From: Candidatus Magasanikiibacteriota bacterium | GTDB lineage: Bacteria > Patescibacteriota > Patescibacteriia > Magasanikbacterales > UBA922 | Direction: 5' to 3' | DNA length: 64,000 bases | Assembly (NCBI GenBank): GCA_016193335.1 | Contig: JACPSK010000008.1 | Coordinates: 1,589 to 65,588, forward strand | Shown here: positions 1 through 64,000 of the stretch, piece after piece | Position numbering within the stretch: the first letter of the stretch is position 1 | Layout of the letters: the number at the start of each line of letters is the position of its first letter | Made by a program: the position numbers and the translations under genes | Notes under the pieces: model-generated | What the model was told of the DNA's origin: nothing | Databases searched by the model: none | Seen by the model: the letters and a program-made list of their open reading frames with translations, nothing else

Positions 1-478
1 ATTTTATAAAAAAAAATATAATTTCAGTTTTGCGGGCCTGAAAACAGCCGCTTTATATTGGCTGAGAGACAATACGCTAAGCGTCACTCACCCAAGCGCT
101 ATGGCTACGCTGCCCGTGGGCATTACCGGAATCACGGGTGAAGGACCCACCCTGCAGGACTTTTGCGCCAGTTTTGAGCAAGCGATTGTGGATGTGCTCA
201 GCGAAAAAACCGCGAGAGCCATAGAAGAATACAAACCAAACTGTCTGATTTTGGGCGGTGGCGTTTCCGCGAACCCAAAACTACGCAGCAATCTTCAGAA
301 CCTGGGCAAAAACTGCGGTCTCGAACATATTCTCCTGCCTCCTCCCGGATATTCAATGGACAACGGAGCCATGATCGCTGTGGCAGGATATTACCAAACA
401 ATAAAAAAACAATACACAGACTGGAAAAACGTAAAAGTAAATCCAAATTGGGAGGCTTATGAAGAAAACAAAAATTGA
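1..478 (+). CDS. tsaD: tRNA N6-adenosine threonylcarbamoyltransferase TsaD, C-terminal part (5' end outside window)
   Basis: Frame is open from nt 2. Translation NFSFAGLKTAAL...CLILGGGVSANPKLRSNL...MDNGAMIAVAGY carries the FSFSGLKT and GGVSAN/DNGAMIA motifs of the Kae1/TsaD family. Stop at 476-478. Confidence 0.8.
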   Translation, partial: FYKKKYNFSFAGLKTAALYWLRDNTLSVTHPSAMATLPVGITGITGEGPTLQDFCASFEQAIVDVLSEKTARAIEEYKPNCLILGGGVSANPKLRSNLQNLGKNCGLEHILLPPPGYSMDNGAMIAVAGYYQTIKKQYTDWKNVKVNPNWEAYEENKN

Positions 479-508
479 ACACAATTCTTGATAATCAGCC
501 AAGGGCAG

Positions 509-537
509 TTGACAAAGAAGATGTCGATGGCTATCAT
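509..537 (+). promoter_or_regulatory. candidate sigma70-like promoter (TTGACA-17-TATCAT) upstream of prs
   Basis: TTGACA at 509-514, a 17-nt spacer, then TATCAT at 532-537. Confidence 0.35.
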
Positions 538-557
538 GCTCCTCATGATCATTCACA

Positions 558-588
558 AGCGGCCTTATAAAAAAGGGCCGCTTTCTTG
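558..588 (+). terminator. stem-loop plus T-rich tract in the tsaD-prs spacer (tsaD terminator or prs leader attenuator)
   Basis: AGCGGCC (558-564) pairs with GGCCGCT (576-582), followed by TTCTT. Confidence 0.35.
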
Positions 589-605
589 CAAGAAGGAGAG
601 TGAAG

Positions 606-1547
606 ATGCGAGACAGACTCATGGTCTTCGCGGGAAGGAGCCATCCGGCTTTCGCCCGCGCGATTTGCAGTGAACTCGGTATTGGACTGGGCAGGAGCAG
701 TGTGCACGAGTACTCCAACGAAAACTTGGAAGTGCGCGTGGACGAAAGTGTCCGCGGAGCGGACGTCTTTGTGGTGCAGACCAGCTGCCCGCCGGTGAAC
801 GAGGGAGTTGTTGAACTTCTGATGTTCATTGACGCCTTGAAAAAAGCTTCGGCAAACCGCGTAACCGCGGTAATGCCCTACTTCCCGTACGCACGCTCCG
901 ACAAAAAGGACAAACCCCGCATCTGCATCACCGCAGAGCTCATGGCTCGACTCCTGACCGCGGCAGGCGTTGACCGAGTGCTTACCATGGACTTGCATGC
1001 TCCACAGATCCAGGGTTTCTTCACAGAGATCCCGGCAGACCAGCTTCTGGCGAGAAAGACTATCGGGGACTACTGGCTGACTCGAGACCTGGGGAATCAT
1101 GTCATAGTCTCGGCTGATGCCGGACACGCCAAGGAAACCGGGCCCTTCGCCCAGCGCCTCAAGCTGCCGATGGCCATGATTGATAAACGTCGTACAGACG
1201 ACAGCGAACACCCCAAGCCGGTCGCCGTGATTGGAGACGTTACCGGCAAAGACTGCCTCATGTTTGATGACGAGGTCGCGAGCGCTGGCACACTCATCGA
1301 AGGAGCCGCCTTCCTCCGCCAGCATGGCGCCTTGTCGGTAAAGGCTACCTGCACTCACCCGGTGCTCACAGGACAAGCCTGTGCAAAGATCATGGCGAGC
1401 CTCATAGACGAGCTGGTGGTAACCGATACCATCCCCACCGACGGCAAGAAATTCCCCAAGCTCCGCGTGCTCTCGGTGGCACCGCTCTTTGCTCGGGCAA
1501 TTAGGAGTATCCACGGTGGAGAGAGCGTAAGCGAGCTTCTCTCCTAG
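606..1547 (+). CDS. prs: ribose-phosphate pyrophosphokinase (PRPP synthetase)
   Basis: Translation MRDRLMVFAGRSHPAFARAICSELGIGLG...VNEGVVELLMFIDALKKASANRVTAVMPYFPYARSDKKDKPR is typical Prs. AAGGAG lies 8 nt upstream of the ATG at 606; the track start at 600 is a GTG with no spacing to the RBS. Confidence 0.9.
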   Translation: MRDRLMVFAGRSHPAFARAICSELGIGLGRSSVHEYSNENLEVRVDESVRGADVFVVQTSCPPVNEGVVELLMFIDALKKASANRVTAVMPYFPYARSDKKDKPRICITAELMARLLTAAGVDRVLTMDLHAPQIQGFFTEIPADQLLARKTIGDYWLTRDLGNHVIVSADAGHAKETGPFAQRLKLPMAMIDKRRTDDSEHPKPVAVIGDVTGKDCLMFDDEVASAGTLIEGAAFLRQHGALSVKATCTHPVLTGQACAKIMASLIDELVVTDTIPTDGKKFPKLRVLSVAPLFARAIRSIHGGESVSELLS

Positions 1548-1620
1548 TGTCGAGAACCGAACTCCGCGGTCCTCGATCAAAAAAGCCGCGTCTTTAGAAG
1601 ACCGGCTTCATTGTTTAATT

Positions 1621-1657
1621 AGAGCCCCGGCTTAAAAATAATTTTGAGCCGGGCTCT
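1621..1657. terminator. hairpin between convergent prs and dnaE (candidate bidirectional terminator)
   Basis: AGAGCCCCGGCT and GAGCCGGGCTCT form a near-perfect 12-bp stem around an A/T loop. Confidence 0.35.
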
Positions 1658-1666
1658 AGAGATAAT

Positions 1667-4600
1667 TCACTCAAAAACTTCAATGCTTTTGTCTCCGAGG
1701 AGGCTCTTCAATTCTCCCTCCAATACAGCATTCCATGAGACTTTTGTCTCTGTTTTTATTTTTTTCCCCATAATATCCAAATATACCCGATATTCGCCGC
1801 AATGACGCTCGAATAGGTTCTTGAGAGCCTGGGTGTGAATTTTGAGTTCTTCCTGTGTTAAAGATATGCGCAAAGACTTGGCAAACACTTCTTTAGTTTG
1901 AGATTCAAGATGTTGCGCGCCAAAACGAAGTTTCTGTTTCACTGCTTCGAGTTTGTCTTTGCTAAGCAGATACACATTTTCCACAAAAATTTTATTGTCT
2001 CCATCTTCTTTTGGAACACGACCCACGACACAGACAATCTCTCCTTCTTTCCAAATATCTTTGCTTTCTTCAAATTTTCTGGGAAATACCAAAAGCTCCA
2101 TAGAGCCGCTCTGATCTTGGATAGTCGCGAACATCATCACAGAACCCTTTTTGGTAATTTTCTTTTTTGTGACGTCTATCACACCACCTATCACCACCCA
2201 GGCGTCAGGCCGACAAAATTCCAGATCTTTTAAAGGAATAATAATACCCTTCAATTGTTCTTCAAAATCCGCGAAAGGATGAGAAGAAACATAGAGGCCA
2301 AGCAAATTTTTTTCCCAACGCAATTTTTCTTCAATGCTCAAAACAGGAGCCTCCTTAAGCACCACCTTTGAATCCAATGAAATGCCCGTGCCGCTAAATA
2401 AAGAATTCTGATTGCTTGTTTTTCGTTCTTTTGACTGCCTCAGAAAAAAGAGAATATGTTCAATGTTGGCAAACAAAAGACCCCGCTCATGTCCAAAACA
2501 ATCAAGGGCACCGGATTGAATCAGACTTTCCAAAGATTTTTTGTTTAGATCTTTATCTTGAATGCGTTCGAGAAACTGTTCCACATTTTGGTAGTTCCCC
2601 TGTTCTTTGCGTTCCCGATATATCACTTCTGAAATATGTTCGCCAAGCCCTTTGATAGAACTGAGTCCGAAACGAATACGGCCCGCTTCGCCCGGCTTTG
2701 AAACCATGGCAAAATTTCTAAAACTCTCATTCACATCAGGAGGCAAAACTTGTATCTTCATTCGATCGCATTCATGGACAATCGCCGCGACTTTTTCTGT
2801 GTCATTGGCTTCGGCTTGCAAAACCGCGGTCATATATTGTACCGGATAATGAGCCTTCAAATAAGCGGTTTGGTAGGCCACTATCCCATAGCTCGCCGCG
2901 TGCGCTTTGTTGAATCCATAAGCCGCAAAAGGTTCTATCGCTCGCCACAATTCGTCAATAACCGATTGCTTCAAATTGCCATGGTCTCTGCATCCCTGAT
3001 AAAATTTGATTTTTTGTTTGGCCATCTCTTCAGGAATTTTCTTTCCCATGGCTTTCCTGAATTTGTCCGCTTCCATCCAATCATAGCCGGCGAGTTCTAT
3101 GGCAGTAAGCATAACATCGTCCTGATACACCAGAAGTCCATATGAAGCGTCCAATATTTTTTCCAAACGAGGATCTGGGTACAATATTGATTCTCTATGG
3201 TGTTTTCTGCGTACATATTCGGGAATAGATTCCATAGGGCCCGGACGATACAGGGCCACCATGGCCATAATATCTTCTATGCGGTCCGGTTTCAATTCTT
3301 TAAGCCAACGAGTCATCCCAGAGCCTGAGAGCTGAAAAACGCCGGCAGTTTCTCCGCGCGCAAGCATTTCAAATGTTTTCTTATCATCCAAGGGCAGATT
3401 GTAGATATCAATTTCATCCCCTGTCGTCTTTTTTACGATTTCAACCGCGTTTCCGAGAATCGCCAGATTTCGTATGCCCAAAAAATCATTTTTTAAAACA
3501 CCGGCCGCTTCCACGGATTTCATTTCATACTGGGTGATAATTTTTTCACCTCCGGTTTCTCTTTGCACAGGGCTGAAGTCAGTGAGAGCGCTTGGAGCTA
3601 TCACCACCCCGGCCGCGTGAATGGATGTATGGCGCGCGCAGCCCTCCACTTTGCGCGCAAGATCCAAAAGACGCTTAACGTCAGCATTTGAGTCATAAAG
3701 CTTTTTCAAATCCGGCTCCTCCTTGAGCGCCCGCTCTATGGTCATGGGGAATCCCTGAGCCCCGGGAGGGATCAATTTCGCCACTTGATCACAAAAATTG
3801 TAAGACAGGCCAAGAGCTCTGCCCACATCCCGAACACTGGCCCTCGCCGCCATAGTCCCAAAAGTGATAATTTGCGCTACCTTGTCTTCACCATATTTTT
3901 TGGTTACATATTCTATCATTTCTTCACGACGATCATCAGCAAAATCAGTATCAATGTCCGGAGGACTCGGCCGAAAGGGATTCAAAAAACGTTCAAAGGG
4001 CAACTTGAATCTGATAGGATCAACCGTAGTGATACCCAAGACATAAGACACCAGAGAACCGGCGGCAGATCCTCTCGTAGATTCTACAATGCCATGAGAT
4101 TTGGCATAACGCACATAATCCGCCACGCACAAAAAATACGGAGAATAACCTTTGTTTTTTATAATATCAAGCTCATATTCCAAACGTTTGCCGATTGAGG
4201 GCGGCATTTCTGGATAAAAATGGGGAGCATAAGAAAAACTCTCTTCACGCAAAACATCGTCAGCGGTCTTCCCCTCGGGTATCTGTACCGGAGCGAAATG
4301 CCAAGTATTCAACTCAATTTCGAGATCTATCCGATCCGCGATCAATCCGGTGTTGGATAGAGCTTCTGGCACATGTTTAAAACGTGAAGCTATATCATCT
4401 TTCATATTGAGCGAACGATCGACATAACGATAATCCGCCCTATTGCTTTGATGTACGTTCCAGCCTTGCCCTATGCAGGTAAGAATGTCTTGGGCTTCGG
4501 CGTCTGGAGCATCCAAATAATGTACGTCTCTCGTGATTACCATCGGCAGGCCGCTTTCTTTGGCCAGTTCAATGAGTTTTGTATTAACTTCCATTTGTCC

Positions 4601-5188
4601 GGGCAGGGCGGGATGATCTTCCAATTCCAAATAAAAATAATCCTTCCCAAATATATCTGCGTATTCCTCTGCTGCTGCTCGTGCTTTTTCTTTTTTTTGT
4701 AATCTCAAGAGACCAGGTATCTCGCCCTCCAAAGGCCCTGATAAAGCGATCACATGCTGGTGATATTGTCGCAGAAGAGCTTTATCAATACGTGGTTTGC
4801 CTTCAAAAAAACCTTCAAGGTGCCCCAGAGAACTCAGCTTCATGAGATTACGATAGCCAATATAATTCTCAGCAAGCAAAATGAGATGATGAGCTTCTTT
4901 GTCTTCTTGGGGATCTTTGTCAAAACGGCTTCTCGGAGCCACGAAGGCTTCAAATCCTAAAATAGGTTTTATAGCTTCTTTTTTGCAGGTTTCATAAAAT
5001 TCAATGGCCCCGTACATGGAGCCGGAGTCTGTAAGAGCGAGTGCCTTAAAACCGCGTTCTTTGGCCGCTTTCACGAGCGGCTTGATTTTGGACAAACCAT
5101 CCAGCAAAGAATAATGCGAGTGTACATGGAGATGAGTGAAATCTTGCATAATAGCTACCATGGTATACCATCCTGTCGTCTGAATCAA
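1667..5188 (-). CDS. dnaE: DNA polymerase III alpha subunit
   Basis: PHP-domain N-terminus MQDFTHLHVHSHYSLLDGLSKIKPLVKAAKERGFKALALTDSGSMYG, about 1170 aa. Start is ambiguous: TTG at 5188, ATG at 5161 or ATG at 5149. Confidence 0.9.
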   Translation of the reverse strand: MIQTTGWYTMVAIMQDFTHLHVHSHYSLLDGLSKIKPLVKAAKERGFKALALTDSGSMYGAIEFYETCKKEAIKPILGFEAFVAPRSRFDKDPQEDKEAHHLILLAENYIGYRNLMKLSSLGHLEGFFEGKPRIDKALLRQYHQHVIALSGPLEGEIPGLLRLQKKEKARAAAEEYADIFGKDYFYLELEDHPALPGQMEVNTKLIELAKESGLPMVITRDVHYLDAPDAEAQDILTCIGQGWNVHQSNRADYRYVDRSLNMKDDIASRFKHVPEALSNTGLIADRIDLEIELNTWHFAPVQIPEGKTADDVLREESFSYAPHFYPEMPPSIGKRLEYELDIIKNKGYSPYFLCVADYVRYAKSHGIVESTRGSAAGSLVSYVLGITTVDPIRFKLPFERFLNPFRPSPPDIDTDFADDRREEMIEYVTKKYGEDKVAQIITFGTMAARASVRDVGRALGLSYNFCDQVAKLIPPGAQGFPMTIERALKEEPDLKKLYDSNADVKRLLDLARKVEGCARHTSIHAAGVVIAPSALTDFSPVQRETGGEKIITQYEMKSVEAAGVLKNDFLGIRNLAILGNAVEIVKKTTGDEIDIYNLPLDDKKTFEMLARGETAGVFQLSGSGMTRWLKELKPDRIEDIMAMVALYRPGPMESIPEYVRRKHHRESILYPDPRLEKILDASYGLLVYQDDVMLTAIELAGYDWMEADKFRKAMGKKIPEEMAKQKIKFYQGCRDHGNLKQSVIDELWRAIEPFAAYGFNKAHAASYGIVAYQTAYLKAHYPVQYMTAVLQAEANDTEKVAAIVHECDRMKIQVLPPDVNESFRNFAMVSKPGEAGRIRFGLSSIKGLGEHISEVIYRERKEQGNYQNVEQFLERIQDKDLNKKSLESLIQSGALDCFGHERGLLFANIEHILFFLRQSKERKTSNQNSLFSGTGISLDSKVVLKEAPVLSIEEKLRWEKNLLGLYVSSHPFADFEEQLKGIIIPLKDLEFCRPDAWVVIGGVIDVTKKKITKKGSVMMFATIQDQSGSMELLVFPRKFEESKDIWKEGEIVCVVGRVPKEDGDNKIFVENVYLLSKDKLEAVKQKLRFGAQHLESQTKEVFAKSLRISLTQEELKIHTQALKNLFERHCGEYRVYLDIMGKKIKTETKVSWNAVLEGELKSLLGDKSIEVFE

Positions 5189-5579
5189 CCGCGGAAAAGA
5201 CGAAAAAAAGTTCTTTGCAATTCTGGATCTTTACAATATTTTGCAGATTATGATACGCTAGTGTGGTATTAGAGACAAAAATGGTATGAATTCAGAAAAC
5301 ACTATTCCAGACTTACTGACGGGTATGGGTGAAACCTTTAAAAAATTAAAATATGAAAATACCAATACATAGACTTCTTGAATCACTTGGTATCCAAGAT
5401 TTAGTCCTTGATACTCCAGAAGATGTAAGCAGAGTTAAAATGGAATTAGATAAAGTAATTAAAAAACAAGAAGATGAAAAAACAGTGGAAAATAAATAGT
5501 ACCGCTGCTCCTCAACTAGAAAAATCTATTGTTGAAGTCTCCAGGTCCGAATAAGTAAGTAATTAATAAAGTTATATAT

Positions 5580-6254
5580 ATGAAGAAACTCATTATCCTC
5601 TCTTCTCTGGTTCTCTTGGCAGGAGCAGGCTGTTCGCAAGCGAGCCTGGAACCAAAAAATGATAGAACAAGCGAGCCAACAGAAAATACAGCAGACAAAC
5701 AAGAAGGAGCTACTGAAGAAAAAAGTGATGAACCAAAAAATGAAACGGCTGTGACGACTACAGATTCCGAGAATGAAAAAACAGAATCCGGAATGAATGT
5801 TGAAGCAGAGATAAAAGCTAATATAGAGACCAAAACTTCCAATGAGGAAAAACCAGAGGAAATAAAAGAACCTGCGCAAGCAAGTTCAAAGTCTGATGCA
5901 GGCGCAAAAACAGAAGTAGAGACAACACCGGCAGCCTCTTCGGATAAAACAACAAACTCTGGCCAAGAAGCAACTCAAAGCACAAAAGAATTTTCAATTA
6001 CCGCGAAAAAATGGGAATTCGTCCCTTCCACTATCACGGTGAATAAGGGAGACAAAGTGCGATTGGTGGTGCAAAGCCTTGATGTGGACCATGGTTTTGC
6101 CATTTCAGAATTCGGGATAAAAAGGACTCTGAAACCGGGGCAAAGTGAAACCGTTGAGTTCATGGCAGATGCCTCTGGCAGCTTCTCTTTCTTTTGTTCT
6201 GTTTCTTGCGGTTCTGGACACAGCTCTATGAAAGGCACGCTTATTGTTAATTAA
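5580..6254 (+). CDS. lipoprotein with C-terminal CuA-type cupredoxin domain (cytochrome oxidase subunit II-like)
   Basis: Signal peptide with lipobox (LLAGAGC). An E/K/T-rich linker. The C-terminus DVDHGFAI...KPGQSETVEF...FFCSVSCGSGHSSMKG gives the COX2/N2OR CuA ligand pattern H...C-x3-C-x3-H-x2-M. Confidence 0.6.
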   Translation: MKKLIILSSLVLLAGAGCSQASLEPKNDRTSEPTENTADKQEGATEEKSDEPKNETAVTTTDSENEKTESGMNVEAEIKANIETKTSNEEKPEEIKEPAQASSKSDAGAKTEVETTPAASSDKTTNSGQEATQSTKEFSITAKKWEFVPSTITVNKGDKVRLVVQSLDVDHGFAISEFGIKRTLKPGQSETVEFMADASGSFSFFCSVSCGSGHSSMKGTLIVN

Positions 6255-6352
6255 TCTGACGGAAAACGGATTCAGAATCGAAAAAATATCTAAAGTCTCA
6301 TGCACCCGCGAGAATATGAGATACAAAGACGGAAACCTCAAGCAAAAAACGC

Positions 6353-6381
6353 TTGACGAAATATTAAAACGGCGCTATACT
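6353..6381 (+). promoter_or_regulatory. sigma70-like promoter TTGACG-17-TATACT upstream of the CBS-transporter pair
   Basis: TTGACG at 6353-6358, a 17-nt spacer, TATACT at 6376-6381, about 38 nt before the ATG at 6419. Confidence 0.5.
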
Positions 6382-6418
6382 GGCGCTGTTTTGTTGGGCT
6401 AATTTTTAATTTTCTCGT

Positions 6419-6889
6419 ATGTCGGACAAAAAATATACGGTAAACGAATATATGCGTAGCGAAGTCGTTACTCTTCCGCCAACCGCCACCATGCGCGAAG
6501 CGGTAGAAACCATGTTGCGCACCAAAACCAATGGTACGGTCGTGGTTGACAATAGCCATAAGGTGGTAGGTATTCTTTCAAGCTGGGACTTTATCCAGTA
6601 TATTGTCCCGGACTACCTGGAAGAGGACAAACACCTGGCCGCTTTTGAATCCGGCGATGTTTTTGTTGAGCGGGTCAAGGAATTACAAAATGATCCGATC
6701 AGCAAATTTATGTCGTCCAAAGTGCATACCTGCAAAGCCGATCACTCACTTATGGAGGCGGCGACCTTGCTTTCAGAATTTCGGATCCGCCAGTTACCGG
6801 TAGTCGACGACAAGGGTATCCTCGTGGGATATATAAACCGGACAGATATCAAAAAAGCCATCGCCGACGTACTCGGCATTTCCATGTAA
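6419..6889 (+). CDS. CBS domain-pair protein
   Basis: Two CBS-like segments (VVTLPPTATMREAVETMLRTKTNGTVVVDNSHKVVGILSSWD and VHTCKADHSLMEAATLLSEFRIRQLPVVDDKGILVGYINRTD). Confidence 0.7.
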   Translation: MSDKKYTVNEYMRSEVVTLPPTATMREAVETMLRTKTNGTVVVDNSHKVVGILSSWDFIQYIVPDYLEEDKHLAAFESGDVFVERVKELQNDPISKFMSSKVHTCKADHSLMEAATLLSEFRIRQLPVVDDKGILVGYINRTDIKKAIADVLGISM

Positions 6890-6913
6890 TTCCCATAATT
6901 TTTGAACATTTCT

Positions 6914-8188
6914 ATGTCGGCCATGTTTACCACCGCGATCATACTTTTTGTCGTTACCTACGTCATCATCATCTCGGAAAAAATACACCGCACGATCATA
7001 GCGCTTATCGGCGCGGCACTCATGGTGCTCCTTGGCGTCATCAACCAGAAACAGGCAATCGAGGGCATTGATTTTAATACACTCGGTCTTTTGATCGGCA
7101 TGATGATCGTCGTCGGCATCGCCAAACAGAGCGGCGTGTTCCAATACGTTGCCATCTGGGCGGCCAAAATGGGACGCGGCAAACCAATTCCGATTTTTCT
7201 GCTCTTGGGCGCGATCGTCGCCATTTTCTCGGCCTTTCTCGACAACGTCACCACGGTGCTTCTCATGGTGCCTGTTACCTTTGTCGTCACCAATAATCTT
7301 AAAATCAATCCCAAACCATTTTTGATTGGCACGATTCTACTCTCGAATATCGGCGGCACGGCCACCTTGATCGGTGATCCTCCAAACATCCTAATCGGCA
7401 GTGCGGCAGGTCTGACCTTTAATCAATTCCTGTCCAACTTGGCCCCGATCTCTCTCATTGTGACTGTCATTACACTTGGACTGCTCTATCTGTGGTATCG
7501 TAATGAACTGGTTGCTACTCCCGAAGCACAGGCCACGGTCATGAAATTCGATCCAAAAGAGGCGATCAGCAACCCATCCATCCTCGTAAAATCCTTAATC
7601 GTGCTCGGGCTTGTCCTTATCGGCTTCTTCACTCATAGCCTCACTCACCTTGAAGGCGCCACGATCGCCTTGGCCGGTGCCGCACTCCTTATGCTTATCA
7701 CCGTTCATGAGCCGGATGAACATCTGCGCAACGTGGAATGGAGCACCATCTACTTTTTTATCGGATTGTTCATTCTCGTTACCGGACTTGAAGAAGTCGG
7801 CGCCATCCGCATGCTCGCCGAGAGACTCCTCGAAGCAACCGGTGGCAACATGGCAGCCACAACTATCGCGGTTCTTTGGGGCTCGGCTATATTCTCAGCG
7901 GTCGTTGACAACATTCCCTTCGTTGCGACTATGATTCCACTCATTAAGGATGTCGGCGCTATCTCGGGCCTGCCGCTCCTGCCGCTCTGGTGGGCGCTTG
8001 CGCTCGGTGCGGATATCGGCGGCAATGCCACTATCGTCGGCGCCTCAGCCAATGTGGTCGTCAGCGGACTCGCGGGCCGCGAAGGCCACAAAATCGGTTT
8101 CGGCGAGTACATGAAAACCGCTGTACCACTTACGGTCATCGGTCTGATTGTCTGCACTATCTATATCTATGTGCGATACCTGATTTAA
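6914..8188 (+). CDS. anion/ion permease of the ArsB/NhaD (CitMHS-like) superfamily
   Basis: Polytopic membrane protein with the LIGDPPNILIG signature of the ArsB/NhaD permease fold. ATG at 6914 is preferred over the TTG at 6902. Confidence 0.65.
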   Translation: MSAMFTTAIILFVVTYVIIISEKIHRTIIALIGAALMVLLGVINQKQAIEGIDFNTLGLLIGMMIVVGIAKQSGVFQYVAIWAAKMGRGKPIPIFLLLGAIVAIFSAFLDNVTTVLLMVPVTFVVTNNLKINPKPFLIGTILLSNIGGTATLIGDPPNILIGSAAGLTFNQFLSNLAPISLIVTVITLGLLYLWYRNELVATPEAQATVMKFDPKEAISNPSILVKSLIVLGLVLIGFFTHSLTHLEGATIALAGAALLMLITVHEPDEHLRNVEWSTIYFFIGLFILVTGLEEVGAIRMLAERLLEATGGNMAATTIAVLWGSAIFSAVVDNIPFVATMIPLIKDVGAISGLPLLPLWWALALGADIGGNATIVGASANVVVSGLAGREGHKIGFGEYMKTAVPLTVIGLIVCTIYIYVRYLI

Positions 8189-8204
8189 ATCTAAAATATA
8201 CAAA

Positions 8205-8251
8205 AATCTAAAGAAACGAGCCGGCATTTTGCCGACTCGTTTCTTTAGATT
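8205..8251. terminator. bidirectional intrinsic terminator between convergent genes
   Basis: AATCTAAAGAAACGAG (8205-8220) and CTCGTTTCTTTAGATT (8236-8251) form a perfect 16-bp stem. The loop CCGGCATTTTGCCGA can extend the helix. Confidence 0.6.
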
Positions 8252-8269
8252 AAGTCCTCCACCATATTT

Positions 8270-8629
8270 TTATTTTTTTGAAGATCCAAAAAATTTTTTG
8301 TTTTTCCGCTTTTTTTTCTCTATCCCCATTCCTTCAAGCCTGTCTTCAAGTTTTCCCGATAACTTCCCTATGACAAATTTATCCACTAAGGTTGACATCA
8401 TCTTGCCTACAAAACCCATCTTGCCGCTGAGGCTATCTACTTTACCTTTTATAAATTCCATGGCATCGGCGATGAGCTCCAATTTCTGCGTTACATTTTC
8501 AATAATAGTATTAGCGTTACGCAGAACCCGAGCGGCTTGGTATAAAAGCCAGCAGAGAAACACCGTAAACCACAATATGGAAAGCGACAAGACAATATAG
8601 AGCAAATCTTGACTTGTACTAAAAAACAT
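8270..8629 (-). CDS. small membrane-anchored coiled-coil protein (DUF948/YtxG-like architecture)
   Basis: N-terminal TM helix (LLYIVLSLSILWFTVFLCWLLY), then a charged helical region. GGAGG lies about 9 nt upstream of the ATG. Confidence 0.4.
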   Translation of the reverse strand: MFFSTSQDLLYIVLSLSILWFTVFLCWLLYQAARVLRNANTIIENVTQKLELIADAMEFIKGKVDSLSGKMGFVGKMMSTLVDKFVIGKLSGKLEDRLEGMGIEKKKRKNKKFFGSSKK

Positions 8630-8834
8630 ACAGCACTCCCCTCCATCTCGATGACAGGCATTTTGTACAACGAAATGGTTTAAAAATAAGAGATCTGAAA
8701 CGCGCGGACTTGTTTTGTATCTTATATTTGGAATTTTGATCCAAAAGACAATGCAACACTAAACATAGTATAACACAAGAATGGAATCAGAACCAATGAA
8801 ACTGCCTGTGAACAAATGGCGCATTGTTCATTGA

Positions 8835-11285
8835 TCATGACCTAGGTTCCGCTTTGAATTTTTCTTGCAGGAGCTGGAAGACCTTGGTCTGTGCCATATC
8901 CACGTCTTTTGTCTCAAGTGTTTTTTCGTCTGAACGATATACGAGCCTATAGGCCATGCTCTTTTTGCCTTTTTCTATTTCTTGTCCCTGATATATATCA
9001 AATAGTATGATCTCTCGAATAAGCGGATCAGCGGAATTGATCGCTTTAATGATGTCAGCGTGTTGTACTTCTCGACCAACCAAGAAGGCAATGTCACGCT
9101 CTACCTCCGGGTAGAGAGGCAGAGGCTCATAGCGGCTGGAATCTCCAAGCGATGAAACAAGTTTGTCTAAATGTATCTCAGCCATTGCCACACGGGCAAG
9201 CATGCCAACGGCATTTTGAACCAAGGGATGTAATTCGCCAATATGACCAAAGACCGTGTCGCCCTGTTTGATCTCTCCTCCCCGGCCCGGGTGAATAAAA
9301 GCCAGCTCAGGCCGAACACGCTCGACACTCGCTTTTACCCCCAAGCGTTCGAATAGCCCGTCTAAAGCTCTAAGAAGTTCGTGATAAGGCTCTTCGTTTC
9401 CTTTCTTTGCGTACAAGACGCCAAGAAAAGTTTCTTGTTTGGGCAAACAACTTCGATCTCCAAGCCCTGTTTCTTCTCCTTGTTTTTCCTTATGAAACAC
9501 GCGCCCAATTTCAAACATTTTGACTTCATCATAACGGTGCAAATTCGCCTCGACACTTTGCAATAAATTGGGGAGAAGATGTCTCCTTATAAGGGGACGA
9601 TCTTTGGCCACGGGATTCTTGAGTTCAAGATGCAAAGATCGATCTTCACCCAATGAATCCAACCATTCGGGAGATTCAAAAGAATAATTGTATACTTCAG
9701 TATAGCCCTGCTCAAAAGCTAAAAGTTCTTTAATTTTGTGTTCCAGTTCCCGAAGCGGGTTGCCGAGACCCGGGGTGATGGCAAATCGGGGCATGCTCGT
9801 GGGGATATTTTCATATCCGTATACACGAGCAACCTCTTCTACCAAATCTTCTGGAATGGAAATGTCTTTTGTGGCCCGCCAGCTTGGAATGTTCACCAGA
9901 AGATGATCCTTTTTTTCTTTTATGAGAAATCCCAGCCGCGTCAAAATATCCATGACTTGTTTTTTATCAATCTCAACGCCGATTTTCTTCTGCAAAAATT
10001 CCATAGAAAGATCCAGAGGGCCTTGCGGAAGAGCCACGGAACCCGAATCTGTCACAGAGCTTAGCACGCGGGACCCGGGGCATATCTGAAGCGTAAGCTC
10101 CACGAGGCGCCGAAGCCCAGACTCAGCATTGGCAGGATCTTGACTCTTTTCCCATCGTGCCGAGCCTTCTGTTCTGAATCCGAGTTTTTGTGAGGTTTTA
10201 CGCACCGTCACGGCATCAAAATTCGCCGATTCAAAGAGTACCGCGCTTGTTTTTTCAGATACTTGAGTATTCTGACAGCCCATTATTCCTCCCAAGGCAA
10301 CCGGCTTTTCTCCATCAGAAATCACAAACATATCTTCAGTCAATTGACGCTCAACGCCATCCAGGGTTCTGCATGTTTCGCCTTTCTGAGCCTGTCTCAC
10401 CATCATCTGTATATGTTTATTATTCATGGCAAGCTTCTCTATATCAAAGGCATGAGTTGGTTGGGCCAACTCAAACATCACATAATTGGTAATGTCAACA
10501 ATATTATTTATAGGCCGCTGCCCAATGGATCTTAAACGTTTCTGCATCCATTCCGGGGAAGGCCCTATACTGATCCCGCCCACCACAACCCCGGTATAAC
10601 GCGAGCATACATTCTTGTCCTTAATTTTCGCGCTCAATTTATAAACGCGGTCTTCTTGTATATCCGGCGTCTTTAGCTTATTAAGGGTTAAACCCAAAAG
10701 GGCGGCAATTTCACGAGCCACTCCGTAGTGCCCCCACAAATCAGGACGACTTGAAAGCGACTTATTATCAATGGTAAAAATAAGATCATCCAATTCCAAG
10801 GCTTCCGCCAACCCGGTGCCAAGGCTCGCGCTCAGGTGGCTAAGATCAAGAATATCCTTCTCCTCATGTTTTGGAAATAATTCCAGAAGACCTATTTCAT
10901 CAGACGCGCAAATCATACCGTTCGATTCCTCTCCTCGTATGGAGACTTTTTTTAATTCAACCAAGTCGCCTTCTCCATGCCACTTCACCTTTGCTCCTAT
11001 CCGGGCAAAGGCCACCAACATTCCTTTTTGTATATTGGAACCGCCACAAACTACCTGCTGGGTGTCTTTCCCGTCAAAAACTTTACAAATTTTAAGCTTA
11101 TCCGCGTTTGGATGCCCCATGATGTCCTTAATTTTCCCCAATACCACATCTTTTAAAAACAGACCCTGCTCCTGAACGCCATCAAGTTCCACCACGCGAG
11201 TACTCAACAAATCCTTCAGCTCTTCCGAGCTGAATTTGTCTGGAATCTGCACGAAATCTTGTAGCCATTTTTTGGAAATCAACAT
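8835..11285 (-). CDS. pheT: phenylalanine--tRNA ligase beta subunit
   Basis: 816 aa with N-terminal tRNA-binding, B3/B4, B5 and FDX-ACB-like regions (MLISKKWLQDFVQIPDKFSSEELKDLLS...). Immediately upstream of pheS. Confidence 0.9.
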   Translation of the reverse strand: MLISKKWLQDFVQIPDKFSSEELKDLLSTRVVELDGVQEQGLFLKDVVLGKIKDIMGHPNADKLKICKVFDGKDTQQVVCGGSNIQKGMLVAFARIGAKVKWHGEGDLVELKKVSIRGEESNGMICASDEIGLLELFPKHEEKDILDLSHLSASLGTGLAEALELDDLIFTIDNKSLSSRPDLWGHYGVAREIAALLGLTLNKLKTPDIQEDRVYKLSAKIKDKNVCSRYTGVVVGGISIGPSPEWMQKRLRSIGQRPINNIVDITNYVMFELAQPTHAFDIEKLAMNNKHIQMMVRQAQKGETCRTLDGVERQLTEDMFVISDGEKPVALGGIMGCQNTQVSEKTSAVLFESANFDAVTVRKTSQKLGFRTEGSARWEKSQDPANAESGLRRLVELTLQICPGSRVLSSVTDSGSVALPQGPLDLSMEFLQKKIGVEIDKKQVMDILTRLGFLIKEKKDHLLVNIPSWRATKDISIPEDLVEEVARVYGYENIPTSMPRFAITPGLGNPLRELEHKIKELLAFEQGYTEVYNYSFESPEWLDSLGEDRSLHLELKNPVAKDRPLIRRHLLPNLLQSVEANLHRYDEVKMFEIGRVFHKEKQGEETGLGDRSCLPKQETFLGVLYAKKGNEEPYHELLRALDGLFERLGVKASVERVRPELAFIHPGRGGEIKQGDTVFGHIGELHPLVQNAVGMLARVAMAEIHLDKLVSSLGDSSRYEPLPLYPEVERDIAFLVGREVQHADIIKAINSADPLIREIILFDIYQGQEIEKGKKSMAYRLVYRSDEKTLETKDVDMAQTKVFQLLQEKFKAEPRS

Positions 11286-11300
11286 AAATTCAAATCAATC

Positions 11301-12320
11301 CTAAAATTGTTTCAAAAATCTCAAATCTCCAGAATGAATATGCCGGATATCTTCCACTCCATATTTGCCCATAACCAAACGATCCACGCCAAGTGAAAAA
11401 GCAAAACCGTCATGTTCGGCAGGATCCAAACCCCCGGCTCGGATTACATGTGGATGGATCATTCCACAACCAACGATCTCAGTCCATTTGGTTTTTTGAT
11501 CCTTGCCAAGACCAAAGCTTACTTTCATTTCCATCTCAAATCCCGGTTCAACGAAGGGGAAAAAAGCCGGCCGCAAACGCAATTCAACTTTTCTCTTGTA
11601 CAATCCTTCAAGCAGAGTTTTGATGACGCCAACCAAATTCCCAATAGTTAAATTTTTATCCACGACAATACAGTCGAACTGATAAAAAGTGTGCCCATGC
11701 GTGGCGTCCAGGGCTTCATTTCTAAACACACGGCCGAGATGCACTGCCCTAAGAGGCGCTCCATAACGCCGCATCTGTCTTACCTGCATGCCGGAAACAT
11801 GAGAGCGCATGGTCCAATGCGGATGATCTTTTATATAAAAAGTATCCTGAGCTTCTCGGGCGGGATGAAATTCCGGGATATTAAGAGCATCAAAAATATA
11901 ATAATCACTTTCAATCTCAGGGCCGTCTTCAATGACAAAACCCATTTTTTTTGCGATTTCTTCCAGTTCCCATATAGATTGGGTGATGGGATGCAGATGT
12001 CCTTTCTCCCTCCCATCCAAAGAAGGCTCGCTCAGATCTATTGCTTCGGTTTCAGCTATTTTAGCCATCCCTCTGAAACTCAATTCTGTTTTTTTCTTCA
12101 AAAGCAAGGCTTGAAGTTCCGATTTTGTCGTGTTCGCGAGGCTACCGGCCTCTCTGCGCGCTTCAGCGGAGAAATCCTTGAGCTTTTTCATGATAAGAGT
12201 AAAAGCACCGGATTTACGCGAAAAAAATCTCTCTTCAAATAAAATCAAATCAGACAAATTTGAAATATCCCTCAATCCCTTTTCAAATTCTTTTTTTATT
12301 TGTTCCAATTTTTTGTTCAT
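11301..12320 (-). CDS. pheS: phenylalanine--tRNA ligase alpha subunit
   Basis: Class II core with FDALNIPEFHPAREAQDTFYI and GLGVDRLVM motifs. Confidence 0.9.
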   Translation of the reverse strand: MNKKLEQIKKEFEKGLRDISNLSDLILFEERFFSRKSGAFTLIMKKLKDFSAEARREAGSLANTTKSELQALLLKKKTELSFRGMAKIAETEAIDLSEPSLDGREKGHLHPITQSIWELEEIAKKMGFVIEDGPEIESDYYIFDALNIPEFHPAREAQDTFYIKDHPHWTMRSHVSGMQVRQMRRYGAPLRAVHLGRVFRNEALDATHGHTFYQFDCIVVDKNLTIGNLVGVIKTLLEGLYKRKVELRLRPAFFPFVEPGFEMEMKVSFGLGKDQKTKWTEIVGCGMIHPHVIRAGGLDPAEHDGFAFSLGVDRLVMGKYGVEDIRHIHSGDLRFLKQF

Positions 12321-12340
12321 AAAGAATATTTCAATACGTT

Positions 12341-13516
12341 TTAGAGAAGTCCGGCCACATCTTTATAGGTTACTGCCACAATCAAAATCATAAGCAGTAT
12401 AAATCCTATAGTGTGAGCGGCCTGCTCATATTTCATGGGTACCGGCCGTCCGATAAACTTTTGTATGATAACAAACAAAGCCCGTCCTCCATCCAAAGCA
12501 GGGATCGGAAGCACATTGATAGCCGCCAAACTCAAAGATATCATTGCCGTGACATTCAAAAGATAATGAAAACCCAATCTGGCACTCTGTCCCACCACAA
12601 CGGCGATGCCCACCGGGCCCGCAACGCCAAAAGCCATGCCATCCCCGAGAATAAGGCCTTTGATTAAAATATAAAAACCTATAAATATATTAAAAAGGGC
12701 GATGCCGGCGGCCACAAAACCTTTGTACAAAGCAATGTACCAAGGATAGCGAACCACACCCGCGTCTGCAAGCACGATTCCCAGACGAGGAGCCGCGCCA
12801 CTTTGAAGCTCTGCGGGCTTCAAAACAATACTTTCAGTTTGATCTTGACGTTCTAAGACAAGAGTCATATTTTCTTTACTATGAGCCCTCACATATTCTA
12901 TCATCTGGGTGGCGGTGTGGATAGAAATTCCGTCTATGCTCAAAATTTTATCGCCGAATTGAAGCCCTCCGGCTTCTGCCGGAGAATTATCTTCCACTTG
13001 CTGGACGAGAACCGCGGATTCTTCGACCACGATGGCACGCGGATCTTGAAGCAAAGATGCCTCAGCCGGCAGTCCTACCGTAAAACCAAAACTAAGCAAG
13101 ACCGCGGCCAACAAAACATTCATGGCCACTCCTGATAAAAGCACCACTAATTTTTTCCAAGCTTTATGATAGCCGAAACTATCGCAATCTTCGGTTTCTT
13201 CTCCATTCTCACCTTTTATTTTTACAAAACCCCCCAAAGGAAGCCAGTTGACTGAGTACAAAGTGGCAGGGAATTCATCGGCTATTTTCCTCTCGGATCC
13301 GCCCACAGTCTGTCTTAACATACTCGTGCCCCTGCCCTTCACCCATATCCATTTTCCTGATCCGGGGTCTTTGTACACGCCAAAAGCCCTGGGTGGGAAC
13401 CCAAAACCGAATTCATGTACTTTCATTCCGGACTTTCGAGCAGTCACAAAATGGCCCCATTCGTGGACGAGCACAAGGACGCTGAGTATGGCGATAAATA
13501 TAAGGGCCGTAATCAT
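12341..13516 (-). CDS. rseP: RIP zinc metalloprotease RseP (site-2 protease)
   Basis: HEWGHF (HExxH) in the first TM helix, a PDZ-like middle region, and a C-terminal NVLPIPALDGG motif. Confidence 0.85.
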   Translation of the reverse strand: MITALIFIAILSVLVLVHEWGHFVTARKSGMKVHEFGFGFPPRAFGVYKDPGSGKWIWVKGRGTSMLRQTVGGSERKIADEFPATLYSVNWLPLGGFVKIKGENGEETEDCDSFGYHKAWKKLVVLLSGVAMNVLLAAVLLSFGFTVGLPAEASLLQDPRAIVVEESAVLVQQVEDNSPAEAGGLQFGDKILSIDGISIHTATQMIEYVRAHSKENMTLVLERQDQTESIVLKPAELQSGAAPRLGIVLADAGVVRYPWYIALYKGFVAAGIALFNIFIGFYILIKGLILGDGMAFGVAGPVGIAVVVGQSARLGFHYLLNVTAMISLSLAAINVLPIPALDGGRALFVIIQKFIGRPVPMKYEQAAHTIGFILLMILIVAVTYKDVAGLL

Positions 13517-13716
13517 AATTGACTAAAATACCTTTATAAGGCTACAATAACGACAGTAGTATGCCACAAAGATCCGGGGTAATCAACTCTCCTACGCTAG
13601 GATCTGACAGACGGCACATGAATCCCTATGTTAATTTTTAAACAATACAGATTTGATCGGGATTAAAAATTAAAAAAATAAAAATTGTAAATTATAAATC
13701 ACTTAAACAGATATAT

Positions 13717-14280
13717 ATGTCCATACTCTACATAATGCTCGCTATCATCGTAATTGGAATACTATGGGTCATCGGCGTTTACAATAGTCTCATAAAACTC
13801 AGAAACAGAACCAAAGAAGGATGGAGCGATATAGACGTTCAACTCAAACGCAGACACGATCTTATACCAAATTTGATAGAAAGCGTGAAGGGCTACATGA
13901 AACATGAACGCGAATTACTGGAAAAGATAACCCAGTATCGTTCCAAAGCCGTGGAAATGCAAAAAAGCGGTAATTCAAAAGAACTCGCAAAAACAGAAGG
14001 CATGCTCGGAAATATGCTCGGACAATTGCAAATCGCCGTGGAAGCTTATCCGGACCTCAAAGCCAACCAAAATGTTGGTCAACTTATGGACGAATTGTCC
14101 GACACTGAAAATAAAATTCAGGCATCCCGAAGATTTTACAATGGCATGGTTAGGGATTTCAATACCAAAATTGAACAATTTCCCAACAACCTCATAGCAA
14201 ATATGCTCAAATTTAATGCTTTTGATTTCTTTGAGATAGAAGACGCAAAAGAACGGGAAAACGTAAAAGTGGCATTCTAA
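13717..14280 (+). CDS. lemA: LemA family protein
   Basis: N-terminal TM helix plus the LemA consensus (NSLIKLRNRTKEGWSDIDVQLKRRHDLIPNLIE...YPDLKAN). Confidence 0.8.
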   Translation: MSILYIMLAIIVIGILWVIGVYNSLIKLRNRTKEGWSDIDVQLKRRHDLIPNLIESVKGYMKHERELLEKITQYRSKAVEMQKSGNSKELAKTEGMLGNMLGQLQIAVEAYPDLKANQNVGQLMDELSDTENKIQASRRFYNGMVRDFNTKIEQFPNNLIANMLKFNAFDFFEIEDAKERENVKVAF

Positions 14281-14304
14281 AATAAAACAGATCGATCCAT
14301 ATCT

Positions 14305-15177
14305 ATGTACTCACAAATAGACTCAAATAAACGTAAAACCAATATCCTTATATTGATTTTCATTATCTTCGTTCTTGGCATTGGCTGGTTTTTTAACGCA
14401 TATATGGGCTATGGATACGGCGCCGTCGCGTTTGCCATGCTTGTGTCTATCGCCATGTCTCTTTTCAGTTATTATAAAGGAGATACAATAGCTCTCAAAT
14501 CAAGCGGCGCGAAGGAAATACAAAAAAATGACAACCCTTATCTTTGGCGCATGGTGGAAAATCTCGCGATTACCGCCGGGATTCCTATGCCGAAAATTCA
14601 TATCATAGATTCCCCTGCCCTCAATGCCTTCGCCACAGGGCGGGATCCTGAGCATGCATCCATAGCGGTTACCACAGGCATCATCCAAGCTCTTGAAAAC
14701 GAAGAACTCGAAGGCGTGATCGCTCACGAGCTCTCCCATGTCAAAAATTTTGATATCCGCGTGATGACCGTAGTCGTGGTTTTAGTTGGGTCCATCGCCC
14801 TCCTTTCTGATTTTTTCTTTCGGGCACATTTTTACGGGGGCAGACGAGGTAAAGACAATAAGGCAGGCGGCATCTTTATGATTATCGGGCTCCTGGCTCT
14901 CATTATATCCCCTGTCGTCGCAGAGCTGATCAAGCTTGCCATATCCCGCAAGCGAGAATTCTTGGCAGACGCTTCGGGCGCTCTTCTGACTCGCTATCCC
15001 GAAGCTTTGGCCCGGGCTCTCGAAAAAATTTCAGCTTCATCCATCCCTTTGCAAAGAGCCAGCGCCGCAACAGCCCATCTTTTCATTTCCAATCCGTTCA
15101 AGAAAAAAAATCTCTCCTCTCTTTTTTCCACTCATCCACCTATTGAAGAGCGGGTAAAAAGGCTGAGAGAGACCTAA
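14305..15177 (+). CDS. htpX: M48 family zinc metalloprotease HtpX
   Basis: HELSHVKNFD (HExxH) between TM helices. HtpX-like topology. Commonly paired with lemA. Confidence 0.8.
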   Translation: MYSQIDSNKRKTNILILIFIIFVLGIGWFFNAYMGYGYGAVAFAMLVSIAMSLFSYYKGDTIALKSSGAKEIQKNDNPYLWRMVENLAITAGIPMPKIHIIDSPALNAFATGRDPEHASIAVTTGIIQALENEELEGVIAHELSHVKNFDIRVMTVVVVLVGSIALLSDFFFRAHFYGGRRGKDNKAGGIFMIIGLLALIISPVVAELIKLAISRKREFLADASGALLTRYPEALARALEKISASSIPLQRASAATAHLFISNPFKKKNLSSLFSTHPPIEERVKRLRET

Positions 15178-15268
15178 ATGACAATTCTTAATTTACAGTT
15201 TGTAATTTATTAAACCGAAAGACATAACTTTGAAAAAATTCAAAGTTTTTTTAAAAAAATAAAAATCT

Positions 15269-16726
15269 GTGAACATCCCAAAAACCATGAGCACTCAGCA
15301 TCCGGACAATGTGCATGTCCCCTTTTTCGCCGAAGATTCCGTCTTGGGCGGTGAAGACGAAATACAAGAAGCCTTCTATGCTTATTCACATCTCAATTGC
15401 CATGAACAAATGTGGGATTTTGAAGGCAAAGAAGTGGATAATTTTGTCGTAAAAAAACTCCTGAGCAAAAATGAAATTTTCTTCAAAAAAAACAAACTCG
15501 GCCAAGACTTGCGCCTCACCTTTCGGGTGCCGAATCCTGAGGTGGAAAAAGCCGAAGCCAAAATTCTTTTGGAAACATTGGAAAGCATTCCCCGTTCTTT
15601 CGACGCGGCAAAATTGTTTTACAAACAAGACATAGCGCCTGTCTTTGAGGTCATTTTACCGATGTCAAAAAATGCCGAGGAACTCAACCGAATTTACTAT
15701 TATTACAAAGACATGGTGGCCGGCAAACAGCAGCGCAACTTGAACGGCAATGACATGACCATCGCCGAGTGGATCGGTGAATTCAAACCAGAAACAATAA
15801 ATGTCATTCCCCTATTTGAAGACAAAGAAGATCTGCTCAGAGCCCATGAAGTGGTGAAAAAATTTCTGAAAGGTAAACATATGAGCTATCAACGGGTGTT
15901 CCTCGCCCGCTCGGATCCAGCGGTAAACTACGGATCTCTAAGCGCGGTCCTACTGAATAAAATAGCTCTCCAACGCCTGCAAAAAACATCAAAAGAACTG
16001 GGCATACCGCTCTACCCCATTTTGGGAGCCGGCTCTGCCCCATTCCGAGGAAATTTAAGACCTCAAACCGTAGAGCGAATGATTTTAGGCTATCCGAGCG
16101 TGCACACCTATACTATCCAATCTTCTTTTAAGTTCGACCACCAGCCCGAAGATGTGCGAAAAGCCATAGAACACATTAACAACCACGAAAGTGGAGAAGC
16201 AATAGAAATAGACGAACCAAGAGCTCTGGAAATCATAGAACGCTACAGCGCCGAATACAGGAAACAAGTAAAAAAACTCGCTTCAGTCATCAACAAAATT
16301 TCTCCTTTCGTACCAAAAAGAAGAAAACGGAAACTCCATATAGGTTTGTTCGGATATTCTCGAGATATGGACGGCATACGTTTGCCCAGGGCCATTACCT
16401 TTACAGCGGCTCTGTATTCCATAGGAATACCTCCAGAGCTGTTAGGCCTCAATGCTATCACTCCTGAAGACAAATCTTTCATCAACTCGGTATACACAAA
16501 TTTTGAATATGACTTAAGAGACCCATTGCGCTATACTAATATACGCAGTCCTTTTATGCCGCCTGAAGTGGAACAAAGTATCCGCCCTCTCATGGAGCAC
16601 ACAGAAAGCGATGCTTATCACGCCCAGCTCATTCATCTCATGTGTAAAGGACTCCAAGAAAACGTTCATGATGAATTGAAAACTCAAATACTCGAAGCGG
16701 CGAGGATCCGCGGATATTTGGGATAA
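15269..16726 (+). CDS. ppcA: phosphoenolpyruvate carboxylase, archaeal type (PepcA)
   Basis: N-terminus NIPKTMSTQHPDN matches the hallmark IPRxMSTQHPDN of the roughly 500-aa atypical archaeal-type PEPC. Length 485 aa. GTG start. Confidence 0.65.
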   Translation: MNIPKTMSTQHPDNVHVPFFAEDSVLGGEDEIQEAFYAYSHLNCHEQMWDFEGKEVDNFVVKKLLSKNEIFFKKNKLGQDLRLTFRVPNPEVEKAEAKILLETLESIPRSFDAAKLFYKQDIAPVFEVILPMSKNAEELNRIYYYYKDMVAGKQQRNLNGNDMTIAEWIGEFKPETINVIPLFEDKEDLLRAHEVVKKFLKGKHMSYQRVFLARSDPAVNYGSLSAVLLNKIALQRLQKTSKELGIPLYPILGAGSAPFRGNLRPQTVERMILGYPSVHTYTIQSSFKFDHQPEDVRKAIEHINNHESGEAIEIDEPRALEIIERYSAEYRKQVKKLASVINKISPFVPKRRKRKLHIGLFGYSRDMDGIRLPRAITFTAALYSIGIPPELLGLNAITPEDKSFINSVYTNFEYDLRDPLRYTNIRSPFMPPEVEQSIRPLMEHTESDAYHAQLIHLMCKGLQENVHDELKTQILEAARIRGYLG

Positions 16727-16735
16727 CATAGATCT

Positions 16736-17131
16736 ATGCCTACCACAAAAAAAGATCTTAAAAAGCTCAAAAAACTCGGACGAAGCGCAAAACCAAGCAG
16801 AACTCTTGAAGTATTTCCGAACCATGCGGGAGAAAATATGACCGTCAGTCTTGATTGCAAAGAATTCACCTGCAAGTGCCCCCTTACCGGACAGCCTGAC
16901 TACGCCCACATTCTGCTTACCTACACTCCGGACAAGTACGTGGTAGAATCAAAATCCATGAAGCTGTACCTGGAATCATACCGAGACACGGGAGTCTTTC
17001 ACGAACATCTGGCCGTGGACATAGCAAAAGATTTCATCACATACGTTCAGCCTCTTTCGCTTAGCGTGCTTGTAAGCTTCAATGTGCGCGGAGGCATTTC
17101 AATTTCGGCCGATTACCATTGGAATAGATAA
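16736..17131 (+). CDS. queF: NADPH-dependent 7-cyano-7-deazaguanine (preQ0) reductase, unimodular type
   Basis: FTCKCPLTGQPDYAHILLTY with ESKSMKLYLESYRD, the catalytic Cys and QueF motif. 131 aa. Confidence 0.85.
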   Translation: MPTTKKDLKKLKKLGRSAKPSRTLEVFPNHAGENMTVSLDCKEFTCKCPLTGQPDYAHILLTYTPDKYVVESKSMKLYLESYRDTGVFHEHLAVDIAKDFITYVQPLSLSVLVSFNVRGGISISADYHWNR

Positions 17132-17134
17132 AAA

Positions 17135-17674
17135 GTGCCAAACCCAAACCACATAACCCGTATGAATCATACCGCGAATCAGACAAAAGCTCCCTCAGGA
17201 TTTATGGTAAACTCCGCTCTCAAAGTGGCCCTCCTCTCAGTAAGCACTTTTGGTTTATACGAACTGTATTGGTTTTGGATAAATTGGAATGTGGTAAAAG
17301 AAAAAGAAAAAACAAAAATCTGGCCCATCGGTCGCGCTCTTTTCAGTGTGATTTTTTGCTTTCCTCTCTTCAAAAAAATACTTTCAGAAGCTTCGGAGAC
17401 CTCAAATCCAAAAAAATTCACCGCCCTTCAGTTGGCCTTTATTTATATATTTCTATCTTTCCTGGGCATCTTGCCAAACCCATATTGGATACTGGGAATC
17501 ATGACTTTCTACCCCCTAATGGAAATACAATCCATTATCAACAAAAATGCAAAAACAGAACAGCCAAAGGCGCAAAATACCTTCTTCTCAGATTTTTCAA
17601 CCCTTGAACTCTCAATCATAGTGATAGGCAGTATTTTGCTTGCCGTGGGAATCGCTTCCGCCATCAAAGGATAA
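17135..17674 (+). CDS. hypothetical polytopic membrane protein (DUF4234-like GLYxxYW motif)
   Basis: Hydrophobic helices with GLYELYWFWINW. The start could be the GTG at 17135, the ATG at 17162 or the ATG at 17204. Confidence 0.4.
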   Translation: MPNPNHITRMNHTANQTKAPSGFMVNSALKVALLSVSTFGLYELYWFWINWNVVKEKEKTKIWPIGRALFSVIFCFPLFKKILSEASETSNPKKFTALQLAFIYIFLSFLGILPNPYWILGIMTFYPLMEIQSIINKNAKTEQPKAQNTFFSDFSTLELSIIVIGSILLAVGIASAIKG

Positions 17675-17680
17675 AACAGT

Positions 17681-18454
17681 ATGGACAAAAAAAGAACACT
17701 CGTAACCGGAGCATCAAGTGGAATAGGAAAAGAACTCGCCCTTTGTTTCGCCCGCGCTGGTTATGACTTAGTGCTGGTGTCGAGACAAGAAAACAAACTG
17801 CGCAAGCTGTCAAAAGAATGCGAAGAACGATACGGTACAAAAAGTCTTATCATAGCGAAAGACCTTAGTGATGTTTGCGCTCCAAAACAAATTTTTGACA
17901 TTTTGGAACAACATAAAATAGACGTGGACGTATTGGTGAACAATGCTGGTTTTGGCGTATATGGACATTTTTCAAACACGCATAGAGAAACAGAACTGAA
18001 CATGATACAACTCAATATCAGCGCTCTCACCGATCTCACCAAACTCTTATTAGCGCAGATGTTGCGTAGACGCTCGGGAAAAATTCTCAATGTCGCTTCA
18101 ACGGCCGCTTTCCAGCCAGGGCCCGTCATGGCCGTGTATTTTGCCAGCAAAGCTTACGTGCTGTCTTTTTCCGAAGCTCTGGCCCATGAACTTAAACCCC
18201 ATGGCATTACCGTGACCTGCCTTTGCCCCGGCCCCACAAAAACTGAATTCGCGTCGCGAGCGGCCAGAGAGAAAGAATTATTGTACAGCCCCTATGCCAT
18301 GAATGCCGACGAGGTCGCCAAACTCGCTTATAAAGGTCTCACAAAAGGCAAGACCCTTGTGATAGCCGGATTCAAAAACAAATGTCTGATTTTTCTGCAA
18401 AGATTCCTACCCCGTTCTTTGGTCCGAAATATCGTAGGACGCATTATGAAATAA
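17681..18454 (+). CDS. short-chain dehydrogenase/reductase (SDR)
   Basis: TGASSGIG Rossmann motif, NNAG, and a catalytic YxxxK (YFASK). Confidence 0.85.
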   Translation: MDKKRTLVTGASSGIGKELALCFARAGYDLVLVSRQENKLRKLSKECEERYGTKSLIIAKDLSDVCAPKQIFDILEQHKIDVDVLVNNAGFGVYGHFSNTHRETELNMIQLNISALTDLTKLLLAQMLRRRSGKILNVASTAAFQPGPVMAVYFASKAYVLSFSEALAHELKPHGITVTCLCPGPTKTEFASRAAREKELLYSPYAMNADEVAKLAYKGLTKGKTLVIAGFKNKCLIFLQRFLPRSLVRNIVGRIMK

Positions 18455-18647
18455 GCTAGGACAGATAATGAACAGATTACTGCTACGACTCGGTTTAATC
18501 GAAGATGCGGTCTCTTTCTTGGGCTATACCATGGAATCCTGCACCGATATGACTTCAACTAAAGTGCTAAAATACTATGGTGAAAATCCAGACTTCCAGA
18601 GTTTCAAACAGAATCCTAAAACATGAGCATCCTCTCAAAGAAAATAA

Positions 18648-18683
18648 ATCCGCCCACTGTCTAAGCGGGCGGATCGAATTTTT
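18648..18683. terminator. bidirectional intrinsic terminator between the SDR gene and the KH-domain gene
   Basis: ATCCGCCC/GGGCGGAT stem, followed by TTTTT on the plus strand and a T-run on the minus strand. A second small palindrome TTTTCTC/GAGAAAA is adjacent. Confidence 0.6.
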
Positions 18684-18697
18684 CTCGTGAGAAAAAT

Positions 18698-19045
18698 TTA
18701 TATCTCAATATTATCGATAGCGCTGGTGTCAACCTCTTCCCTCGCAGGTCTCGAGTCAAGAGGTCTCGAGTCAGCCTGCATTCTTCTGCTACCTTCGGGT
18801 TCATTAATTTTCAAATTTACGCTTGCGTTATTTTTTGCTCCCACTACGCGCAAAAGAGTTCTGAGCGCTCTTACGGTCTGGCCGCGTCGACCAATTACAT
18901 ACCCTATATCGGTCTGATTAACATCCAAGGTAAGCAAGACTCCTCGTTCGTCAACAGTTCTCGTAGATTTTACATTCTCAGGATGATTTACAATAGCCCT
19001 TACCACGAACTCCAAAAATTGTTGATCCGTATATGCTTCTGCCAT
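18698..19045 (-). CDS. khpA: KH-domain RNA-binding protein (KhpA/YlqC-like) with a C-terminal extension
   Basis: GYVIGRRGQTVRALRTLL KH motif. Conserved position downstream of rpsP. ATG at 19045 is preferred over the TTG at 19099. Confidence 0.7.
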   Translation of the reverse strand: MAEAYTDQQFLEFVVRAIVNHPENVKSTRTVDERGVLLTLDVNQTDIGYVIGRRGQTVRALRTLLRVVGAKNNASVNLKINEPEGSRRMQADSRPLDSRPAREEVDTSAIDNIEI

Positions 19046-19228
19046 ATCTTTATTATCTATTGAATTAGAATATACCTTAAGCCCCAAAACTGTCGACAAT
19101 CCCTCTTCGGGTCAGTTTTGTGTGGATTACTATACCATGAGGCTAGGTCACGGTCAAGATAAAATATAAAACTGTCCACAAGGAACAGTTTTATAATGTT
19201 TCAAATAAGGTCCGGAAATCTTGTCTAT

Positions 19229-19615
19229 TTATGCCGCGGGAGCAGATGGCCCTTCGGCGATTTCTGTGTTTGCGGCTGTCTCTGTCGTAGGCTGCGCTTG
19301 AACTTGTTTGGCTTTCTCAGCTTCCAAGGAAGCTGTTCGTTTTTTTGAAATTCGTATTGATTTCCTTTTTTCTCCGCTCAAAAGCCCCTCTTTTACCAAA
19401 AGATTGAAAATGGTATTGGAACACTCTGCCCCCAAGCCAATCCAATGTTTTATACGATCTTTTTTCAATTCAAGCAACTTGGGTTTTTGAATCGGATTAT
19501 AAAAACCAAGTATTTCAAGACTCTTTGCCTGAGGATCCCGCGTTTTCTCCGAAACAACCAGACGATAACTCGGTTGTTTCCTCTTTCCAAGACGTTGTAA
19601 TCTGATGGTCAACAT
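19229..19615 (-). CDS. rpsP: 30S ribosomal protein S16 with a C-terminal extension
   Basis: MLTIRLQRLGKRKQPSYRLVV...FYNP matches the S16 N-terminus. Confidence 0.9.
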   Translation of the reverse strand: MLTIRLQRLGKRKQPSYRLVVSEKTRDPQAKSLEILGFYNPIQKPKLLELKKDRIKHWIGLGAECSNTIFNLLVKEGLLSGEKRKSIRISKKRTASLEAEKAKQVQAQPTTETAANTEIAEGPSAPAA

Positions 19616-19747
19616 ACATGAACCTGCGTTACTAATTAATCAAATCCTCTTAGGAACCTGGCTCAATCGGGAACCCCAACCAAGCCGGAATACAAAATCC
19701 TGAGAGCCTGCTTCGTGACGGCAAGCGGAAGGAATTCGATACACAAG

Positions 19748-19776
19748 AGTATAGCCAAAAAGTCCAAATCTGTCAA
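19748..19776 (-). promoter_or_regulatory. sigma70-like promoter TTGACA-17-TATACT for rpsP, with a leader of about 125 nt
   Basis: On the minus strand: TTGACA (plus 19771-19776), a 17-nt spacer, TATACT (plus 19748-19753). Confidence 0.5.
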
Positions 19777-19852
19777 TGTCTGAAATTTGAGACAAAAACC
19801 GGTGAAGATTGAACTCTATTAAATGTAAGAATTCAGACAGAAAAGGAAACAG

Positions 19853-20650
19853 CTAAACTTCTATAGTGCCGGAAAAAACCGTTTGCACAGCACCGGTCAT
19901 AATCAATTCCCCTTTCGTATTCTCGGAAATAGCCAAAATTCCTCCTGGCAACAAAACCTTGGCGTTTGCTTCTATATTGTGTATTTTTCTACTTACGGCA
20001 AAAGAAGCGCAAGCCCCTGTGCCGCAAGCCAAGGTTGGACCACAGCCACGCTCCCACACGCGAACCTTTATCGTATCCTTATCTTGGACTTCAACAAATT
20101 CTACATTAATGCCATGAGGAAAATAATCATGCGTCTCTATGTTAGGCCCCACCGATTCCAAAGGAATACTGTCCACTTTGGGAACAAAAGCAACAGCGTG
20201 GGGATTCCCTATTGAAACAAAATGAAAATTAAATCCAAATAAATTAGTGGTTTTCGCGGGAAAATCAGGACTCACAAATGAGGGCTTGCCCATATTCACG
20301 GTATACGCGTTATCTGTGTCCTCCACGCGGACTTGTTTGATGCCGGAACGGGTGTCAACGCGGAGCACCGTATTTTGGTTGCCTATGCGATTTCTAAAAT
20401 AATCAACCGTGCAACGCAGTCCATTCCCGCACATCTCTACCTGGCTTCCGTCGTTATTATAGTAATTCATGTAACAATCAGCATCGCCCCCCCTATGCTC
20501 CAACAAAATCAAGCCATCAGCGCCAATTCCAAAATGGCGGTCGCACAGATATGTTATTTGTTCCTTACTGAGATTCAAAGCCCCATCCATATTCTCAATC
20601 ATAATCATGTCATTCCCTGTCCCATGAATTTTGGTGAATTCAATTTTCAT
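19853..20650 (-). CDS. dapF: diaminopimelate epimerase
   Basis: MKIEFTKIHGTGNDMIMI and two catalytic Cys motifs (CGNGLRC, GACASFAV). ATG at 20650 is preferred; the track start is a TTG at 20710. Confidence 0.85.
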   Translation of the reverse strand: MKIEFTKIHGTGNDMIMIENMDGALNLSKEQITYLCDRHFGIGADGLILLEHRGGDADCYMNYYNNDGSQVEMCGNGLRCTVDYFRNRIGNQNTVLRVDTRSGIKQVRVEDTDNAYTVNMGKPSFVSPDFPAKTTNLFGFNFHFVSIGNPHAVAFVPKVDSIPLESVGPNIETHDYFPHGINVEFVEVQDKDTIKVRVWERGCGPTLACGTGACASFAVSRKIHNIEANAKVLLPGGILAISENTKGELIMTGAVQTVFSGTIEV

Positions 20651-20706
20651 ATCGAATCTCAATTTATTTTTTAACCCGAATCTATACAAGACCAATAGAT
20701 TTTGTC

Positions 20707-21924
20707 TCAATTATAGGCGGAAAATACATCTTCAAAGGTTTGTCTTCTGCGAATAAGTTCTACCTTATCTCTGTCCACGAGCACTTCTGCCGGCAATCCT
20801 CTGAACTGATAATTGCTCGCCATGGACATGCCATAGGCTCCTGCTATATCTATACTCAATAGATCCCCTTCCCGTATCTCGGGCATTTCTCTGTCTTTGG
20901 CAAAAAAATCAGCGCATTCACAGATATTACCCGTGATGTCATATTCGTGTACCATGCCCAAAGCATTGCTGAGATTCCGAATAGGATGATACGAACCATA
21001 CATGGCCACTCGTACCAATTGGTTCATACCGGTGTCAGTGCCAACTATGATCTTTCCGCTAATAGATTGCTTTATGGTATTTACTCGAGTAATCAAGCTG
21101 CCAGCTTGAGCAACTATATAACGCCCCGGCTCAAAACGCAATGTAAGATCTCTGCCGTATAAAGCGCAAAAAGATTTAAATCGTTTATCCACTGACATAC
21201 CCAAAGTCTGAAGATCAAGAGATTTTTGGCCGGGTTTGTAAGGTACACCAAAGCCGCCACCGACATCCACAAATTCGAGATCTGGAAATTGTGCTGCTAT
21301 ATCCAATATAACGTCGAGAGCCAAGAGAGGTTCTTCCAGGGCTAACCAACCAGAACCTATATGTTGATGCACGCCAATCACTTGCAAGCCATAATATCTT
21401 GTCATCTCCAAAACACCTGACACATCTTTAAAAGAAATGCCAAATTTTGAATCAGGCCCTCCGGTAATATTGCTATCATGAGAAGCAGAACCAACATTTG
21501 GATTAAAACGAACGCAGACTTTGCTCCCCGGATAGGCTCTTCCATATTTCTCAAGCCGAGAGAGAGAACCGATATTCAAAAGAACACCGCTCTTTTGAAC
21601 CTCATGCATCTCAAAATCTGTCATGTTATTTTCCGTGCACATCAGACGTTCTTTGGGGCAAGCAGAGACAAGACCAAGTTTAACCTCTTCTGGTGACACC
21701 GCGTCCACTCCGCAACCCAAGCTTATTATCTCTTTCAAAATACGCGGGTTATAGTTTGCTTTCACCGCATACAAAAATTCGGTCTTGGGATACAGACCCA
21801 TATAACTCTGCAAATCTTTTATCCTTCTTCTTATGAGATTCAAATCATACACATACACAGGCGTCCCAAAACGCTCTGCGATATTCTCGACAATATGAGT
21901 ATCTATTACGTCAAAATCAGGCAT
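20707..21924 (-). CDS. lysA: diaminopimelate decarboxylase
   Basis: PLP fold-III decarboxylase with YAVKANYNP, GGGFGVPY and EPGRYIVAQAG motifs. Confidence 0.85.
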   Translation of the reverse strand: MPDFDVIDTHIVENIAERFGTPVYVYDLNLIRRRIKDLQSYMGLYPKTEFLYAVKANYNPRILKEIISLGCGVDAVSPEEVKLGLVSACPKERLMCTENNMTDFEMHEVQKSGVLLNIGSLSRLEKYGRAYPGSKVCVRFNPNVGSASHDSNITGGPDSKFGISFKDVSGVLEMTRYYGLQVIGVHQHIGSGWLALEEPLLALDVILDIAAQFPDLEFVDVGGGFGVPYKPGQKSLDLQTLGMSVDKRFKSFCALYGRDLTLRFEPGRYIVAQAGSLITRVNTIKQSISGKIIVGTDTGMNQLVRVAMYGSYHPIRNLSNALGMVHEYDITGNICECADFFAKDREMPEIREGDLLSIDIAGAYGMSMASNYQFRGLPAEVLVDRDKVELIRRRQTFEDVFSAYN

Positions 21925-22058
21925 AGAAAGACTTTTTTATTGGCCCTTTACATGAACTGTATCATATGATGATGAACAATTCTCGTAAAGTGCCAGGCGA
22001 ACGCGAAAAACGCTCGCCAAGGCCTCCCGAAAGAACAGGTGACAAGAGCTCTCTCCCC

Positions 22059-23510
22059 TTAACCGAAAAGCTCCTGATGGATGGCCACGTAGGCTCTTTC
22101 GTAATCTTGGGTAGCAACCCCGACCACGAATCCCACACGCGAACCGCCCACGTCCATATGATGGACCGAAGCTATGCCGGCTCTCCCCAGAGCGCCGAAA
22201 ACACGCCCAAGGATGTCCACGTTGCCTGCGGACAAACGTTCGCCCGTAACCAGGATAATCGAGAGCCCGCCCTCGATCCCAAACTTCTCCGGAGCGAATC
22301 GTTTCCTGATTGCTCTTTCAAAGAGCAAACGGCGAGAGGAATCCTCGAGCAAGTCCTCCCCGTGCACCGAGACCATCACGGCGTCTCTGCCTGTCGCCAC
22401 GTCTGAGATAGACAGACCATAGGCCGCGACCGTGGCACAGATAAGCTCGAGGCCTCCTGCCGCCACGTCAAAACCATCCTTAACGAGGTTGACGGCTGTA
22501 AGCCCTGTCACCCCGTTCATCAAGGTAACGACCGAGCCTTCGGCGTCTCCTTTGGGCACGATCCATGTCCCTGGCGCCTCAAGCTCGTCACAGCTTGCGA
22601 TGTGGATTTTCAGCCCGGGCTTCAAACGATGCACAGCGCTGATCGCGTCGGCATGGAGCGGTTGGGCGCCTGCTTCGCGCAGAACTCTGTGCCACATCGT
22701 TCCAATGGTACGAGGCTGAATGCCATACCTCCGCAAGAGCTCCGGATCTCCGGTGAAGACGCCCTGGACAGCCTTGCGTACTTCAAGCACTCCCACCTGG
22801 TCAAGCGCGCAGGCCACTATGGCGGCCGTCACGTCTGTCCCGCCAAAAGGCAAGAGGCGGTGTAGAGGCTGGGCGTCTGGGACGCTCCCCACACGGTCCA
22901 CGCCCACAAAGCCGGCCATCACAAAAGGTATCCCTCGTTTCAAACGGGCAAAAACGTTTCGAACATTGGCCTGGCAGCTCCGCCAATCCGGTATACCGTC
23001 TGCGCCAACCTCTATAGTTTCGTAGGCACTGAGAATCGGGTATCCGAGCCAGCGATGCAAAAGCTCGGTCATCATGCACTCACCAGAACCCACGGCAAAA
23101 GCCTCTGAGCCCGGTAGAGAAGCCTCGAGCTTGGCATCAATCTGAGCGCGCTGTCTTGAGAGTACGAGAAGTACTCTTTCAGGATCAAGAAGACCCCGGA
23201 AAGCAGCGCTGTAGAGATTCTCAATCAAAGTCCACAAGGTGTCTCTTGTAAAGGTGAAAGGACCATGTTCTTTATTGATCCCGTCGAAATCCTTGTTTTT
23301 GATGCCCGCGTTTGGAGATCTCAACAGTACGAGATTCACATACATGAGCAACAAAGGAGTAGCTCTGAGACCGTTTCTCGCAGGCGCAGAAGTTACGATC
23401 CCAATGTACGCAGAATCTCCTTCAGCACCCTCAACCAACCGCCGCAGAGCTTCCAAACGCTCCGGGAAACCGGCCACCTCACCACCGATCTTAAGAATTC
23501 GTGCCCCCAC
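22059..23510 (-). CDS. lysC: aspartate kinase-like amino-acid kinase with C-terminal ACT domains; GC-rich relative to neighbours
   Basis: Amino-acid-kinase core (LPFGGTDVTAAIVACALD...TGDPELL) and an ACT-like C-terminus (ILVTGERLSAGNVDILGRVFGALGRAGIASVHHMDV). GTG start. Local GC is about 60% against about 45% in flanking genes. Confidence 0.55.
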   Translation of the reverse strand: MGARILKIGGEVAGFPERLEALRRLVEGAEGDSAYIGIVTSAPARNGLRATPLLLMYVNLVLLRSPNAGIKNKDFDGINKEHGPFTFTRDTLWTLIENLYSAAFRGLLDPERVLLVLSRQRAQIDAKLEASLPGSEAFAVGSGECMMTELLHRWLGYPILSAYETIEVGADGIPDWRSCQANVRNVFARLKRGIPFVMAGFVGVDRVGSVPDAQPLHRLLPFGGTDVTAAIVACALDQVGVLEVRKAVQGVFTGDPELLRRYGIQPRTIGTMWHRVLREAGAQPLHADAISAVHRLKPGLKIHIASCDELEAPGTWIVPKGDAEGSVVTLMNGVTGLTAVNLVKDGFDVAAGGLELICATVAAYGLSISDVATGRDAVMVSVHGEDLLEDSSRRLLFERAIRKRFAPEKFGIEGGLSIILVTGERLSAGNVDILGRVFGALGRAGIASVHHMDVGGSRVGFVVGVATQDYERAYVAIHQELFG

Positions 23511-23860
23511 TGTTAATCTCCCTTCGTGAAAGTGAAGTCCGCCTGCACAGGCGCCTGGCCAGAACCAGGATACGCTCCCTCAAGCCGGCCGACCCTCCGG
23601 TACTGAGAAGGACCGGTCTGAATGTAAGCATCTCCGCTCACTACGACCTCCTTGCCTTGAACCCGAAGGTCTCGACGTTGGACAAAGAGCCTACAGCCAG
23701 TCTCTTCCCCCTGGTTCAGTCGCCAGCCGCCAAAACAAAGCATGGTCAGAGAGCCAGAATCAAAATCGCGCCGCTCAGGAAAAGCCGTTATCCTCATCTT
23801 GCTGTTTCTCCCTCTAGGTGTGTTGTCCGCAGGCCCCTGTGGCCACAAAGCCACAGAAGA
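23511..23860 (-). promoter_or_regulatory. GC-rich leader upstream of lysC; candidate lysine riboswitch (the overlapping 128-aa ORF is doubtful)
   Basis: The minus-strand leader contains TAGAGGGAGAAACAGCAAGATGAGG, which resembles the L-box 5' consensus UAGAGGUGCGAACUUCAAGAGUAUG, and a GAGCGGCGCGA element. Not verified. Confidence 0.25.
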
Positions 23861-24060
23861 TGCTGACAACAAAAATCCCCCGTTGTATCGAGGGATCATG
23901 TTTTAGTACAAAAAACACTAACCCTCAGGGAGGATTTTGCCGTTCTTCTTAGCTTCATTCTGTGTGGAACAATTATTCATAAACAAAACAATAGTATCAT
24001 GATACTTCCCTAAGTCAAGTTTCATTTATCCACTCCGCAACGCATTGCTCCGCGCTCGGA

Positions 24061-27000
24061 TTATTTGTCCAGGCTCACACTCAAGAGTTTGCTGACGCCA
24101 TCATTGCCCATACTTACGCCATAGAGCGCGTCTGCCGCGTGCATGGTGGCTCTATTGTGAGTAATCAAAATAAACTGGGATTGGCCTGACAGCTCTTTCA
24201 AAATAGTGGTAAATCGCAAAGTGTTGGCTTCGTCTAAAGCGGCCTCGACTTCGTCAAAAAGCACAAAAGGAGGAGGATTAATATGCAATATGGCGCAGAC
24301 GAGAGCTATGGATGTCAAAGTTCTCTCTCCGCCAGAAAGGGCGGCTATATGCTCTATCTTTTTACCAGGAGGAGAAGCCACGACGTCTATGCCCCGCAAT
24401 ATTTTTTTCTTGCGCCTTGCTTCCGGTTCTTCTGAAAGCACGGCGGTCTCTTGACCGGAATTCTCTTCCTCTTCAATGCCATAAACTTCAACAAGATCGG
24501 CTTTCCCGCCCTCAAATAAAAGTTTAAAATATCGCTCAAATTCTTTTTTTATCTTTTTAAACGATTCGCTGTGTCGTTTTTTCATCAAAGTATCAAGCTC
24601 GGCAAGCAAGAGCTCCATGTCTCCCGAAGCTCTTTTAAGATCATTCAATTCAGTGTGCAAATGTTCATATTTTTCTTTGGTCTCCATGTATTCCTGCAAA
24701 ACCTCCTCATCTATGCCCCCAATCAAACTCAAATTATATTTGAGCTTCTCTATTTCAACTTTAGCCTGATCCAATTCCTCAGAACCTAAAGGCTCTTCAA
24801 TCTTAGAACGTATCTGTTCCACCGCTGTCTTGAGCTCATGGTAAAGTTCTTCTTCCATGTCTTCTCTCCTTGTCTGTAATTTTGCCAATTCAACCCGCAC
24901 TTCATTCTTTTCATTCGATATTCGATTGAGATTATTCTGCACGCTTTGCATAGCTTCCTGCAAATCAAAAACGCGTTTGCGTTTTTTTTCCTGAAGCTCA
25001 TTAAATTTTTTCATTTCCAGACGAAATTTTTCAATCTCAAAATCAAAATCGTCTATTTTCAGAGAGATTTCATCTTTTCGCAGAGAAAGTTCCTTCATCA
25101 TGTCATCATATTGTTCAGGACCGAGTTGTTGTAGAGACAATTCCTGTTCAAACTGAGACAAACTCTTGAGAATTTCTTGCTGTTTGAGTGAGAGAGAAGC
25201 CGCTTCATGCTCTTTAACTCCCTTTTGTGTTTGGATTTCCAATAATTCATCCTGTTTCAAACCCCGCTCTTCATCGATCCGGGCTATACTTTTTCTTAAT
25301 TCTTGCAAATGTTCTTCTGTGTCCTTTTCTCCAAGCAGCATGTTCTTGGCCTCAGTAGAAAAACTGAGCGTGTACATGGTCTTTTGTCTAAACCCGCCAC
25401 GCATAGAACCTCCCGCGCTCATCATGTCCCCGTCAAGCGTAACCATGCGCATGCGGCCTATGCCCAATCTTCGCGCAGTAGCCACATCATCCACCACCAC
25501 GGTAGACCCAAACACATACGAAAAAATATGCTCAAAAACAGGATCAAATTCAATGAGTTCAAGGGCCAAGCCGCGCACGCCCGGCTCAGACAGCACACGA
25601 GCGATATCTTGCGGAATGGGGCGAGCGCGTATCGTGTTAAGAGGCAAAAAAGTGGCTGTGCCAAGCTGATGTTTTTTTAAAAAAGAAATGGCAGAGTCGG
25701 CGACAGCGTCACTTTCAACAACCAGAGATGTCATATGATGGCCAGCCGCGATTTCGAGGGCTCGCTGAAAGCGTTCTGCCACCCGTCCCAATTCCGCGAC
25801 CATGCCATATACGCGTCCGCCAAAAGACGCATGGTTCTGTAAAATCGCTTCAACGGCCCTATAACCTGATTTCGGCAATAAGCGATCACTTTGGTCCCCT
25901 TCGAAGACGCGTTTTTCAATCTCAAGAATCTTTCGCTGGGTCTGCAATTTTTTCTCTTCCCATTCAGACAACTCATGTCGAAGCTCGCTGCGTTTAGTTT
26001 CAAGAAACGTAATTGAATTTTTGAGTTCAGCCCAATCCTGGTCACCTTTATTTTTTTCGAGCTTGTATTTTTCACTTTGCTCTTCAAGCCAGGCGATATT
26101 TTGCTTACCCGCTTTTGAATATTCGGTATGTAGCTTACCCGCCAAAACAGCGCGTTCACGCTCACATTCATTTTTTTGTTCAAGCAAGTCCTGGTAGCCC
26201 CGCTGTAAAAGTTCAAATTGCTCCTGCCGCGAGGCCTCCTGCGCCAAAGCCGCCAGCTCTGTTTGAATTTCATCCAAAATCTTATGTTCGGCCGCGTACT
26301 GTCCTTCAAAAATACTCTTGCGTTGAGATATCTGCTCTATGTTCTTTTCTATATTCAAAAATAAAGTTACATAATACTGTTCCTGAATATCTCTCAACCG
26401 AATTTCCACGTCTTTCCTCTGCTCCAATTTCTTTACCTGACGCTTCAAAGAGCGCATGCGAGGCTCCACTTCGAGAAGAAGCATATCGGCCTGGGCTATA
26501 TGTTCGGCCGTCCGATTCAACTTGAGGAGAGCTTGGTGTCTCTTGATCTGAAATTCTTTTATACCCACCGCTTCGTCAAAAAACTGTTTTCTTTCAGCCG
26601 CTGTCTGGACCAAAAGCTGGGTTATCATGCCCTGCCCTATCACTGAATAAGAACTCTGGCCAAATTGTGCCTGAGCCAGCATAAGCTGTAAATCAAACAA
26701 ACGAACCACAGCGCCATTGATGAGGTACTCATTTTCTCCGTTACGATAGACTTTGCGTGTTATCACCAGCTCTTCATAATCCATGCCCGCTCTCTTCTCG
26801 CTGTTGTCAAGAGTCACCGACACGCTCGCCATGCCCAATCTGCCCTTATATTCAGAGCCTCCAAATATAACATCTTCACTTTTTTTACCCCTCAATTGTT
26901 TCAAACTTTGTTCCCCCAAAACCCAACGTATGGCATCAGCGACATTGCTTTTTCCGCTCCCATTCGGGCCCACAATAGCCGTAATACTAAAAGAACCCTT

Positions 27001-27078
27001 TTGGGGGGGTGGAAATTCGATAAGCGTACTTTGAGCAAAAGATTTGAATCCTTGCAATTCTATGCTTTTAAGAAACAT
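24061..27078 (-). CDS. smc: chromosome partition protein SMC
   Basis: Walker A GPNGSGKSN at the N-terminus, long coiled coils, a hinge, and a C-terminal ABC signature with LSGGERTLTSIALVCAILHINPPPFVLFDEVEAALD. Confidence 0.9.
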   Translation of the reverse strand: MFLKSIELQGFKSFAQSTLIEFPPPQKGSFSITAIVGPNGSGKSNVADAIRWVLGEQSLKQLRGKKSEDVIFGGSEYKGRLGMASVSVTLDNSEKRAGMDYEELVITRKVYRNGENEYLINGAVVRLFDLQLMLAQAQFGQSSYSVIGQGMITQLLVQTAAERKQFFDEAVGIKEFQIKRHQALLKLNRTAEHIAQADMLLLEVEPRMRSLKRQVKKLEQRKDVEIRLRDIQEQYYVTLFLNIEKNIEQISQRKSIFEGQYAAEHKILDEIQTELAALAQEASRQEQFELLQRGYQDLLEQKNECERERAVLAGKLHTEYSKAGKQNIAWLEEQSEKYKLEKNKGDQDWAELKNSITFLETKRSELRHELSEWEEKKLQTQRKILEIEKRVFEGDQSDRLLPKSGYRAVEAILQNHASFGGRVYGMVAELGRVAERFQRALEIAAGHHMTSLVVESDAVADSAISFLKKHQLGTATFLPLNTIRARPIPQDIARVLSEPGVRGLALELIEFDPVFEHIFSYVFGSTVVVDDVATARRLGIGRMRMVTLDGDMMSAGGSMRGGFRQKTMYTLSFSTEAKNMLLGEKDTEEHLQELRKSIARIDEERGLKQDELLEIQTQKGVKEHEAASLSLKQQEILKSLSQFEQELSLQQLGPEQYDDMMKELSLRKDEISLKIDDFDFEIEKFRLEMKKFNELQEKKRKRVFDLQEAMQSVQNNLNRISNEKNEVRVELAKLQTRREDMEEELYHELKTAVEQIRSKIEEPLGSEELDQAKVEIEKLKYNLSLIGGIDEEVLQEYMETKEKYEHLHTELNDLKRASGDMELLLAELDTLMKKRHSESFKKIKKEFERYFKLLFEGGKADLVEVYGIEEEENSGQETAVLSEEPEARRKKKILRGIDVVASPPGKKIEHIAALSGGERTLTSIALVCAILHINPPPFVLFDEVEAALDEANTLRFTTILKELSGQSQFILITHNRATMHAADALYGVSMGNDGVSKLLSVSLDK

Positions 27079-27115
27079 AAGAAAAGCCGCTAAAGCTTAC
27101 AATAGTATAACACTC

Positions 27116-27144
27116 TTGACAGTGCCCTGCAATCCTAGTATAGT
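27116..27144 (+). promoter_or_regulatory. sigma70-like promoter TTGACA-17-TATAGT for nrnA
   Basis: TTGACA at 27116-27121, a 17-nt spacer, TATAGT at 27139-27144. Confidence 0.5.
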
Positions 27145-27200
27145 GTGTGGTTCTGGGTACTCTAAAATAGGATAATCCGGAATCATCACGATTTACATCT

Positions 27201-28205
27201 ATGCCTCATAGAACAGCAAAAAAAATACACAAAGCCATCCAAGAAGCAGAAAAAATAATGATCATCCCTCATCAGAATCCTGATGGAGACGCCATCGGTT
27301 CTGCCACGGCTCTGGCACATTATTTGGAAGCTATCAAAAAGCCATACGCTATTTTTTGCAGTACAGAAATTCCAAAAAATCTTCATTTTCTTACTGATAA
27401 TTGCATCGTACGTTTGGATAAAGAAATCTGGGATGAAAACTTCTCTACCCTGATAGTAGTGGACGCGGGAGATCTGGAGTACGCGGGAGTCAGCCGGTAT
27501 CTGGAACGAAAAAATCCCAAACCTTTTATTATAGGCATAGACCACCACGCCACCAACCGGGGCTACGGGGACTTGAATCTCGTAATAGAAAAAGCCTCGT
27601 CCACCACCGAGATCCTTTATCTTTTCTTTAAAACAAACAAAATCGAAATTTCACCTGAAATGGCCACCTCTCTCATGACTGGTCTTATAACTGACACGGG
27701 AAATTTTTCAAATTCAGGCACTTCAAAACAAGCTCTCCATGTCGCAAGCGATCTTGCCAGAAAGAGGGCCCATGTCATGAATATACGCGATAACATTTTA
27801 AAAAATAAATCCATAAACACGCTCAAACTCTGGGGTCTCGCTTTGTCCAGACTCAGTATTCATCCAGAGCACCATATCGCGTATACCTACCTGAGCCAAA
27901 ACGATATACTTCAACATGAAGTTACTGAGGAAGAAGTAGAAGGTATAGCGAACCTTCTCAATGACCTAAACGAAGGCCACGCCTCTCTCATATTTAAAGA
28001 AAAAAAAGGAGGAGCGGTAAAGGGAAGTTTGCGAACTACAAAAGACAATGTTGATGTTTCTATGATAGCCAAAGCCTTCGGCGGAGGCGGACACAAAAAA
28101 GCATCGGGCTTTACCATTGAGCATCCTCTCGAAGAAGCAATAGAACATTTTTTCCGAACCTTAAGTGTCAAACAACTGGCATTTGTGAAAGAAGAAACGC
28201 TTTGA
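27201..28205 (+). CDS. nrnA: DHH/DHHA1 phosphoesterase (NrnA-like oligoribonuclease/pAp phosphatase)
   Basis: DHH motifs (HQNPDGDAIGS, VVDAGD, GIDHHATN) and a DHHA1 GGGH motif. Confidence 0.8.
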   Translation: MPHRTAKKIHKAIQEAEKIMIIPHQNPDGDAIGSATALAHYLEAIKKPYAIFCSTEIPKNLHFLTDNCIVRLDKEIWDENFSTLIVVDAGDLEYAGVSRYLERKNPKPFIIGIDHHATNRGYGDLNLVIEKASSTTEILYLFFKTNKIEISPEMATSLMTGLITDTGNFSNSGTSKQALHVASDLARKRAHVMNIRDNILKNKSINTLKLWGLALSRLSIHPEHHIAYTYLSQNDILQHEVTEEEVEGIANLLNDLNEGHASLIFKEKKGGAVKGSLRTTKDNVDVSMIAKAFGGGGHKKASGFTIEHPLEEAIEHFFRTLSVKQLAFVKEETL

Positions 28206-28261
28206 TATACTAAAAATATAAACCCTACCGAAGTTCTTAAACTCACAAAAGATAAAAATAT

Positions 28262-28885
28262 ATGACCATAATCAGAGAAACAATAGGCTACGCGCCCGAA
28301 ATCAAATCCCAATATCTTATTCCAACAGTGATAGAAAAAACCTCCCATGGAGAGCGGGCCTACGATATTTATTCTCGTTTGCTCAAGGACCGCATTATCT
28401 TCCTTGGCACTGCCATAGATGATGCCGTGGCAAACACGGTTATTGCCCAGCTTCTATTTCTAGAGAACCAAGATCCTGAAAAAGACATAAAACTCTACAT
28501 CAATTCACCCGGCGGCTCGGTAACTTCCGGACTCGCGATTTACGACACCATGCAATATATAAAACCTCATGTGTCCACCATTTGCGTGGGGCTCGCGGCA
28601 AGCATGGGTTCTGTGCTTCTCGCGGCAGGAGAAAAAGGCAAACGTTTTTGTTTGCCAAACAGCGAGGTGATGATCCACCAGGTCCTCGGAGGCACCCAAG
28701 GACAAGCGAGTGACATCAAAATCCACGCGGAACGAATTCTAAAAATAAAAGACCGTTTGAATCAAATCCTGGCAAAACATACAAGCCAACCCATGCCGAC
28801 CATTGAAAAAGACAGCGACCGCGACAATTTCATGAGCGCGGAAGAAGCAGTGCGTTACGGCATCGCCGACAAAGTGATTTCATAA
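28262..28885 (+). CDS. clpP: ATP-dependent Clp protease proteolytic subunit
   Basis: [39 protein letters not shown] with the catalytic Ser-His-Asp context. Confidence 0.9.
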
Positions 28886-28908
28886 AAAAACAAAAAACAT
28901 AGATAACA

Positions 28909-28946
28909 AAACCCCGTGGGCCGAAACCGGCACACGGGGTTGTTTT
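28909..28946 (+). terminator. intrinsic terminator downstream of clpP
   Basis: CCCCGTG...CACGGGG stem followed by TTGTTTT. Confidence 0.5.
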
Positions 28947-29112
28947 AGTTTAGGATAGTTCCTAACCCGTACCCAAGAAGGTGTATCCGAGGAAAAGACG
29001 AGCCGAAGCCTGTACTTCCCTTTGATACACCCCCATGCTTGTCGTGGATACAGGAATGTAAGCGGGTAAATCACAATACAATATTGTACCACACATACAT
29101 TTCTATATCCTC

Positions 29113-29150
29113 GTCTTGCCCGGCTATGCCAGGTCTTGCCCGGCTATGCC
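29113..29150. repeat. tandem 18-bp direct repeat GTCTTGCCCGGCTATGCC x2 in a non-coding convergent spacer
   Basis: Exact copies at 29113-29130 and 29133-29150. A flanking 13-nt repeat TCGTGGATACAGG occurs at 29042-29054 and 29154-29166. Confidence 0.6.
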
Positions 29151-29393
29151 GGCTCGTGGATACAGGGGCGTGTATACGTAACGACAATCTCTAACCTATA
29201 CACATACTCTGGATCCAACGCCGCTCTCAAAAGAAAATAACACGTCGCTGTATCGTTAAATATCTTGGAAATCGCGAATTCATGCTGAGGCTCTGTTTGG
29301 ATTTTATCCAAACTGCCATATTCCTTGTTTTGTGCGGACTCGCAATAATACCGCATTCTGCACATTTTGTCAAGTACTCTGCCCGGGGAAATA

Positions 29394-29425
29394 CAAAAAT
29401 TTAGCTAAAATTAGCTAAATTTTTG
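29394..29425. terminator. AT-rich 14-bp perfect hairpin just downstream of the VanW-like gene stop
   Basis: CAAAAATTTAGCTA-AAAT-TAGCTAAATTTTTG lies 14 nt past the stop at 29438-29440 on the minus strand. Confidence 0.35.
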
Positions 29426-29437
29426 TACACAACCAGA

Positions 29438-31471
29438 CTAATCTTCAGGGAAAATTATACCCAAATCTTCGGCAGTCAAGGGTCTTTGACCAGAGGAATC
29501 AGAGCTCGTTTCTCCTCCACCGGTCAGGGTATCTTCGCAAAGGCCTCCGGCTTGATTTTCACAATCCGTCTTTTTTTCAACGCCCAGATAACAAGTCGTC
29601 GGCACGGCGCGGTAACTGCTATTGAATATCTTTTCCTGTTTACTGCCGTCGGACAATTGGCGGGTATAGGTAAAGGAGGCCACGGCCCCGGGATGCGCGC
29701 TTTGACACTGCTTTTTCCCCGGCTCAAGATCAGTCGTCTGAATCTCTCGGGCAGGGCCGGTGGGAATCCATTTGGAAACTTGAGGAGCCGAATAATACCC
29801 CTTGCGGCCGTCATTCGTACCCCACAAAGTAAAAAATAGATCCCCTGTCTTGGTATTCATGGACGTTTCTATAAGCAGATGATGTCCTGTATCATTTATA
29901 AATCTAAAATCAGGCCAGCCATCGTAAATAGTGGCGTCAGTGCCCGGATTTCCATTGCTTGGATCATTGTAATAACTCACCACCAGACCATGATTAGTAC
30001 GTTCAGTTATAGGCATTCCCGAATTCATGGCGCTCCTAAACATCGTAGTGCCCACTTGGCAAAGGCCTCCGGCTATTTCGGGTTTTATCCTGTCTCCCAC
30101 AATAACCAATTCGGGCAAATAACCATCCTCAATGGTATAGGGACGAAGCGTGGCGTTTAAAGAGAATTCCTGGCCCGGTTTGATGATGGTTCCATTTAAT
30201 TTATTCTGAACCGCGTTTTTGATATTCAAAATTCTATTTTTAGGACTTCCGGAAAAATTTGAAAAACCCACTCCCAATATCTCTTTGACCCCAAGATCAT
30301 TGAGAGACCCGGTAGATACTCGCGGCTCTGTGGTCTTGGTTATAAGTTCAGTGCTCAAAACGACTGTATCCACACCCGAAAGACGTGAAGCAAAAGCACC
30401 CTTAAGTGCGGCGAGTGTTTTCTCGAGATCCACGCTTACACCCGGTCTTGAACCCTGGAAATCCATGGCTTTAGTGGCTTCCTTATTCAAAACAAAAACC
30501 GCATCGCGGGGTTTTTCCTCAACAGAAGGAAGAATATCTTTGACGATAAATGTTTCCGTAGAAGAAGCGGAAACACCGAGCAAAACAGATCCGTCCGCCC
30601 CTTTAGTTACCTCTATCCATTCTCCAATATCTGTGATCGATATGTCCCAATGATAATCCTTTTGAGTGCTTGGATTTTTGTATGTTATTCTGTGCATTCC
30701 AGCTTTAAGTAAAGGCGCAATCTGACCGCTTAGGCCCCTGATATCATCCTCAACCAAGCGAGGTGGCGTGGCCATAGACTGAATCCGAACCAAAGGAATC
30801 TCCAAACGTGACCAAGCGGCAAAAACTTTTCCGGGAACTTCTTGATAGGCGAAAGATATGCCTTCCGAAGAGGTGGAAATACTATATTTTATAGGGTCTG
30901 TATTCTCCACCGTCAGTCCGGCGTCCTTTGCCTGAAGTGTAAGCGGCGAAAATTGTTTGTCTAAAATATCCAATAACCCCGGCTGATCTATGACAAGACT
31001 TTGTAAAGATAAAGATGGTTTGGAAATCCGAGATAAAAGTATAGACCAGGCATCCACAAAAGAGTTGCCTGCCTTACCATAGCGGAGCAAATACCCAATC
31101 TCCTGTTCCATATCAATATCAGCAGTAAAAAAAACGCCAGAACCAGATGTTCCCGAATGTACTGAAAATTCTTTCTGTCCCTCTGCAGTCTCATATACCA
31201 ACAAAACGCCCTGATCAAATAACTTGCTTTTCATGTCGTTTAAAAAAGAGCTCAATTCATCCGCGTTGAGTCCTGCCACGGATATATTCCCTATATGAAC
31301 TCCGGGGAAAACTCTGAGAGCATAAGCCCTTGCATAGGAGATCAATCCCACCAAGCCCAAAAACAAGACTATCACAAAAAAAGCGACCAGAAACAAAATG
31401 CGACGCCAGGAAATACTAAAAAAAGATATGCCGATTTTTTTTAAGAGGCCTTGTTGTAATGGTTCTTGCAT
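29438..31471 (-). CDS. VanW family protein (membrane-anchored)
   Basis: N-terminal TM helix and a C-terminal VanW domain (GGLCQVGTTMFRSAMNSGMPITERTNH). Confidence 0.6.
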   Translation of the reverse strand: MQEPLQQGLLKKIGISFFSISWRRILFLVAFFVIVLFLGLVGLISYARAYALRVFPGVHIGNISVAGLNADELSSFLNDMKSKLFDQGVLLVYETAEGQKEFSVHSGTSGSGVFFTADIDMEQEIGYLLRYGKAGNSFVDAWSILLSRISKPSLSLQSLVIDQPGLLDILDKQFSPLTLQAKDAGLTVENTDPIKYSISTSSEGISFAYQEVPGKVFAAWSRLEIPLVRIQSMATPPRLVEDDIRGLSGQIAPLLKAGMHRITYKNPSTQKDYHWDISITDIGEWIEVTKGADGSVLLGVSASSTETFIVKDILPSVEEKPRDAVFVLNKEATKAMDFQGSRPGVSVDLEKTLAALKGAFASRLSGVDTVVLSTELITKTTEPRVSTGSLNDLGVKEILGVGFSNFSGSPKNRILNIKNAVQNKLNGTIIKPGQEFSLNATLRPYTIEDGYLPELVIVGDRIKPEIAGGLCQVGTTMFRSAMNSGMPITERTNHGLVVSYYNDPSNGNPGTDATIYDGWPDFRFINDTGHHLLIETSMNTKTGDLFFTLWGTNDGRKGYYSAPQVSKWIPTGPAREIQTTDLEPGKKQCQSAHPGAVASFTYTRQLSDGSKQEKIFNSSYRAVPTTCYLGVEKKTDCENQAGGLCEDTLTGGGETSSDSSGQRPLTAEDLGIIFPED

Positions 31472-31488
31472 GAATGGTGTATCAGTCT

Positions 31489-31971
31489 TTATTCTTCCAC
31501 CACGTGGACACTTAATCTCGCGTTGGATGTATATTTTGGTATATAAATCTTTAGTACCCCTCTTGTATATTCCGCGCGAGCGGATTCTCCCCTCACCTCA
31601 GTAGGCAAAACAATGCTCCGTGAAAAACGCCCCCAGTAACATTCCTGATGTATAAGCTTCAAAGAATTCAGAGAGTCGGCTCCTCTGTCTTCAGAGCGTT
31701 GTCTCTCCCCTCTCACCGTCAAAAGATCATTATGTATATAAACTTCTATTTTGTCCGGCGAAGCGCCCGCCATAGTGGCGTATACCACGATTTCATCCTG
31801 TGTTTCCGCGATATCCACCGAAAGCTTTCCTTCTTGACCCACATAATCCCAATCCTCTTCAGGATTTTGGCGGCGTGATTGGACAGAAACATTCTGTTCA
31901 TCCGAAGAGGGCAGTTTTTCAAAAAGTATAGAAAATCCTTCACTTGAATTTTTACTCAGGCCCATATTCAT
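31489..31971 (-). CDS. Hsp20/alpha-crystallin small heat-shock protein
   Basis: Alpha-crystallin domain KLSVDIAETQDEIVVYATMAGASPDKIEVYIHNDLLTVRGER. ATG (MNMG...) is preferred over the TTG at 32016. Confidence 0.75.
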   Translation of the reverse strand: MNMGLSKNSSEGFSILFEKLPSSDEQNVSVQSRRQNPEEDWDYVGQEGKLSVDIAETQDEIVVYATMAGASPDKIEVYIHNDLLTVRGERQRSEDRGADSLNSLKLIHQECYWGRFSRSIVLPTEVRGESARAEYTRGVLKIYIPKYTSNARLSVHVVEE

Positions 31972-32130
31972 ATATATATAAATATAGTATAGCAAATACA
32001 AAAAAAACGTAAACAAAAATTTCCTATACTTAAACTCATAGACCCGGCCAGAGTCTCCCCATACGGTATCGGTCAGTACCCGATCAAAATCTCTGTCTGA
32101 AACGGGCGTCTAACAAAATTAATACATACC

Positions 32131-32808
32131 TCAAAGCGAATTTTTGCGTACTACGCAAAGTGGTGTTTGTTCATTCGTCTGGCCAAGAGGATTATCACGG
32201 AAGACAGCTCGGGCCCAGGCTTTATCAATTTTTTTTGAGGAACGGCCCAAAACATCCACGCCAATATCATTGGCATCGATGATGACCACATCGTGCCCAA
32301 AGCGCGCTTTAAGGTCTGCGGCGACACTATTCGGATTTTTAGGGGCCAAAGTGGCATATTGGTTATAGGGAGGCAGGGTATAGGAACAAGGCCCATCAAT
32401 CGCGGCGGCTTGGCGACCCGCGATATGATAAAACATTCCTTTTATACCCAAGGGTTTGGTAAGAGCGGCAACAAGAGCTCCGAGCAGAATACGGGCAAGC
32501 CCCACTTCTTTGATAGCCAAGTGCATTGTCTCAGGGATTCCGAGGCCGATCCCATATTTTGATTTGTGCACAAAATGAGTGAGAAAACGAGCCCAGAAAC
32601 CGGGTTTTATATCTTTTATGGGAATCGCGCGTCCCTGCGTGATAGCGACCACGCGTTCGCTGATAAACAAAACATCACCTGGAGACAGATTTTGAACCGC
32701 GTAGCGTTCCACTATATCGGATATCCTGTCGTCCGGGCCGACAACATGAGTGCGTATCGGAAAACGTTCGTATACGATTCCCTGCGCTTCTATGGAAGAT
32801 GAAACCAT
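32131..32808 (-). CDS. CofE-like (F420-0:gamma-glutamyl ligase family) protein
   Basis: VVGPDDRISDIV...VLFISERVVAITQGRAI pattern of the CofE/F420-ligase fold. ATG at 32808 is preferred over the GTG at 32868. Confidence 0.5.
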   Translation of the reverse strand: MVSSSIEAQGIVYERFPIRTHVVGPDDRISDIVERYAVQNLSPGDVLFISERVVAITQGRAIPIKDIKPGFWARFLTHFVHKSKYGIGLGIPETMHLAIKEVGLARILLGALVAALTKPLGIKGMFYHIAGRQAAAIDGPCSYTLPPYNQYATLAPKNPNSVAADLKARFGHDVVIIDANDIGVDVLGRSSKKIDKAWARAVFRDNPLGQTNEQTPLCVVRKNSL

Positions 32809-32909
32809 ACTATATTTATGATAATTATTGGTTCCAAAAATATCACAAACCAATAAATCCGTTACCACCCACCAAGGGCAACCTCTTTCAATTTCGCTGA
32901 ATGTAAAAC

Positions 32910-32997
<88 letters not shown>

Positions 32998-33037
32998 CAT
33001 TGTTAAGCCTCAACAGTTAAATACTGACATGAACTTC

Positions 33038-33069
33038 TCAAAAAACTCACTGCGGAGAGGGCGGGATTC
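33038..33069. repeat. 32-bp direct repeat duplicating the 3' end plus trailer of tRNA-Ser(GCU); second copy at 33223-33254
   Basis: CAAAAAACTCACTGCGGAGAGGGCGGGATTCG is identical at 33038-33069 and 33223-33254. This is att-site-like. Confidence 0.7.
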
Positions 33070-33222
33070 GGCTTCGCCTCTCGCTCGCTTCCGCTCGCTC
33101 GGGCTAGCCACCGCCTCGCCATCGCGCTCGCCAGCTGGCTCGCGCGATATGGCTCCGGCGTTCTCATCCCGCACGCGACACACACTCGTGTGTCGCTCCT
33201 CTTCTCCGTTCGTTTTTGCTAC
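33070..33222 (-). pseudogene. GC-rich degenerate tRNA-Ser-derived segment between the direct repeats
   Basis: Minus-strand GGCGAGGCGGTGGCTAGCCCGAGCG...GAAGCCGAATCCCGCCCTCTCCGCA aligns to the acceptor/D and T arms of the adjacent tRNA-Ser(GCU) but lacks an anticodon arm. It contains the palindrome GCGACACA-CACTCG-TGTGTCGC. Confidence 0.4.
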
Positions 33223-33236
33223 GCAAAAAACTCACT

Positions 33237-33328
33237 GCGGAGAGGGCGGGATTCGAACCCGCGATCCGGTTTTAAGGCCGGATAACACATTAGCAGTGTG
33301 CCGCTTTCGACCTACTCAGCCACCTCTC
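33237..33328 (-). tRNA. tRNA-Ser(GCU), CCA not encoded
   Basis: Reverse complement GGAGAGGTGGCTGAGTAGG...CACACTGCTAATGTGT (anticodon GCT)...GCGGGTTCGAATCCCGCCCTCTCCG, followed by GTGAGTTTTTTG. Confidence 0.85.
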
Positions 33329-33407
33329 CATTTACGGATAATTTACAATTTTTAATTTGTAAACTCAAATTATTGTTGTTCCAGTGTATCCCAAAACAAG
33401 GTTCGCG

Positions 33408-34127
33408 TCAACCCCTTGCCAGAGAAAAACCCATAACATGTAGCGCCCCTCCTTGCTCTTTCAGTGCTCTGGCCGCGGCTTGCATAGTGCTTCCGGTGGT
33501 GTATACATCATCCACTAGCAAAATGGATTTCCCCTTAGTTTCCACAGGCTTTGTAACCCGAAAAGCGTCTGCCACATTGCGCTTGCGCTCTTCCTTGGAA
33601 AGGATGGCCTGCTGTTTGGTCTTCAAAAACCTGAGCAAAAAATCCGAACGCAATTGAAAGGGCAGATGTCTATTGAAGCTCTGCGCGATAATATATGATT
33701 GATTATACCCTCTTTCGGCATAGCGGCGTTTATGCAGAGGAATCGGAACGCAATAATCTATGGGAAACAAAAAATCTGAACAGATGATCTTGGTTTCATC
33801 TATAATACGACCCAAGACTGAATTGAATTCATAAACATACGCATATTTGAACTGATGCAAAACCTGGGCCAAAAGACCTTTGGAATCATAAGGAGCGCAG
33901 GCAATCTGCTGATCCAAACAAGAATCCGCGACGCAAAAAAAACAAGGAGCACCTCTTAAGTTAGGCTCATGGCATACCGGACAGCAGAGGACAAGATGTT
34001 TATCAATTTTAAGATAGCAAGTATCACATAAGGCCAATCCTTCTTTCCCGCATCCAAGACAAAAAAGAGGAAACAAAACCTCTTTGACATACGACAAAAT
34101 AACGCGAAGTCCCTCCTTTAAAAACAT
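33408..34127 (-). CDS. comFC: ComF family competence protein (ComFC, phosphoribosyltransferase-like)
   Basis: N-terminal 4-Cys zinc finger (CLGCG...CDTC...CPVCHEP...CFFC) and a C-terminal PRTase motif LLVDDVYTTGSTM. Confidence 0.8.
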   Translation of the reverse strand: MFLKEGLRVILSYVKEVLFPLFCLGCGKEGLALCDTCYLKIDKHLVLCCPVCHEPNLRGAPCFFCVADSCLDQQIACAPYDSKGLLAQVLHQFKYAYVYEFNSVLGRIIDETKIICSDFLFPIDYCVPIPLHKRRYAERGYNQSYIIAQSFNRHLPFQLRSDFLLRFLKTKQQAILSKEERKRNVADAFRVTKPVETKGKSILLVDDVYTTGSTMQAAARALKEQGGALHVMGFSLARG

Positions 34128-34176
34128 AATGCCGGCAAATACACTTTTGTCGCCCTTTCAATCTTACCTAATAGAT

Positions 34177-34791
34177 TTAATCTTCCCACCAAAAACCATT
34201 TACTTTCCATTCCTCTCCCACTTTTACAATTTCAACCCTGCCTTTTCTCTGTTTGAGTTCTGTTTGAATTCCGGCAGAACCGTCTGATGACTCCGAAGAC
34301 CATTCTTGCTGAGCCTCAATGCCAATTAAAAAACGAAGATCAGATTCCTCACGAACAGAAGTACTGATAACTCGTGTGGTTACACCCTTGTATTCCACCG
34401 ACTGTTCAAGCATCTGAGTCTGGAGCCAGGCAGACATAGACAAAGTGCCAAGCTCGCTCGTGTCTGCAAGATGAGCGTTGTTATTTTGGTTTGAATAAGT
34501 ACCAAATCGTTCTACGAACAGACGGCTGAGCTGGCGGGCATACAAGGTTGGGTCTGGTTTTGAGGGAATCTGATTGGCTTCTGCGCCTTGTTCTCTAATC
34601 CCTTCCTTACTCACCAATATAGAACGCGCTTTTTGAACAGCTTCCGGAACAGTTTCTTGTTCGCTGGAAGTATTGGTCTCCTCTTGATCTTGAGGATTCT
34701 TTTTACCGTATATGATAAAAAGAACCGAAACCAAAATAAAGGCTACTATGATGCTTACTATAAGAAAAATTCTTTGTCGCAGTGTTAACAT
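34177..34791 (-). CDS. bitopic membrane protein (possible VirB8-like T4SS component by position)
   Basis: A single N-terminal TM helix (IFLIVSIIVAFILVSVLFIIY) and a roughly 150-aa extracytoplasmic domain. It is the last gene of the T4SS-like operon, so the assignment rests on position only. Confidence 0.35.
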   Translation of the reverse strand: MLTLRQRIFLIVSIIVAFILVSVLFIIYGKKNPQDQEETNTSSEQETVPEAVQKARSILVSKEGIREQGAEANQIPSKPDPTLYARQLSRLFVERFGTYSNQNNNAHLADTSELGTLSMSAWLQTQMLEQSVEYKGVTTRVISTSVREESDLRFLIGIEAQQEWSSESSDGSAGIQTELKQRKGRVEIVKVGEEWKVNGFWWED

Positions 34792-34858
34792 ACAAACAAG
34801 TATAGCAGGACTTAGATTAAATTCATATAAAATCCCGCGAAAAAATCTTGGATCAGAG

Positions 34859-36745
34859 TTAAGCCTCGTCTTTATCCCCTTTCATCGAACGTTCAAATTC
34901 CTGTTTGGCGCGCTCAATGTCCAAGAGTTGTTTGGGATCAGAAGTAATTAACTGATCTTCGGTATATGAGGCTATTACTTTTATGGCGGCGTGTTTATTA
35001 CCCGCGAAAAATATTCCCTCCCCTACCGCGCTTTCCAAAAGCAGATATTTTTCTCCCTCAGTGAGCATAAAAACCCGCTGAATCATATCTATAGAAGCCG
35101 GGGACTGTCGAAGCAAAAGCTGAAGAGCAGAATTGGTTACAATGGCCTGCCCGTAAGGAGAACGCAAAAAATCGTTAACATCCTGAGTAATGGTAGTAAC
35201 GCCCAAATAATATTTTCTGCATCGTTTAACCAAAGCATAAATAAATTTGGCGCTGTCTTCGTGTTGCATGAGCCACCAAGCTTCATCAATGATTAAGATG
35301 CGTTTTTTCCGTTCAGAACGGACGATATTCCATATATAATTAACGAGAGTGTAAATGGCCATGGGTCTGAGCTCATCTTCCAAATCGCGGACACTGAAGA
35401 TCACTAGCTGGTTGTCCACGTTCACATTAGTCGGAGAATTGAAAAGGCCGGCAAAAGTGCCGAGAGTATATTTTTCCAGCTTCAAAACCAAATCCTCTGC
35501 TCCTTCCATCCCTTCGAGGATATCCAATAAATCCTGCATGATGGGAGCTTCAAGATTTCTCAAATCAGAATTCGGAGTTATATCTTTTTTAGCATAGGTT
35601 TCAAGAAGCGCTCTGTCCAAAATAGAATCTTCACTGGCAGAAAGAGTCCCAAACATGATACGAAGCAGACCTTTTAAGGTAATGACAGCGCTTCGTATGA
35701 TATCTTCCACCGAAGCCTGGCCACCCACCGGCTTGGGCAAATCAAAAGGATTGACCTTGCTCTCAGAGGCCAAAGAAATACTGATATAGGTTCCACCAAC
35801 CGCTTCAGCTAGATGCAAATATTCCATTTCAGGATCTATAACAATAATATCAATACCCATCATCAGACTGCGGAGAACCTCCAATTTTACGGCGTAGGAT
35901 TTGCCGGCGCCCGAAGTGGCGAACACAACCATGTTGGCGTTTTGTAAAGAAAAACGATCGAATAAAATAAGACTGTTATTGTGCCTGTTTATACCGTACA
36001 AAATGCCATTATCACTGGTAAGTTCCGAAGAAATAAAGGGAAAAGACGCCGCTATGGGCGAAGAGTTCATATTAAAAGCTATGGTAAGCTCGTCTATGCC
36101 CAAAGGCAGAGTTGATGTAAAGCCTTGTTCGGCCTGAAATAAAACATTTTTCGTGTAAATCAATTTTGACCCGAACAGATTTTCTATGTCTTCTGAAGTT
36201 TTGTCCAGTTCTTCTTTGTCCTGAGCGTATATGGTTACATAAAAAGCGAACTGAAAAAAATGCTCGACCCCTTGGGTCAGATCATCCCGAAGCTGTTCTA
36301 TATCCCGCAAGGCCGTCTCCCGAATCGGGTCTCTCGGAGCCCCTTTCTCGGCGTCAGAACTTATCTGAGCCTCGAGAGCTCCCACTTTTTTCTTGAGTTG
36401 TTTGAGGATAATCGCGGAATTGACCGGATAAAAAAACATGCTTACATCCATGGTAATATTCAAATTCAAAACAGGAGCGCTCCACCCGACCGCGATATAA
36501 CGGGGATAAGTAACCACAAAAATCGTCCGCAAAAAGGTATTGCCAAGCTGAACAAAAGTAGATTCCACTTTAAAAGCAGAAGGCGCGATAAGATCCTGGA
36601 TAGCCACGGTTCCTTCGCGGTACACCCGTTCTTCTTCCAAGCTGATCAATTGTTGTTCGATGTCTTCGCTTTGTTTTTTTCTCCTTCTGAAAGAACCTCT
36701 TTTTTCAGGAGATCCCTGACCGAAGGATACTGGTTTAAACGGCAT
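34859..36745 (-). CDS. virB4: type IV secretion VirB4/TrbE/CagE-family ATPase (ATPase body)
   Basis: Walker A MVVFATSGAGKSYAVK followed by DIIVIDPEMEY, and Walker B RILIIDEAWWLM...TTITQDVNDF. The N-terminus IAPSAFKV...GNTFLRTIFVVTYPRY matches the VirB4 linker region. Confidence 0.75.
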   Translation of the reverse strand: MPFKPVSFGQGSPEKRGSFRRRKKQSEDIEQQLISLEEERVYREGTVAIQDLIAPSAFKVESTFVQLGNTFLRTIFVVTYPRYIAVGWSAPVLNLNITMDVSMFFYPVNSAIILKQLKKKVGALEAQISSDAEKGAPRDPIRETALRDIEQLRDDLTQGVEHFFQFAFYVTIYAQDKEELDKTSEDIENLFGSKLIYTKNVLFQAEQGFTSTLPLGIDELTIAFNMNSSPIAASFPFISSELTSDNGILYGINRHNNSLILFDRFSLQNANMVVFATSGAGKSYAVKLEVLRSLMMGIDIIVIDPEMEYLHLAEAVGGTYISISLASESKVNPFDLPKPVGGQASVEDIIRSAVITLKGLLRIMFGTLSASEDSILDRALLETYAKKDITPNSDLRNLEAPIMQDLLDILEGMEGAEDLVLKLEKYTLGTFAGLFNSPTNVNVDNQLVIFSVRDLEDELRPMAIYTLVNYIWNIVRSERKKRILIIDEAWWLMQHEDSAKFIYALVKRCRKYYLGVTTITQDVNDFLRSPYGQAIVTNSALQLLLRQSPASIDMIQRVFMLTEGEKYLLLESAVGEGIFFAGNKHAAIKVIASYTEDQLITSDPKQLLDIERAKQEFERSMKGDKDEA

Positions 36746-36758
36746 AGAAACTTTTTCT

Positions 36759-37457
36759 TTATAATCCCCTCTCCACCTGCAAATCCTCCACTGAACTCAT
36801 CGTCTCGCCATAAGAAATATCAGGATTAAAGGTGGAATAATATAACTCTATGAGCGCCTGGGTATCCAGCTGGACAGCCGTAACGCCCACGCTCGAGAGT
36901 CCGGAAATAACTTGACGTACTCTCATGTCCAAGTCTTCTTTGCGTTGTCTGAACCGGTCTTCTTTGAGACGGATACTCGCCATTGGTCTGAGCACGTCTT
37001 TTGTTCTGCTAAAAAAACTTTTTTTTGTGTTGGAGAGCGGATCATATGGAACGACCACATAATATCGTTTGGTCATAATCTGGCCGATATCCACCAATTC
37101 TTTCACAAAGGCTCGGTAATCCGCTATCTGTATGCGTAAAAGTTCATTTTTTTGTTTTGCTTCGATGCTCGCCAATTCTTCGAGATAGGGCCTAATCTGC
37201 AGACGCCTGGATTGAACCACAATTTGCAAAGGAAAATCTATGGAATTCAAAAAACCCACATACGAAGAAATAAGCGCGTTTTGTTCGTCCTCCGACTTCA
37301 AAGCGAAATTTATGCTTGAGGTTAAAAGCACGGCCCGTGTTGTCCCGTCTTTTAAAACAAGCACGCCCTCTTTTATTTCAGAAATGGGTAGATGAGTTTT
37401 GGTAGCCGGACGTTTGGCTTTCTTGGTCTTTTTTTTCTTACTTTTCATATGATACAA
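36759..37457 (-). CDS. VirB4 N-terminal-domain-like protein (separate ORF; possible split or frameshifted VirB4)
   Basis: LPISEIKEGVLVLKDGTTRAVLLTSSINFALKSEDEQ...FPLQIVVQSRR resembles the CagE_TrbE_VirB N-terminal domain. The ORF ends 14 nt before the ATPase ORF in the -1 frame. Confidence 0.45.
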   Translation of the reverse strand: MYHMKSKKKKTKKAKRPATKTHLPISEIKEGVLVLKDGTTRAVLLTSSINFALKSEDEQNALISSYVGFLNSIDFPLQIVVQSRRLQIRPYLEELASIEAKQKNELLRIQIADYRAFVKELVDIGQIMTKRYYVVVPYDPLSNTKKSFFSRTKDVLRPMASIRLKEDRFRQRKEDLDMRVRQVISGLSSVGVTAVQLDTQALIELYYSTFNPDISYGETMSSVEDLQVERGL

Positions 37458-37460
37458 ACG

Positions 37461-37895
37461 CTAAACAGTGTCTTCAGGCTTATAGAAACCGCCCGTGTTG
37501 GCCAAAAGCGCCAAGTCTCTGATGCGTTCACGTTTCACCGGTTCTTTCGTAGGGGTTTCAGAAAGCTCTGAAGTAAAATTTTGTTCTCTCAAAAAATTTA
37601 AGTCCTTATCAGTGTAGACTTTGTTCCAAATTCGAAGGGAAGGTTTGCGCAAAGTTTGAAGTATATTCAATAAAAAATAATGGAAATTCTGGCCATTGAT
37701 TTTAACGAACGCGAATAACAAAGCCGCGCCTCCCACGACCGCAAGAGTAAAGATGAATAATGACAAATCACCATAACGAAAACTGAGAAAAATCACAACG
37801 CCGGCAACCAAAAGAATGACAAATTGGCGTATGGTGATGGGTCCAAAAATCTTGTCTTCAACATCTATAAATTGTGGAACAACAAATTGCTGCAT
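37461..37895 (-). CDS. small 2-TM protein, PrgI/VirB3-like by architecture and position
   Basis: MQQFVVPQFIDVEDKIFGPITIRQFVILLVAGVV followed by a second TM helix. It lies immediately upstream of the VirB4 ORFs, as PrgI and VirB3 do. Confidence 0.4.
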   Translation of the reverse strand: MQQFVVPQFIDVEDKIFGPITIRQFVILLVAGVVIFLSFRYGDLSLFIFTLAVVGGAALLFAFVKINGQNFHYFLLNILQTLRKPSLRIWNKVYTDKDLNFLREQNFTSELSETPTKEPVKRERIRDLALLANTGGFYKPEDTV

Positions 37896-37903
37896 AGTGT
37901 TTC

Positions 37904-39166
37904 CTAGGTTCTCAAAGCTTTATGCACTTCAAGAAAGGCAAAACATTCTTCAAGGCTCGGAGATTGTCCGGCACTTTCTTTGGAGAGAATCTGAGATAAA
38001 CCGGTACCTTCATTGATGGCCCTTACGAGCAGGGCCTGATATTGTCTGAACAAAAAATTCTGGAACCATGCTCTGCGCGCTTCAAGATAAAGCAAAAAAG
38101 ATTCTCCTTTCAAAGCTTCAAATTTGGCCGAAACCTGCTTTGCCGCGCTTTCAGGGTCCTCGGCAAGGCGCCGAAAATCCATCAAAGAAAAACCGAACAT
38201 TTCTTCAACCGGACCCGTCGCCTTTGATATGGGCTCGACGGGCGGGGTCATATCATGGAGAGATGCGGAAGGAACGCCCACAGCTCGAAGCTGTCCCGAG
38301 GAGAGAGATCGGTGTCCTCGGGACCTGGCACCTTGTTTCAACAAAACAGAGGCCAAGTCATGGGTCAAGGTTTCCACGGGTTCAGGCGGTTTCGGAGCCT
38401 GAGCAAGGGCGATATCTCTGAATATATCTTTCACCGGCGTAGTGGTAGACAAGGCCTGAGAAGTTTGATTAAGCGCAAGAGCTTCTGACTCCACTTTAAG
38501 TTTTGATTTTTTAGAAATATTTGGTTTTAAGGCTTTTAGCTCCTCTTGCCGAAAAAAAGCCAGCGTTTTCTTTTTTTCTTCCATCAGAAGCGTAAGACGC
38601 GCGGATTGTTCTTTGGTGAGCCCCAAGCCCCCGCTCGCGAAAGGCGCCACTGCGTATTCATGAAACTGCGCTTTGTCTCGCACGCCTTTAAGAAAAGAAA
38701 GAACAAGTGAATGCGCTCGGGCCTGAACTTCTGAAGACAAAACCACAGGAAATTCCTGAAATATTCCCCTCAGCGCGTAATCCGGACCGATTTTGTCGCT
38801 TAATTCTTTATCAAGCAGTTCTTCGTGGGACAAAGCCTCATCCAAAAGCGACGCATGGTCTTCGGCTTTCCAAACAGTTTTAGGAGGCGTCCGCTTGGTT
38901 TTAATAAGCAAAGGAGAATTCCGTTTCTCAATCTTTTTTACGCTTGTCTGAGACTGGACCGGCTCTGCGCGAGTCTGCGTAGATGTAGATTTTGCATTCT
39001 GTGTCGGTTCAGCAAGCGTCTTAGAGTCAAAATTCTCCTCTTTGAATTTCAAAGATGTCGGGTTCAAAGTGCTGGCCTGCTTAAGGCTACTCAAAGAAAC
39101 ACGGATTGTGCTTCCATCCGTTTTTTTTACCAATACGCTCGGCCCTGTTACTGCTGGTGTTGGCAT
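37904..39166 (-). CDS. hypothetical protein (T4SS-like operon member)
   Basis: 420 aa with no TM helix and an S/T/K-rich, probably disordered N-terminal third. Translationally coupled to its neighbours (8-nt gap). Confidence 0.4.
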   Translation of the reverse strand: MPTPAVTGPSVLVKKTDGSTIRVSLSSLKQASTLNPTSLKFKEENFDSKTLAEPTQNAKSTSTQTRAEPVQSQTSVKKIEKRNSPLLIKTKRTPPKTVWKAEDHASLLDEALSHEELLDKELSDKIGPDYALRGIFQEFPVVLSSEVQARAHSLVLSFLKGVRDKAQFHEYAVAPFASGGLGLTKEQSARLTLLMEEKKKTLAFFRQEELKALKPNISKKSKLKVESEALALNQTSQALSTTTPVKDIFRDIALAQAPKPPEPVETLTHDLASVLLKQGARSRGHRSLSSGQLRAVGVPSASLHDMTPPVEPISKATGPVEEMFGFSLMDFRRLAEDPESAAKQVSAKFEALKGESFLLYLEARRAWFQNFLFRQYQALLVRAINEGTGLSQILSKESAGQSPSLEECFAFLEVHKALRT

Positions 39167-39170
39167 GATT

Positions 39171-40262
39171 TTATATGTTTACTCCTGTAAAAAAGGATTC
39201 ATCCCATTTGAAGGTCTGACTTTTCTCATCAAAATATATCACCTCATCTATGGACTGAAGCCCCCGCGCTTTGAGAGCGTCCAGGAAAGTGGTCAAAAGT
39301 TCTACATGCCTGGCCTTATTCAAATCAACTTTTTTCATGAGAATAAACAAAAGTTTCGTGATATAGGCCTCTTCTTTTTGTGTAACATCCAACCAATGCA
39401 CCGCCTGTTCATAATCTTCGAGCCATTGTTCTATGCCTTTTTCATCGGCTTCGTATAAATTCTGAAGATAATATTCATCCACGTTCTTCTTCTCTCCCTC
39501 TTGCTTTCGTTCATAGCCCGCCGGCACGCCGTCTTCTATCTCTCTCCAAATAAAACCACCCTGCAACCCGTAATAGAGGGTCATTATTTTTTCGAGCCAG
39601 GCACGCGTGTCTGTGTCTTGTCTCGAGACTTCCATCATGTTATTCATAAACTCAGGAACTTTGCTCTCTATGGAAGCAGTGTAATAATTGTCGAACATAT
39701 CCAGCCATTCGCCTATCTTATACACAGCTTTACCTTCTGTCCCCAACAGCGTATGATTTCTCGCCATGATTCTCGCGAATAGCAAAGAATCATCCCACAT
39801 GCCTCTCACATAGGCCAAACGCCTGAAATAATCTTGGACATGAGTGTAAATGGGAATCTCCCAAATACAAGCCTTGAGTAAAAAGCGCGTGCCGAGGAGA
39901 AAGAGCTGGCGCTTGGCAGAAATATAATCAAAATGCATCCAGGCGAAAAAGGTGTAGAAGCGTTCGTAAAAATCCTGGTCTTCTTCGGAAAAATCCGCGA
40001 ATACCAAACTCCCGTCGCTCCACCCTTCGAGTGAACGCAAAATATCATCCACCACTCCCTCATAATAAAACTGAAACTGATGCAAAGTTTTTATCAAGTG
40101 ATACTTGGTGTCTGTTTGAAGTAAATCAGGTCTTTGCACGTTTTTCCAGCTCATGGAGTAATATTCAGAGCCTCGATCCTGGCAAGCGTCAAGAATAGCC
40201 TGCTGTTCTTCATCAGTTTTGGAAGGGTAGAGATAACGAATTGTTTGGGCTAGAGAAAACAT
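39171..40262 (-). CDS. hypothetical acidic W/Y/F-rich protein (T4SS-like operon member)
   Basis: 363 aa, no TM helix, many aromatic residues, and gaps of only 17 nt and 4 nt to its neighbours. Confidence 0.4.
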   Translation of the reverse strand: MFSLAQTIRYLYPSKTDEEQQAILDACQDRGSEYYSMSWKNVQRPDLLQTDTKYHLIKTLHQFQFYYEGVVDDILRSLEGWSDGSLVFADFSEEDQDFYERFYTFFAWMHFDYISAKRQLFLLGTRFLLKACIWEIPIYTHVQDYFRRLAYVRGMWDDSLLFARIMARNHTLLGTEGKAVYKIGEWLDMFDNYYTASIESKVPEFMNNMMEVSRQDTDTRAWLEKIMTLYYGLQGGFIWREIEDGVPAGYERKQEGEKKNVDEYYLQNLYEADEKGIEQWLEDYEQAVHWLDVTQKEEAYITKLLFILMKKVDLNKARHVELLTTFLDALKARGLQSIDEVIYFDEKSQTFKWDESFFTGVNI

Positions 40263-40278
40263 ATCATTCTGTTATTAG

Positions 40279-43200
40279 CTATCTTTCGTCTTCGAGTCCA
40301 AGAACTTCAGCCGGGGGTTTATAACTGGGCGGAGCAGACAGGCCAGGACCAAATTTACCTCCTCGGACCATGCCAATAAGTTCATCCACCGTTGTAATTT
40401 TCTTTTTCTCAACACTTCCTGTTGTTTCGTCATAAATCGGAATGAGAAGCTCCATGGCGCCTTTTTTAAGGGCTTCGGGCTGAGACATACCAGTGGTTGC
40501 CGCCATAGTGAGCAAAAAGTCGGCCATATTGGAATGCATTTTGGGAACATACAATTCTCGCACAATATTGCGAGCGGTGAGTGCCTCCTGAATCTGGGCT
40601 TGCTGAGCTTTGCTTTTGCCGGCCATAGCCCTCTTGTATTGATTCCCGCTCTTGCGCATCCAAGTAGACTGTGCGCCCTTCGAAGCGCCAACCTTAAAGA
40701 ATCCTGTTTTCTCATCTTTGTATTCATAAAGTTGATCCGAGGCCGCGATGCCGGCAAGACTCTTTATGTATCTGCCCGTGGTGCCGGACCAGGTTCTGAA
40801 ATCTATAATACCATTGCGCATAATGGCATCATCATGTGTGCGCAAACGAGTCGCAACTTGGCCATTGTCTTCGTCCAAGTCCATGGTAGCATGAGGATGA
40901 GCTCCGGCGCGAAGCCTGGTGTCTGTTTTGTTTGCGTCACTCAATACATTGTCGCTTGCCATACCCACGCCAGAAGGAACATACAATTTTTCCCCGCCAC
41001 CGATATCATGCATCAAAGCCCAGCCAGCGTTTTCTCCATGGCCTTTTTTGATAGCATCATTGCGCAAGTTGCCCAAAAACTGCATGGATGACTGATTGGA
41101 TCGAATCACGTCCGTGTATTTGTCCATTACTTCTCTGCGTCTGGCTTCCACTTCCGCGTTTTCTCCTTCCAAAAGCAAATCCAAAAGATCTTGCTGAGCG
41201 CCGGTAAGAACTCTGTCTTGCTCTACCAGAGAATCCATCACCTCTTTTTTCAAATCTGAATTATTCACGACATTACCTTTGGTATCCACGAACTTCCCTG
41301 TTTTCATGCCCGAATACAAACCGGCGACATCCATGCCCAATTTTTTCGTGCCTGCGTCCAATACCTCTGAAACAGCCACATTGTTGCGAGCGAAAGTCAA
41401 ATCTCCTCCTGAGGCAAACATCATTTCAACGTCTCTTATTTTGTCTTTGCTAAATTCCATGTCTTTCCATCCCAAGACATTTCCTATCTGTCCGCGGGCT
41501 TCTGAATTTGACATGACCGAAATGATAACATCATCCACCCAAGATTCGTTGAAACCGCGCTTAAAGAGCCCCATAAGCGCGGCCCTGTCCGCGTCTTGGA
41601 GATCTCCGGACTGCACTTTATCAACAGCTTTTAAAAGCATATCCCCGGCGCTGGCCACAAAATTGCCGTAAGACATCTCGGAAAAACCCTTTTCAAATTC
41701 TTCGATAAGCTCGGTCAAAGTGGTTTTTGGCGTATCCACGCCTCGCTTGTCCCAGATCACCCGCTGTTCCGCGTCACTCAAAACCAAATTGTGCCTATAT
41801 TTGTATACGCGATTGGCTTCCACTGCCTGAGACGCCGCGACTCCATACTGCCAGGCGGTAGCGCCGCCCGCGTCCATATCTGCTGCCACCTTATCGAGCT
41901 TTGCGGCCTCTTTTAATCTCCCTTGTTCCGTAAGATTTTGGGCGATGCCTCTTACTGTTCCAGAATCTCCTTTGCGAATCGCGTCAGCCTGAACACGCAA
42001 ATCTTTCTTAAGACTATCGAGCTCGGTCCTGTCACCGGTTTTGTTTTCCAATAAATTCGCTATTTCAGTCTGCCCCTTTGTAATGGCGTCCGCAAGAGTG
42101 TCTATATCCCCTTTATTTTGAGCTATGACAGCTTCCAAAGCCTTTCTTTGATCCTTAGACTCTTCATCTTCGCCCGTGATCTGCTCCAAATCTTTTTGAT
42201 GCTGTCTGTTCTGTCGTTCCAAACGCTCTTTTTCCGACTTATTTGTATCTTGTTCTGTGGCCTTAGTCATCAAAGAGTCAGAAGTAATTTTAATTCCTTT
42301 AGTGAGTTCTTCGATTCTCTTTCTGGTTGTTTCGTCTGTATAGGCTCCGGATTCCACCCTGCCTGCCGTGGCATCCGCCTCGGTGGCGGCTGCCAATTTT
42401 TCAGAAATTCTCGTTTGAAGCAAAGTCTCTTCTTGCTTGCTGAGTCTATCAGAACTCAATTTGGCAAGAGACTGCTCTTCGAGAAATTCATCATAGGTCA
42501 TCTTACTCGGCGCTGTCCAAGATTTGGCTTTTATAGTGTCTGCCTGCGCTTGTTTTACCGCAAGATTTTCCATCAGCCTGCTTTCATACAAGCTTCTGCC
42601 GTCTCCTGCGTCAAGATCGGTCTGCCCTAATTCGCCGGATATAATCTCTGCTTCAGCTATCTCTCTCCCCAGAACCGCCCTTCTCTCTGGGGTCATCTCT
42701 GATGGATCCAAGGTACGTCTTTTTTGAGCAATCTGCGCGCCCACTTTATCGCGAGCTTCTTGGCCGGCCGCTTGATTGTAAGCCGCTTGAAGCGGCGCCA
42801 ATTGTTCATCTGTTTGATCCATTTGCTTTCTGGCGGCCTCTAATTTACTCTGATTGTCGACTATATCCTCGCCCGCGTCAATCCCTGCTTGAGCCTCTAC
42901 AGCTGTTGCGTTGAAATTTGACTTTTTGAACTCCAAAGCGTCTATCTCTGCTTGCAATTGTTTCGCAGTCATTTCTTTTCCATCCTTGCCTTTGGCTGTG
43001 GTCAAAACATCTCCGGAAAGCATTGCCTGTTTTTGAGCTTCAAGTTCTGAAACTTCACCTTCAATCTTTTCACGTTCAACAGGGTCGGTGACACCGTCCC
43101 GCTCCTGGCGCAGAGTTTTGAGTTTGCTCTCTATGCTCTTGGCCAAATCACCGCTTCTCAAATCTCTGAGCTGTTCATTTATTTTATCCATGTCTTTTTG

Positions 43201-45498
43201 CACCGGCTCCAGCTGTTTTTGCACAGACTGAAAATTGCCGCTCACGCGGAGCCTGGCATCAGCCTGCATTCTCTTTTCTTTGTTCGATTCTTTCTCTCCG
43301 GTAAGGGTATGATCTTGAATACGCTCCATCATGGTGCCGGCCGCGCTTTCATAAGACATTTTGCCAGTCTTCACATTGTACTTGAGCCTGGGCTTGCTCA
43401 AGACTTCGTTTTTGCCCCTGCCCTCGTAGTCTTTGTCTTTGGCTTCTGAACGCATTTTTTCCGCCGCGAGCCAGCCGCGCTCTATACGGTCTTGAGCTTC
43501 ACGGCCCGCATATATATCGCCGAAGAAACCAACCCCTTTGCCGTCTTTTGTTTTGTTACCCATCATTTTTCCAATCCAGCGGGTTCCAAAAAGACCTCTC
43601 GTGCCCATGCCAACTTGCATAACCGAATTCCATGGTTTTGCGATAAGATTTTTGATACCCTGAGTGCCGGGAATGCCCAAAATATTAGTGCCTTCTTTCA
43701 TGGCCATAAACTGACCACCGGCTTCTGAACCCACACGTTTCCATAAAATTTCTTTTCTCACTTCGGCCTGCTTCTTGGATTTCTCAGTTTGCTTTTCAAG
43801 TTCAATGCCCGAACGAGAGAAGCGTCCCAAAAGACCGCCGGAAAATGAACTCTTAGCCACTTTTTCTTGTTGTTTGATTTCCTGATCCAAGGCCGCCAAA
43901 TCCTCTTGATTTATGCCAATGGTGGCGTCTTGCAATATCTGCCGCTGTTCAGCGATTTCTTTATCCAAGCTTTGTGTCTGTTCCGGGGAAATATCTGAAC
44001 CAAGCTTTTGCTTGACGCCTTCCAGACGGTCTATCTCTCTCATCGCATTTTGCTGAATCGCTCCTTTTTCGTCTCCCTTTGCCTCGCCTGCTTCTTTTCG
44101 TTTGTACAATTTGTCCAAAGATTCTCTAGCCGCTTCTCCTTTTGGAGACATTCTCATGCCCAGCTCGCGGTAGGAGCCCACTATGGAATGCCCTATATTC
44201 TTAAAACGATTCGCGAATTTCTCTCCGCCAAGTACTGGCATTTTCCAGAGAGCAGCTTTGCCGCCCTTCTTGGCCACGGACCAAGCTCCTTTTGCCGCTC
44301 CGCCCACCATCCATCTGCCGAGCGCGTAGCCACTCGCGATAGTGCCAATTTTTTTGCCAAAATCCACTGCTTTGTTCACCAAATTCGCTCCGGCCGCTCC
44401 GGATTCACTGACTTCTTTTATGCCAATATACAGAAAGACAATGGCTATAAAAAAATTGGCCATGTTTTCCCAGGTGGAAACCTTGGAAAGAGAAAGAGAA
44501 AATTCTTCGTCTGTGTTCACTTGTTGAAGTGGAATAACGGTATCTCCTGTAAAATCTCTTTGTATTATTTCTCCGTGGCCGAGAGTTGCGAAAGCAAGCC
44601 AAAGAAAAAATACCATCAAAGGCGCCACCATGACCTCTTGGCTGAATTCCTTCCACCAACGCTGGGCATAATGCTGGGTATTGGGCAAAACTTGGGTTAC
44701 ATACGCAATGGGCGAAAGTATAATGAGCGTCCAAAGCAAAACAACCCGAAGGAGCATAATCACCACATAGGCCGCCAACGTTACCATGGCTATGAGAGCA
44801 AAGACAAAAGCGATAAAAGCGCCGCCCAATAATTCTATCTGCAGATTATCCGCGTTCGAAGCGTCTTGCCCGCCCACGAATCTCATCATCTCATCAAGCT
44901 TGAACATGTTTATGATGTTGCCTCCTGCAGTGGCGGAAATGGCGTTGAGGAAGGTAATGGTAAAAACATGAGCAGCGTCTATAAAAAGCTGAGCGATAAC
45001 ATTGCTGAAATTTATAAAAACAGCGGCGAGAATGAGCTTTACCAGGCTCTTTTTCCATTCGTATTGTTCTATGCCAAGAATGGTGGCAAAGGCTATAACA
45101 AGCAAAATCACCACGAAAAACATGTTCGCCACGTCTCGGACCATCACCCAGCCCAATTTTACCACCGAGGCATTGATAAAATCATTGTAACTGGCCAAGG
45201 TGATAAAAAATCTGAGCAAAAACACGGTCATGCCAATGGCAAGCCTTGAAAGGGTCAAAAGAAGCCAGGTCATTCCCGCGATCAGCCCGTCCGCGATACT
45301 GTCTAAAATCGCGAAAGAAGGAAGCGCGAAAAAAACGCCTGCAACCAAAATAAAAATACCAAAAAAAAGCAAGAATTTTTTCTCCTGCAAGCGTTTCGGC
45401 AGTATATGGCCGCTCAGCTGTTTGATACGAGATACTATACTATGCAAAAAGGTTCGCATGCTTTTCGCGATAGAAAGATTATGCTTAGAGTATAGCAT
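40279..45498 (-). CDS. giant (1739 aa) polytopic membrane protein with a long coiled-coil and C-terminal globular region; VirB6/TrbL-like candidate
   Basis: At least six to eight hydrophobic helices in the first 400 aa. A roughly 600-aa E/K/Q/A-rich coiled-coil segment follows, then a roughly 600-aa C-terminal region of unknown fold. First gene of the operon. Confidence 0.5.
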   Translation of the reverse strand: MLYSKHNLSIAKSMRTFLHSIVSRIKQLSGHILPKRLQEKKFLLFFGIFILVAGVFFALPSFAILDSIADGLIAGMTWLLLTLSRLAIGMTVFLLRFFITLASYNDFINASVVKLGWVMVRDVANMFFVVILLVIAFATILGIEQYEWKKSLVKLILAAVFINFSNVIAQLFIDAAHVFTITFLNAISATAGGNIINMFKLDEMMRFVGGQDASNADNLQIELLGGAFIAFVFALIAMVTLAAYVVIMLLRVVLLWTLIILSPIAYVTQVLPNTQHYAQRWWKEFSQEVMVAPLMVFFLWLAFATLGHGEIIQRDFTGDTVIPLQQVNTDEEFSLSLSKVSTWENMANFFIAIVFLYIGIKEVSESGAAGANLVNKAVDFGKKIGTIASGYALGRWMVGGAAKGAWSVAKKGGKAALWKMPVLGGEKFANRFKNIGHSIVGSYRELGMRMSPKGEAARESLDKLYKRKEAGEAKGDEKGAIQQNAMREIDRLEGVKQKLGSDISPEQTQSLDKEIAEQRQILQDATIGINQEDLAALDQEIKQQEKVAKSSFSGGLLGRFSRSGIELEKQTEKSKKQAEVRKEILWKRVGSEAGGQFMAMKEGTNILGIPGTQGIKNLIAKPWNSVMQVGMGTRGLFGTRWIGKMMGNKTKDGKGVGFFGDIYAGREAQDRIERGWLAAEKMRSEAKDKDYEGRGKNEVLSKPRLKYNVKTGKMSYESAAGTMMERIQDHTLTGEKESNKEKRMQADARLRVSGNFQSVQKQLEPVQKDMDKINEQLRDLRSGDLAKSIESKLKTLRQERDGVTDPVEREKIEGEVSELEAQKQAMLSGDVLTTAKGKDGKEMTAKQLQAEIDALEFKKSNFNATAVEAQAGIDAGEDIVDNQSKLEAARKQMDQTDEQLAPLQAAYNQAAGQEARDKVGAQIAQKRRTLDPSEMTPERRAVLGREIAEAEIISGELGQTDLDAGDGRSLYESRLMENLAVKQAQADTIKAKSWTAPSKMTYDEFLEEQSLAKLSSDRLSKQEETLLQTRISEKLAAATEADATAGRVESGAYTDETTRKRIEELTKGIKITSDSLMTKATEQDTNKSEKERLERQNRQHQKDLEQITGEDEESKDQRKALEAVIAQNKGDIDTLADAITKGQTEIANLLENKTGDRTELDSLKKDLRVQADAIRKGDSGTVRGIAQNLTEQGRLKEAAKLDKVAADMDAGGATAWQYGVAASQAVEANRVYKYRHNLVLSDAEQRVIWDKRGVDTPKTTLTELIEEFEKGFSEMSYGNFVASAGDMLLKAVDKVQSGDLQDADRAALMGLFKRGFNESWVDDVIISVMSNSEARGQIGNVLGWKDMEFSKDKIRDVEMMFASGGDLTFARNNVAVSEVLDAGTKKLGMDVAGLYSGMKTGKFVDTKGNVVNNSDLKKEVMDSLVEQDRVLTGAQQDLLDLLLEGENAEVEARRREVMDKYTDVIRSNQSSMQFLGNLRNDAIKKGHGENAGWALMHDIGGGEKLYVPSGVGMASDNVLSDANKTDTRLRAGAHPHATMDLDEDNGQVATRLRTHDDAIMRNGIIDFRTWSGTTGRYIKSLAGIAASDQLYEYKDEKTGFFKVGASKGAQSTWMRKSGNQYKRAMAGKSKAQQAQIQEALTARNIVRELYVPKMHSNMADFLLTMAATTGMSQPEALKKGAMELLIPIYDETTGSVEKKKITTVDELIGMVRGGKFGPGLSAPPSYKPPAEVLGLEDER

Positions 45499-45508
45499 AT
45501 TCCAAAAC

Positions 45509-45545
45509 TAAAGTATACCACGAAGCACACAAGACAACACAAAAA
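45509..45545 (-). promoter_or_regulatory. candidate extended -10 promoter (TGGTATACT) for the T4SS-like operon, nearly leaderless
   Basis: Minus-strand TGGTATACT (plus 45512-45520) lies about 12 nt upstream of the ATG at 45498, directly after the asnS terminator. Confidence 0.3.
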
Positions 45546-45563
45546 AACCCGGCTTGGCCGGGT
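45541..45563 (-). terminator. intrinsic terminator of asnS
   Basis: Minus-strand AACCCGGCCAAGCCGGGTTTTTTT; the stem abuts the stop codon. Confidence 0.7.
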
Positions 45564-46855
45564 TAGGGTGTAATTCTGTTGAGCATTCTTGGAAAAGGAA
45601 TAGTCTCGCGTATGTGATGGATTCCTCCAACCCAGCGAGTCATGCGTTCTATGCCAATACCGAATCCGCAGTGAGGCACTGATCCGTAACGCCTCAAATC
45701 CAAATACCATTCAAAAACCGAAACATCAAGACCGGCCTTGTTTATGTTGTCCAAAAGAGTTTTATAATCGTCCTCGCGCTGAGACCCGCCCACTATTTCG
45801 CCAAAACCGCGGGACGCGAGAATGTCGGCATTCAAAACCATGTCTTTTTTCTCAGGATGAGCTTTCATGTAAAAAGGTTTTATTGCTTTGGGCCAGTTTT
45901 TTACGACCACCGGCGCGTCGGAATCCTCGGTAAGCAGCACTTCGTCCTCTGCTCCCAAATCTTCTCCGAATTGTATGGAAGAACCCCTTTTTTGCAGCTT
46001 GGCTATGGCTTCTTCATATTCATAATGCACAAAAGAAAGATTAAGAATCGCCTGAAGCTCTGCAGTGTTTCGTTCCAAAATAGCAAGCTCGGGGCCCCCG
46101 TGTTTGAGCGCGTACGCGATCATGTGTTTGATGCTCTCTTCTTGAATACGAAGGCTTTCTTCATGTTCGATGAATGCCATTTCCGGATTCAAAGACCAAA
46201 ATTCAGTGAGATGCTTGCGGGTCTTGGATTTTTCAGCGCGAAAATTGGGGCAGAGATCATAGACTCTCCCAAAAGCCATTGCCATGGCTTCGAGATACAG
46301 CTGGCCGTTTTGCGTAAGATACGCGGGACGGCCAAAATAATCCACTTCAAACAAATCCGTGGTGCCTTCGCAGGCGTTCGGGGTAAAGGTGGGCGTATCG
46401 AGCTCTATGTATCCCTTGCTATTGAAGTAATCTTGAAAACCGGTTTTTACAATATGTCGTAAACGCAGAGCGGCCCATTGTTTCTGAGACCTAAGCCAGA
46501 GATGTCGGTTGTCCATGAGAAATTCCGGCCCGTGTTCTTTTTTGGTAATGGGATATTCTTCGGCTTTGTGAACCAAAATCACCTGAGTAACCTGCAATTC
46601 ATATTCTGATTCTTTTTTTGGATGCTTTGAAACTCTGCCTGTAACGACAAGAGAAGATTCTTGAGTGGCTTCTTGAACATTTCCCCAAGTCTTTTCATCC
46701 ACCTGCTGTTTGGGAACCACGGCCTGCGCGAATCCCGACCCGTCGCGAAGCTCGAGAAAAGCAATGGATCCCGAAGATCTTTTGTTGTAGAGCCAGCCTT
46801 TAATTTCTACTTCTTTGCCGACTTGTCCGGCCATGTCTCTTATGTATGTACTCAT
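45563..46855 (-). CDS. asnS: asparagine--tRNA ligase (class IIb AsnRS/AspRS-like)
   Basis: N-terminal OB fold MSTYIRDMAGQVGKEVEIKGWLYNKRSSGSIAFLELRDG and class II core motifs (FRAEKSKTRKHLTEFW, GFGIGIERM). ATG at 46855 is preferred; the track start at 46939 adds 28 non-conserved residues. Confidence 0.8.
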   Translation of the reverse strand: MSTYIRDMAGQVGKEVEIKGWLYNKRSSGSIAFLELRDGSGFAQAVVPKQQVDEKTWGNVQEATQESSLVVTGRVSKHPKKESEYELQVTQVILVHKAEEYPITKKEHGPEFLMDNRHLWLRSQKQWAALRLRHIVKTGFQDYFNSKGYIELDTPTFTPNACEGTTDLFEVDYFGRPAYLTQNGQLYLEAMAMAFGRVYDLCPNFRAEKSKTRKHLTEFWSLNPEMAFIEHEESLRIQEESIKHMIAYALKHGGPELAILERNTAELQAILNLSFVHYEYEEAIAKLQKRGSSIQFGEDLGAEDEVLLTEDSDAPVVVKNWPKAIKPFYMKAHPEKKDMVLNADILASRGFGEIVGGSQREDDYKTLLDNINKAGLDVSVFEWYLDLRRYGSVPHCGFGIGIERMTRWVGGIHHIRETIPFPRMLNRITP

Positions 46856-47081
46856 AGGTAAATCGCAATAAGGTTCAGAAACACAAAAAAAATTAATGCG
46901 GAAACTGCCCTCGGGAATCAAGAGCAATTCATTTTCCATCTGAACTTATGAAAGGCCCACGGCCTGTAGATAGTTTTCTGCGAAGACCAATAGATTGAAC
47001 CGCTTACGTTCATGAGAATATCACCATTAGACAGTTTTTGCAACACAACTTAAGCCCTCCTTCAGACAAACAACGGGCTGA

Positions 47082-47110
47082 TTGACAAGACGTCTTTTTT
47101 GTGCTATACT
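47082..47110 (+). promoter_or_regulatory. sigma70-like promoter TTGACA-17-TATACT
   Basis: TTGACA at 47082-47087, a 17-nt spacer, TATACT at 47105-47110. Confidence 0.5.
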
Positions 47111-47205
47111 TGACTGTTTTAAGATGGGAAATATGTGGATATATACATTATATAATATCTGGTATATCCATGGATTTTCCGTCTTGAAACACAAGGGAGG
47201 AAAAA

Positions 47206-47397
47206 ATGGGGTTCGTGATTTTCTTGATCTTAATTCTGGGTGTGGTGATCGTTTGGAAATTGGCCGGCCTGGCCGTGGAATTCTTGTTCCACCCGGTGGA
47301 GACCGGAAGGAGAGTCCTCGCCACTCTAGTCGGCTGGGCCCTCCGGGCCATAGTCATCATCATCGCCCTGTCCATCCTCGGACACCTGGTCAAGTAG
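47206..47397 (+). CDS. small (63 aa) two-helix hydrophobic membrane peptide, GC-rich
   Basis: AAGGGAGG lies 5 nt upstream of the ATG. Two predicted TM helices. A dedicated promoter sits upstream and a terminator downstream. Confidence 0.45.
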   Translation: MGFVIFLILILGVVIVWKLAGLAVEFLFHPVETGRRVLATLVGWALRAIVIIIALSILGHLVK

Positions 47398-47452
47398 CAC
47401 GAGACCCCATCCACCCACTTTTACGACAATAGACATTGCCGAAAAAGCAGGA

Positions 47453-47486
47453 ATCTCGTCCGGCATTGTCCGGACGAGATTTTTTG
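47453..47486 (+). terminator. intrinsic terminator
   Basis: ATCTCGTCCGG-CATTGT-CCGGACGAGAT stem followed by TTTTT. Confidence 0.6.
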
Positions 47487-47540
47487 TTAGTTTAATTTTA
47501 CACATTGCGCCAATAAGCGAGCTGCTCCCCCGCGAGCTTA

Positions 47541-48332
47541 CTAATACAAACCTGACTTAAGCGAAGCCCAATCCGGTATGGCATATTCCTGATGGTACAC
47601 CGCGAATTCATACACCAGTTTGTGTATATTCTCAGCCTCTTTTGCGGGAATATCATAGAGAGCGATAAGAGCCCATTGCTCTTTTAGAAGAGCTTGCAAA
47701 TGGCTTAGTTCTTTTAGCCCGCACACGAATATTTGTTCATGTATCCTCTCTTTCCCGATACGACACTGATTGCAGACAAGACCGCCGCCGGCGCAATAGA
47801 AGCCCGGCAGAAAAGCCTTTCCTCTGTCCTGCCCGGACAGATTCTCTCGAATCATGTCTTGAAAGGGTTTGGAACAGATCACGCAAGAATCCAAAACAGG
47901 CCTAAACCCAAGCCGAGAACACAAGGCCAAAACAAAAGCGTCCATCAATGAGACCCTAATTTCAGTGCTGCTCGAATTCACAAAATACAGCCAAGAACAA
48001 AGCAACTCAAACAAAACGCCGTCAGGATCACGGGGTTTTACGAATGTATTGAAAATGGACAAGACCCGCCGCACAACAAAGGCTTTTTTAAAATCAGATC
48101 GAATACCGGAAAAATATTCAAGCGGCTGAACTTTGATAAGATGATCTATTCCTTTGCCCGGAGCAACTTCAATGGAAACCAAAGAAAAAGGCTCCAGATG
48201 CGCCGCGTGTTTCGCGGTGATTTTTTTTAACCCTCTCGCGAGAAGATCCAGACGGCCTTGCTCCTTGGAATATAAGGAAACGATCTGGTCGTATTCGCGG
48301 AAGTCTTTGCGCTGAAGTGTTAGGGCGAGCAT
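47541..48332 (-). CDS. recO: DNA repair protein RecO
   Basis: N-terminal OB fold and a C-terminal 4-Cys zinc motif (CVICSK...CAGGGLVCNQC). Confidence 0.75.
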   Translation of the reverse strand: MLALTLQRKDFREYDQIVSLYSKEQGRLDLLARGLKKITAKHAAHLEPFSLVSIEVAPGKGIDHLIKVQPLEYFSGIRSDFKKAFVVRRVLSIFNTFVKPRDPDGVLFELLCSWLYFVNSSSTEIRVSLMDAFVLALCSRLGFRPVLDSCVICSKPFQDMIRENLSGQDRGKAFLPGFYCAGGGLVCNQCRIGKERIHEQIFVCGLKELSHLQALLKEQWALIALYDIPAKEAENIHKLVYEFAVYHQEYAIPDWASLKSGLY

Positions 48333-48733
48333 AGTGTTTCCCTATACGCCTCCAATATCAGCATGGCAGCCTTCTCGTCCAAACTGGCATCTCCCCCCAT
48401 GCCTGCCGCTTCCTGAGAGGTAAATTCTTCTCCCACGAACTCCACGGGGACCTTCAATTCTTTTTTTAGTTCTTCGGCAAAGGCGCGAACGCGGCGAGTA
48501 TTATCATTTTCAGATCCATCCGGCCCAAAGGGCAGGCCGAACACCATCATTCCGATGTTTTCGTCTTTTATTATTCTCAATAATTGAGCCTTGATGCTTT
48601 CCCGCGGCTTCAGGCCCGGTTTGAATTTTGAATCTTCTTCTATAATTCCAAAAGGCAAAACCACATCCAAGCCCTTCTGCAACCAGGCCAAACCGCATTT
48701 TTTTGTACCAAAGTCTATCCCCAAGATATTCAT
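48320..48733 (-). CDS. ruvX: putative pre-16S rRNA nuclease / Holliday-junction resolvase-like YqgF (RuvX)
   Basis: MNILGIDFGTKKCGLA with RNase H-like fold motifs. Overlaps recO by 13 nt. Confidence 0.8.
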   Translation of the reverse strand: MNILGIDFGTKKCGLAWLQKGLDVVLPFGIIEEDSKFKPGLKPRESIKAQLLRIIKDENIGMMVFGLPFGPDGSENDNTRRVRAFAEELKKELKVPVEFVGEEFTSQEAAGMGGDASLDEKAAMLILEAYRETLCSP

Positions 48734-50475
48734 ATGTGTGTATTTTTTTTCAAAATAAGATCTTTATTGATAGATCCTTTCCGTTCGCTTCTCCAATCAA
48801 GATGAAGAGATATTTCTCTCGTCTCAAAGCCTTTTTTTTCAAAACGTAAGATAAAATCCCCCACCGCCGCCGGGAAAAAATACCTGCCAAACAGATCGCT
48901 CACCTGATACTCCACCAATTTATGGTACTCTTTGCCAAACAAAGAGACAAGCACGCCTTTGAGAGGTTTTTTCTTTTCATTATATATGGTACCAAAGCGT
49001 TTGTGCTTCTTAAAAGCCAAACGCATGAAAAGCAAAAGAAACAAAACCTGCAAACACAAAAGAAAAAACATCCAAAATTTTTGAATAAAAAGCAAAGACA
49101 CAAGAGAAAATACAGGAGCAAAAAAAGCCAAGATCAAACTGAGACGATACTTCCATTTATTCCACACAAAACGCCGCGCTGAAACCTGAACACCGGCAGG
49201 ATCAACCGGAATATGCTTGTCTATCACTTGATCTTTTTTCTTTATTGTCAAAGACTCCCCAAAATACCAATCGTTTCCGGCTCCCAAGCCACGGGAAGAG
49301 GGAAAGGAAAATCCCAGTTTACTCACCTCTACGCGGTAAGTCCCCGGCTTGGGCAAAAATAAATAAGATCCTCTTCTGCCGGTAACCATGCTTGCGAGAA
49401 CTTTTTTGTGTTTATCATCGAGCAAGCGGACAATACTCAAATCCAATGGCTGGTCTGTGCAAGCATTAAACACCCTCCCCCAAGATTTATATTTTCTCCG
49501 AGCAAAAAGGAGCAGAGGCTGTGTGAGTAAAAATTGAAAGTACAAAACTACATTATACGCGCCGGCAGACAGCGGAACCGCCAAGGCAGAGGCCGCGGTC
49601 AAGACAGAACTGCTACGTTTGATAATGCAGTGTTCCAAATAAGACTGTGCCCTCTCGCCCGGAGAACCAAAAAGCATCTCTCCCGCTGAATTCAAACCCA
49701 AACTCTTAACCGTCTCTTGGCTGCAGTCGTTTATGATGGCCGTTGTTTTGTGCAGGCGAGAAGTCTTTTCAAAACCCTGTTTTTGATAACAATCTGCCAC
49801 TGCCCGCGAAAAAGCCGAAGAATCAGTATAAAAAAGAGGATAAAGAGGCTCCATGCAGGATATAAGCAAAACAACGGCGTTTGGATCGCGCAAAAAGTCC
49901 GCATAATCCAAAGCCGCGTTGGCAATGCTTTCTTTTACCGCGGGGATGTCAAAAATGTTGTCAAAACGTTGGGTGCTATAACACGTGGAAACATCCTGCG
50001 CGTATAGATCAAGCGTCTCGCCTTTGGCGCAAGCCTCCTGCCGGCTTGCATATTCATCATAGGCTATCAGCCCCATTCCCTTGTATGCCTCCAGATCGCG
50101 CAAACAGACTGAAACCCGCTCGTTATTATCATTCCCCGCCTGCCGCAAACAGGCGGAAAGTTCACGGTAAGACTCCGGCTCTGTGTCCGAAGCGGCCCCG
50201 CGCAAATACGCGGGCATAATATTTTCGGTTTCTGTCTTCTTATAACATTTTTTTAAATCCGCGTAATAAGCACTTTTCAAAGAATCCAAAAATTCTTCTT
50301 GGGAAGAAAAACCCTCAGAACTTTTTTCAAGACTGCCATTAAAAGAAGCCGTAACTTTATCTGTGCACGCGACAAGTTCCTCGTAGTCTGCCGACCGGGC
50401 AAAGCCGGGATACAACAGAAGCAAACAAATAAATCCTAAAATAAAAACTTTGAACTGAGTCGCGTGAAAAAACAT
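48730..50475 (-). CDS. secreted/membrane protein with two carboxypeptidase-regulatory-like beta-sandwich modules flanking a TM hairpin
   Basis: Signal peptide and a Cys-containing helical N-domain. Two modules of the CarboxypepD_reg kind (GRRGSYLFLPKPGTYRVEVSKLGF and GRYFFPAAVGDFILRFEKKGF) are separated by two hydrophobic helices. Confidence 0.45.
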   Translation of the reverse strand: MFFHATQFKVFILGFICLLLLYPGFARSADYEELVACTDKVTASFNGSLEKSSEGFSSQEEFLDSLKSAYYADLKKCYKKTETENIMPAYLRGAASDTEPESYRELSACLRQAGNDNNERVSVCLRDLEAYKGMGLIAYDEYASRQEACAKGETLDLYAQDVSTCYSTQRFDNIFDIPAVKESIANAALDYADFLRDPNAVVLLISCMEPLYPLFYTDSSAFSRAVADCYQKQGFEKTSRLHKTTAIINDCSQETVKSLGLNSAGEMLFGSPGERAQSYLEHCIIKRSSSVLTAASALAVPLSAGAYNVVLYFQFLLTQPLLLFARRKYKSWGRVFNACTDQPLDLSIVRLLDDKHKKVLASMVTGRRGSYLFLPKPGTYRVEVSKLGFSFPSSRGLGAGNDWYFGESLTIKKKDQVIDKHIPVDPAGVQVSARRFVWNKWKYRLSLILAFFAPVFSLVSLLFIQKFWMFFLLCLQVLFLLLFMRLAFKKHKRFGTIYNEKKKPLKGVLVSLFGKEYHKLVEYQVSDLFGRYFFPAAVGDFILRFEKKGFETREISLHLDWRSERKGSINKDLILKKNTHI

Positions 50476-50505
50476 ACGAGCAAACGAATTGAATTAGAAC
50501 CTATC

Positions 50506-50757
50506 TCAAAAATAATTTTGAGCCAATTTCAAATCAGTTTTGAGCGAAAAAAATGAAGATTGAGGAGCCATAATGGTATTATGACGAGGAAAGCTGAACT
50601 TTTTAGAGCCAAAACTGGTTGAAAATGGGCCATGAATTATTTTTGAGATAGGTTCTAGGAAAATTTTTTTTCTTTTTTCTGTAGAGAAATCGTCTGGACG
50701 CTTGATTTCATAGCCAAAAAAACCATGATCTAAAATATATATTGCAAAAAATATCAA
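50506..50757 (-). CDS. hypothetical small ORF downstream of map (doubtful)
   Basis: 83 aa with a TTG start and 4-nt overlap with the map stop. No recognisable motif. Confidence 0.2.
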   Translation of the reverse strand: MIFFAIYILDHGFFGYEIKRPDDFSTEKRKKIFLEPISKIIHGPFSTSFGSKKFSFPRHNTIMAPQSSFFSLKTDLKLAQNYF

Positions 50758-51566
50758 AAACGATCTGAAGGCCGCTCGGTGGCGACTATGGGCCCTTGAG
50801 CGGTAAGAGCTATCGTGTGTTCAAAATGAGCGCTCAAACTCCGGTCTGAGCTCAAAATGGTCCAGCCGTCGGGAGCAGTCTCTACGTCTTCATCTCCCAT
50901 GGTGATCATGGGCTCTATGGCAATAACCATTCCAAGCCTGCATTTCCACCGTTCCAAAGCCCTGTCATAAAAATTGGGAACCCGAGGTTCTTCATGGAGC
51001 GCGTAGCCTACCCCATGGCCCACCAAATCGCGAACAATTCCATAACCCTGAGGCTTGATATATGATTCAATGGTACGGCCGATAGCGGCTATGCTGGCGC
51101 CAACCTTTATCTCGGATATGCCTTTGTACAAAGCTTCGCGCGTAGCACGGATAAGATCGGCTTTCTCTTTTGAAATAGAGCCAATGCCAAGCGTGAGAGC
51201 AGTATCAGTTATAAATCCATTACCATTATGGCCTTCTCCGCTCTTCCTCGGATATTCCATCCCGATATCTATGGAAAATAAATCTCCTTCTGAAAAAATT
51301 TTGTCTTTTCTCGGAATGCCATGAACTACTTCTTCATTGAGCGAAGCACAGATAGTGGAAGGAAAGGGAGTATCGCCGGGCTGGCTTCTATATCCTTTGA
51401 AAGCGGGCAAACCGCCCGCCTTGCGAATAAACTGTTCCGCTTTTTTGTCTATTTCCCAAGCCGAAACTCCGGGCTGAACCATAGCCGCCAATTTTTCGAG
51501 AATACTTCCGAGAATACGGCCCCCTTCTATAATAAGCGCCATCTCATGTTCGGTTTTGATGTACAT
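50754..51566 (-). CDS. map: methionine aminopeptidase type I
   Basis: Metal ligands in context (DLFSIDIG, HGVGYALHEEP, EPMIT). ATG at 51566 is preferred over the TTG at 51602. Confidence 0.85.
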   Translation of the reverse strand: MYIKTEHEMALIIEGGRILGSILEKLAAMVQPGVSAWEIDKKAEQFIRKAGGLPAFKGYRSQPGDTPFPSTICASLNEEVVHGIPRKDKIFSEGDLFSIDIGMEYPRKSGEGHNGNGFITDTALTLGIGSISKEKADLIRATREALYKGISEIKVGASIAAIGRTIESYIKPQGYGIVRDLVGHGVGYALHEEPRVPNFYDRALERWKCRLGMVIAIEPMITMGDEDVETAPDGWTILSSDRSLSAHFEHTIALTAQGPIVATERPSDRF

Positions 51567-51655
51567 ACATTCCATCGATAAAGCCCCGATGATTTGAAAC
51601 AAAGTTAGGATACTTGCTTTCCCTGTCGCGTCGGAATCAAAGGCTTAATTAATTT

Positions 51656-52324
51656 TTAACTCACTCGTCTGAGTACATCCAATATCACTTGATCCACATC
51701 AGTAATGGCCTCTTCACCATCTAAAACATGCAAAACGCCCAAGGCTTGATAATAAGCCGCGATGGGAGCTATGGCCGTATTGCCTTGCTCGAGAATACGT
51801 CTTTGCACGCTTTCCGGACTGTCGTCATGCCTCACCACCAAAGAAGCCCCGCATTCGGGACAGGATTTCTTTTGTTCATTCTCAGGCGAATACGGAAGTA
51901 TAAATCCGCAGGATTCGCATATTTTGCGTTTGGTCAAGCGTTTGAAACTGGTCTCATCTGAAATTTTCAGTTCTATAACCAAGACCTGATCCCCCATTTT
52001 CTTTTCTTCAAAAAAAGCTTGGTAGCGTTTGGCTTGTTCCACAGAACGGATGGCTCCATCCAAGACAACCCCGTTCCCTTGATCCACATAAAAACCTATG
52101 GCGCGAAAGGCCAGCTTATAAATAAGCTCATCTGCCACCAAGCTCCCCCGTTTCATGGCTTCGAGCTCTTTCTTTTCTTCCGGGTCAGCCTGCGGATTTT
52201 TATCCAAGGCACGCAAAAGATCGCCGGTGGAAATATGCCCGTATCCAAACATGTCAACGAGAATCCTGGACTGAGTTCCCTTCCCGCTTCCCGGAGCGCC
52301 AAGGAGAATAATTATTTTTTTCAT
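51656..52324 (-). CDS. adk: adenylate kinase with zinc-binding lid
   Basis: GAPGSGKGTQ P-loop and a lid CESCG...CPECG. Confidence 0.9.
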   Translation of the reverse strand: MKKIIILLGAPGSGKGTQSRILVDMFGYGHISTGDLLRALDKNPQADPEEKKELEAMKRGSLVADELIYKLAFRAIGFYVDQGNGVVLDGAIRSVEQAKRYQAFFEEKKMGDQVLVIELKISDETSFKRLTKRKICESCGFILPYSPENEQKKSCPECGASLVVRHDDSPESVQRRILEQGNTAIAPIAAYYQALGVLHVLDGEEAITDVDQVILDVLRRVS

Positions 52325-52327
52325 AAG

Positions 52328-52633
52328 TCAGGAAAAATGTTCTCCAAAATATTCTTCAAAATTCTTCATAAGAGATTTTTTGTCCGCGATACTTATTTTT
52401 CTGGAATTGTACAAGTGTTGTAAAACATTATAGATCTGTCTCAAAGAGATAGTGCCATCGCCGTGGCGAGCTTTTAAAATTTCTTCCTCCACCAAGGTCT
52501 CTTCCGCGGCATCCAAAGTAATGTTTCTATGATGAGAAATCAAAAGCCGCAATTCCCGTTCGGGCAAAGGCTTTTGGCCTATAGAATACTTATATTTTTG
52601 ACTTCCGCCGAAAATACCGCTAAAAATGGACAT
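52328..52633 (-). CDS. hypothetical 101-aa protein inserted between secY and adk
   Basis: ATG start, 3-nt gap to adk, no recognisable motif. Confidence 0.35.
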   Translation of the reverse strand: MSIFSGIFGGSQKYKYSIGQKPLPERELRLLISHHRNITLDAAEETLVEEEILKARHGDGTISLRQIYNVLQHLYNSRKISIADKKSLMKNFEEYFGEHFS

Positions 52634-52791
52634 ATAAAATCAAAATTTGATACCACTAGAATAACATGGCCTTAGACTGTTTACAAGCCAAAATATGGCA
52701 AAGAACAACTCAACAAACAAAAATTTAGGAACTTCTTTGCGGCAGGCCTCACACATACTGATTTTTTCCCCCCTATGAATCAAGGGCAAAC

Positions 52792-52886
52792 CCCAACAGG
52801 ACACATCGCTTTAGAAAGTCTGCGGAGTCAGCCCGCTTCGCTCTCGCACTCGTCCTCGACTTTCTAAAGCGATGTGTCCTGTTGGG
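52792..52886. repeat. 95-bp element with 29-bp perfect terminal inverted repeats (MITE-like, or a long RNA hairpin)
   Basis: CCCAACAGGACACATCGCTTTAGAAAGTC (52792-52820) and its exact reverse complement (52858-52886) flank a 37-nt core TGCGGAGTCAGCCCGCTTCGCTCTCGCACTCGTCCTC. Confidence 0.55.
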
Positions 52887-52916
52887 ATAAAAGCAATGAG
52901 TTACTCATAAAAATAA

Positions 52917-52941
52917 AATCCGTCTCTTTGAGAGACGGATT
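52917..52941 (-). terminator. intrinsic terminator of secY
   Basis: Minus-strand AATCCGTCTC-TCAAA-GAGACGGATT followed by TTATTTTTA. Confidence 0.5.
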
Positions 52942-52997
52942 TCTAATGCATTTGAATTTAAGAAGTGCCCTGAAAAAAAGGACTTGATATCTTATAT

Positions 52998-54269
52998 CTA
53001 TACTTTGTCGTATTGATACATGGTCAGCTGGGCTTCGATTTGTTTGGCGGTTTCTATGCAAACGCTCACGACGATAAGTAAACTAACCCCTCCAACAACC
53101 AAATTCTGAGAACCGGTAATCCAGCGGGCTATGAGAGGTAAAACCGCGATGCCTGCCAGAAACAAAGCTCCGGAGAGCAAAAGTCGAGTCATGGTGTTTG
53201 CCAGATACTCTTCCGTCTGTTTGCCAGGGCGAATGCCGGGAATAAAAGCGCCTTGACGCTGAAGATTCTCGGCCATTTTTTGGGGGTTAAAAATAACCGC
53301 GGTATAAAAATAAGTAAAGCCGAAAACAAGGACAAAATAAATGATGCCGTAAAATAATTGATTATTGAATAGGGCCACGGTAAATTGAGCCGCGCGCGCT
53401 ATAAGCCCTGTTCCTGAGACGAAAAATTGGGCGATGAGAGGCGGAAATAAGACAACTGAAATCGCGAATATAATAGGAATAACGCCGGCCATATTCACGC
53501 GCAAAGGCAAGTGACTTTTCACTCCACCAAAGCTGCGGCCGCCCCGAACCTGTTTGGCATAACTGATGGGTATATTCCTCTGTCCTTCGGTGATAACCAC
53601 CACTCCGACGATGGTGACTACTGAAAGCAGGACAAAAAGAAGATAGGTATAAAATTGAGAAGAATTATAATTGACGACGGCATTCTGAATTGCCGTTGGG
53701 AAAGAAGAAATAATGGCCGAGAAGATAAGCAGAGAAATTCCATTTCCAATTCCCCGCTCTGTCACAAGCTCCCCGATCCACATCAAAAATACGGTCCCTG
53801 CGGTTACAGTAAGCATAATCGAAACAAATTGAAACGCAGATAAAGCTCCTATGATACCCAACTGAGAATTGCCAAGCAACTTTATCATCCCAAAAGATTG
53901 GAGCAGTGCCAAGGGAACCGTAGCCAAGCGAGTGTACATGTTGATTTTTTGCTGTCCAGATTCGCCCTCTTTCTGAAGTTCCTCGAAACTTGGAACTACT
54001 TTACCCAACAATTGAAAAATAATTGACGAAGTTATATAGGGAGCCACGCCCATAAGGACCACGGAAAAATTCTCCAAAGTGCCGCCTGAAAATAAATTCA
54101 AAAGGCCGAGAGCCTGATTACTATTAAAAAAATTTTGCAAATTGGCCACGTTCACTCCGGGGACCGGTATATGAGCGGCGGCGCGAAAAATAACCAGCAT
54201 GCCTAAAACAAACAATATGTTGTTGCGCAATGCTTTTATGTTCCAAATTCGTAATACTTTTTCCCACAT
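52998..54269 (-). CDS. secY: preprotein translocase subunit SecY
   Basis: Ten TM helices with GGTLENFSVVLMGVAPYITSSIIFQLL. Confidence 0.9.
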   Translation of the reverse strand: MWEKVLRIWNIKALRNNILFVLGMLVIFRAAAHIPVPGVNVANLQNFFNSNQALGLLNLFSGGTLENFSVVLMGVAPYITSSIIFQLLGKVVPSFEELQKEGESGQQKINMYTRLATVPLALLQSFGMIKLLGNSQLGIIGALSAFQFVSIMLTVTAGTVFLMWIGELVTERGIGNGISLLIFSAIISSFPTAIQNAVVNYNSSQFYTYLLFVLLSVVTIVGVVVITEGQRNIPISYAKQVRGGRSFGGVKSHLPLRVNMAGVIPIIFAISVVLFPPLIAQFFVSGTGLIARAAQFTVALFNNQLFYGIIYFVLVFGFTYFYTAVIFNPQKMAENLQRQGAFIPGIRPGKQTEEYLANTMTRLLLSGALFLAGIAVLPLIARWITGSQNLVVGGVSLLIVVSVCIETAKQIEAQLTMYQYDKV

Positions 54270-54296
54270 AAAAAGTGGAGGCTAGGTGACTGAAAT

Positions 54297-54740
54297 CTAA
54301 AAGCTGAGGGAGCCGCCAGCCTTTTCTATAATCTCGGCGGCCTTCTTGCTCGCCGTGCAACCGTTAAAATTCAATTTCTTCGTCAAGGTTCCATTGGCCA
54401 ATATTTTTGCTCCTGAATCCAGACGAGAGATAAGACCCTTTTCTTTTAAGGCGTAAAGAGTAACAGTCTCAGAATCGGAAAACACCCGTTCAATGGAATT
54501 GAGCGATACATTTTGGGGCTTTGCTTTGAAACTCTTAAAACCTCGCAATTTGGGTACTTTTTGCAAACTCTGTTTAAAACCTTTTAATTGCAAACCACCA
54601 CTGCCTCCTGAACGGGCTTTTTGCCCTTTTAAACCGCGGGCCGAATATGTTCCTTTCCCGGAAGCGTTGCCTCGTCCTAGACGCTTGCCGGCTCTCTTTC
54701 TTCCAGTGCCAGATGAAATGCTGTGTGGGTCAAGTTTCAT
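54297..54740 (-). CDS. rplO: 50S ribosomal protein L15
   Basis: GRGNASGKGTYSARGLKGQKARSG. Confidence 0.9.
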   Translation of the reverse strand: MKLDPHSISSGTGRKRAGKRLGRGNASGKGTYSARGLKGQKARSGGSGGLQLKGFKQSLQKVPKLRGFKSFKAKPQNVSLNSIERVFSDSETVTLYALKEKGLISRLDSGAKILANGTLTKKLNFNGCTASKKAAEIIEKAGGSLSF

Positions 54741-55411
54741 ACATTTTTTTGTTCACTCTGTTTAGTCGCCTTCTTTGATTTTAATTTTTTTGGGTTCTCC
54801 ATGGCTACATCGCCTCCCGGCAATTCAGAAACACGGGTGTCTGTGGTCTTGTCTTTTTTCTCATCATTTAATTTTCCATCCGTCTTTTCCTTGCCTTGTT
54901 TTGTCCAAGCCTGCATTTTCCTTATCGCGGAAGGTTTGAATGACTGCAAAGCGGCAAAAGTGGCTTTAATGTTGGCGATTTTATTGTTTGATTTTCCCAG
55001 TATCTTGCCCGAGGCGTTGGGGACACCGGCGAATTCCAAAACCGTTCTGACCACGCTCCCTGCTATGATACCCGAACCTTTTGGCGCCGGCTTTAGCATA
55101 ACCTTCGCGGCTTTAAATTTGGATTCAACCCGGTGAGGAATGGTATCGTGGATGATAGGAACGACTATAATCTGTTTGCGCGCTTGGCTGACAGCTTTTT
55201 CCACGGCTATCTGTACGTCCTTTCCTTTTTGTGTTCCATATCCTACTCTGCCTTTCCGATCTCCAATAAGAACACAAGCCCGAAAACTCAGTTGCTTTCC
55301 GCCTTTGGTAACACGAGTTACACGAGCCAAATCAGCAATGTACTGATCAAATTCTGGTCGCTCTTTTTGCATTTGCTTTCTTTTTCTTCCGGCTGGTTTT
55401 CCCATAGTCAA
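54737..55411 (-). CDS. rpsE: 30S ribosomal protein S5 with N- and C-terminal extensions
   Basis: Core FRACVLIGDRKGRVGYGTQKGKDVQIAVEKA. A lysine-rich C-terminal tail. Overlaps rplO by 4 nt, with no L30 gene between them. Confidence 0.9.
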   Translation of the reverse strand: MTMGKPAGRKRKQMQKERPEFDQYIADLARVTRVTKGGKQLSFRACVLIGDRKGRVGYGTQKGKDVQIAVEKAVSQARKQIIVVPIIHDTIPHRVESKFKAAKVMLKPAPKGSGIIAGSVVRTVLEFAGVPNASGKILGKSNNKIANIKATFAALQSFKPSAIRKMQAWTKQGKEKTDGKLNDEKKDKTTDTRVSELPGGDVAMENPKKLKSKKATKQSEQKNV

Positions 55412-55413
55412 AA

Positions 55414-55797
55414 TTATAATGTTAATCCGCCGTCTCGCGCACCTTCGGCCACGGCTTTTACACGGCCATGATACAAATAGCCCGCTCTGTCGAAGACAGC
55501 ACAGCTAATGCCCAATGTTTGAGCCTTTTTTGCCAAAGAAAAACCAAGCCGGTAGGCAAGGGCTGTCTGCCCCTTTCGTTCGCCCGCGTCTGTCGAAGAA
55601 TCAAGGCCTGTTTTGGAGTGCAAACCCAGCATAGTCTTCCCGCTCGTATCATCGATAAGCTGAACATACATTCCTTTCAAGCTTCTGAACACGTTCAAAC
55701 GAGGGCGTTCTGGTCCGCCCACTATTCTGCTTCGCACGCGCGCTCGGCGTCTATTGCGCAGATTGACTTTTTGATCTGTTTTACGTTTACCGGCCAT
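55414..55797 (-). CDS. rplR: 50S ribosomal protein L18
   Basis: Position and C-terminal GYLYHGRVKAVAEGARDGGL. Confidence 0.85.
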   Translation of the reverse strand: MAGKRKTDQKVNLRNRRRARVRSRIVGGPERPRLNVFRSLKGMYVQLIDDTSGKTMLGLHSKTGLDSSTDAGERKGQTALAYRLGFSLAKKAQTLGISCAVFDRAGYLYHGRVKAVAEGARDGGLTL

Positions 55798-55824
55798 ATC
55801 ATGAGATAATTATGTTAGGATCTT

Positions 55825-56370
55825 CTATTCGCCTTTAGCGGCTGTTTTCCCGGCTTTTCTTCTAATAACTTCATCTACGTATTTTATACCTTTTCCTTTG
55901 TATGGTTCGGGCTTTCGTATGGCGCGAATTTTTGCCACCGTATCTCCCAAAAGCTCTTTGTCGGCTCCACGAACGGTAATTATATTTTTTTCAATCTGAG
56001 CCTGGATGCCAGAAGGAATCTTGAAAATAACCGGATGTGAAAAACCAACTTCAATTTTTAAATCTGTCCCTTGCATAGAAGCCCGATAGCCCACGCCATT
56101 GATTTCCAGCTTTTTTTCGAATCCCTTGTTCACTCCTTCTATCATATTCATGATATGAGAGGCAAAAGTGCCCCAAAGAGAACGTTCGCTTTTTTCTTCT
56201 TTTTCTTTTACGTCAACCGTAATATCAGAGCCAGCGACCTGTATCTGCACTTTTTCGTGAATCGTTCTTTGTAATTCTCCTTTCGGCCCCTTTATAGACA
56301 AAATAGAACCAGACAATTGGGCTGTGGTACCCTGGGGAATGTTTATTATTTGTTTACCGATACGAGACAT
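55825..56370 (-). CDS. rplF: 50S ribosomal protein L6
   Basis: MSRIGKQIINIPQGTTAQLSGSILSIKGPKGEL. Confidence 0.9.
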   Translation of the reverse strand: MSRIGKQIINIPQGTTAQLSGSILSIKGPKGELQRTIHEKVQIQVAGSDITVDVKEKEEKSERSLWGTFASHIMNMIEGVNKGFEKKLEINGVGYRASMQGTDLKIEVGFSHPVIFKIPSGIQAQIEKNIITVRGADKELLGDTVAKIRAIRKPEPYKGKGIKYVDEVIRRKAGKTAAKGE

Positions 56371-56404
56371 ATGGATAAAATTACTGAGGCCTAGATATTG
56401 AATT

Positions 56405-56797
56405 TTAGTAGACTGAACAAATTATTTCGCCGCCGACACCTTTTTCTTTGGCTTCACGGGCGGTCATAATGCCTTGACTGGTGGAGACAATAGAAATGCC
56501 GAATCCATTGAGCACCTTGGGAAGTTGTCCAAATCCCTTATAGACCCGATGGCCGGGTTTGCTTTCTCTTTTTATGGATTGTATGGCCGGTTGTTTGCTG
56601 TGATAAAGCAATTCTATGGAGAGAACGGATGACGGGGTTCCTTCTATTTTCTCGACCTTGCCGACATACTGCTCCTTTTTTAAGATCTCGGCTATGGCAA
56701 ATTTGACCTTTGAAAAAGGCATCTCTACGCGGGTCAACTTTGCCATCTGCGCGTTTCTTATTCTGGTGAGCATGTCTGCAATGGTATCGGTCATCAT
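56405..56797 (-). CDS. rpsH: 30S ribosomal protein S8
   Basis: MMTDTIADMLTRIRNA. ATG at 56797 is preferred over the longer track ORF. Confidence 0.9.
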   Translation of the reverse strand: MMTDTIADMLTRIRNAQMAKLTRVEMPFSKVKFAIAEILKKEQYVGKVEKIEGTPSSVLSIELLYHSKQPAIQSIKRESKPGHRVYKGFGQLPKVLNGFGISIVSTSQGIMTAREAKEKGVGGEIICSVY

Positions 56798-56822
56798 AAA
56801 TAGATAGTTTAGTTCAACGGTC

Positions 56823-57008
56823 TTACCAGCTTGATTTACGTATTCCCGGAACAAGGCCCGCATTGGCCAATTCCCGGAAACAAATCCGACATAAATTAAA
56901 TTTCCTCATGTAGGCTCGCTTACGCCCGCATTTCCAACAACGTCTCACTCGACGAGTGCTGTATTTTGGCTTTCTGCTTGACTTTGAAATTTGTGCCTGT
57001 GTTGCCAT
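56823..57008 (-). CDS. rpsZ: 30S ribosomal protein S14, Zn-binding type Z
   Basis: [46 protein letters not shown] (C-x2-C...C-x2-C). Confidence 0.9.
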
Positions 57009-57030
57009 ATTGATGAGGGTCCTCAAATTA

Positions 57031-57576
57031 TCATTTTTTAAAAGGAATGCCAATGGCTTGGAGCAGAGCCCTTGCTTCTTCTTTATTTTTCGCCGACGTG
57101 CAAATGCTTACCTCGATGCCGTGAAGCAAGTCGTTCGAATCAGCTCCCATTTCTGGAAAGGCGTAGCTCTCTTTGAACCCAATGGTGTAATTTCCGCCTC
57201 TGTCAAAGCTCTCTGGATTTAAACCTCTGAAATCTCTGACGCGCGGCAGGGTGAGATTAATCAATCTATACAAAAATTCATACATGTTTTTCCCTCTGAG
57301 AGTAACCGAAGCGCCGATTTCCATTCCCTGTCTGATTTTAAAATTTGAAATGGATTTCTTGGCTTTGTTGCGGATGGGTTTCTGCCCCGTAATGGCCGCG
57401 ATGGTTCTCTCCACGCCATCTACAACATTTTTATCTTTAGCCTGTCTGCCAAAACCAACATTGAGCACCACTTTTTTTACGCGAGGAACTTGCATGACAT
57501 TTTTATACGAAAATTGACGTTTCAGTTCTGGCTGAACGACTTCTTTGTACATTTTTTGTAGACTGCTCATTCGCAT
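57031..57576 (-). CDS. rplE: 50S ribosomal protein L5
   Basis: [36 protein letters not shown]. Confidence 0.9.
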
Positions 57577-57584
57577 AGTATGAT

Positions 57585-57902
57585 TTAGTCAATAAATTCA
57601 CCGCTTTTTTTGCTGATTCGTTTTTTATCTTTTCCTTCAATCTTAAAACCAATTCTTGAACTTTTGTGTATCTTTGGGTCTACAAGCATGACATTGCTCA
57701 AATGGAGAGGCGCGGGCAATTCTATAATCTGCCCTTTCTCCTCTCTCTTCCCCCGCATATGTTTCTTGAGCATGTTTATTCCTTCCACCACCGCGTAGTA
57801 TTGATTTCTGTCTTTTCTATAAAGTACCTGAATAACCTTGCCTGTCTTGCCTCGGTCTTTTCCACTGAGTACTTTTACGTTGTCACCTGTTTTTATTTTC
57901 AT
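57585..57902 (-). CDS. rplX: 50S ribosomal protein L24
   Basis: MKIKTGDNVKVLSGKDRGKTGKVIQV (KOW motif). Confidence 0.9.
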   Translation of the reverse strand: MKIKTGDNVKVLSGKDRGKTGKVIQVLYRKDRNQYYAVVEGINMLKKHMRGKREEKGQIIELPAPLHLSNVMLVDPKIHKSSRIGFKIEGKDKKRISKKSGEFID

Positions 57903-57973
57903 ATCTTTAATTCATGGTTCATGATTCTCAGCTCTCCGGCTCATAAACACAGAGAACTGAGAATCATGAAAAC

Positions 57974-58345
57974 TTATAAGACCTCCGGCGCCAAGCTTAT
58001 TATTTTTTGGAATCCCTGAATACGCAGTTCGCGGGACACTGGCCCAAAAATACGAGTGCCTTTCATCTCTTTATTTTTTTTATCAATAATCACAGCGGCA
58101 TTTTCATCAAAACGGATATACGAACCATCCTTGCGGCGCAATTCCTTTCTTTGCCGAACAATGACAGCATGCGCTACTTCACCCTTTTTTACCATACCTC
58201 GGGGCGCGGCTTCTTTTACTGAACAAGTAATAATATCGCCAATCCGCGCATAACGCTTTTTATAGCCGCCCAAAACACGAATGCACATCAGTTTTTTTGC
58301 GCCCGTATTGTCAGCCACTTGTAGCATGCTTCTGTGCTGGATCAT
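57974..58345 (-). CDS. rplN: 50S ribosomal protein L14
   Basis: [27 protein letters not shown]. Confidence 0.9.
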
Positions 58346-58381
58346 ATATGCTGTATTACATTATTCTTTGATTCACTATTT

Positions 58382-58672
58382 TTAAGCGTTTTTTCCAGCG
58401 ACATTCACCAAACGCCATTTCTTCGTCTTGCTTATAGGTCTACATTCTTCAAAAACAACCTTGTCGCCGGAAACGGCTCTAGCAGATCCGTCGTGGACTC
58501 CATATGTCTTGGTAACCGTATACTGTTTGCGGTACTTGGGATGCATCTTGAGTGTGTTTACCAAAACACGAATCGTTTTAGCGCCTGATTTGTTCAAGAC
58601 CACGCCTTCAAAACGGCGGCGGCCGGATCCGCTTTTATCCTCTGTACTCTTTTGTATATTTTTTTCCGTCAT
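58382..58672 (-). CDS. rpsQ: 30S ribosomal protein S17
   Basis: RRRFEGVVLNKSGAKTIRVLVNTLKMHPKYRK. Confidence 0.9.
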   Translation of the reverse strand: MTEKNIQKSTEDKSGSGRRRFEGVVLNKSGAKTIRVLVNTLKMHPKYRKQYTVTKTYGVHDGSARAVSGDKVVFEECRPISKTKKWRLVNVAGKNA

Positions 58673-58683
58673 AAATCAATACA

Positions 58684-58884
58684 TTATTTTCCCCCGGACT
58701 TGGCGGCATGGTTAAGCACGGTTAAAATTTTTGCTATGCTTTTTTTAATTTCAGAAATACTGTGCATACTCTTGAGCTGTCCTTCGCTGGCCTTAAACAC
58801 CAATTCGCGCAAAGACGCTCGCTTTTCGACCAAAAGTTTGTGCAGGTCTGAAATTGATTTTGCGCGTATGTCTTTGATATCCAT
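58684..58884 (-). CDS. rpmC: 50S ribosomal protein L29
   Basis: MDIKDIRAKSISDLHKLLVEKRASLRELVFK. Confidence 0.85.
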   Translation of the reverse strand: MDIKDIRAKSISDLHKLLVEKRASLRELVFKASEGQLKSMHSISEIKKSIAKILTVLNHAAKSGGK

Positions 58885-58896
58885 ATCAAAATCAGG

Positions 58897-59310
58897 TTAT
58901 GTCCTTTTTACAAATCTGCCTCTCAAGGGAAGCTTATAAGCGGCGAGCTCAAGCGCCTCTTTGGCATTCGTTTCAGTGATTCCAGACATTTCAAACAACA
59001 CCGTTCCGGGTTTAACCGTAGCCACATAGTGGTCCGGAGCGCCTTTTCCTCCGCCCATGGGTAGTTCATTCCCTTTTTTGGTAATTGGTCTGTCGGGAAA
59101 AATCCTGATCCATATTTTGCCTCCTCTTCGCACATAGCGAGTAAGCACACGACGGGCCGCTTCAATTTGTCGGGAAGTTATCCAGGCATGGGTTTCTGAT
59201 TTCAAACCAAAATTGCCAAAAGAAACCTCGCTCATTCGAGTAGCTACGCCTTTATTGCGGCGTCTCGGCTTATGCCATTTTCTGTGTTTTACTTTTTTTG
59301 GTAATAACAT
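58897..59310 (-). CDS. rplP: 50S ribosomal protein L16
   Basis: MLLPKKVKHRKWHKPRRRNKGVATR. Confidence 0.9.
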   Translation of the reverse strand: MLLPKKVKHRKWHKPRRRNKGVATRMSEVSFGNFGLKSETHAWITSRQIEAARRVLTRYVRRGGKIWIRIFPDRPITKKGNELPMGGGKGAPDHYVATVKPGTVLFEMSGITETNAKEALELAAYKLPLRGRFVKRT

Positions 59311-59333
59311 AGCTATGGTTCAAGATACAAGGT

Positions 59334-60032
59334 TTAGCTGGCATGCGAAGCCCGTGATTTTTTGGGAGAATCGTCTATATGCTGCAATTTATCTATCGGT
59401 TCGAAAGACTCCCCATGGTAAACCCATACTTTTACGCCAATAACTCCATATATCGTTTGCGCCCTCTTACAAGCATAATCAACATTGCTCCGCAGGGTGA
59501 TAAGAGGTATTTTTCCAGCAGACAACATTTCTGAGCGCGAAATTTCAACGCCGTTCAAGCGGCCGGACATGCCTATCTTTACCCCTTTTGCGCCGCCCTT
59601 CATTACCTTTTCTATATGCTGTTTGATGACACGACGATAAGGCATGCGATTTTCAGTGTCTTTTACCACACTTTGGGCCGTGATTGAAGCTGAAACAGCA
59701 GGATTTTGAACTTCTTGAATCTGCAATTTTACTTTTTTCGACATGCGCAAAAAAGTTCGCTCTATATGTTTTCTTAAGAAATCCAAACCTTGCCCCCCGC
59801 GTCCGATAATTACACCGGGTTTGCCGGCAAAAACGGTTATACTCAAATTCTGAGCGTTGCGTTCAATAAATATGGAATCAATATGAGCGTCTTTAAATGT
59901 ATTTTCCAAATATTCACGTATCTTGATATCCTGTTCAAGCCGACTTGCATAATCTTTAACAGCAACCCATCGTGAAGTCCAGGGTAATAAGATGGGCGAT
60001 CGGTGAATTGTTGGATGTACTTTTCTTCCCAT
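59334..60032 (-). CDS. rpsC: 30S ribosomal protein S3
   Basis: MGRKVHPTIHRSPILLPWTSRWVA with a KH domain. Confidence 0.9.
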   Translation of the reverse strand: MGRKVHPTIHRSPILLPWTSRWVAVKDYASRLEQDIKIREYLENTFKDAHIDSIFIERNAQNLSITVFAGKPGVIIGRGGQGLDFLRKHIERTFLRMSKKVKLQIQEVQNPAVSASITAQSVVKDTENRMPYRRVIKQHIEKVMKGGAKGVKIGMSGRLNGVEISRSEMLSAGKIPLITLRSNVDYACKRAQTIYGVIGVKVWVYHGESFEPIDKLQHIDDSPKKSRASHAS

Positions 60033-60037
60033 ACTAA

Positions 60038-60550
60038 TTAGCTATTCTCTGTTTTTTTAAGTTTGGCCGCTGCGGAAGCGCGTCTTGTAGTTTTTGTTTC
60101 CGCGCTTGTCTGTTCACTGTCTCTCTTACTTTCAGTGGTCAGAGCTTCTTCTTTTTCATTCTCATCTTCGCTTTTACGCGATTTTTTTTGAGTATGTTTT
60201 TTTGTATCGTCCACCAGTCCCGAGAGAACCAAAGTAATGTGGGAAGTTCGTTTGCGTATGGGGGTCGCGCGCCCCATGGCTCTCGGCGTCCAGCGGTGTA
60301 AAGTGCGGCCGCCATCTACAAAGGCTTTTTCTATTTTGAGAGAATCACGCTTGAGATAATGATTGGTAAGAGCGTTTGCTATGGCAGACTCGAGCAATTT
60401 ACGAAGCGGCTTCGCCGCGTCTTTTTTTGAAACGCGAAGCTGAGACAAAGCATCATCAACATTCATGGCGCGTATAACATCAACCAAAAGCCGTACCTTT
60501 CTGGGGCTTATGCGCAAGTCTTTGAGTTGTGCTTGTGCTTGTTCTTTCAT
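60038..60550 (-). CDS. rplV: 50S ribosomal protein L22 with a C-terminal extension
   Basis: AQLKDLRISPRKVRLLVDVIRAMNVDDALSQLR. Confidence 0.9.
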   Translation of the reverse strand: MKEQAQAQLKDLRISPRKVRLLVDVIRAMNVDDALSQLRVSKKDAAKPLRKLLESAIANALTNHYLKRDSLKIEKAFVDGGRTLHRWTPRAMGRATPIRKRTSHITLVLSGLVDDTKKHTQKKSRKSEDENEKEEALTTESKRDSEQTSAETKTTRRASAAAKLKKTENS

Positions 60551-60603
60551 ACCATGTCTGTTTGCCGCTTAAACGGCCATCTGTAGGATTGATCAAAATA
60601 AAT

Positions 60604-60909
60604 TTAAGATTTTTTCTCAGGTGCCGGTGGTTTATCTTGGGCCTTGGCCATTTTCCCTCCATGACCTTTGAAAAAGCGGGTCGGAGAAAATTCACCGAGT
60701 TTGTGGCCTACCATATTTTCATCAACCAAGACATCCAGGAAATGTTTACCATTATGGACAGAAAAAGTCAAACCAACCATGTCTGGAGTAATGGTACTGG
60801 CCCTGGCCCATGTTTTTATAGGTTTATGGTCTTTGGTTTGCCTTGCCCGCTGAACTTTTTTCATCAGCTTTTCATCAAGGTAAGGGCCTTTTTTTAAACT
60901 TCTCGACAT
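60604..60909 (-). CDS. rpsS: 30S ribosomal protein S19
   Basis: [19 protein letters not shown]...FSVHNGKHF. Confidence 0.9.
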
Positions 60910-60953
60910 ATAGAGTATTTGATTGTTGACACAATTGAAAGTAAACCTGTCTG

Positions 60954-61796
60954 TTATTTCTTGACGTTACGTCGTCTCAGAATTAATGAACTGTTTGGTT
61001 TTCCTTTTTTACGAGTCTTCACGCCCAGAGCTTTCTTGCCCCAAGGTGTTTTGGGACCGCCTTTCAAACCAATGGGGTTCCGTCCTTCTCCTCCACCGTG
61101 GGGGTGATCTACCGGATTCATAACTTTACCACGCACCGTGGGCCTCCAGCCTTTCAAACGCATTCGGCCGGCTTTCCCGAGACGAACGAGCTTGTGATCA
61201 CTATTACCCACTTGGCCCACACTTGCTCTGCATTGTTTGAGAAGCATGCGCACTTCGCCAGAAGGGAGTTTGAGCTGAACAAAATTTCCCTCAATAGTCT
61301 GCAATTGAGCAGCCGCCCCGGCCGCGCGAACAATACTGCCGCCCTTTCCTGGTTCGTTTTCTATGTTATAGACGAACATACCGACGGGAATATGCTCTAA
61401 GGGCATGCGAGCGCCGAGACTTGCTTCGATTTTTGCCTGTGAACTGAGCACACTCATGCCCGGCTCCATTCCTTTTGCAGCCAAGACATAAGATTTTTCG
61501 GAGTCTGCATATTCAATGAGAGCGATATTCGGCCCTCGATTTGGATCATACTCTATAGCTATAACTTTTGCCGGCATGTCCAGCTTTGTTTGGTTGAAAT
61601 CAACCATTCGATACATGCGTTTGGCGCCGCCGCCTCTGTGACGAATAGTAATCTTGCCCGAATTGTTTCGCCCGGCTTTTCTAACCAAAGGCCGAAGCAA
61701 ATGCTTTTCAGGTGATTTTTTGGTAAGTTCAGAAAAATCAAGCACACTTGCTTTCCGTCTTCCTGCCGTATTTGGTCTGTATATTTTCACTGGCAT
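60954..61796 (-). CDS. rplB: 50S ribosomal protein L2
   Basis: [14 protein letters not shown]...HPHGGGEGR. Confidence 0.9.
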
Positions 61797-61814
61797 ATTC
61801 TGTATATATTACTT

Positions 61815-62303
61815 TCAAACGCCCTCATGAATACTGATGGATGCTCCCTTTGGGAGAGTGACAAGAGCTTTTTTCCAATCTGAACGTTTGCCATGATTTC
61901 CGCTGAACCTCATGCGCTTTCCTTCAAGTGTCACAGTCCTTACCATAACGGGGACAACCCCATAAACGGCTTTTACTGCATTTTTTATCTCCATTTTGCT
62001 GGCTTTTCTTGCTACTTTAAAAGTGTATACTCCTGTCCTTTCGGCGTCAGTCGCCTTCTCGCTCACCAAAGGACTTATCAGAATACCATGCTTCGCGCGG
62101 CCCTGAGACTTGGTATCCGAGGAATCTATTTTCTCCTGAACTTTTTGAGTGCCCACCGAGTCTGTATTGCCAGACTCTGAAACGTTTTTTCTGACAGCCG
62201 TGTTTTGTGCACTGGACCCTTTGGAAGATTTCTTTGCGCCAGAAAGACGCTCCTCTAAATCAGGATTCCTTTTTGTTTTTTTAAATCTGTCTAGAATACC
62301 CAT
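61815..62303 (-). CDS. rplW: 50S ribosomal protein L23 with a roughly 65-aa K/S-rich N-terminal extension
   Basis: Core ILISPLVSEKATDAERTGVYTFKVARKASKMEIKNAVKAVYGV. Confidence 0.85.
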   Translation of the reverse strand: MGILDRFKKTKRNPDLEERLSGAKKSSKGSSAQNTAVRKNVSESGNTDSVGTQKVQEKIDSSDTKSQGRAKHGILISPLVSEKATDAERTGVYTFKVARKASKMEIKNAVKAVYGVVPVMVRTVTLEGKRMRFSGNHGKRSDWKKALVTLPKGASISIHEGV

Positions 62304-62304
62304 A

Positions 62305-62934
62305 TTATTTCAACAAACGCTTTTCCAAAACATCCAAAGCGCTTTTGTTTATGATTACAAACTGATGATCCAATAGATCCATTACATTCACGTCCATGGC
62401 ACGTTTTATATCCAATTTGGACACATTGGAAACTCCACGCTCGAGCATATCGGCGGAACGGTCCGAAAGCAGGAGGGTGGTCTTGCCATATCCCGGCATT
62501 TTTTTTCTAAAACGAGCGTAAGTTTTGGTTTTGCCATCATCGGCGAACTGATCCACCACCAATAAAGCCTCTCTTTTAATTTTATCTGATAAACACATTT
62601 TTACGGCTCGGAGGCTCATCTTTTTATTGATCTTTTGTTTATAATTCCTAAGATTAAGCGGCCCAAATGTTATTCCTCCACCTCTCCAAATGGGAGAACG
62701 AATCGAACCATGACGGGCTCTTCCGGTGCCTTTTTGTTTCCACGGTTTTTTGCCGCCTCCGCTGACTTGGCTTCTATCCTTGCTATGAGCCCAAGCCTCC
62801 CGATCGTTCGCTCGAAGAGCCACATAAACTTGATGGACCAAAACCTGATTCGGTTCAACCGCAAATATGGCGTCGTTCAGTTCGATTTTGCCTGTGTCTT
62901 CACCGGCTGAATTGTAGAGGGTGGCTATTGCCAT
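62305..62934 (-). CDS. rplD: 50S ribosomal protein L4
   Basis: Position and WKQKGTGRARHGSIRSPIWRGGG. Confidence 0.9.
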   Translation of the reverse strand: MAIATLYNSAGEDTGKIELNDAIFAVEPNQVLVHQVYVALRANDREAWAHSKDRSQVSGGGKKPWKQKGTGRARHGSIRSPIWRGGGITFGPLNLRNYKQKINKKMSLRAVKMCLSDKIKREALLVVDQFADDGKTKTYARFRKKMPGYGKTTLLLSDRSADMLERGVSNVSKLDIKRAMDVNVMDLLDHQFVIINKSALDVLEKRLLK

Positions 62935-62940
62935 ATGTGA

Positions 62941-63780
62941 TTAGGATTCTTTTCCTTTATCAGCAGTCGCATTCTCTATTTTTTTATCTGTATTATCTTC
63001 AAGAGCCTCTGCATCAGGGCCTTGAACCGATTCTTTTTCAGAATCAAGCATCTGAGGAGACTCTGGAAGATCCGCTGTTGAAACCGCGGCCTGCTCTGCC
63101 TGAGCGATTGAAGGGGATTCCGCGGATTCGACTTGGATGGAACCTGCTTCAGAAGAAATAAGGATCAAAGTATTCCGAGCGCCGGGGATCGCGCCTTTTA
63201 TAAACAATTCATGGTTTTCAGGATGCACTTCAACAACTTCAAGGTTTTTTACGGTTACTTGCTCAGAACCCATATGACCGCCCATTCTTACTCCCTTAAA
63301 CACGCGGCCCACACCGCCGGCACCTATGGAACCAGACATTCGTAACTGATCTTTGTGTCCATGAGTAGCAGGAGAACCATGGAAACCATGTCTTTTAACT
63401 ACTCCCTGGAAACCCTTGCCTTTTGATTTTCCCTGGACTTCGACTTTTTCACCGGGAGCAAATATTTTTACCGTAAACATATCTCCCCTTTTCAACCCAT
63501 GCTGCTCTACGACAGCATCCACCCGAAAATCTCTCATATAACGGAGAGAATTGCCTTCTTTGTCGTCAAGATCTTTTAGATGGCCCTGCTGTGCTTTGTT
63601 TATTCTGAATTTTTTTTGAGAGCCAAAACCAACTTGCACGCTGTCAACGCCATCCCTATCCTGTGTTTTTATTTGAGTAACAACGCAAGGTCCGGCCTGA
63701 ACACGGGTAACAGGAACAATGGTCCCGTCTTCACGGAACACTTGGGTCATACCGAGTTTTTTTCCGACAATAAATTTCAT
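62941..63780 (-). CDS. rplC: 50S ribosomal protein L3 with an acidic C-terminal extension
   Basis: MKFIVGKKLGMTQVFREDGTIVPVTRVQAGPCVVTQIKT. Confidence 0.9.
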   Translation of the reverse strand: MKFIVGKKLGMTQVFREDGTIVPVTRVQAGPCVVTQIKTQDRDGVDSVQVGFGSQKKFRINKAQQGHLKDLDDKEGNSLRYMRDFRVDAVVEQHGLKRGDMFTVKIFAPGEKVEVQGKSKGKGFQGVVKRHGFHGSPATHGHKDQLRMSGSIGAGGVGRVFKGVRMGGHMGSEQVTVKNLEVVEVHPENHELFIKGAIPGARNTLILISSEAGSIQVESAESPSIAQAEQAAVSTADLPESPQMLDSEKESVQGPDAEALEDNTDKKIENATADKGKES

Positions 63781-64000
63781 ACCTTATACCCTTCAAATCC
63801 TTGAAGAGCGTGAACTCTCGCGAGGATTCAGTGATATAAAAAACTAGAAGGAATCTTGCAGAATTGATTCTCAAAATAAACCGAGATAAAGAACCAAGAA
63901 CAGCTTCCATTTATCTTCGGCACCGGAGTGTACGGTTTCCTCGATGAGAATTTTTCTACACTTTTCCTTCTAGCCTTTTACAAGTTGGAAAAAAAAACAG

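Follow-up and report, generated by a model that had tools for sequence, protein, structure and literature searches.

CuA centres are textbook parts of two respiratory enzymes, cytochrome oxidase and N2O reductase (NosZ), and act as dedicated one-electron relays. A natural CuA-type site outside the oxidase and NosZ is found in PmoD/AmoD of methane and ammonia oxidisers, an exported cupredoxin; the site of PmoD lies across a homodimer interface and has a different ligand arrangement. Nitrosocyanin, the red copper protein, has a mononuclear site with one Cys, two His and one Glu. In DPANN archaea, 'nosZ-like' proteins with a signal peptide and CuA and without CuZ were described in 2024 (mBio) from genomes lacking respiratory chains, and their genes were called enigmatic (PMC10936187). 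Most of the carriers encode no other denitrification gene, and a DPANN homologue did not complement a nosZ deletion of P. aeruginosa (PMC10936187). CPR genomes with oxidases encode the subunits in one operon (PMC9166423), cupredoxins of CPR bacteria have been proposed as electron donors of NirK (PMC5581439; PMC12931201), and groundwater Patescibacteria lack ETC complexes I-IV and possess copA (PMC8672522).

Here we analysed a gene of an ultra-small groundwater CPR bacterium (Candidatus Magasanikbacteria) within a 64-kb window, that is, the whole stretch of DNA under analysis. The original prediction, made from the letters of the window, had described its product as a stand-alone CuA-type lipoprotein in a genome with no visible respiratory-chain context. 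We find that the protein is one of a large family of exported CuA proteins with a single domain, a family noticed before, and that it is probably a genuine CuA electron-transfer protein.

Gene and protein organization

The gene product is MBI2990455.1 (NCBI protein), from a Candidatus Magasanikbacteria MAG. Reverse-strand ORFs overlapping the gene are short and without support, and a scan for promoters and terminators gave counts not above those in shuffled sequence. From N- to C-terminus, the 224-aa protein carries a lipoprotein signal, an acidic linker of 117 residues that is predicted to be disordered, and a cupredoxin domain of 89 residues (Table 1). Judged by pattern, MKKLIILSSLVLLAGAGC at the N-terminus forms a signal peptide that ends in a lipobox-type Cys18, with the n-region MKK, the h-region LIILSSLVLLAGAG and C18 all within the first ~35 residues. 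The 'GAGC' ending of the leader also recurs in CPR homologues. From this signature, MBI2990455.1 is predicted to be exported and anchored as a lipoprotein through Cys18.

The 17-residue signal peptide before the lipobox Cys is the sole hydrophobic segment of the protein. Of residues 19-135, 92% are polar or small; this stretch has a net charge of -15 and is predicted to be disordered (pLDDT < 50) in a single-sequence AlphaFold model of the full protein, a poor model overall (pLDDT 57) that was used for tether disorder only. Sequence, composition and low pLDDT agree with the original view that a lipoprotein signal and an E/K/T-rich linker replace the transmembrane hairpin of COX2. The tether is not conserved among homologues, differing in both length and sequence. 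An origin of the linker from tandem repeats was rejected, as one weak 15-bp, two-copy match was all that was found.

Table 1 Features of the cupredoxin gene and its product (positions in the window).
Feature	Position	Strand	Basis
Stand-alone CuA-type cupredoxin lipoprotein gene	5580..6254	+	ATG start, 224 codons and stop, complete
Signal peptide with lipobox (MKKLIILSSLVLLAGAG-C)	5580..5633	+	Read from sequence
Cys18, predicted lipid-attachment residue	5631-5633	+	Lipobox pattern
Disordered acidic E/T/S/A/K-rich tether, aa 19-135	5634..5984	+	Composition, low pLDDT
CuA-type cupredoxin domain, aa 136-224, eight/nine-stranded Greek-key beta-sandwich	5985..6251	+	Pfam, AlphaFold, Foldseek
His171, first histidine ligand (DVDHGF)	6090..6092	+	Aligned to Thermus ba3 CuA His; invariant in alignment A1
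CuA ligand loop C206-S-V208-S-C210-G-S-G-H214-S-S-M217	6195..6230	+	Residue-by-residue alignment to ba3 CuA
C206, bridging cysteine	6195-6197	+	By alignment
V208, backbone carbonyl			By alignment
C210, bridging cysteine	6207-6209	+	By alignment
H214, second histidine	6219-6221	+	By alignment
M217, axial methionine	6228-6230	+	By alignment

The CuA domain

Two Pfam models matched the protein above their gathering thresholds, namely Cupredoxin_1 (PF13473; E = 5.5e-14, 52.5 bits against a cutoff of 27) and COX2 (PF00116; E = 6.8e-10, 39.4 bits against a cutoff of 22). In a phmmer search against PDB sequences, the top matches were CuA-domain constructs of Thermus ba3 oxidase (E = 1.8e-11), with every ligand aligned. 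The two motifs of the protein, DVDHGF (aa 168-173) and FFCSVSCGSGHSSMKG (aa 204-219), place H171 35 residues before C206. Because of these scores, the aligned ligands and this spacing, the resemblance of the domain to CuA is not due to chance, and the ligand set H, C-x3-C-x3-H-x2-M that had been read in the C-terminal ~90 aa is borne out. With alignment A1 as input, AlphaFold modelled the cupredoxin domain at a pLDDT of 91. Foldseek matched this model to 2cua, 2qpe and the CuA domains of NosZ (TM 0.83-0.86, rmsd 1.1-1.3 Å); by number of columns, the rmsd was 1.2 Å over 88 columns for 2cua and 1.1-1.6 Å over 92-94 columns for NosZ domains. Compared at the fold level, the modelled domain is thus a CuA fold superposable on solved CuA domains.

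The best NCBIfam matches were the CuA parts of L-NosZ, Sec-NosZ and CoxB, all far under the cutoffs for the full-length proteins. The CoxB model (TIGR02866) gave 53.1 bits against a cutoff of 147.7, the alignment being confined to the CuA part (model positions 119-191). Among the NosZ models, which span clades I, II and III, L-NosZ gave 59.4 bits (cutoff 700), Sec-NosZ 58.2 bits (cutoff 625) and a third model 47.7 bits (cutoff 625), with only the C-terminal CuA aligned. Identity with CoxB was rejected on the score, the lack of a transmembrane helix or hairpin, and the lack of a subunit I (CtaD/CoxA) gene in the 64-kb window. Identity with NosZ was likewise rejected, as the protein has 224 aa, no catalytic beta-propeller and no CuZ histidines, and scores below the cutoffs. 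A split NosZ with a separately encoded propeller was also rejected, since no propeller or His-rich neighbour recurs in related loci and the published complementation was negative (PMC10936187). The nitrosocyanin model (TIGR03096) gave 41.6 bits against a cutoff of 142.85, and phmmer aligned the protein to 1iby at E = 4.3e-11; this identity was rejected on the score and on the two-Cys/Met CuA loop of the query. A weak NCBIfam match to CopI (E = 0.0011) covered aa 116-166, outside the ligand loop.

Compared with subunit II of Thermus thermophilus ba3 oxidase (2cua, 1ehk), the domain has the same fold, ligands and H-x35-C spacing at about 30% identity, but a lipid and a disordered tether stand in place of the N-terminal transmembrane anchor. 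It resembles the C-terminal CuA of NosZ (clades I and II, and the lactonase-type L-NosZ of clade III) in its best NCBIfam alignments and in structure, whereas the catalytic beta-propeller with CuZ is missing and the scores are ten-fold under the cutoffs. Nitrosocyanin is similar as a small soluble cupredoxin with a similar strand topology; however, the Cys pair, the His and the Met are missing from its loop in the phmmer alignment. Unlike PmoD, the domain alone carries the full canonical CuA ligand set, and PmoD was absent from both the phmmer matches in the PDB and the Foldseek matches. Closest in description are the DPANN 'nosZ-like' proteins, which are exported with a signal sequence, carry the CuA motif without CuZ, and score 20-58 bits with a NosZ HMM (PMC10936187), matching the 58.2 bits obtained here. 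In contrast to these marine proteins of oxygen-deficient zones, MBI2990455.1 is bacterial (CPR), comes from groundwater and carries an acidic tether that is much longer. From the description in that paper and from the DPANN homologues found here, we infer that they belong to one family.

A large family in CPR, DPANN and Terriglobia

The number of homologous cluster representatives was 7,562 at E ≤ 1e-3 and 2,584 at E ≤ 1e-10. Related genomes placed the family in CPR bacteria, DPANN archaea and Terriglobia, with 348 genomic relatives confirmed, the best 80 of which came from all three groups. A metagenome scan with the full protein as query returned 36 loci, mostly short, and brought no further information. 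Homologues are mostly 81-175 aa long, with 50-72% identity over 80-100% of the query domain, and share one architecture: an N-terminal export or anchor signal, a variable low-complexity linker and a single C-terminal CuA domain, with no fused catalytic domain. The CxxxCxxxHxxM motif is kept in 261 of 263 sampled homologues, and the H, C, C, H and M ligands are invariant in the 34 diverse homologues of alignment A1. A hydrophobic leader is present in 237 of the 263, and 174 of these have a lipobox-like Cys besides. Domain identity is 62.5% to the syntenic CPR orthologue and 59-69% to DPANN archaeal homologues (Woesearchaeota, Nanoarchaeota).

The family is already known. It is annotated in databases as 'cupredoxin domain-containing protein', some relatives being labelled 'cytochrome c oxidase subunit 2' or 'nosZ' by the JGI and PROKKA pipelines, and its DPANN members were published in 2024 (PMC10936187). 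The stand-alone CuA domain that was originally described stands, but the protein is not a singular case.

Genomic context

As originally described, the gene is flanked by dnaE (upstream, minus strand) and a CBS-protein/transporter pair (downstream, a CBS-domain protein followed by an ArsB/CitMHS/MamN-like permease). The adjacency to dnaE is found in the window and in three related genomes, and the complete 1.23-Mb chromosome OZ246405.1 is syntenic with the locus. No fused or adjacent catalytic partner of the CuA domain was found, and no oxidase, NirK, multicopper oxidase, copper ATPase, Sco, DsbA or CcdA gene is encoded in the 64-kb window. The predicted lack of a nearby oxidase partner and of respiratory-chain context thus holds within the window; for the whole genome, the latter rests on published CPR surveys (PMC8672522).

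We surveyed the neighbours of 80 related loci, the best of the 348 genomic relatives; many DPANN loci are syntenic by descent, so the following counts are not independent, and Terriglobia contexts are under-sampled, as the ORF caller failed to find the cupredoxin gene itself in 19 of the 80, most of them on GC-rich Terriglobia contigs. The most frequent neighbour was a DsbA-like Thioredoxin_4 protein (24 loci, 37 genes), ahead of ABC ATPases (16). DsbD_TM/CcdA genes were present in 11 loci and DoxX/MauE-like genes in seven, directly downstream in 6-7, and TlpA-like AhpC/Redoxin proteins were also found. The marine DPANN locus L003 has the order cupredoxin, unknown gene, DoxX, DsbA, with an Fe/Mn-SOD nearby. 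Such thiol-redox neighbours occur in only 3 of about 21 CPR loci. Metal transport was represented by CopA-type P1B ATPases (5 loci), HMA-domain proteins (8 loci), VIT1 (7 loci) and recurrent ZIP-like and Nramp transporters, and HMA-DsbD_2-Cupredoxin_1 fusion proteins adjoin family members in L047 and L065. A NirK-like two-domain multicopper oxidase lies directly upstream of the cupredoxin gene in three loci, all archaeal (L038, L050 and L060); it matches Pfam Cu-oxidase_2/3, and its best NCBIfam match is copper-containing nitrite reductase (97.8 bits against a cutoff of 296). From the Terriglobia neighbours (inositol monophosphatase, GH109-like oxidoreductase, type III PKS), no functional lead emerged. 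Among the 211 immediate neighbours in 56 related loci, no gene for CtaD or a beta-propeller recurs.

The neighbourhoods are heterogeneous across relatives, with no universal partner gene, and the thiol-redox, metal-pump and NirK-like neighbours of the relatives are all absent from the 64-kb window. A 94-member cupredoxin cluster of neighbour ORFs ('CU+733' and similar) was a single-linkage chaining artefact and its count was discarded; by motif checks, its chained members without CuA sites were CopA or P2-type ATPases, HMA-DsbD_2-cupredoxin fusions and type-1 cupredoxins.

Proposed function and alternatives

Since CuA centres serve as dedicated relays for single electrons, the most likely role of the protein is that of a mobile electron carrier at the cell surface. 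We infer that it binds copper and transfers electrons from the sequence and the predicted fold, and its candidate partners from related loci. After Sec export, lipidation of Cys18 would anchor the protein on the outer face of the cytoplasmic membrane, where the flexible, negatively charged tether (~117 residues) would carry the compact cupredoxin domain. H171, C206, C210, H214 and M217, together with the backbone carbonyl of V208, would build a binuclear CuA centre that shuttles single electrons between an extracytoplasmic donor and an acceptor. In effect, the electron-entry domain that cytochrome oxidase subunit II or N2O reductase possesses would here stand free. As judged from relatives, its surroundings may include thiol-redox proteins (DsbA-like, CcdA/DsbD_TM, DoxX/MauE-like, TlpA-like redoxins) and transporters of copper and other metals (CopA, HMA proteins, VIT1, ZIP, Nramp), and in a minority of loci the NirK-like oxidase could be a natural electron acceptor. 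Thiol-redox genes and copper pumps at the related loci, and now and then a NirK-like oxidase, are in keeping with the early suggestion that the protein may transfer electrons or handle copper outside the cytoplasm. Reports describe organisms of this kind as devoid of quinones, cytochromes and terminal oxidases, so that there is no obvious circuit for an electron carrier.

A more specific role, as the dedicated donor of a nitrite reductase of the NirK type or of a two-domain multicopper oxidase whose gene lies elsewhere in the genome, serving nitrite/NO detoxification or a rudimentary respiration, is in our estimate unlikely. The three archaeal loci and the cupredoxin-to-NirK path proposed from CPR genome analyses (PMC5581439; PMC12931201) speak for it. 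However, 3 of 80 loci is a small share, the oxidase concerned scores far under the NirK cutoff, the window encodes neither enzyme, and most DPANN carriers have no other denitrification gene. The donors known for NirK, moreover, are type-1 cupredoxins or cytochromes and not CuA proteins. We are equally doubtful that the CuA centre works in an extracytoplasmic thiol/disulfide relay and takes over electrons from thiol oxidoreductases (DsbA-like, DoxX or CcdA-linked), by which it would replace the DsbB/VKOR-quinone step in the absence of quinones or dispose of reducing power exported by CcdA. The prevalence of DsbA-like, CcdA, DoxX and redoxin neighbours and the gene set of L003 are consistent with such a relay, but the same genes are expected for the maturation of a Cys-ligated copper site, as TlpA, CcdA and Sco mature the copper site of CoxB and its Cys pair is reduced before copper insertion. 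The thiol-redox and copper-pump neighbours may serve this maturation only, and would therefore be uninformative on function. We know of no CuA protein that oxidises thiols, no terminal acceptor was identified, and the scarcity of these neighbours in CPR loci and their absence from the window also argue against the relay.

That the protein is an extracytoplasmic copper buffer, chaperone or resistance factor and not an electron carrier is quite unlikely. Copper ATPases, HMA-domain proteins, the fusion proteins of L047 and L065, the recurrent metal transporters and the CopI match would suit this role; yet the invariant full CuA set with its axial Met and predicted buried Cu2S2 geometry points to electron transfer and not to an exchangeable chaperone site, a copper pump nearby is equally expected for supplying a cuproprotein, and the CopI match is marginal and misses the ligand loop. 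Least probable of all is a paralogue or relic of heme-copper oxidase subunit II, or the CuA of a split N2O reductase, with the catalytic subunit elsewhere in the genome. The pipeline names of relatives and the acquisition of cytochrome o oxidase operons by some CPR genomes (PMC9166423) would favour it. Against it stand the missing hairpin, the low CoxB and NosZ scores, the single-operon arrangement of CPR oxidase subunits, the lack of a recurrent CtaD or propeller neighbour and the failed complementation by the DPANN homologue; a long flexible tether would also be incompatible with the rigid docking on subunit I in oxidase structures.

Beyond the surface carrier itself, a speculative and very unlikely extension is that the tethered CuA forms the outward end of a minimal, heme-free and quinone-free electron-disposal chain in these ultra-small fermentative episymbionts. 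Cytoplasmic reducing power would pass through thioredoxin to CcdA/DsbD_TM, from there to an extracytoplasmic Trx, DsbA or DoxX and on to the CuA centre, and the 117-residue tether would let CuA reach an external acceptor. Candidate acceptors would be a NirK-like oxidase, Fe(III) or Cu(II), and redox proteins of the host that a CPR or DPANN cell is attached to. Horizontal transfer would probably account for the sharing of such a chain between CPR and DPANN.

Implications

[quoted passage not shown] The occurrence of the family in groundwater CPR, soil Terriglobia and DPANN speaks against a role restricted to N2O and marine oxygen-deficient zones. In this family the CuA centre is predicted to be an independent, lipid-tethered surface protein, found in thousands of sequence clusters that are concentrated in CPR and DPANN. 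As these carriers are reported to be without electron-transport chains, the family raises a genuine question on their surface redox chemistry, for which the domain, of 89 residues and easy to express, is a suitable target. If real, the electron-disposal chain would represent an extracellular or interspecies electron transfer of a new kind, common to CPR and DPANN.

Protein architecture and CuA-type domain

The product of the stand-alone cupredoxin gene was matched by exact look-up to NCBI MBI2990455.1, which is annotated as "cupredoxin domain-containing protein" and belongs to a MAG of Candidatus Magasanikbacteria, a member of the Candidate Phyla Radiation (CPR). Four further proteins of the window bear this organism name, and seven contigs of related groundwater runs encode the identical protein. 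Reverse-strand ORFs overlapping the gene are short and unsupported. A lipoprotein signal and a linker had been predicted in place of the COX2 transmembrane hairpin, and the protein indeed shows a lipobox Cys and a disordered tether, with no hairpin. Its beta domain contains the canonical CuA set: His171, the bridging C206 and C210, a backbone-carbonyl position, His214 and the axial M217, with a spacing of 35 residues from the first His to the first Cys.

Features of the CuA cupredoxin lipoprotein and of the surrounding window
Feature	Position	Strand	Description
Stand-alone CuA cupredoxin lipoprotein gene	5580..6254	+	ATG start, 224 residues
Signal peptide	residues 1-18		MKKLIILSSLVLLAGAGC; terminal lipobox-type Cys
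Disordered tether	residues 19-135		92% E/T/S/A/K/N/D/P/Q/G; net charge -15; AlphaFold pLDDT <50
Compact beta domain	residues 136-224		contains DVDH171GF and FFC206-S-V208-S-C210-G-S-G-H214-S-S-M217-KG
Archaeal-type PEP carboxylase (PEPcase_2)	15269-16726	+	
GC spike	22001-24000		0.55 vs ~0.44 elsewhere
AA_kinase-family gene	22059-23510		483 aa
CofE-like F420_ligase-family protein	32131-32868	-	
Type IV secretion-like module and following ORFs	34859-45498	-	TraG/VirB4-like P-loop ATPase, TraC-like and PrgI-family proteins, then ORFs without Pfam match
ORF without Pfam match	40279-45498		1,739 aa

The protein scored above the gathering thresholds of two Pfam families, Cupredoxin_1 (52.5 bits, E = 5.5e-14) and COX2 (39.4 bits, E = 6.8e-10). 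In NCBIfam, its best alignments covered the CuA domains of clade III L-NosZ (59 bits vs a full-length cutoff of 700), Sec-type NosZ (58 vs 625) and CoxB (53 vs 147.7). The top PDB-sequence matches were CuA-domain constructs of Thermus thermophilus ba3 (E = 1.8e-11), with all ligands aligned. An AlphaFold model built from a 34-sequence alignment of diverse homologues (mean pLDDT 91) superposed in Foldseek on the ba3 CuA domain 2cua (rmsd 1.2 Å, 88 columns, TM 0.83) and on NosZ CuA domains (rmsd 1.1-1.6 Å, 92-94 columns). The predicted fold is that of a CuA domain, and the ligand set is of CuA type, as originally predicted. Nitrosocyanin was another match in the PDB-sequence search, but without the Cys/His/Met set in its loop; this identity was rejected because the site differs.

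Family size and distribution

Word-indexed searching with the domain gave 145 proteins; of these, the 120 listed show 51-72% identity, and nearly all, at 81-175 aa, are single-domain proteins. HMMER, run exhaustively over 1.84 billion cluster representatives, gave 7,562 hits at E ≤ 1e-3, of which 2,584 reached E ≤ 1e-10. The motif CxxxCxxxHxxM was present in 261 of 263 retrieved homologues and a hydrophobic N-terminal leader in 237, of which 174 also had a lipobox-like Cys. In the 34-sequence alignment the five side-chain ligands and flanking glycines are invariant, and the leader and linker are unalignable. Some members carry SLH-like N-termini, and several CPR proteins a further beta domain. 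CPR cupredoxins at five loci (L012 4183-5049, L019 5026-5943, L053, L056 and L058) have an extra domain inserted after the lipobox and before the CuA domain; it is ~110 residues long and keeps the motifs W-x-V-I-H ... G-x-x-I-G ... A-M-L-H-x-D.

Scanning the GTDB species representatives yielded 348 confirmed genomic relatives. The best 80 of the 348, counts that include records with apparently wrong titles, comprise ~41 DPANN archaea (Woese-, Nano-, Micr-, Aenigmat- and Undinarchaeota), ~21 CPR bacteria (Magasanik-, Falkow-, Kerfeld-, Peregrini- and Saccharibacteria) and 18 Terriglobia or other Acidobacteriota. Ten loci are titled "uncultured Gammaproteobacteria" or "uncultured Methanosarcinales" (L014 (OZ246405.1), L028, L031, L053, L056, L045; L037, L038, L044, L081). 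The genomes under these titles are small, and their loci share synteny with those of Magasanikbacteria, Kerfeldbacteria or Woesearchaeota; the labels therefore appear to be wrong. In L014, for example, dnaE (69% identical), cupredoxin, pheT and rseP of the window all recur.

The CuA domain of the window (5985-6251, 88 residues) is 62.5% identical to its syntenic CPR orthologue and 59-69% identical to DPANN archaeal homologues (P0026, P0037, L017, L035). This similarity across domains suggests very strong constraint, horizontal exchange among ultra-small groundwater members of CPR and DPANN, or both.

Genomic context

The focal gene and dnaE are divergently transcribed, and a CBS-domain protein and an ArsB/CitMHS/MamN-like permease follow downstream, as originally described. 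The adjacency of dnaE and the cupredoxin is kept in L014, L028 and L031; therefore, the gene is stable and vertically inherited in its lineage. Housekeeping genes, a type IV secretion-like module and a SecY/ribosomal operon occupy the remainder of the window. When all window ORFs were compared by BLAST with the neighbour clusters of relatives, no DsbA, CcdA, DoxX, CopA, multicopper oxidase or oxidase was found in the window.

The type IV module is followed by several ORFs without Pfam match; one of them, the 1,739-aa ORF, lies where the AT skew is strongly negative (-0.30 at 42-44 kb). The GC spike coincides with the AA_kinase-family gene. The PEPcase_2 and CofE-like proteins are unexpected given the minimal metabolism of a CPR organism.

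ORFs called in the best 80 loci were clustered. Since many DPANN loci are syntenic by descent, the resulting counts are not independent: a membrane-anchored DsbA-like Thioredoxin_4 was the commonest neighbour (24 of 80 loci, 37 genes), outnumbering the ubiquitous ABC ATPases (16), followed by DsbD_TM/CcdA (11), a Cys-rich protein without Pfam match (10), a Trx-like small protein (9), HMA-domain proteins (8), DoxX/MauE-like proteins, usually directly downstream (7), VIT1 (7), DUF4901-like proteins (6) and CopA-type ATPases with DKTGT, CPC and GMxCxxC (5), and only ~3 of 21 CPR loci had thiol-redox or copper neighbours. An unbiased Pfam survey covered the 211 genes lying at most two positions from the cupredoxin at 56 loci and pointed to the same themes (DsbD_TM 7 and DsbD_2 3, Thioredoxin_4/DSBA 6, DoxX 5, VIT1 3, HMA 3, Cu-oxidase 2, Nramp 2, AhpC/Redoxin 2).

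A second, divergent CuA paralogue (37.5% identity, motif YxWEP...CTxYCGPGHxxM) lies two genes away in Woese- and Nanoarchaeota. The conserved cluster of these archaea (L001 7154-11138; also L016, L023, L032, L035 and L037) runs VIT1, window-type CuA cupredoxin, small lipoprotein, DUF4901-like protein, second CuA cupredoxin, DsbD_TM/CcdA, a Cys-rich membrane protein without Pfam match (CEYCCG...CGCQHN), Trx-like proteins, a 385-aa Trx-repeat protein and a DsbA-like protein. This arrangement resembles a module dedicated to extracytoplasmic copper/thiol redox chemistry. In a marine DPANN contig from Tara Oceans (L003 8001-13370), the cupredoxin lies 3′ of a SUF iron-sulfur assembly operon and precedes an exported protein, DoxX and a DsbA-like protein, with an Fe/Mn superoxide dismutase 4 kb further; DoxX with SodA recalls the mycobacterial DoxX-SodA-SseA thiol/oxidative-stress complex. 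Two CPR loci (L047 3416-5095, L065 1918-2958) encode fusions of a DsbD_2 membrane domain with a C-terminal Cupredoxin_1 of Cys/Met type, not CuA, adjoining family members and a DsbA-like gene; only the L047 fusion also has an HMA domain, and in L047 a CopA copper ATPase is a further neighbour.

Possible function

The invariant ligand set, export signal and strongly conserved domain argue for a functional CuA protein outside the membrane, where the predicted domain would be displayed on a long flexible tether. The only known job of CuA centres is rapid one-electron transfer. The protein is probably a lipid-tethered extracytoplasmic CuA electron carrier, and the original, hedged reading of extracytoplasmic electron transfer or copper handling is supported, with copper handling by the protein itself quite unlikely. 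That it is an oxidase or NosZ subunit is very improbable: unlike CoxB, it has no transmembrane hairpin, scores below threshold and has no subunit I nearby, the predicted lack of an oxidase partner holding for all window ORFs, and unlike NosZ it has neither propeller nor CuZ. CPR oxidases, where present, sit in complete operons (PMC9166423), and groundwater Patescibacteria are reported to lack ETC complexes I-IV, yet to have copA (PMC8672522). The protein fits the exported "nosZ-like" CuA proteins found in 21 of 33 DPANN MAGs from marine oxygen-deficient zones, which have a signal sequence and CuA without CuZ, no accompanying respiratory genes and NosZ-HMM scores of 20-58 bits, and one of which did not complement a P. 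aeruginosa nosZ deletion (PMC10936187).

The neighbours in relatives may be maturation factors that reduce the Cys pair and supply copper to the CuA site. In CoxB maturation, TlpA/CcdA/Sco/PCuAC and Cu-ATPases play these parts, and analogous roles may be envisaged here. The same neighbours could be functional partners in a thiol-to-copper electron relay, which we consider unlikely. It is likewise doubtful that the electron carrier is a donor to NirK or another multicopper oxidase, a role supported in a minority of lineages by adjacency: in Nanoarchaeia-type genomes (L050 816-3590, L038 7846-10026, L060 8077-10794), a NirK-like two-domain multicopper oxidase is followed by a CuA cupredoxin of 123-129 aa and a ZIP/ZupT-like metal transporter that carries an additional domain at its N-terminus. 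The best NCBIfam match of this oxidase is copper nitrite reductase (97.8 bits, below the cutoff of 296). A cupredoxin donor to NirK has been proposed for CPR (PMC5581439; PMC12931201).

The window instance belongs to a known, functionally uncharacterised kind. What goes beyond the literature consulted is the near-universal ligand conservation, the cross-domain similarity of the CuA domains, the recurrent thiol-redox and metal-transport neighbourhood, and the breadth of the family, whose spread across CPR, DPANN and Terriglobia means that it is not tied to oxygen-deficient zones. The biology of the protein is a testable puzzle, though it is not confined to this window and had been noticed before.

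Follow-up and report, generated by a model that had tools for sequence, protein, structure and literature searches.

A conserved, comF-linked chromosomal type IV secretion locus of the Patescibacteria kind in a Candidatus Magasanikbacteria genome

The 64-kb stretch of DNA analyzed here (the window), from a Candidatus Magasanikbacteria MAG of class ABY1, carries a chromosomal Patescibacteria type IV secretion system (T4SS), very well conserved and of a kind already described in 2023 (Wang) and 2025 (Quinonero-Coronel). Encoded in the operon are the parts of a monoderm T4SS core at the cytoplasmic membrane, namely an extended VirB6, a VirB3/PrgI protein, a split VirB4, and a VirB8-like protein. 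We consider it very likely that the locus is the ABY1/Magasanikbacteria form of a vertically inherited, Patescibacteria-clade T4SS that derives from monoderm conjugation machinery (MPF-FATA). The original prediction had placed such a system in Patescibacteria, an assignment that agrees with the source organism and with the related loci, which are likewise from Candidatus Magasanikbacteria. Because its features match those of the published Patescibacteria-clade T4SS, the finding is correct but already known. In a survey of 3035 Patescibacteria genomes, VirB4 was found in 2417, with one clade nested in MPF-FATA, and TrsD, PrgI, and VirB6 were encoded near virB4; Magasanikbacteria were within that dataset (PMC12102498).

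According to the ORF list, the locus consists of seven tight, co-directional ORFs on the minus strand (window positions 34177–45498), separated by 16, 4, 8, 3, 13, and 67 nt. The nine genes initially counted between 45498 and 34177 thus come down to seven, or eight with comF, and the gaps of down to −4 nt also claimed are not seen, there being no 4-nt overlap among the listed ORF starts. The locus and its borders contain the following features:

32911–33329: two tRNA-Ser genes, beyond comF
33408–34127, minus strand: comF (ComFC family, zinc-ribbon plus PRTase-like domain; TIGR00201 E 4.6e-30, GntX E 4.6e-31)
34177–34791, minus strand: VirB8-like bitopic protein, 204 aa, with an N-terminal TM helix, a disordered linker, and an extracytoplasmic NTF2-like domain (aa ~80–204)
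34859–36745, minus strand: VirB4 ATPase, 628 aa, with Walker A GAGKSY and Walker B RILIIDEAW
36759–37457, minus strand: TrsD-like protein, 232 aa, the separately encoded equivalent of the VirB4 N-terminal domain
37461–37895, minus strand: PrgI/VirB3-like 2-TM protein, 144 aa (Pfam PF12666)
37904–39166, minus strand: G3, soluble protein, 420 aa, with three small folded modules (aa 10–33, 130–210, and 318–420) and disordered linkers between them
39171–40262, minus strand: G2, soluble orphan protein, 363 aa, without TM segments, with a conserved C-terminal YFDExxGxFxW motif
40279–45498, minus strand: polytopic "extended VirB6" giant, 1739 aa (alternative start TTG 45372)
45512–45520, minus strand: extended −10-like element TGgTATACT, a consensus match without a good −35
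45546–45564, minus strand: intrinsic-terminator-like hairpin of asnS, AACCCGGCCAAGCCGGGTT followed by a T-run, the upstream operon boundary
45563–46939: asnS, the upstream neighbor of the T4SS run

Housekeeping genes flank the locus, including recO (upstream of asnS) and ruvX on the upstream side, and its GC content of 0.42–0.475 is the same as that of the remainder of the window, as had been noted; the chromosomal context is therefore native. The flanks first described as asnS/recO and comFC/tRNA-Ser proved right in position, except that comF is a conserved operon partner and not mere flanking sequence. ABY1 loci have been reported to carry comF, recG, and radA, with VirB8 matches almost confined to ABY1 (PMC12102498); neither recG nor radA was seen in the 64-kb window. 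A check for extra conserved partners upstream returned a family of 850–1500-aa ORFs without Pfam matches in 14 related loci and an M23 peptidase (L068) in relatives, both absent from the window.

On profile scores, the ATPase belongs to the VirB4 family with MPF-FATA affinity. It passes the curated cut-off of the NCBIfam model conju_CD1110 (353 bits vs. 325, E 3e-105, model positions 178–730) and matches P-loop_TraG (E 5.7e-27); among solved structures, the Thermoanaerobacter VirB4 C-domain (4AG5) comes closest (E 9.3e-46). This agrees with the VirB4-family ATPase originally proposed, and the Walker A and Walker B motifs reported for it are both present in the translation. These family scores, together with 72–87% identity to the VirB4 proteins of other ABY1/Magasanikbacteria genomes, which the published tree assigns to the Patescibacteria VirB4 clade, lead us to infer that it falls in this clade. 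Across 80 genomes this range compares with ~51–56% for asnS; where asnS has 51–56% identity, VirB4 has 77–83%.

The PrgI gene had been placed directly upstream of virB4, but the 232-aa TrsD-like ORF, not recognized earlier, sits between the two. It matches NCBIfam VirB4_plasma (NF045975) over positions 87–237 (E 6.4e-11), TrsD/TraD NF041427 (E 1.6e-5), and CD1110 over positions 11–119, and its precomputed annotation is PF26593 (TraC-like). The splitting of VirB4 into two genes had accordingly been missed. We rejected a frameshifted pseudogene because 78 of the 80 loci show the same split, and dismissed as P-loop/N-domain noise a weak match (E 3e-6) between the TrsD-like protein and a PHROG for phage terminase.

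The small membrane protein scores above the Pfam cut-off for PrgI (PF12666, E 2.1e-10, 41.4 bits vs. 27), with hydropathy-predicted TM segments at 20–38 and 46–64. The bitopic 204-aa protein returned nothing usable from Pfam, NCBIfam, PHROGs, or PDB profiles; its combination of a TM helix and an NTF2-like domain closest to VirB8 proteins, within a T4SS locus, identifies it as a VirB8-fold subunit missed by sequence methods, which we add to the annotation. A gene in this position is near-universal in the Magasanikbacteria lineage. All of the components listed in the original prediction (the 2-TM PrgI, the bitopic protein, two soluble proteins, and the 1739-aa polytopic giant) are present, and the partners of the ATPase can be read as T4SS parts: PrgI, a VirB4 N-domain, a TrbL/VirB6-like giant, and a VirB8 fold. 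The outcome named beforehand as refuting, an ATPase of a non-T4SS clade with no T4SS-like partners, is contradicted on each point.

We regard the giant as TrbL/VirB6-like on the basis of its precomputed PF19590 (TrbL_3) annotation, its orthologs, and its topology. Approximately 7–8 conserved TM helices within aa 40–365 resemble TrbL/VirB6 by hydropathy, and 16 of 50 orthologs match PF04610 TrbL (best E 7.6e-6); in the Pfam copy used, the TrbL score of the window protein itself fell short of E 0.01. The remaining ∼1370 aa form a hydrophilic, charge-rich C-terminal extension that differs in length and sequence between species, with aa 1200–1650 common to only about 10 of 55 loci. In 50 orthologs, the loop preceding the last TM helix is acidic and the 76 aa following it are strongly basic (11.2 K+R vs. 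4.2 D+E), which suggests that the extension is probably cytoplasmic; a surface fiber was rejected as first choice because of this basic segment. The "extended VirB6" proteins of a T4SS review (PMC12857230) have the same architecture of at least five hydrophobic helices and a large C-proximal hydrophilic domain, but their extensions have no sequence similarity to that in the window, which is hypervariable within one order. A hypervariable, probably cytoplasmic VirB6 extension is thus a further addition to the annotation.

The start of this gene is ambiguous. The ATG at 45498 lies 13 nt past the −10-like element and lacks a Shine-Dalgarno sequence, whereas the alternative TTG at 45372 has the Shine-Dalgarno sequence AGGAGA and is the start used in public gene calls (1697 aa). 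Of the dedicated extended −10 promoter said to follow the asnS terminator, the hairpin and the TGgTATACT element are both present, but the promoter is a consensus match, and the region has no excess of promoter-like matches over shuffled sequence (20 found vs. 18.5 expected).

The order VirB6-like giant–G2–G3–PrgI–TrsD–VirB4–VirB8 recurs in 80 related species-level genomes. This synteny, a comparison proposed at the outset, and the native base composition bear out the view of a core apparatus rather than a recently acquired mobile element. No VirD4/T4CP, relaxase, integrase, pilin, or VirB1-like hydrolase was found in the 64-kb window, as first reported, and our statements that a coupling protein and a relaxase are absent refer to this window; the sole VirD4-like score (CD1115, E 0.088) fell on the VirB4 P-loop and is noise. 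The window therefore lacks the marks of a conjugative T4SS or ICE. A very improbable reading takes the genes for the conjugation module of a mobile element that has integrated or decayed, or for one that works with an unrecognized relaxase. The VirB4 family is that of Firmicutes conjugative elements (CD1110/CTn2), tRNA genes lie 100–500 bp downstream of comF, and relaxases may be very divergent; against this, there are no element-type repeats, the genes keep the same order across 80 species, VirB4 exceeds an aminoacyl-tRNA synthetase in conservation, and only 103 of the 3035 surveyed Patescibacteria genomes encode a relaxase (PMC12102498). In most Patescibacteria, VirD4-like genes lie far from virB4 (PMC12102498).

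In the window, comF begins 49 nt downstream of the VirB8-like gene, with no terminator-like site in between (34127–34177), and it comes next after the VirB8-like position in 66–68 of 80 related genomes. The 66 loci, counted among those extending far enough, comprise 55 with a tblastn-detected VirB8-like gene and 11 with an unlabeled ORF in its position; across the 55, the median gap to comF is 4 nt. Given this succession and spacing, comF is effectively the eighth gene of the operon in the Magasanikbacteria lineage, and we annotate it as a fixed operon partner. In a compact genome, this adjacency may reflect packing rather than function.

The ABY1 arrangement of Quinonero-Coronel (2025) shares with the window locus the same VirB4 affinity, TrsD, PrgI/VirB3, VirB6, and VirB8-like proteins, a chromosomal location, the lack of a relaxase, and a nearby comF, and we find no essential difference between the two. 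The T4SS of Southlakia epibionticum ML1 (SEML1_0006–0019; PMC10633639), the only member with functional data, likewise has a Gram-positive-like core on the chromosome, in a cluster devoid of recognizable relaxase or coupling-protein genes. Unlike the window locus, this Saccharibacteria cluster contains an essential VirB2-like pilin array and peptidase/lysozyme genes by virB4, and no VirB8 structural homolog was detected in it; the window locus, in turn, has no pilin or hydrolase gene and has a VirB8-like gene and the coupling to comF.

With the MPF-FATA systems of Firmicutes (CTn2 CD1110, pCF10 Prg/Pcf, and pGO1 Trs), the locus shares a VirB4 above the CD1110 cut-off, PrgI (VirB3), and a VirB6-like protein; its TrsD-like protein is of the pGO1 type and its VirB8-like protein has the PrgL/TraM/TcpC fold. 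It differs from them in lacking a relaxase, a T4CP (PcfC/CD1115), a VirB1-like hydrolase (PrgK/TrsG), an adhesin, and a mobile element, and in the 1370-aa extension of its VirB6. The ComB system of Helicobacter pylori, which acts in natural transformation, and the archaeal Ced system are likewise VirB4-based and work without a relaxase or coupling protein. The ComB pathway also uses ComEC and ComFC. ComB is, however, a diderm machine with VirB2, B7, B9, and B10, and the likeness of the window locus to ComB/Ced-type uptake is circumstantial, consisting of the comF linkage, the lack of both relaxase and T4CP, and a CedB match (E 7.9e-13) that is weak and far under the cut-off.

A mechanism can be proposed in which VirB4 hexamers would attach through the TrsD-like protein and the 2-TM VirB3 to a membrane platform of the VirB6-like and VirB8-like proteins, with the NTF2-like domain of VirB8 predicted to face the cell wall, and in which ATP hydrolysis would drive a macromolecule through the single membrane at contact with a host cell. 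More speculatively, the VirB6 extension, G2, and G3 might form a cytoplasmic docking layer of the sort usually provided by a coupling protein. Classical conjugation is not what we propose, since neither a relaxase nor a coupling protein is encoded in cis. As cargo we tentatively prefer, with low confidence, host nucleic acid that moves inward and is handed to ComF, a preference based on the operonic link to this ssDNA-handling competence protein. One published proposal is that nucleotides are obtained by import through the T4SS (PMC11665869). S. epibionticum can do without comEC, comF, and dprA but requires its T4SS for epibiotic growth (PMC10633639), so that the essential role of the T4SS there is not exerted via the com pathway; this counts against import to ComF. 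Further-reaching, and in our estimate unlikely, is the idea that the ABY1 T4SS and ComF constitute one nucleic-acid import machine for host DNA or RNA, in which VirB6, VirB8, and VirB3 would form the channel, the split VirB4 the drive, and ComF the cytoplasmic receiver, with the VirB6 extension, G2, and G3 replacing the coupling protein.

The two soluble proteins define orphan subunit families that we also add to the annotation, and both bear out the early remark that some components have no detectable similarity to described proteins. G2 has no matches in Pfam, NCBIfam, PHROGs, or the PDB, and only 75 relatives among 1.84 billion representatives. It was tblastn-detectable in only 7–8 of 80 loci, though its position is kept; 48 of 51 ORFs at that position (G2 of the window included) fall in one phmmer cluster. 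The family is fast-evolving and lineage-restricted. Of the 80 loci, 68 conserve G3, which returned nothing usable from Pfam, NCBIfam, PHROGs, or PDB profiles and yielded a model whose fold matches nothing known; this model was built on 12 sequences because a 57-sequence profile search gave only eight proteins, low-complexity words having saturated the candidates.

These proteins bear on a different and rather doubtful reading, in which the apparatus exports proteins, possibly including G2 or G3, into or onto a host bacterium for epibiosis or parasitism. Neither protein has a Sec signal or a TM segment, and G2, with its rapid evolution, retained position, and conserved C-terminal motif, resembles T4SS substrates with C-terminal signals. 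Host-dependent growth of Saccharibacteria requires the T4SS, the authors of that work suggested protein export (PMC10633639), and delivery of effectors is the field's speculation. However, no coupling protein is present in cis to recruit substrates, profile searches (Pfam, NCBIfam, PHROGs, and PDB) detected neither toxin nor enzyme domains in G2, in G3, or in the extension of VirB6, G2 is conserved over its full length within its own family, as would be expected of a structural subunit, and the linkage to comF is left unexplained. We rank protein export nearly level with nucleic-acid import.

Alternatively, the machine might mainly build VirB2-like pili, from pilins encoded elsewhere, to attach to or probe a host, a possibility that we rate as slim. 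VirB2-like pilins occur in 1948 Patescibacteria assemblies (PMC12102498), the pilin arrays of S. epibionticum are essential (PMC10633639), and tubular structures have been reported at a parasite-host interface. By a hydropathy screen used as a proxy, though, the 64-kb window holds no small two-TM ORF besides PrgI, and no pilin gene belongs to the eight-gene block that the 80 genomes conserve.

Patescibacteria T4SSs are considered an exciting problem, present in ∼80% of the genomes of a huge uncultivated radiation and essential in the one species tested. The locus described here represents the ABY1 form cleanly and completely; it leaves knowledge of this kind of system unchanged, and, as the organism is uncultivated, the locus alone does not make the functional question testable. 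If the further-reaching and unlikely idea of a single T4SS-ComF import machine is true, it would give monoderm organisms unable to make nucleotides an uptake route that supplies them independently of ComEC.

Between asnS and comF, ORF calling in the window gave seven tightly packed minus-strand ORFs rather than the nine genes of the original prediction. The gaps within this run are 16, 4, 8, 3, 13, and 67 nt, so that the proposed maximum of 67 nt holds and the proposed overlap of 4 nt does not, no ORFs of the run overlapping; a further 49 nt separate its last gene from comF.

45563–46939, asnS, upstream border
40279–45498, minus strand, VirB6-like protein, 1739 aa
39171–40262, minus strand, orphan protein, 363 aa
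37904–39166, minus strand, orphan protein, 420 aa
37461–37895, minus strand, PrgI/VirB3, 144 aa
36759–37457, minus strand, TrsD-like protein, 232 aa
34859–36745, minus strand, VirB4, 628 aa
34177–34791, minus strand, bitopic protein, 204 aa
33408–34127, minus strand, comF

As predicted, base composition is like that of the surroundings (locus GC 0.42–0.475, as in the remaining window). A dedicated promoter had been placed after the asnS terminator: a terminator-like hairpin does lie at the asnS end (45564–45546), followed by TGgTATACT (45520–45512), but the promoter is a consensus match only, and the region shows no excess of promoter-like sites over shuffled sequence. The start of the VirB6-like gene is ambiguous between ATG at 45498, which lies 13 nt past the −10-like element and has no Shine–Dalgarno sequence, and TTG at 45372, which is preceded by AGGAGA and is the start chosen in public gene calls.

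By sequence comparison, the 628-aa protein is a VirB4. Its translation contains the expected Walker A (GAGKSY) and Walker B (RILIIDEAW) motifs, and it matches NCBIfam conju_CD1110 (353 bits against a curated cut-off of 325, E = 3e-105, model positions 178–730) and Pfam P-loop_TraG (E = 5.7e-27), the nearest solved structure being the Thermoanaerobacter VirB4 C-domain (4AG5, E = 9.3e-46). The 232-aa protein directly upstream matches VirB4_plasma (positions 87–237, E = 6.4e-11), CD1110 (positions 11–119), and the TrsD/TraD family (E = 1.6e-5). Because these are N-terminal parts of VirB4 models together with TrsD, VirB4 is divided between two genes, one for a TrsD-like N-domain protein and one for the ATPase, which the original prediction did not recognize; a frameshift was ruled out as the origin, since the split is kept in 78 of 80 related loci. 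A weak match of the TrsD-like protein to phrog_2666, annotated as terminase large subunit (E = 3e-6), probably reflects distant N-domain similarity and not phage origin. The proposed PrgI/VirB3-like protein was borne out by a score of 41.4 bits (cut-off 27) and two transmembrane (TM) helices, and is the sole small ORF in the window with two TM segments.

[quoted passage not shown] 2023 (PMC10633639) described it, and Quinonero-Coronel et al. 2025 (PMC12102498) surveyed it. Of 3035 Patescibacteria genomes in the survey, 2417 had VirB4, which falls almost always in one clade nested in MPF-FATA, the monoderm conjugation-machinery class, with TrsD, PrgI/VirB3, and VirB6 adjoining. Its Magasanikbacteria genomes were classed as ABY1 and marked VirB4-positive; VirB8 matches fell almost wholly in ABY1, whose loci commonly hold comF, recG, and radA (PMC12102498).

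Public records assign proteins identical to the window's to Candidatus Magasanikbacteria. The best 80 related loci, almost all from Magasanikbacteria or Patescibacteria MAGs, keep one order wherever the contig reaches: VirB6-like (830–2018 aa), an ORF at the position of the 363-aa orphan, the 420-aa orphan, PrgI, TrsD-like, VirB4, VirB8-like, and comF. In 66 loci comF comes next after the VirB8-like position (median gap 4 nt, n = 55 with the bitopic protein detected), and asnS lies upstream in only seven. Both genes adjoin the locus as described, but comF is thus a conserved operon partner, not a flank. Median identity to the window's proteins was 77% for VirB4, 61% for TrsD, 58% for PrgI, 40% for the VirB6 TM domain, 37% for comF, 30% for the VirB8-like protein, and 27% for the 420-aa orphan. 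In six genomes with both genes of comparable full length, VirB4 was 77–83% identical vs. 51–56% for asnS, which suggests that the ATPase is under very strong purifying selection; conservation of VirB4 (34859–36745) is unusually strong for a secretion ATPase. Some related records (L010, L011, L013, and others) bear the title “uncultured Gammaproteobacteria bacterium,” and one that of “Candidatus Methylomirabilis sp.”; all carry a Magasanikbacteria-type operon (VirB4 identity 72–85%), and since by VirB4 identity they fall in with the Magasanikbacteria MAGs around them, their taxonomy labels are probably wrong.

Two further proteins adjoin related operons. In 14 loci (L043, L045, L046, L051, L058, L069, L072, L074, and others), a family of 850–1500-aa ORFs with no Pfam match, absent from the window, immediately precedes the VirB6-like gene in the same orientation and could represent another T4SS-associated protein specific to the lineage. 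In locus L068 (180–2750), the VirB6-like gene is preceded, 12 nt away, by an ORF for an 856-aa protein that has both a Peptidase_M23 domain and MopE metal-binding repeats, a candidate cell-wall hydrolase in VirB1's stead in some relatives; no equivalent lies beside the window's operon.

As anticipated, the two soluble proteins lack described relatives, with no TM segment and no match in Pfam, NCBIfam, PHROGs, or PDB profiles. A search of 1.84 billion representative proteins yielded just 75 relatives of the 363-aa protein, and tblastn detected it in only 7–8 of the 80 loci, yet 48 of 51 ORFs at its position (the window's counted) join one phmmer cluster, the majority ending in YFDExxxxFxW. Within this family (39171–40262), the C-terminal YFDExxGxFxW is nearly invariant (F344, E346, F351, W353), and the remainder has diverged past tblastn detection between genera. 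The bitopic protein gave no match in Pfam, NCBIfam, or a further sequence search; its AlphaFold2 model (28-sequence alignment, mean pLDDT 84, domain >90) shows a TM helix joined by a disordered linker to an NTF2-like domain, a predicted VirB8 fold.

The polytopic VirB6-like giant was likewise upheld. Hydropathy indicates ∼7–8 TM helices in the first 365 residues, followed by ∼1370 hydrophilic, charge-rich residues; its precomputed public annotation is TrbL_3, and 16 of 50 orthologous N-terminal domains match Pfam TrbL/VirB6 (best E = 7.6e-6), the window's own protein falling short of E = 0.01 with the Pfam copy used. The C-terminal extension is hypervariable, residues 1200–1650 being common to only ∼10 of 55 loci. 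Across 50 orthologues, the loop preceding the last TM helix is acidic and the next 76 residues hold 11.2 K+R vs. 4.2 D+E, from which, by the positive-inside rule, we infer that the extension begins in the cytoplasm.

The remaining window is housekeeping: a ribosomal protein operon, secY, adk, map, ruvX, recO, asnS, and two tRNA-Ser, with HSP20, VanW, clpP, SMC, pheST, and dnaE. The HSP20 and VanW (PG_binding_4) pair (29438–32016, minus strand), downstream of comF and the tRNAs, also follows the T4SS–comF block in 16–17 of 80 loci. A sharply bounded GC-rich stretch (22000–23800; 0.49–0.62 vs. ∼0.40–0.45 either side) coincides with a 483-aa aspartokinase-domain gene (22059–23510, minus strand), which may be horizontally acquired, and a short neighboring ORF. 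A 581-aa protein with CarboxypepD_reg-like domains (48730–50475, minus strand), encoded co-directionally with ruvX, recO, and asnS and upstream of them, is a possible surface protein, judging from the domain name alone. Patescibacteria are usually described as lacking respiration; the window encodes a COX2/cupredoxin-domain protein (5580–6254, plus strand) and an archaeal-type PEP carboxylase (PEPcase_2; 15269–16726, plus strand).

As predicted, no relaxase, VirD4-like gene, or integrase was found within the 64-kb window. The operon encodes the cytoplasmic-membrane core of a monoderm T4SS, has no DNA-processing genes in cis, and is a fixed chromosomal feature throughout an order, in keeping with the core apparatus first proposed. 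True conjugation is very improbable here. Across Patescibacteria, only 103 genomes have a relaxase, and genes for T4CP homologues are mostly distant from virB4 (PMC12102498). VirB4 hexamers would dock via TrsD and VirB3 onto a membrane platform of VirB6 and VirB8 and, where the cell touches its host, power the passage of a macromolecule through the single membrane; more speculatively, the probably cytoplasmic VirB6 extension and the two orphans could form the docking layer normally provided by the coupling protein. A 2024 perspective calls Patescibacteria T4SS function completely unknown, the ideas being effector delivery and ComB-like import (PMC11665869). Because the comF link is tight and conserved, inward nucleic-acid traffic is our tentatively preferred direction. 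S. epibionticum needs its T4SS for epibiotic growth, whereas comEC, comF, and dprA are dispensable (PMC10633639), genetics that argue for an essential T4SS role in Saccharibacteria independent of the com pathway. Export of proteins to the host has almost the same probability as import. Use of the same apparatus for pilus assembly has an outside chance. To this known system, the locus usefully adds a predicted VirB8 fold, comF as an eighth operon gene, two defined orphan subunit families, and the likely topology and the variability of the VirB6 extension.

Follow-up and report, generated by a model that had tools for sequence, protein, structure and literature searches.

A giant VirB6-type subunit of a Patescibacteria type IV secretion system carries a conserved head domain beyond a coiled-coil spacer of variable length

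A single giant gene opens a type IV secretion system (T4SS) cluster. We analysed it within a window of 64,000 nt from a Magasanikbacteria-like Patescibacterium, an ultrasmall "dark matter" bacterium in which the gene lies in the core chromosome. The ORF (40279–45498, minus strand, as are all features below) comprises 1739 open codons followed by a stop codon. An independent assembly encodes a 99.9% identical protein (P0001), and 449 homologues are found at E ≤ 1e-3, confirming that the giant ORF of the preliminary description is real. Split versions do occur in other genomes and could be taken to mean that assembly or sequencing errors have joined several genes into this ORF, but the independent assembly has the same fused protein, at least 14 GTDB species genomes, as well as L001–L003, encode fused orthologues, and the split forms have extra termini of their own, marking a distinct lineage and not frameshifts. 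A fusion artefact is therefore refuted by the independent assemblies, and we consider its probability negligible. The alignments of most homologues start at Met14 (window position 45459); the true start is thus probably this codon, with a predicted product of 1726 aa rather than 1739 aa. The family is confined to Patescibacteria and mostly to Magasanikbacteria, in keeping with the lineage specificity proposed earlier; a scan of GTDB species genomes with an alignment of the N-terminal domain identified 225 loci encoding that domain.

The N-terminal region is polytopic, as first described, and has the fold of VirB6. Eight hydrophobic segments lie within aa 42–365, all helical in the AF2 model: a signal-peptide-like segment and seven hydrophobic helices. 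Specifically, aa 14–63 (45310–45459) form a signal peptide or signal anchor, with a basic N-tail, the first hydrophobic segment, and an AxA-type site (…ALPSFA followed by ILD) that is conserved in homologues; family-wide, the N-tails contain a mean of 5.8 Lys+Arg and 0.5 Asp+Glu. The hydrophobic helical domain that follows (aa 64–366, helices S2–S8; 44401–45309) ends with helix aa 343–365 and, at 57% identity, is the most conserved part of the protein. Structure comparison matches the N-terminal domain to the fold of R388 TrwI (PDB 7O3V) at a sequence identity of only 13%, and TrwI is seen by structure comparison only, since a profile of the N-terminal domain has no match among PDB sequences. 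The query matches no Pfam TrbL model at E ≤ 1, and searches of Pfam, NCBIfam, and PHROGs with the whole protein and with three parts of it return only MFS_MOT1, which the hydrophobic N-terminus matches below threshold; Pfam TrbL (PF04610) is matched weakly by 5 of 12 close relatives (best E, 6.6e-6), and precomputed PF19590 (TrbL_3) or PF04610 assignments exist for 20 of the 120 listed homologues, PF19590 among them for the 99.9% identical P0001. The TrwI fold match, the weak TrbL matches of relatives, and the neighbouring PrgI/VirB3, TrsD, and VirB4 genes together indicate that the gene encodes a VirB6-type (translocon/stalk-base) subunit of a T4SS with a very large extension, which bears out the VirB6-like assignment of the preliminary description.

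The neighbouring genes define a chromosomal, monoderm-type (MPF-FATA-derived) T4SS cluster typical of Patescibacteria. The giant gene is the first of eight; the other seven follow in the same direction, with intergenic gaps of 3–67 nt. Directly upstream of it, after asnS, lies a strong terminator-like hairpin (45546–45564; 8-bp stem with 6 GC pairs, then a T-run), which, with the seven co-directional genes, supports its earlier placement as the first gene of an operon. Upstream sigma-70-like motifs were rejected as a promoter, matches occurring at the level of chance (20 found versus 18.5 expected). Downstream follow gene 2, for a 363-aa soluble protein with no family match (39171–40262), whose position is held by a gene of 324–509 aa in related loci, and gene 3, for a 420-aa soluble protein with no family match and conserved synteny (37904–39166). 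The possibility that the 363-aa gene co-occurs only with head-bearing VirB6 was set aside: the pattern is confounded by relatedness, and a gene of similar size occupies the position in all layouts examined. The recognisable T4SS genes lie 2.4–5.4 kb downstream of the giant gene on the same strand and encode a PrgI family (VirB3-like) protein of 144 aa with two hydrophobic helices (37461–37895; PF12666, 41.4 bits versus a cut-off of 27), a TrsD-like protein of 232 aa that resembles the VirB4 N-terminal domain (36759–37457; NF041427 at 1.6e-5, below its cut-off), and a VirB4 ATPase of 628 aa of the CD1110 (monoderm) family (34859–36745; NF045971, 353 bits versus a cut-off of 325). The TrsD-like protein matches VirB4 models at positions ~87–237, and PF26593 (TraC-like) is recorded on genes syntenic with it. 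A 204-aa protein with one N-terminal TM helix, no family match, and conserved synteny (34177–34791) appears to occupy the position expected for a VirB8-like gene, and a ComF family protein (33408–34127) is encoded last, a layout shared by L001–L003 and L005. The eight-gene order is kept in loci whose giant protein is ~33–48% identical. Searches of PDB sequences with the three unannotated neighbours (363, 420, and 204 aa) gave no match. The chromosomal surroundings comprise asnS, recO, secY, ribosomal-protein-sized genes, dnaE, pheT, and smc. Among the larger ORFs scanned in the window, none has a family match to a coupling protein (T4CP) or a relaxase; both are generally absent or unlinked in the T4SS type of Patescibacteria (PMC12102498; PMC10633639).

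The tail consists of a composite linker, a spacer, and a C-terminal head. A Lys/Gly-rich juxtamembrane segment of low model confidence (aa 367–450; 44149–44400) is followed by a helical bundle (aa 451–590; 43729–44148) with model confidence above 90 at aa ~453–553, a Gly-rich disordered hinge (aa 591–665; 43504–43728) that is mostly deleted in relatives, and a conserved charged module of 95 aa (aa 666–760; 43219–43503; 42% identity) with AQDRIERGWLAAEKMRSEAKD and then a beta hairpin. The coiled coil (aa 761–1210; 41869–43218) is a spacer of freely varying length between membrane and head: it measures 147 to 945 aa in relatives and, at 14% identity, is unalignable between them. In a crude heptad scan, the stretches 746–786, 839–913, 1021–1064, 1119–1152, and 1198–1228 score above the 99% null. 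The ~600-aa coiled coil described previously thus stands as a heptad-like spacer of aa ~761–1210, and the rest of that stretch resolves into the Lys/Gly segment, bundle, disordered hinge, and module.

The head (aa ~1211–1739, ~520 aa) is a real conserved domain under purifying selection. Its AF2 model (pLDDT 93.6, pTM 0.89) has two lobes. Lobe A (aa 1211–1342; 41473–41868) is helical, contains the motif GLFKRGFNESWVDD and the invariant residues D1322 and D1323, and remains on the VirB6 protein in split lineages; lobe B (aa 1343–1739; 40282–41472) has the invariant residues W1344, K1353, F1369, R1479, H1487, E1489, A1514, K1524, H1536, and R1576. Compared with 10 full-length homologues, lobe A is 53% identical, lobe B 38%, and the coil 14%, and head conservation is nearly as high as that of the VirB6 domain. 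The preliminary description had noted that surface proteins often show diversifying selection; these values, with the invariant polar residues, do not support a fast-evolving surface tip, only the coil being variable. The invariant polar set (D-D in lobe A; R, H-x-E, K, H, and R in lobe B) forms a charged/His cluster that is kept down to ~20–25% overall identity in fused and split forms, a pattern that is more characteristic of active or binding sites than of packing. Readings of the H-x-E…HPH motifs as an HNH or His-Me nuclease, a relaxase HUH motif, or a lytic transglycosylase were dropped for want of family or fold support. An iterated profile detects the head in 81 of 120 family members, and among 1.84 billion representatives only 93 clusters match it, all from the same family; some members of ~1,000 aa have no detectable head, indicating that the head is not universally required. 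Searches of Pfam, NCBIfam, and PHROGs, of PDB sequences (phmmer and profile searches), and of the viral BFVD with Foldseek (nothing at E ≤ 0.001; TM-scores ≤ 0.14) found no relative, and in view of the PDB sequence and BFVD results the head is likely a new fold. The earlier statement that the C-terminal ~600 aa lack a recognisable motif thus agrees with our searches, the size of the region being corrected to ~520 aa.

Natural splits separate the two lobes. In at least seven related loci (L004, L005, L007, L044, L066, L080, and L085), lobe B is encoded as a soluble protein by a separate, adjacent downstream gene. Several stand-alone lobe-B proteins have His/Gly-rich N-termini, a hint of metal use. 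No signal-peptide-like or TM-like stretch is present in any of the 27 stand-alone lobe-B proteins (27/27); in principle, the T4SS itself might export these proteins.

The position of the tail relative to the membrane was assessed from hydropathy and charge statistics. On average across the family, there are 1.8 Lys+Arg and 4.0 Asp+Glu in the 35 aa that precede the last hydrophobic helix, and 12.0 Lys+Arg and 4.1 Asp+Glu in the 80 aa that follow it. This positive-inside charge step and the signal-less, soluble split lobe B favour a cytoplasmic tail over a surface adhesin, and we consider a cytoplasmic placement probable on these sequence features. The two conserved downstream proteins (genes 2 and 3), also soluble and without signal peptides, point the same way. 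The C-terminus of Agrobacterium VirB6 was reportedly mapped to the cytoplasm as well, in work attributed to Jakubowski in 2004 and Judd in 2005. The surface-exposed contact or adhesion module of the preliminary description is thus disfavoured by the charge step after the last helix and by all 27 lobe-B proteins. That description had named a cytoplasmic extension with a housekeeping fold as what would speak against it: the topology is probably cytoplasmic, but the fold matches no housekeeping family.

The explanation that we favour, by somewhat better than an even chance, is a VirB6 channel subunit with a cytoplasmic, tethered head for substrate docking or processing. In this arrangement the last hydrophobic helix (aa 343–365) would truly cross the membrane and bring the chain back into the cytoplasm, and the tails of a presumed VirB6 pentamer would hang near the VirB4/TrsD ATPase. 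The coil would act as a flexible tether and enlarge the capture radius (450 aa, fully extended, would span ~65 nm), lobe A would be the dock for lobe B, and lobe B would be the working part, its binding or metal-dependent catalytic site capturing or processing substrate and passing it to the channel. The head might in this way do the job of a coupling protein or relaxase, neither of which was found among the larger ORFs scanned nearby. The comF linkage hints at DNA as a possible substrate, with protein as the alternative. A more specific version, which we put forward only tentatively, is that lobe B is an enzyme or receptor of new fold, probably metal-dependent, that, tethered to or docked on VirB6, serves as the substrate gate in place of coupling protein and relaxase.

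A different placement, possible but in our judgement doubtful, is that the tail is exported, with the coiled coils of a VirB6 pentamer building a stalk that reaches tens of nanometres through the wall and S-layer; as part of the same doubtful reading, contact with the host cell would be made by the head, acting as adhesin, pore former, or substitute for the pilus or VirB5. The strong positive-inside charge step past the last hydrophobic helix argues against export, as do the separate lobe B without a Sec signal in 27 of 27 cases and a head that is conserved, with invariant polar residues, rather than the most variable part of the protein. A stalk would nevertheless accommodate the coiled coils of variable length, which are typical of surface fibrils, and the cluster, among whose genes no VirB5 or VirB2 gene was recognised. 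It also has a precedent in F-plasmid TraG, an extended VirB6 that is listed as the F-system equivalent of VirB6. The C-terminal domain of TraG acts outside the cytoplasm. The organism, moreover, is probably an epibiont (PMC12102498). R388 TrwI, the only solved VirB6, crosses the membrane with only two N-proximal helices, the rest forming a periplasmic dome (PMC9259494, PMC12857230), and this mostly periplasmic protein carries the pilus tip protein VirB5; were the giant protein assembled like TrwI, with helix S8 in the dome, its tail would start outside the cell.

Two other readings assign the tail a different role. The head, or lobe B alone, could be stored on the channel subunit as a T4SS substrate or effector and later be set free in the host cell, by proteolytic cleavage in fused forms and directly in split forms. 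We consider such a cargo unlikely, release by either route included: although a free, soluble lobe B is encoded beside the channel gene in several lineages, in most genomes seven hydrophobic helices and a 450-aa coil precede a covalently fused head, and no cleavage motif is recognisable. The invariant residues of lobe B, enzyme-like as a set, would be apt for a toxin or an effector that modifies the host, and the Saccharibacterial T4SS has been proposed to export proteins (PMC10633639), but effectors are usually lineage-variable and not syntenic core genes, the head occurs in 81 of 120 family members, and an immunity-like partner is not evident. Alternatively, the tail might be a structural strut only that oligomerises or positions the machine, for instance through attachment to the nucleoid or cell pole, with the invariant residues serving folding or lobe packing. 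Such a role would fit the unconstrained coil length, the lack of an enzymatic family match, and the relatives in which the head is undetectable; it is rendered quite improbable by the retention of the invariant R, H-x-E, K, H, R, and D-D at ~20–25% identity across fused and split forms.

T4SSs are essential in the only genetically tractable Patescibacterium (PMC10633639), and a recent review states that the role of the extra domains in "extended" VirB6 proteins is not known (PMC12857230). The head family provides a concrete handle on which cargo T4SSs move and how it is chosen without a coupling protein or relaxase: a compact, conserved domain modelled with high confidence and a short list of invariant residues. 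The natural splits supply soluble lobe B and its predicted dock, lobe A, as material for work on binding, structure, and activity. If the proposed lobe-B gate is correct, it would represent a previously unknown mode of cargo selection or processing, possibly of DNA given the comF linkage, in a system on which episymbionts depend.

Comparison with known systems places the protein among the extended VirB6 proteins. TrwI is ~340 aa long. Like TrwI (PDB 7O3V, PF04610), the giant protein is encoded with VirB3-like and VirB4 genes and presumably forms a pentameric channel base; unlike TrwI, which has no tail, it has a tail of 1,370 aa, and its host is a monoderm without VirB5 and VirB7–10. It resembles F-plasmid TraG, with a VirB6-like N-domain and a C-terminal mating-pair-stabilisation/entry-exclusion domain, in combining a channel subunit with a large accessory domain that confers an additional function. 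No TraG_N or TraG C-terminal match was found in Pfam/NCBIfam searches with the giant protein and its parts, the TraG C-domain is outside the cytoplasm whereas the tail here is more likely inside, and the envelope type also differs. The cluster as a whole matches the Patescibacteria T4SS of Quiñonero-Coronel et al. 2025 (PMC12102498) and Wang et al. 2023 (PMC10633639), which is chromosomal, without relaxase, and composed of monoderm-clade VirB4, TrsD, PrgI, and VirB6; its last gene, comF, matches the co-localisation of T4SS loci with comF in class ABY1 (PMC12102498). Both studies detected VirB6 by HMM, and searches of their text turned up no reference to the tail, coiled coil, head domain, or gene fission; our literature search found no paper joining VirB6, coiled-coil, and Patescibacteria. 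By definition, an extended VirB6 protein adds to the VirB6 core at least one large hydrophilic domain, placed centrally or C-proximally (PMC12857230), and the 1,370-aa hydrophilic tail after aa 366 is of this kind. C-proximal hydrophilic regions on a VirB6 core are shared with Rickettsiales RvhB6, with Anaplasma VirB6-4, whose unusual C-terminal extensions are described in PMC7648143, and with the MPF-FA VirB6 proteins of Gram-positive ICEs (700–900 aa), whose extensions are described as unstructured (PMC12857230). No sequence relation between the head and other VirB6 extensions was detected among the 1.84 billion cluster representatives, all 93 matches belonging to its own family. The protein is thus a new variant of the extended VirB6 class, with a tethered head: in contrast to the members named above, its extension ends, beyond a coiled coil, in a compact, conserved, and confidently modelled domain of 520 aa.

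The 1739-codon ORF at 40279..45498 (-) is open throughout, and a copy from an independent assembly (P0001) encodes a protein that is 99.9% identical to the giant protein across 1697 aa. The near-identity of P0001 confirms the preliminary description in taking the ORF to be real, and effectively refutes the alternative that it is an assembly artefact. The giant protein has 449 homologues at E≤1e-3, and when one genome of each GTDB species was scanned by pattern, 225 loci proved to encode its N-terminal domain. The best 80 of the 225 are identical at ≤59% in every case and are nearly all Candidatus Magasanikbacteria or Patescibacteria by title, the exception being one generically titled MAG series. 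Because the alignments of most homologues begin at Met14 (MRTFLHS…), the true start is probably at 45459. A strong terminator-like hairpin (45546-45564; 8-bp stem with 6 GC pairs, followed by a T-run) lies upstream, 3′ of asnS, and seven more same-strand genes follow at intergenic gaps of 3-67 nt; the gene is therefore the first of its transcription unit, as had been proposed. Promoter-like motifs around the gene are no more frequent than expected by chance, and we draw no inference from them.

The seven downstream genes, all on the minus strand, encode two soluble proteins having no family match (363 aa, 39171-40262; 420 aa, 37904-39166), a VirB3-like PrgI protein (144 aa, 37461-37895; PF12666, above threshold), a TrsD-like protein resembling the N-terminal part of VirB4 (232 aa, 36759-37457), a VirB4 of the monoderm CD1110 family (628 aa, 34859-36745; NF045971, 353 bits versus a cut-off of 325), a 204-aa protein having one TM helix and no family match (34177-34791), and ComF (239 aa, 33408-34127). 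Neither a coupling protein nor a relaxase was found among the ORFs scanned in the window. The eight-gene order is present at most GTDB loci and also at the related loci L001-L003 and L005, where the giant protein is only ~33-48% identical. The Patescibacteria-type type IV secretion system (T4SS) described in 2025 comprises VirB4, TrsD, PrgI, and VirB6, is chromosomal, lacks a relaxase, and is comF-linked in class ABY1 (PMC12102498); the cluster in the window is this system. In a Saccharibacterium, a T4SS of such type is essential for epibiotic growth (PMC10633639).

VirB4 is split over two genes (34859-37457, -): positions ~87-237 of VirB4 models are matched by the 232-aa TrsD-like product and positions ~292-893 by the 628-aa product, in agreement with the published likeness of TrsD to the N-terminus of VirB4 (PMC12102498). 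The 204-aa protein (34177-34791, -), syntenic between VirB4 and ComF, has an N-terminal TM helix with ~170 residues beyond it, has no match in Pfam, NCBIfam, or PDB, and occupies the position expected for a VirB8-like component. Two tRNA-Ser genes (32911-32998 and 33237-33329, -; anticodons TGA and GCT) lie just downstream of comF, at the cluster end. At L003 (1-7122) and L004 (1-4674), a second giant gene, encoding >3051 aa and 1557 aa, respectively, precedes the VirB6 gene where the window has asnS and recO; both are cut by contig ends and have no recorded Pfam hit. The wider surroundings are core chromosome (asnS, recO, secY, dnaE, pheST, and smc). Elsewhere in the window, a G+C island at 22001-24000 (0.55 versus 0.42-0.48 across most of the window) covers a 483-aa ORF (22059-23510, -) having only a weak amino-acid-kinase family match, and could represent either foreign DNA or an unusual gene; an archaeal-type phosphoenolpyruvate carboxylase (15269-16726, +; PF14010, E 3e-191) is unusual in a genome of expected minimal metabolism.

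The giant protein is a VirB6 family member by fold and context, in agreement with the earlier proposal of a VirB6-type protein with a large extension. Sequence evidence for the VirB6 identity of the N-terminal domain is weak: the giant protein itself matches no Pfam model at E≤1, TrbL (PF04610) is matched by five of 12 close relatives (best E 6.6e-6), and precomputed PF19590 or PF04610 assignments occur on 20 of 120 homologues among the matches listed. Structural evidence is clear in the AF2 model of aa 14-800 (mean pLDDT 69.9; hydrophobic domain 70-90). The protein comprises, with mean identities versus 10 full-length homologues, a basic tail followed by a hydrophobic segment with a conserved AxA-type site at its end (aa 14-63; 19%), the VirB6 domain with seven hydrophobic helices (aa 64-366; 57%), a Lys/Gly-rich segment (aa 367-450; 41%), a helical bundle (aa 451-590; 25%; pLDDT >90 over aa ~453-553), a Gly-rich disordered stretch mostly deleted in relatives (aa 591-665; 23%), a conserved charged module (aa 666-760; 42%), a coiled-coil-like spacer (aa 761-1210; 14%), and a head consisting of lobe A (aa 1211-1342; 53%) and lobe B (aa 1343-1739; 38%). 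A crude heptad scan places five segments within aa 746-1228 above the 99% null; of the coiled coil of about 600 aa claimed previously, ~450 aa thus stand, and the remainder resolves into several other elements. Spacer length varies between 147 and 945 aa among 22 relatives, and the head is constant at ~520 aa.

As a domain, the head is both conserved and new, and its fold is probably new too. The AF2 model, from a 43-sequence alignment, is a single, mostly helical body with a few small beta hairpins (pLDDT 93.6, pTM 0.89). Searched exhaustively with phmmer, 1.84 billion cluster representatives yielded only 93 matching clusters at E≤1e-3, those examined being giant VirB6 proteins or their split forms. 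Of 120 family members, 81 contain the head according to an iterated profile, among them proteins with C-termini that look unrelated by BLAST. Residues P1257, D1322, D1323, W1344, R1479, H1487, E1489, A1514, K1524, H1536, R1576, and G1680 are invariant in fused forms; W1344, K1353, F1369, R1479, H1487, E1489, A1514, K1524, H1536, and R1576 are still invariant with stand-alone forms, at only 20-25% identity, added. The head sequence thus resembles a site for binding or catalysis that purifying selection maintains, and not a fast-evolving surface tip of the kind considered in the preliminary description.

Natural gene fission separates the lobes. The VirB6 gene of L004 and of L005 (1226-1255 aa) stops after lobe A, and a lobe-B gene (685-698 aa) follows within a few bases, with the usual operon next; four GTDB loci (L007, L044, L066, and L080) are arranged in this way too, a 615-757-aa gene coming immediately after the VirB6 gene, and at L085 lobe B likewise lies outside the VirB6 ORF. 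The fission point falls exactly between the final lobe A helix and Trp1344. The split proteins carry extra termini of their own and therefore are not frameshift artefacts. None of the 27 stand-alone lobe-B proteins examined has a signal-peptide-like or TM-like stretch: within their N-terminal 70 aa, 12-residue hydropathy peaks at ≤1.5, versus 3.1 in the signal segment of the giant protein. The VirB6 channel subunit bears a tether that is variable and a two-lobed head that is conserved, and lobe B of this head is able to exist as a separate soluble protein. Several stand-alone lobe-B proteins have His/Gly-rich N-terminal tails (P0137, P0143, P0152, and P0166; e.g. HGGHGHGGGAGG, HHPHHDEHGHDNHDNGHGHD), suggesting metal binding, which would fit the invariant His/Glu/Asp of the head.

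The tail is probably cytoplasmic. Family-wide, the 35 aa preceding the last hydrophobic helix contain on average 1.8 K+R and 4.0 D+E, the 80 aa following it 12.0 K+R and 4.1 D+E, and the N-tail 5.8 K+R and 0.5 D+E, a classical positive-inside signature that predicts the last helix to be a true membrane span and the tail to lie inside. Also counted for this location are the signal-less lobe-B proteins, which need to encounter lobe A somewhere, both conserved neighbour proteins, which are soluble and likewise lack signal peptides, and Agrobacterium VirB6, the C-terminus of which maps to the cytoplasm. An external stalk or adhesin would have a parallel in F-type TraG, whose accessory domain is outside, which lessens certainty. 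In the R388 VirB6 structure, moreover, only alpha1 and alpha2 cross the membrane and the other predicted TM helices form a periplasmic dome (PMC9259494, PMC12857230), making hydropathy-based VirB6 topologies unreliable. The charge step and the signal-less split lobe B nevertheless render an external stalk rather unlikely, and disfavour the surface-exposed extension proposed initially.

For a cytoplasmic tail, we infer a mechanism in which lobe A would serve as the docking site of lobe B, the functional site would lie in lobe B, and the tails of a presumed VirB6 pentamer would hang close to the VirB4/TrsD ATPase and would capture or process substrate in a T4SS without coupling protein and relaxase. 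DNA would be a candidate substrate because of the comF linkage, and the head may contain a metal site, given the His-rich tails and the invariant His/Glu/Asp. That the head is instead a parked effector seems improbable, and that the tail is a purely structural strut more improbable still.

A text search of the published Patescibacteria T4SS papers (PMC12102498, PMC10633639) found no mention of the tail, head domain, or head fission, and no paper combining VirB6, coiled coil, and Patescibacteria was found in the literature searched. The Patescibacterial T4SS itself is already published; the head domain, with its probably new fold, is new. The giant protein, the function of which we infer, provides a concrete and testable handle both on cargo selection by this T4SS and on the role of extended VirB6 domains. 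Having no family match, it is not an F-type TraG; it fits the definition of the 'extended VirB6' class.
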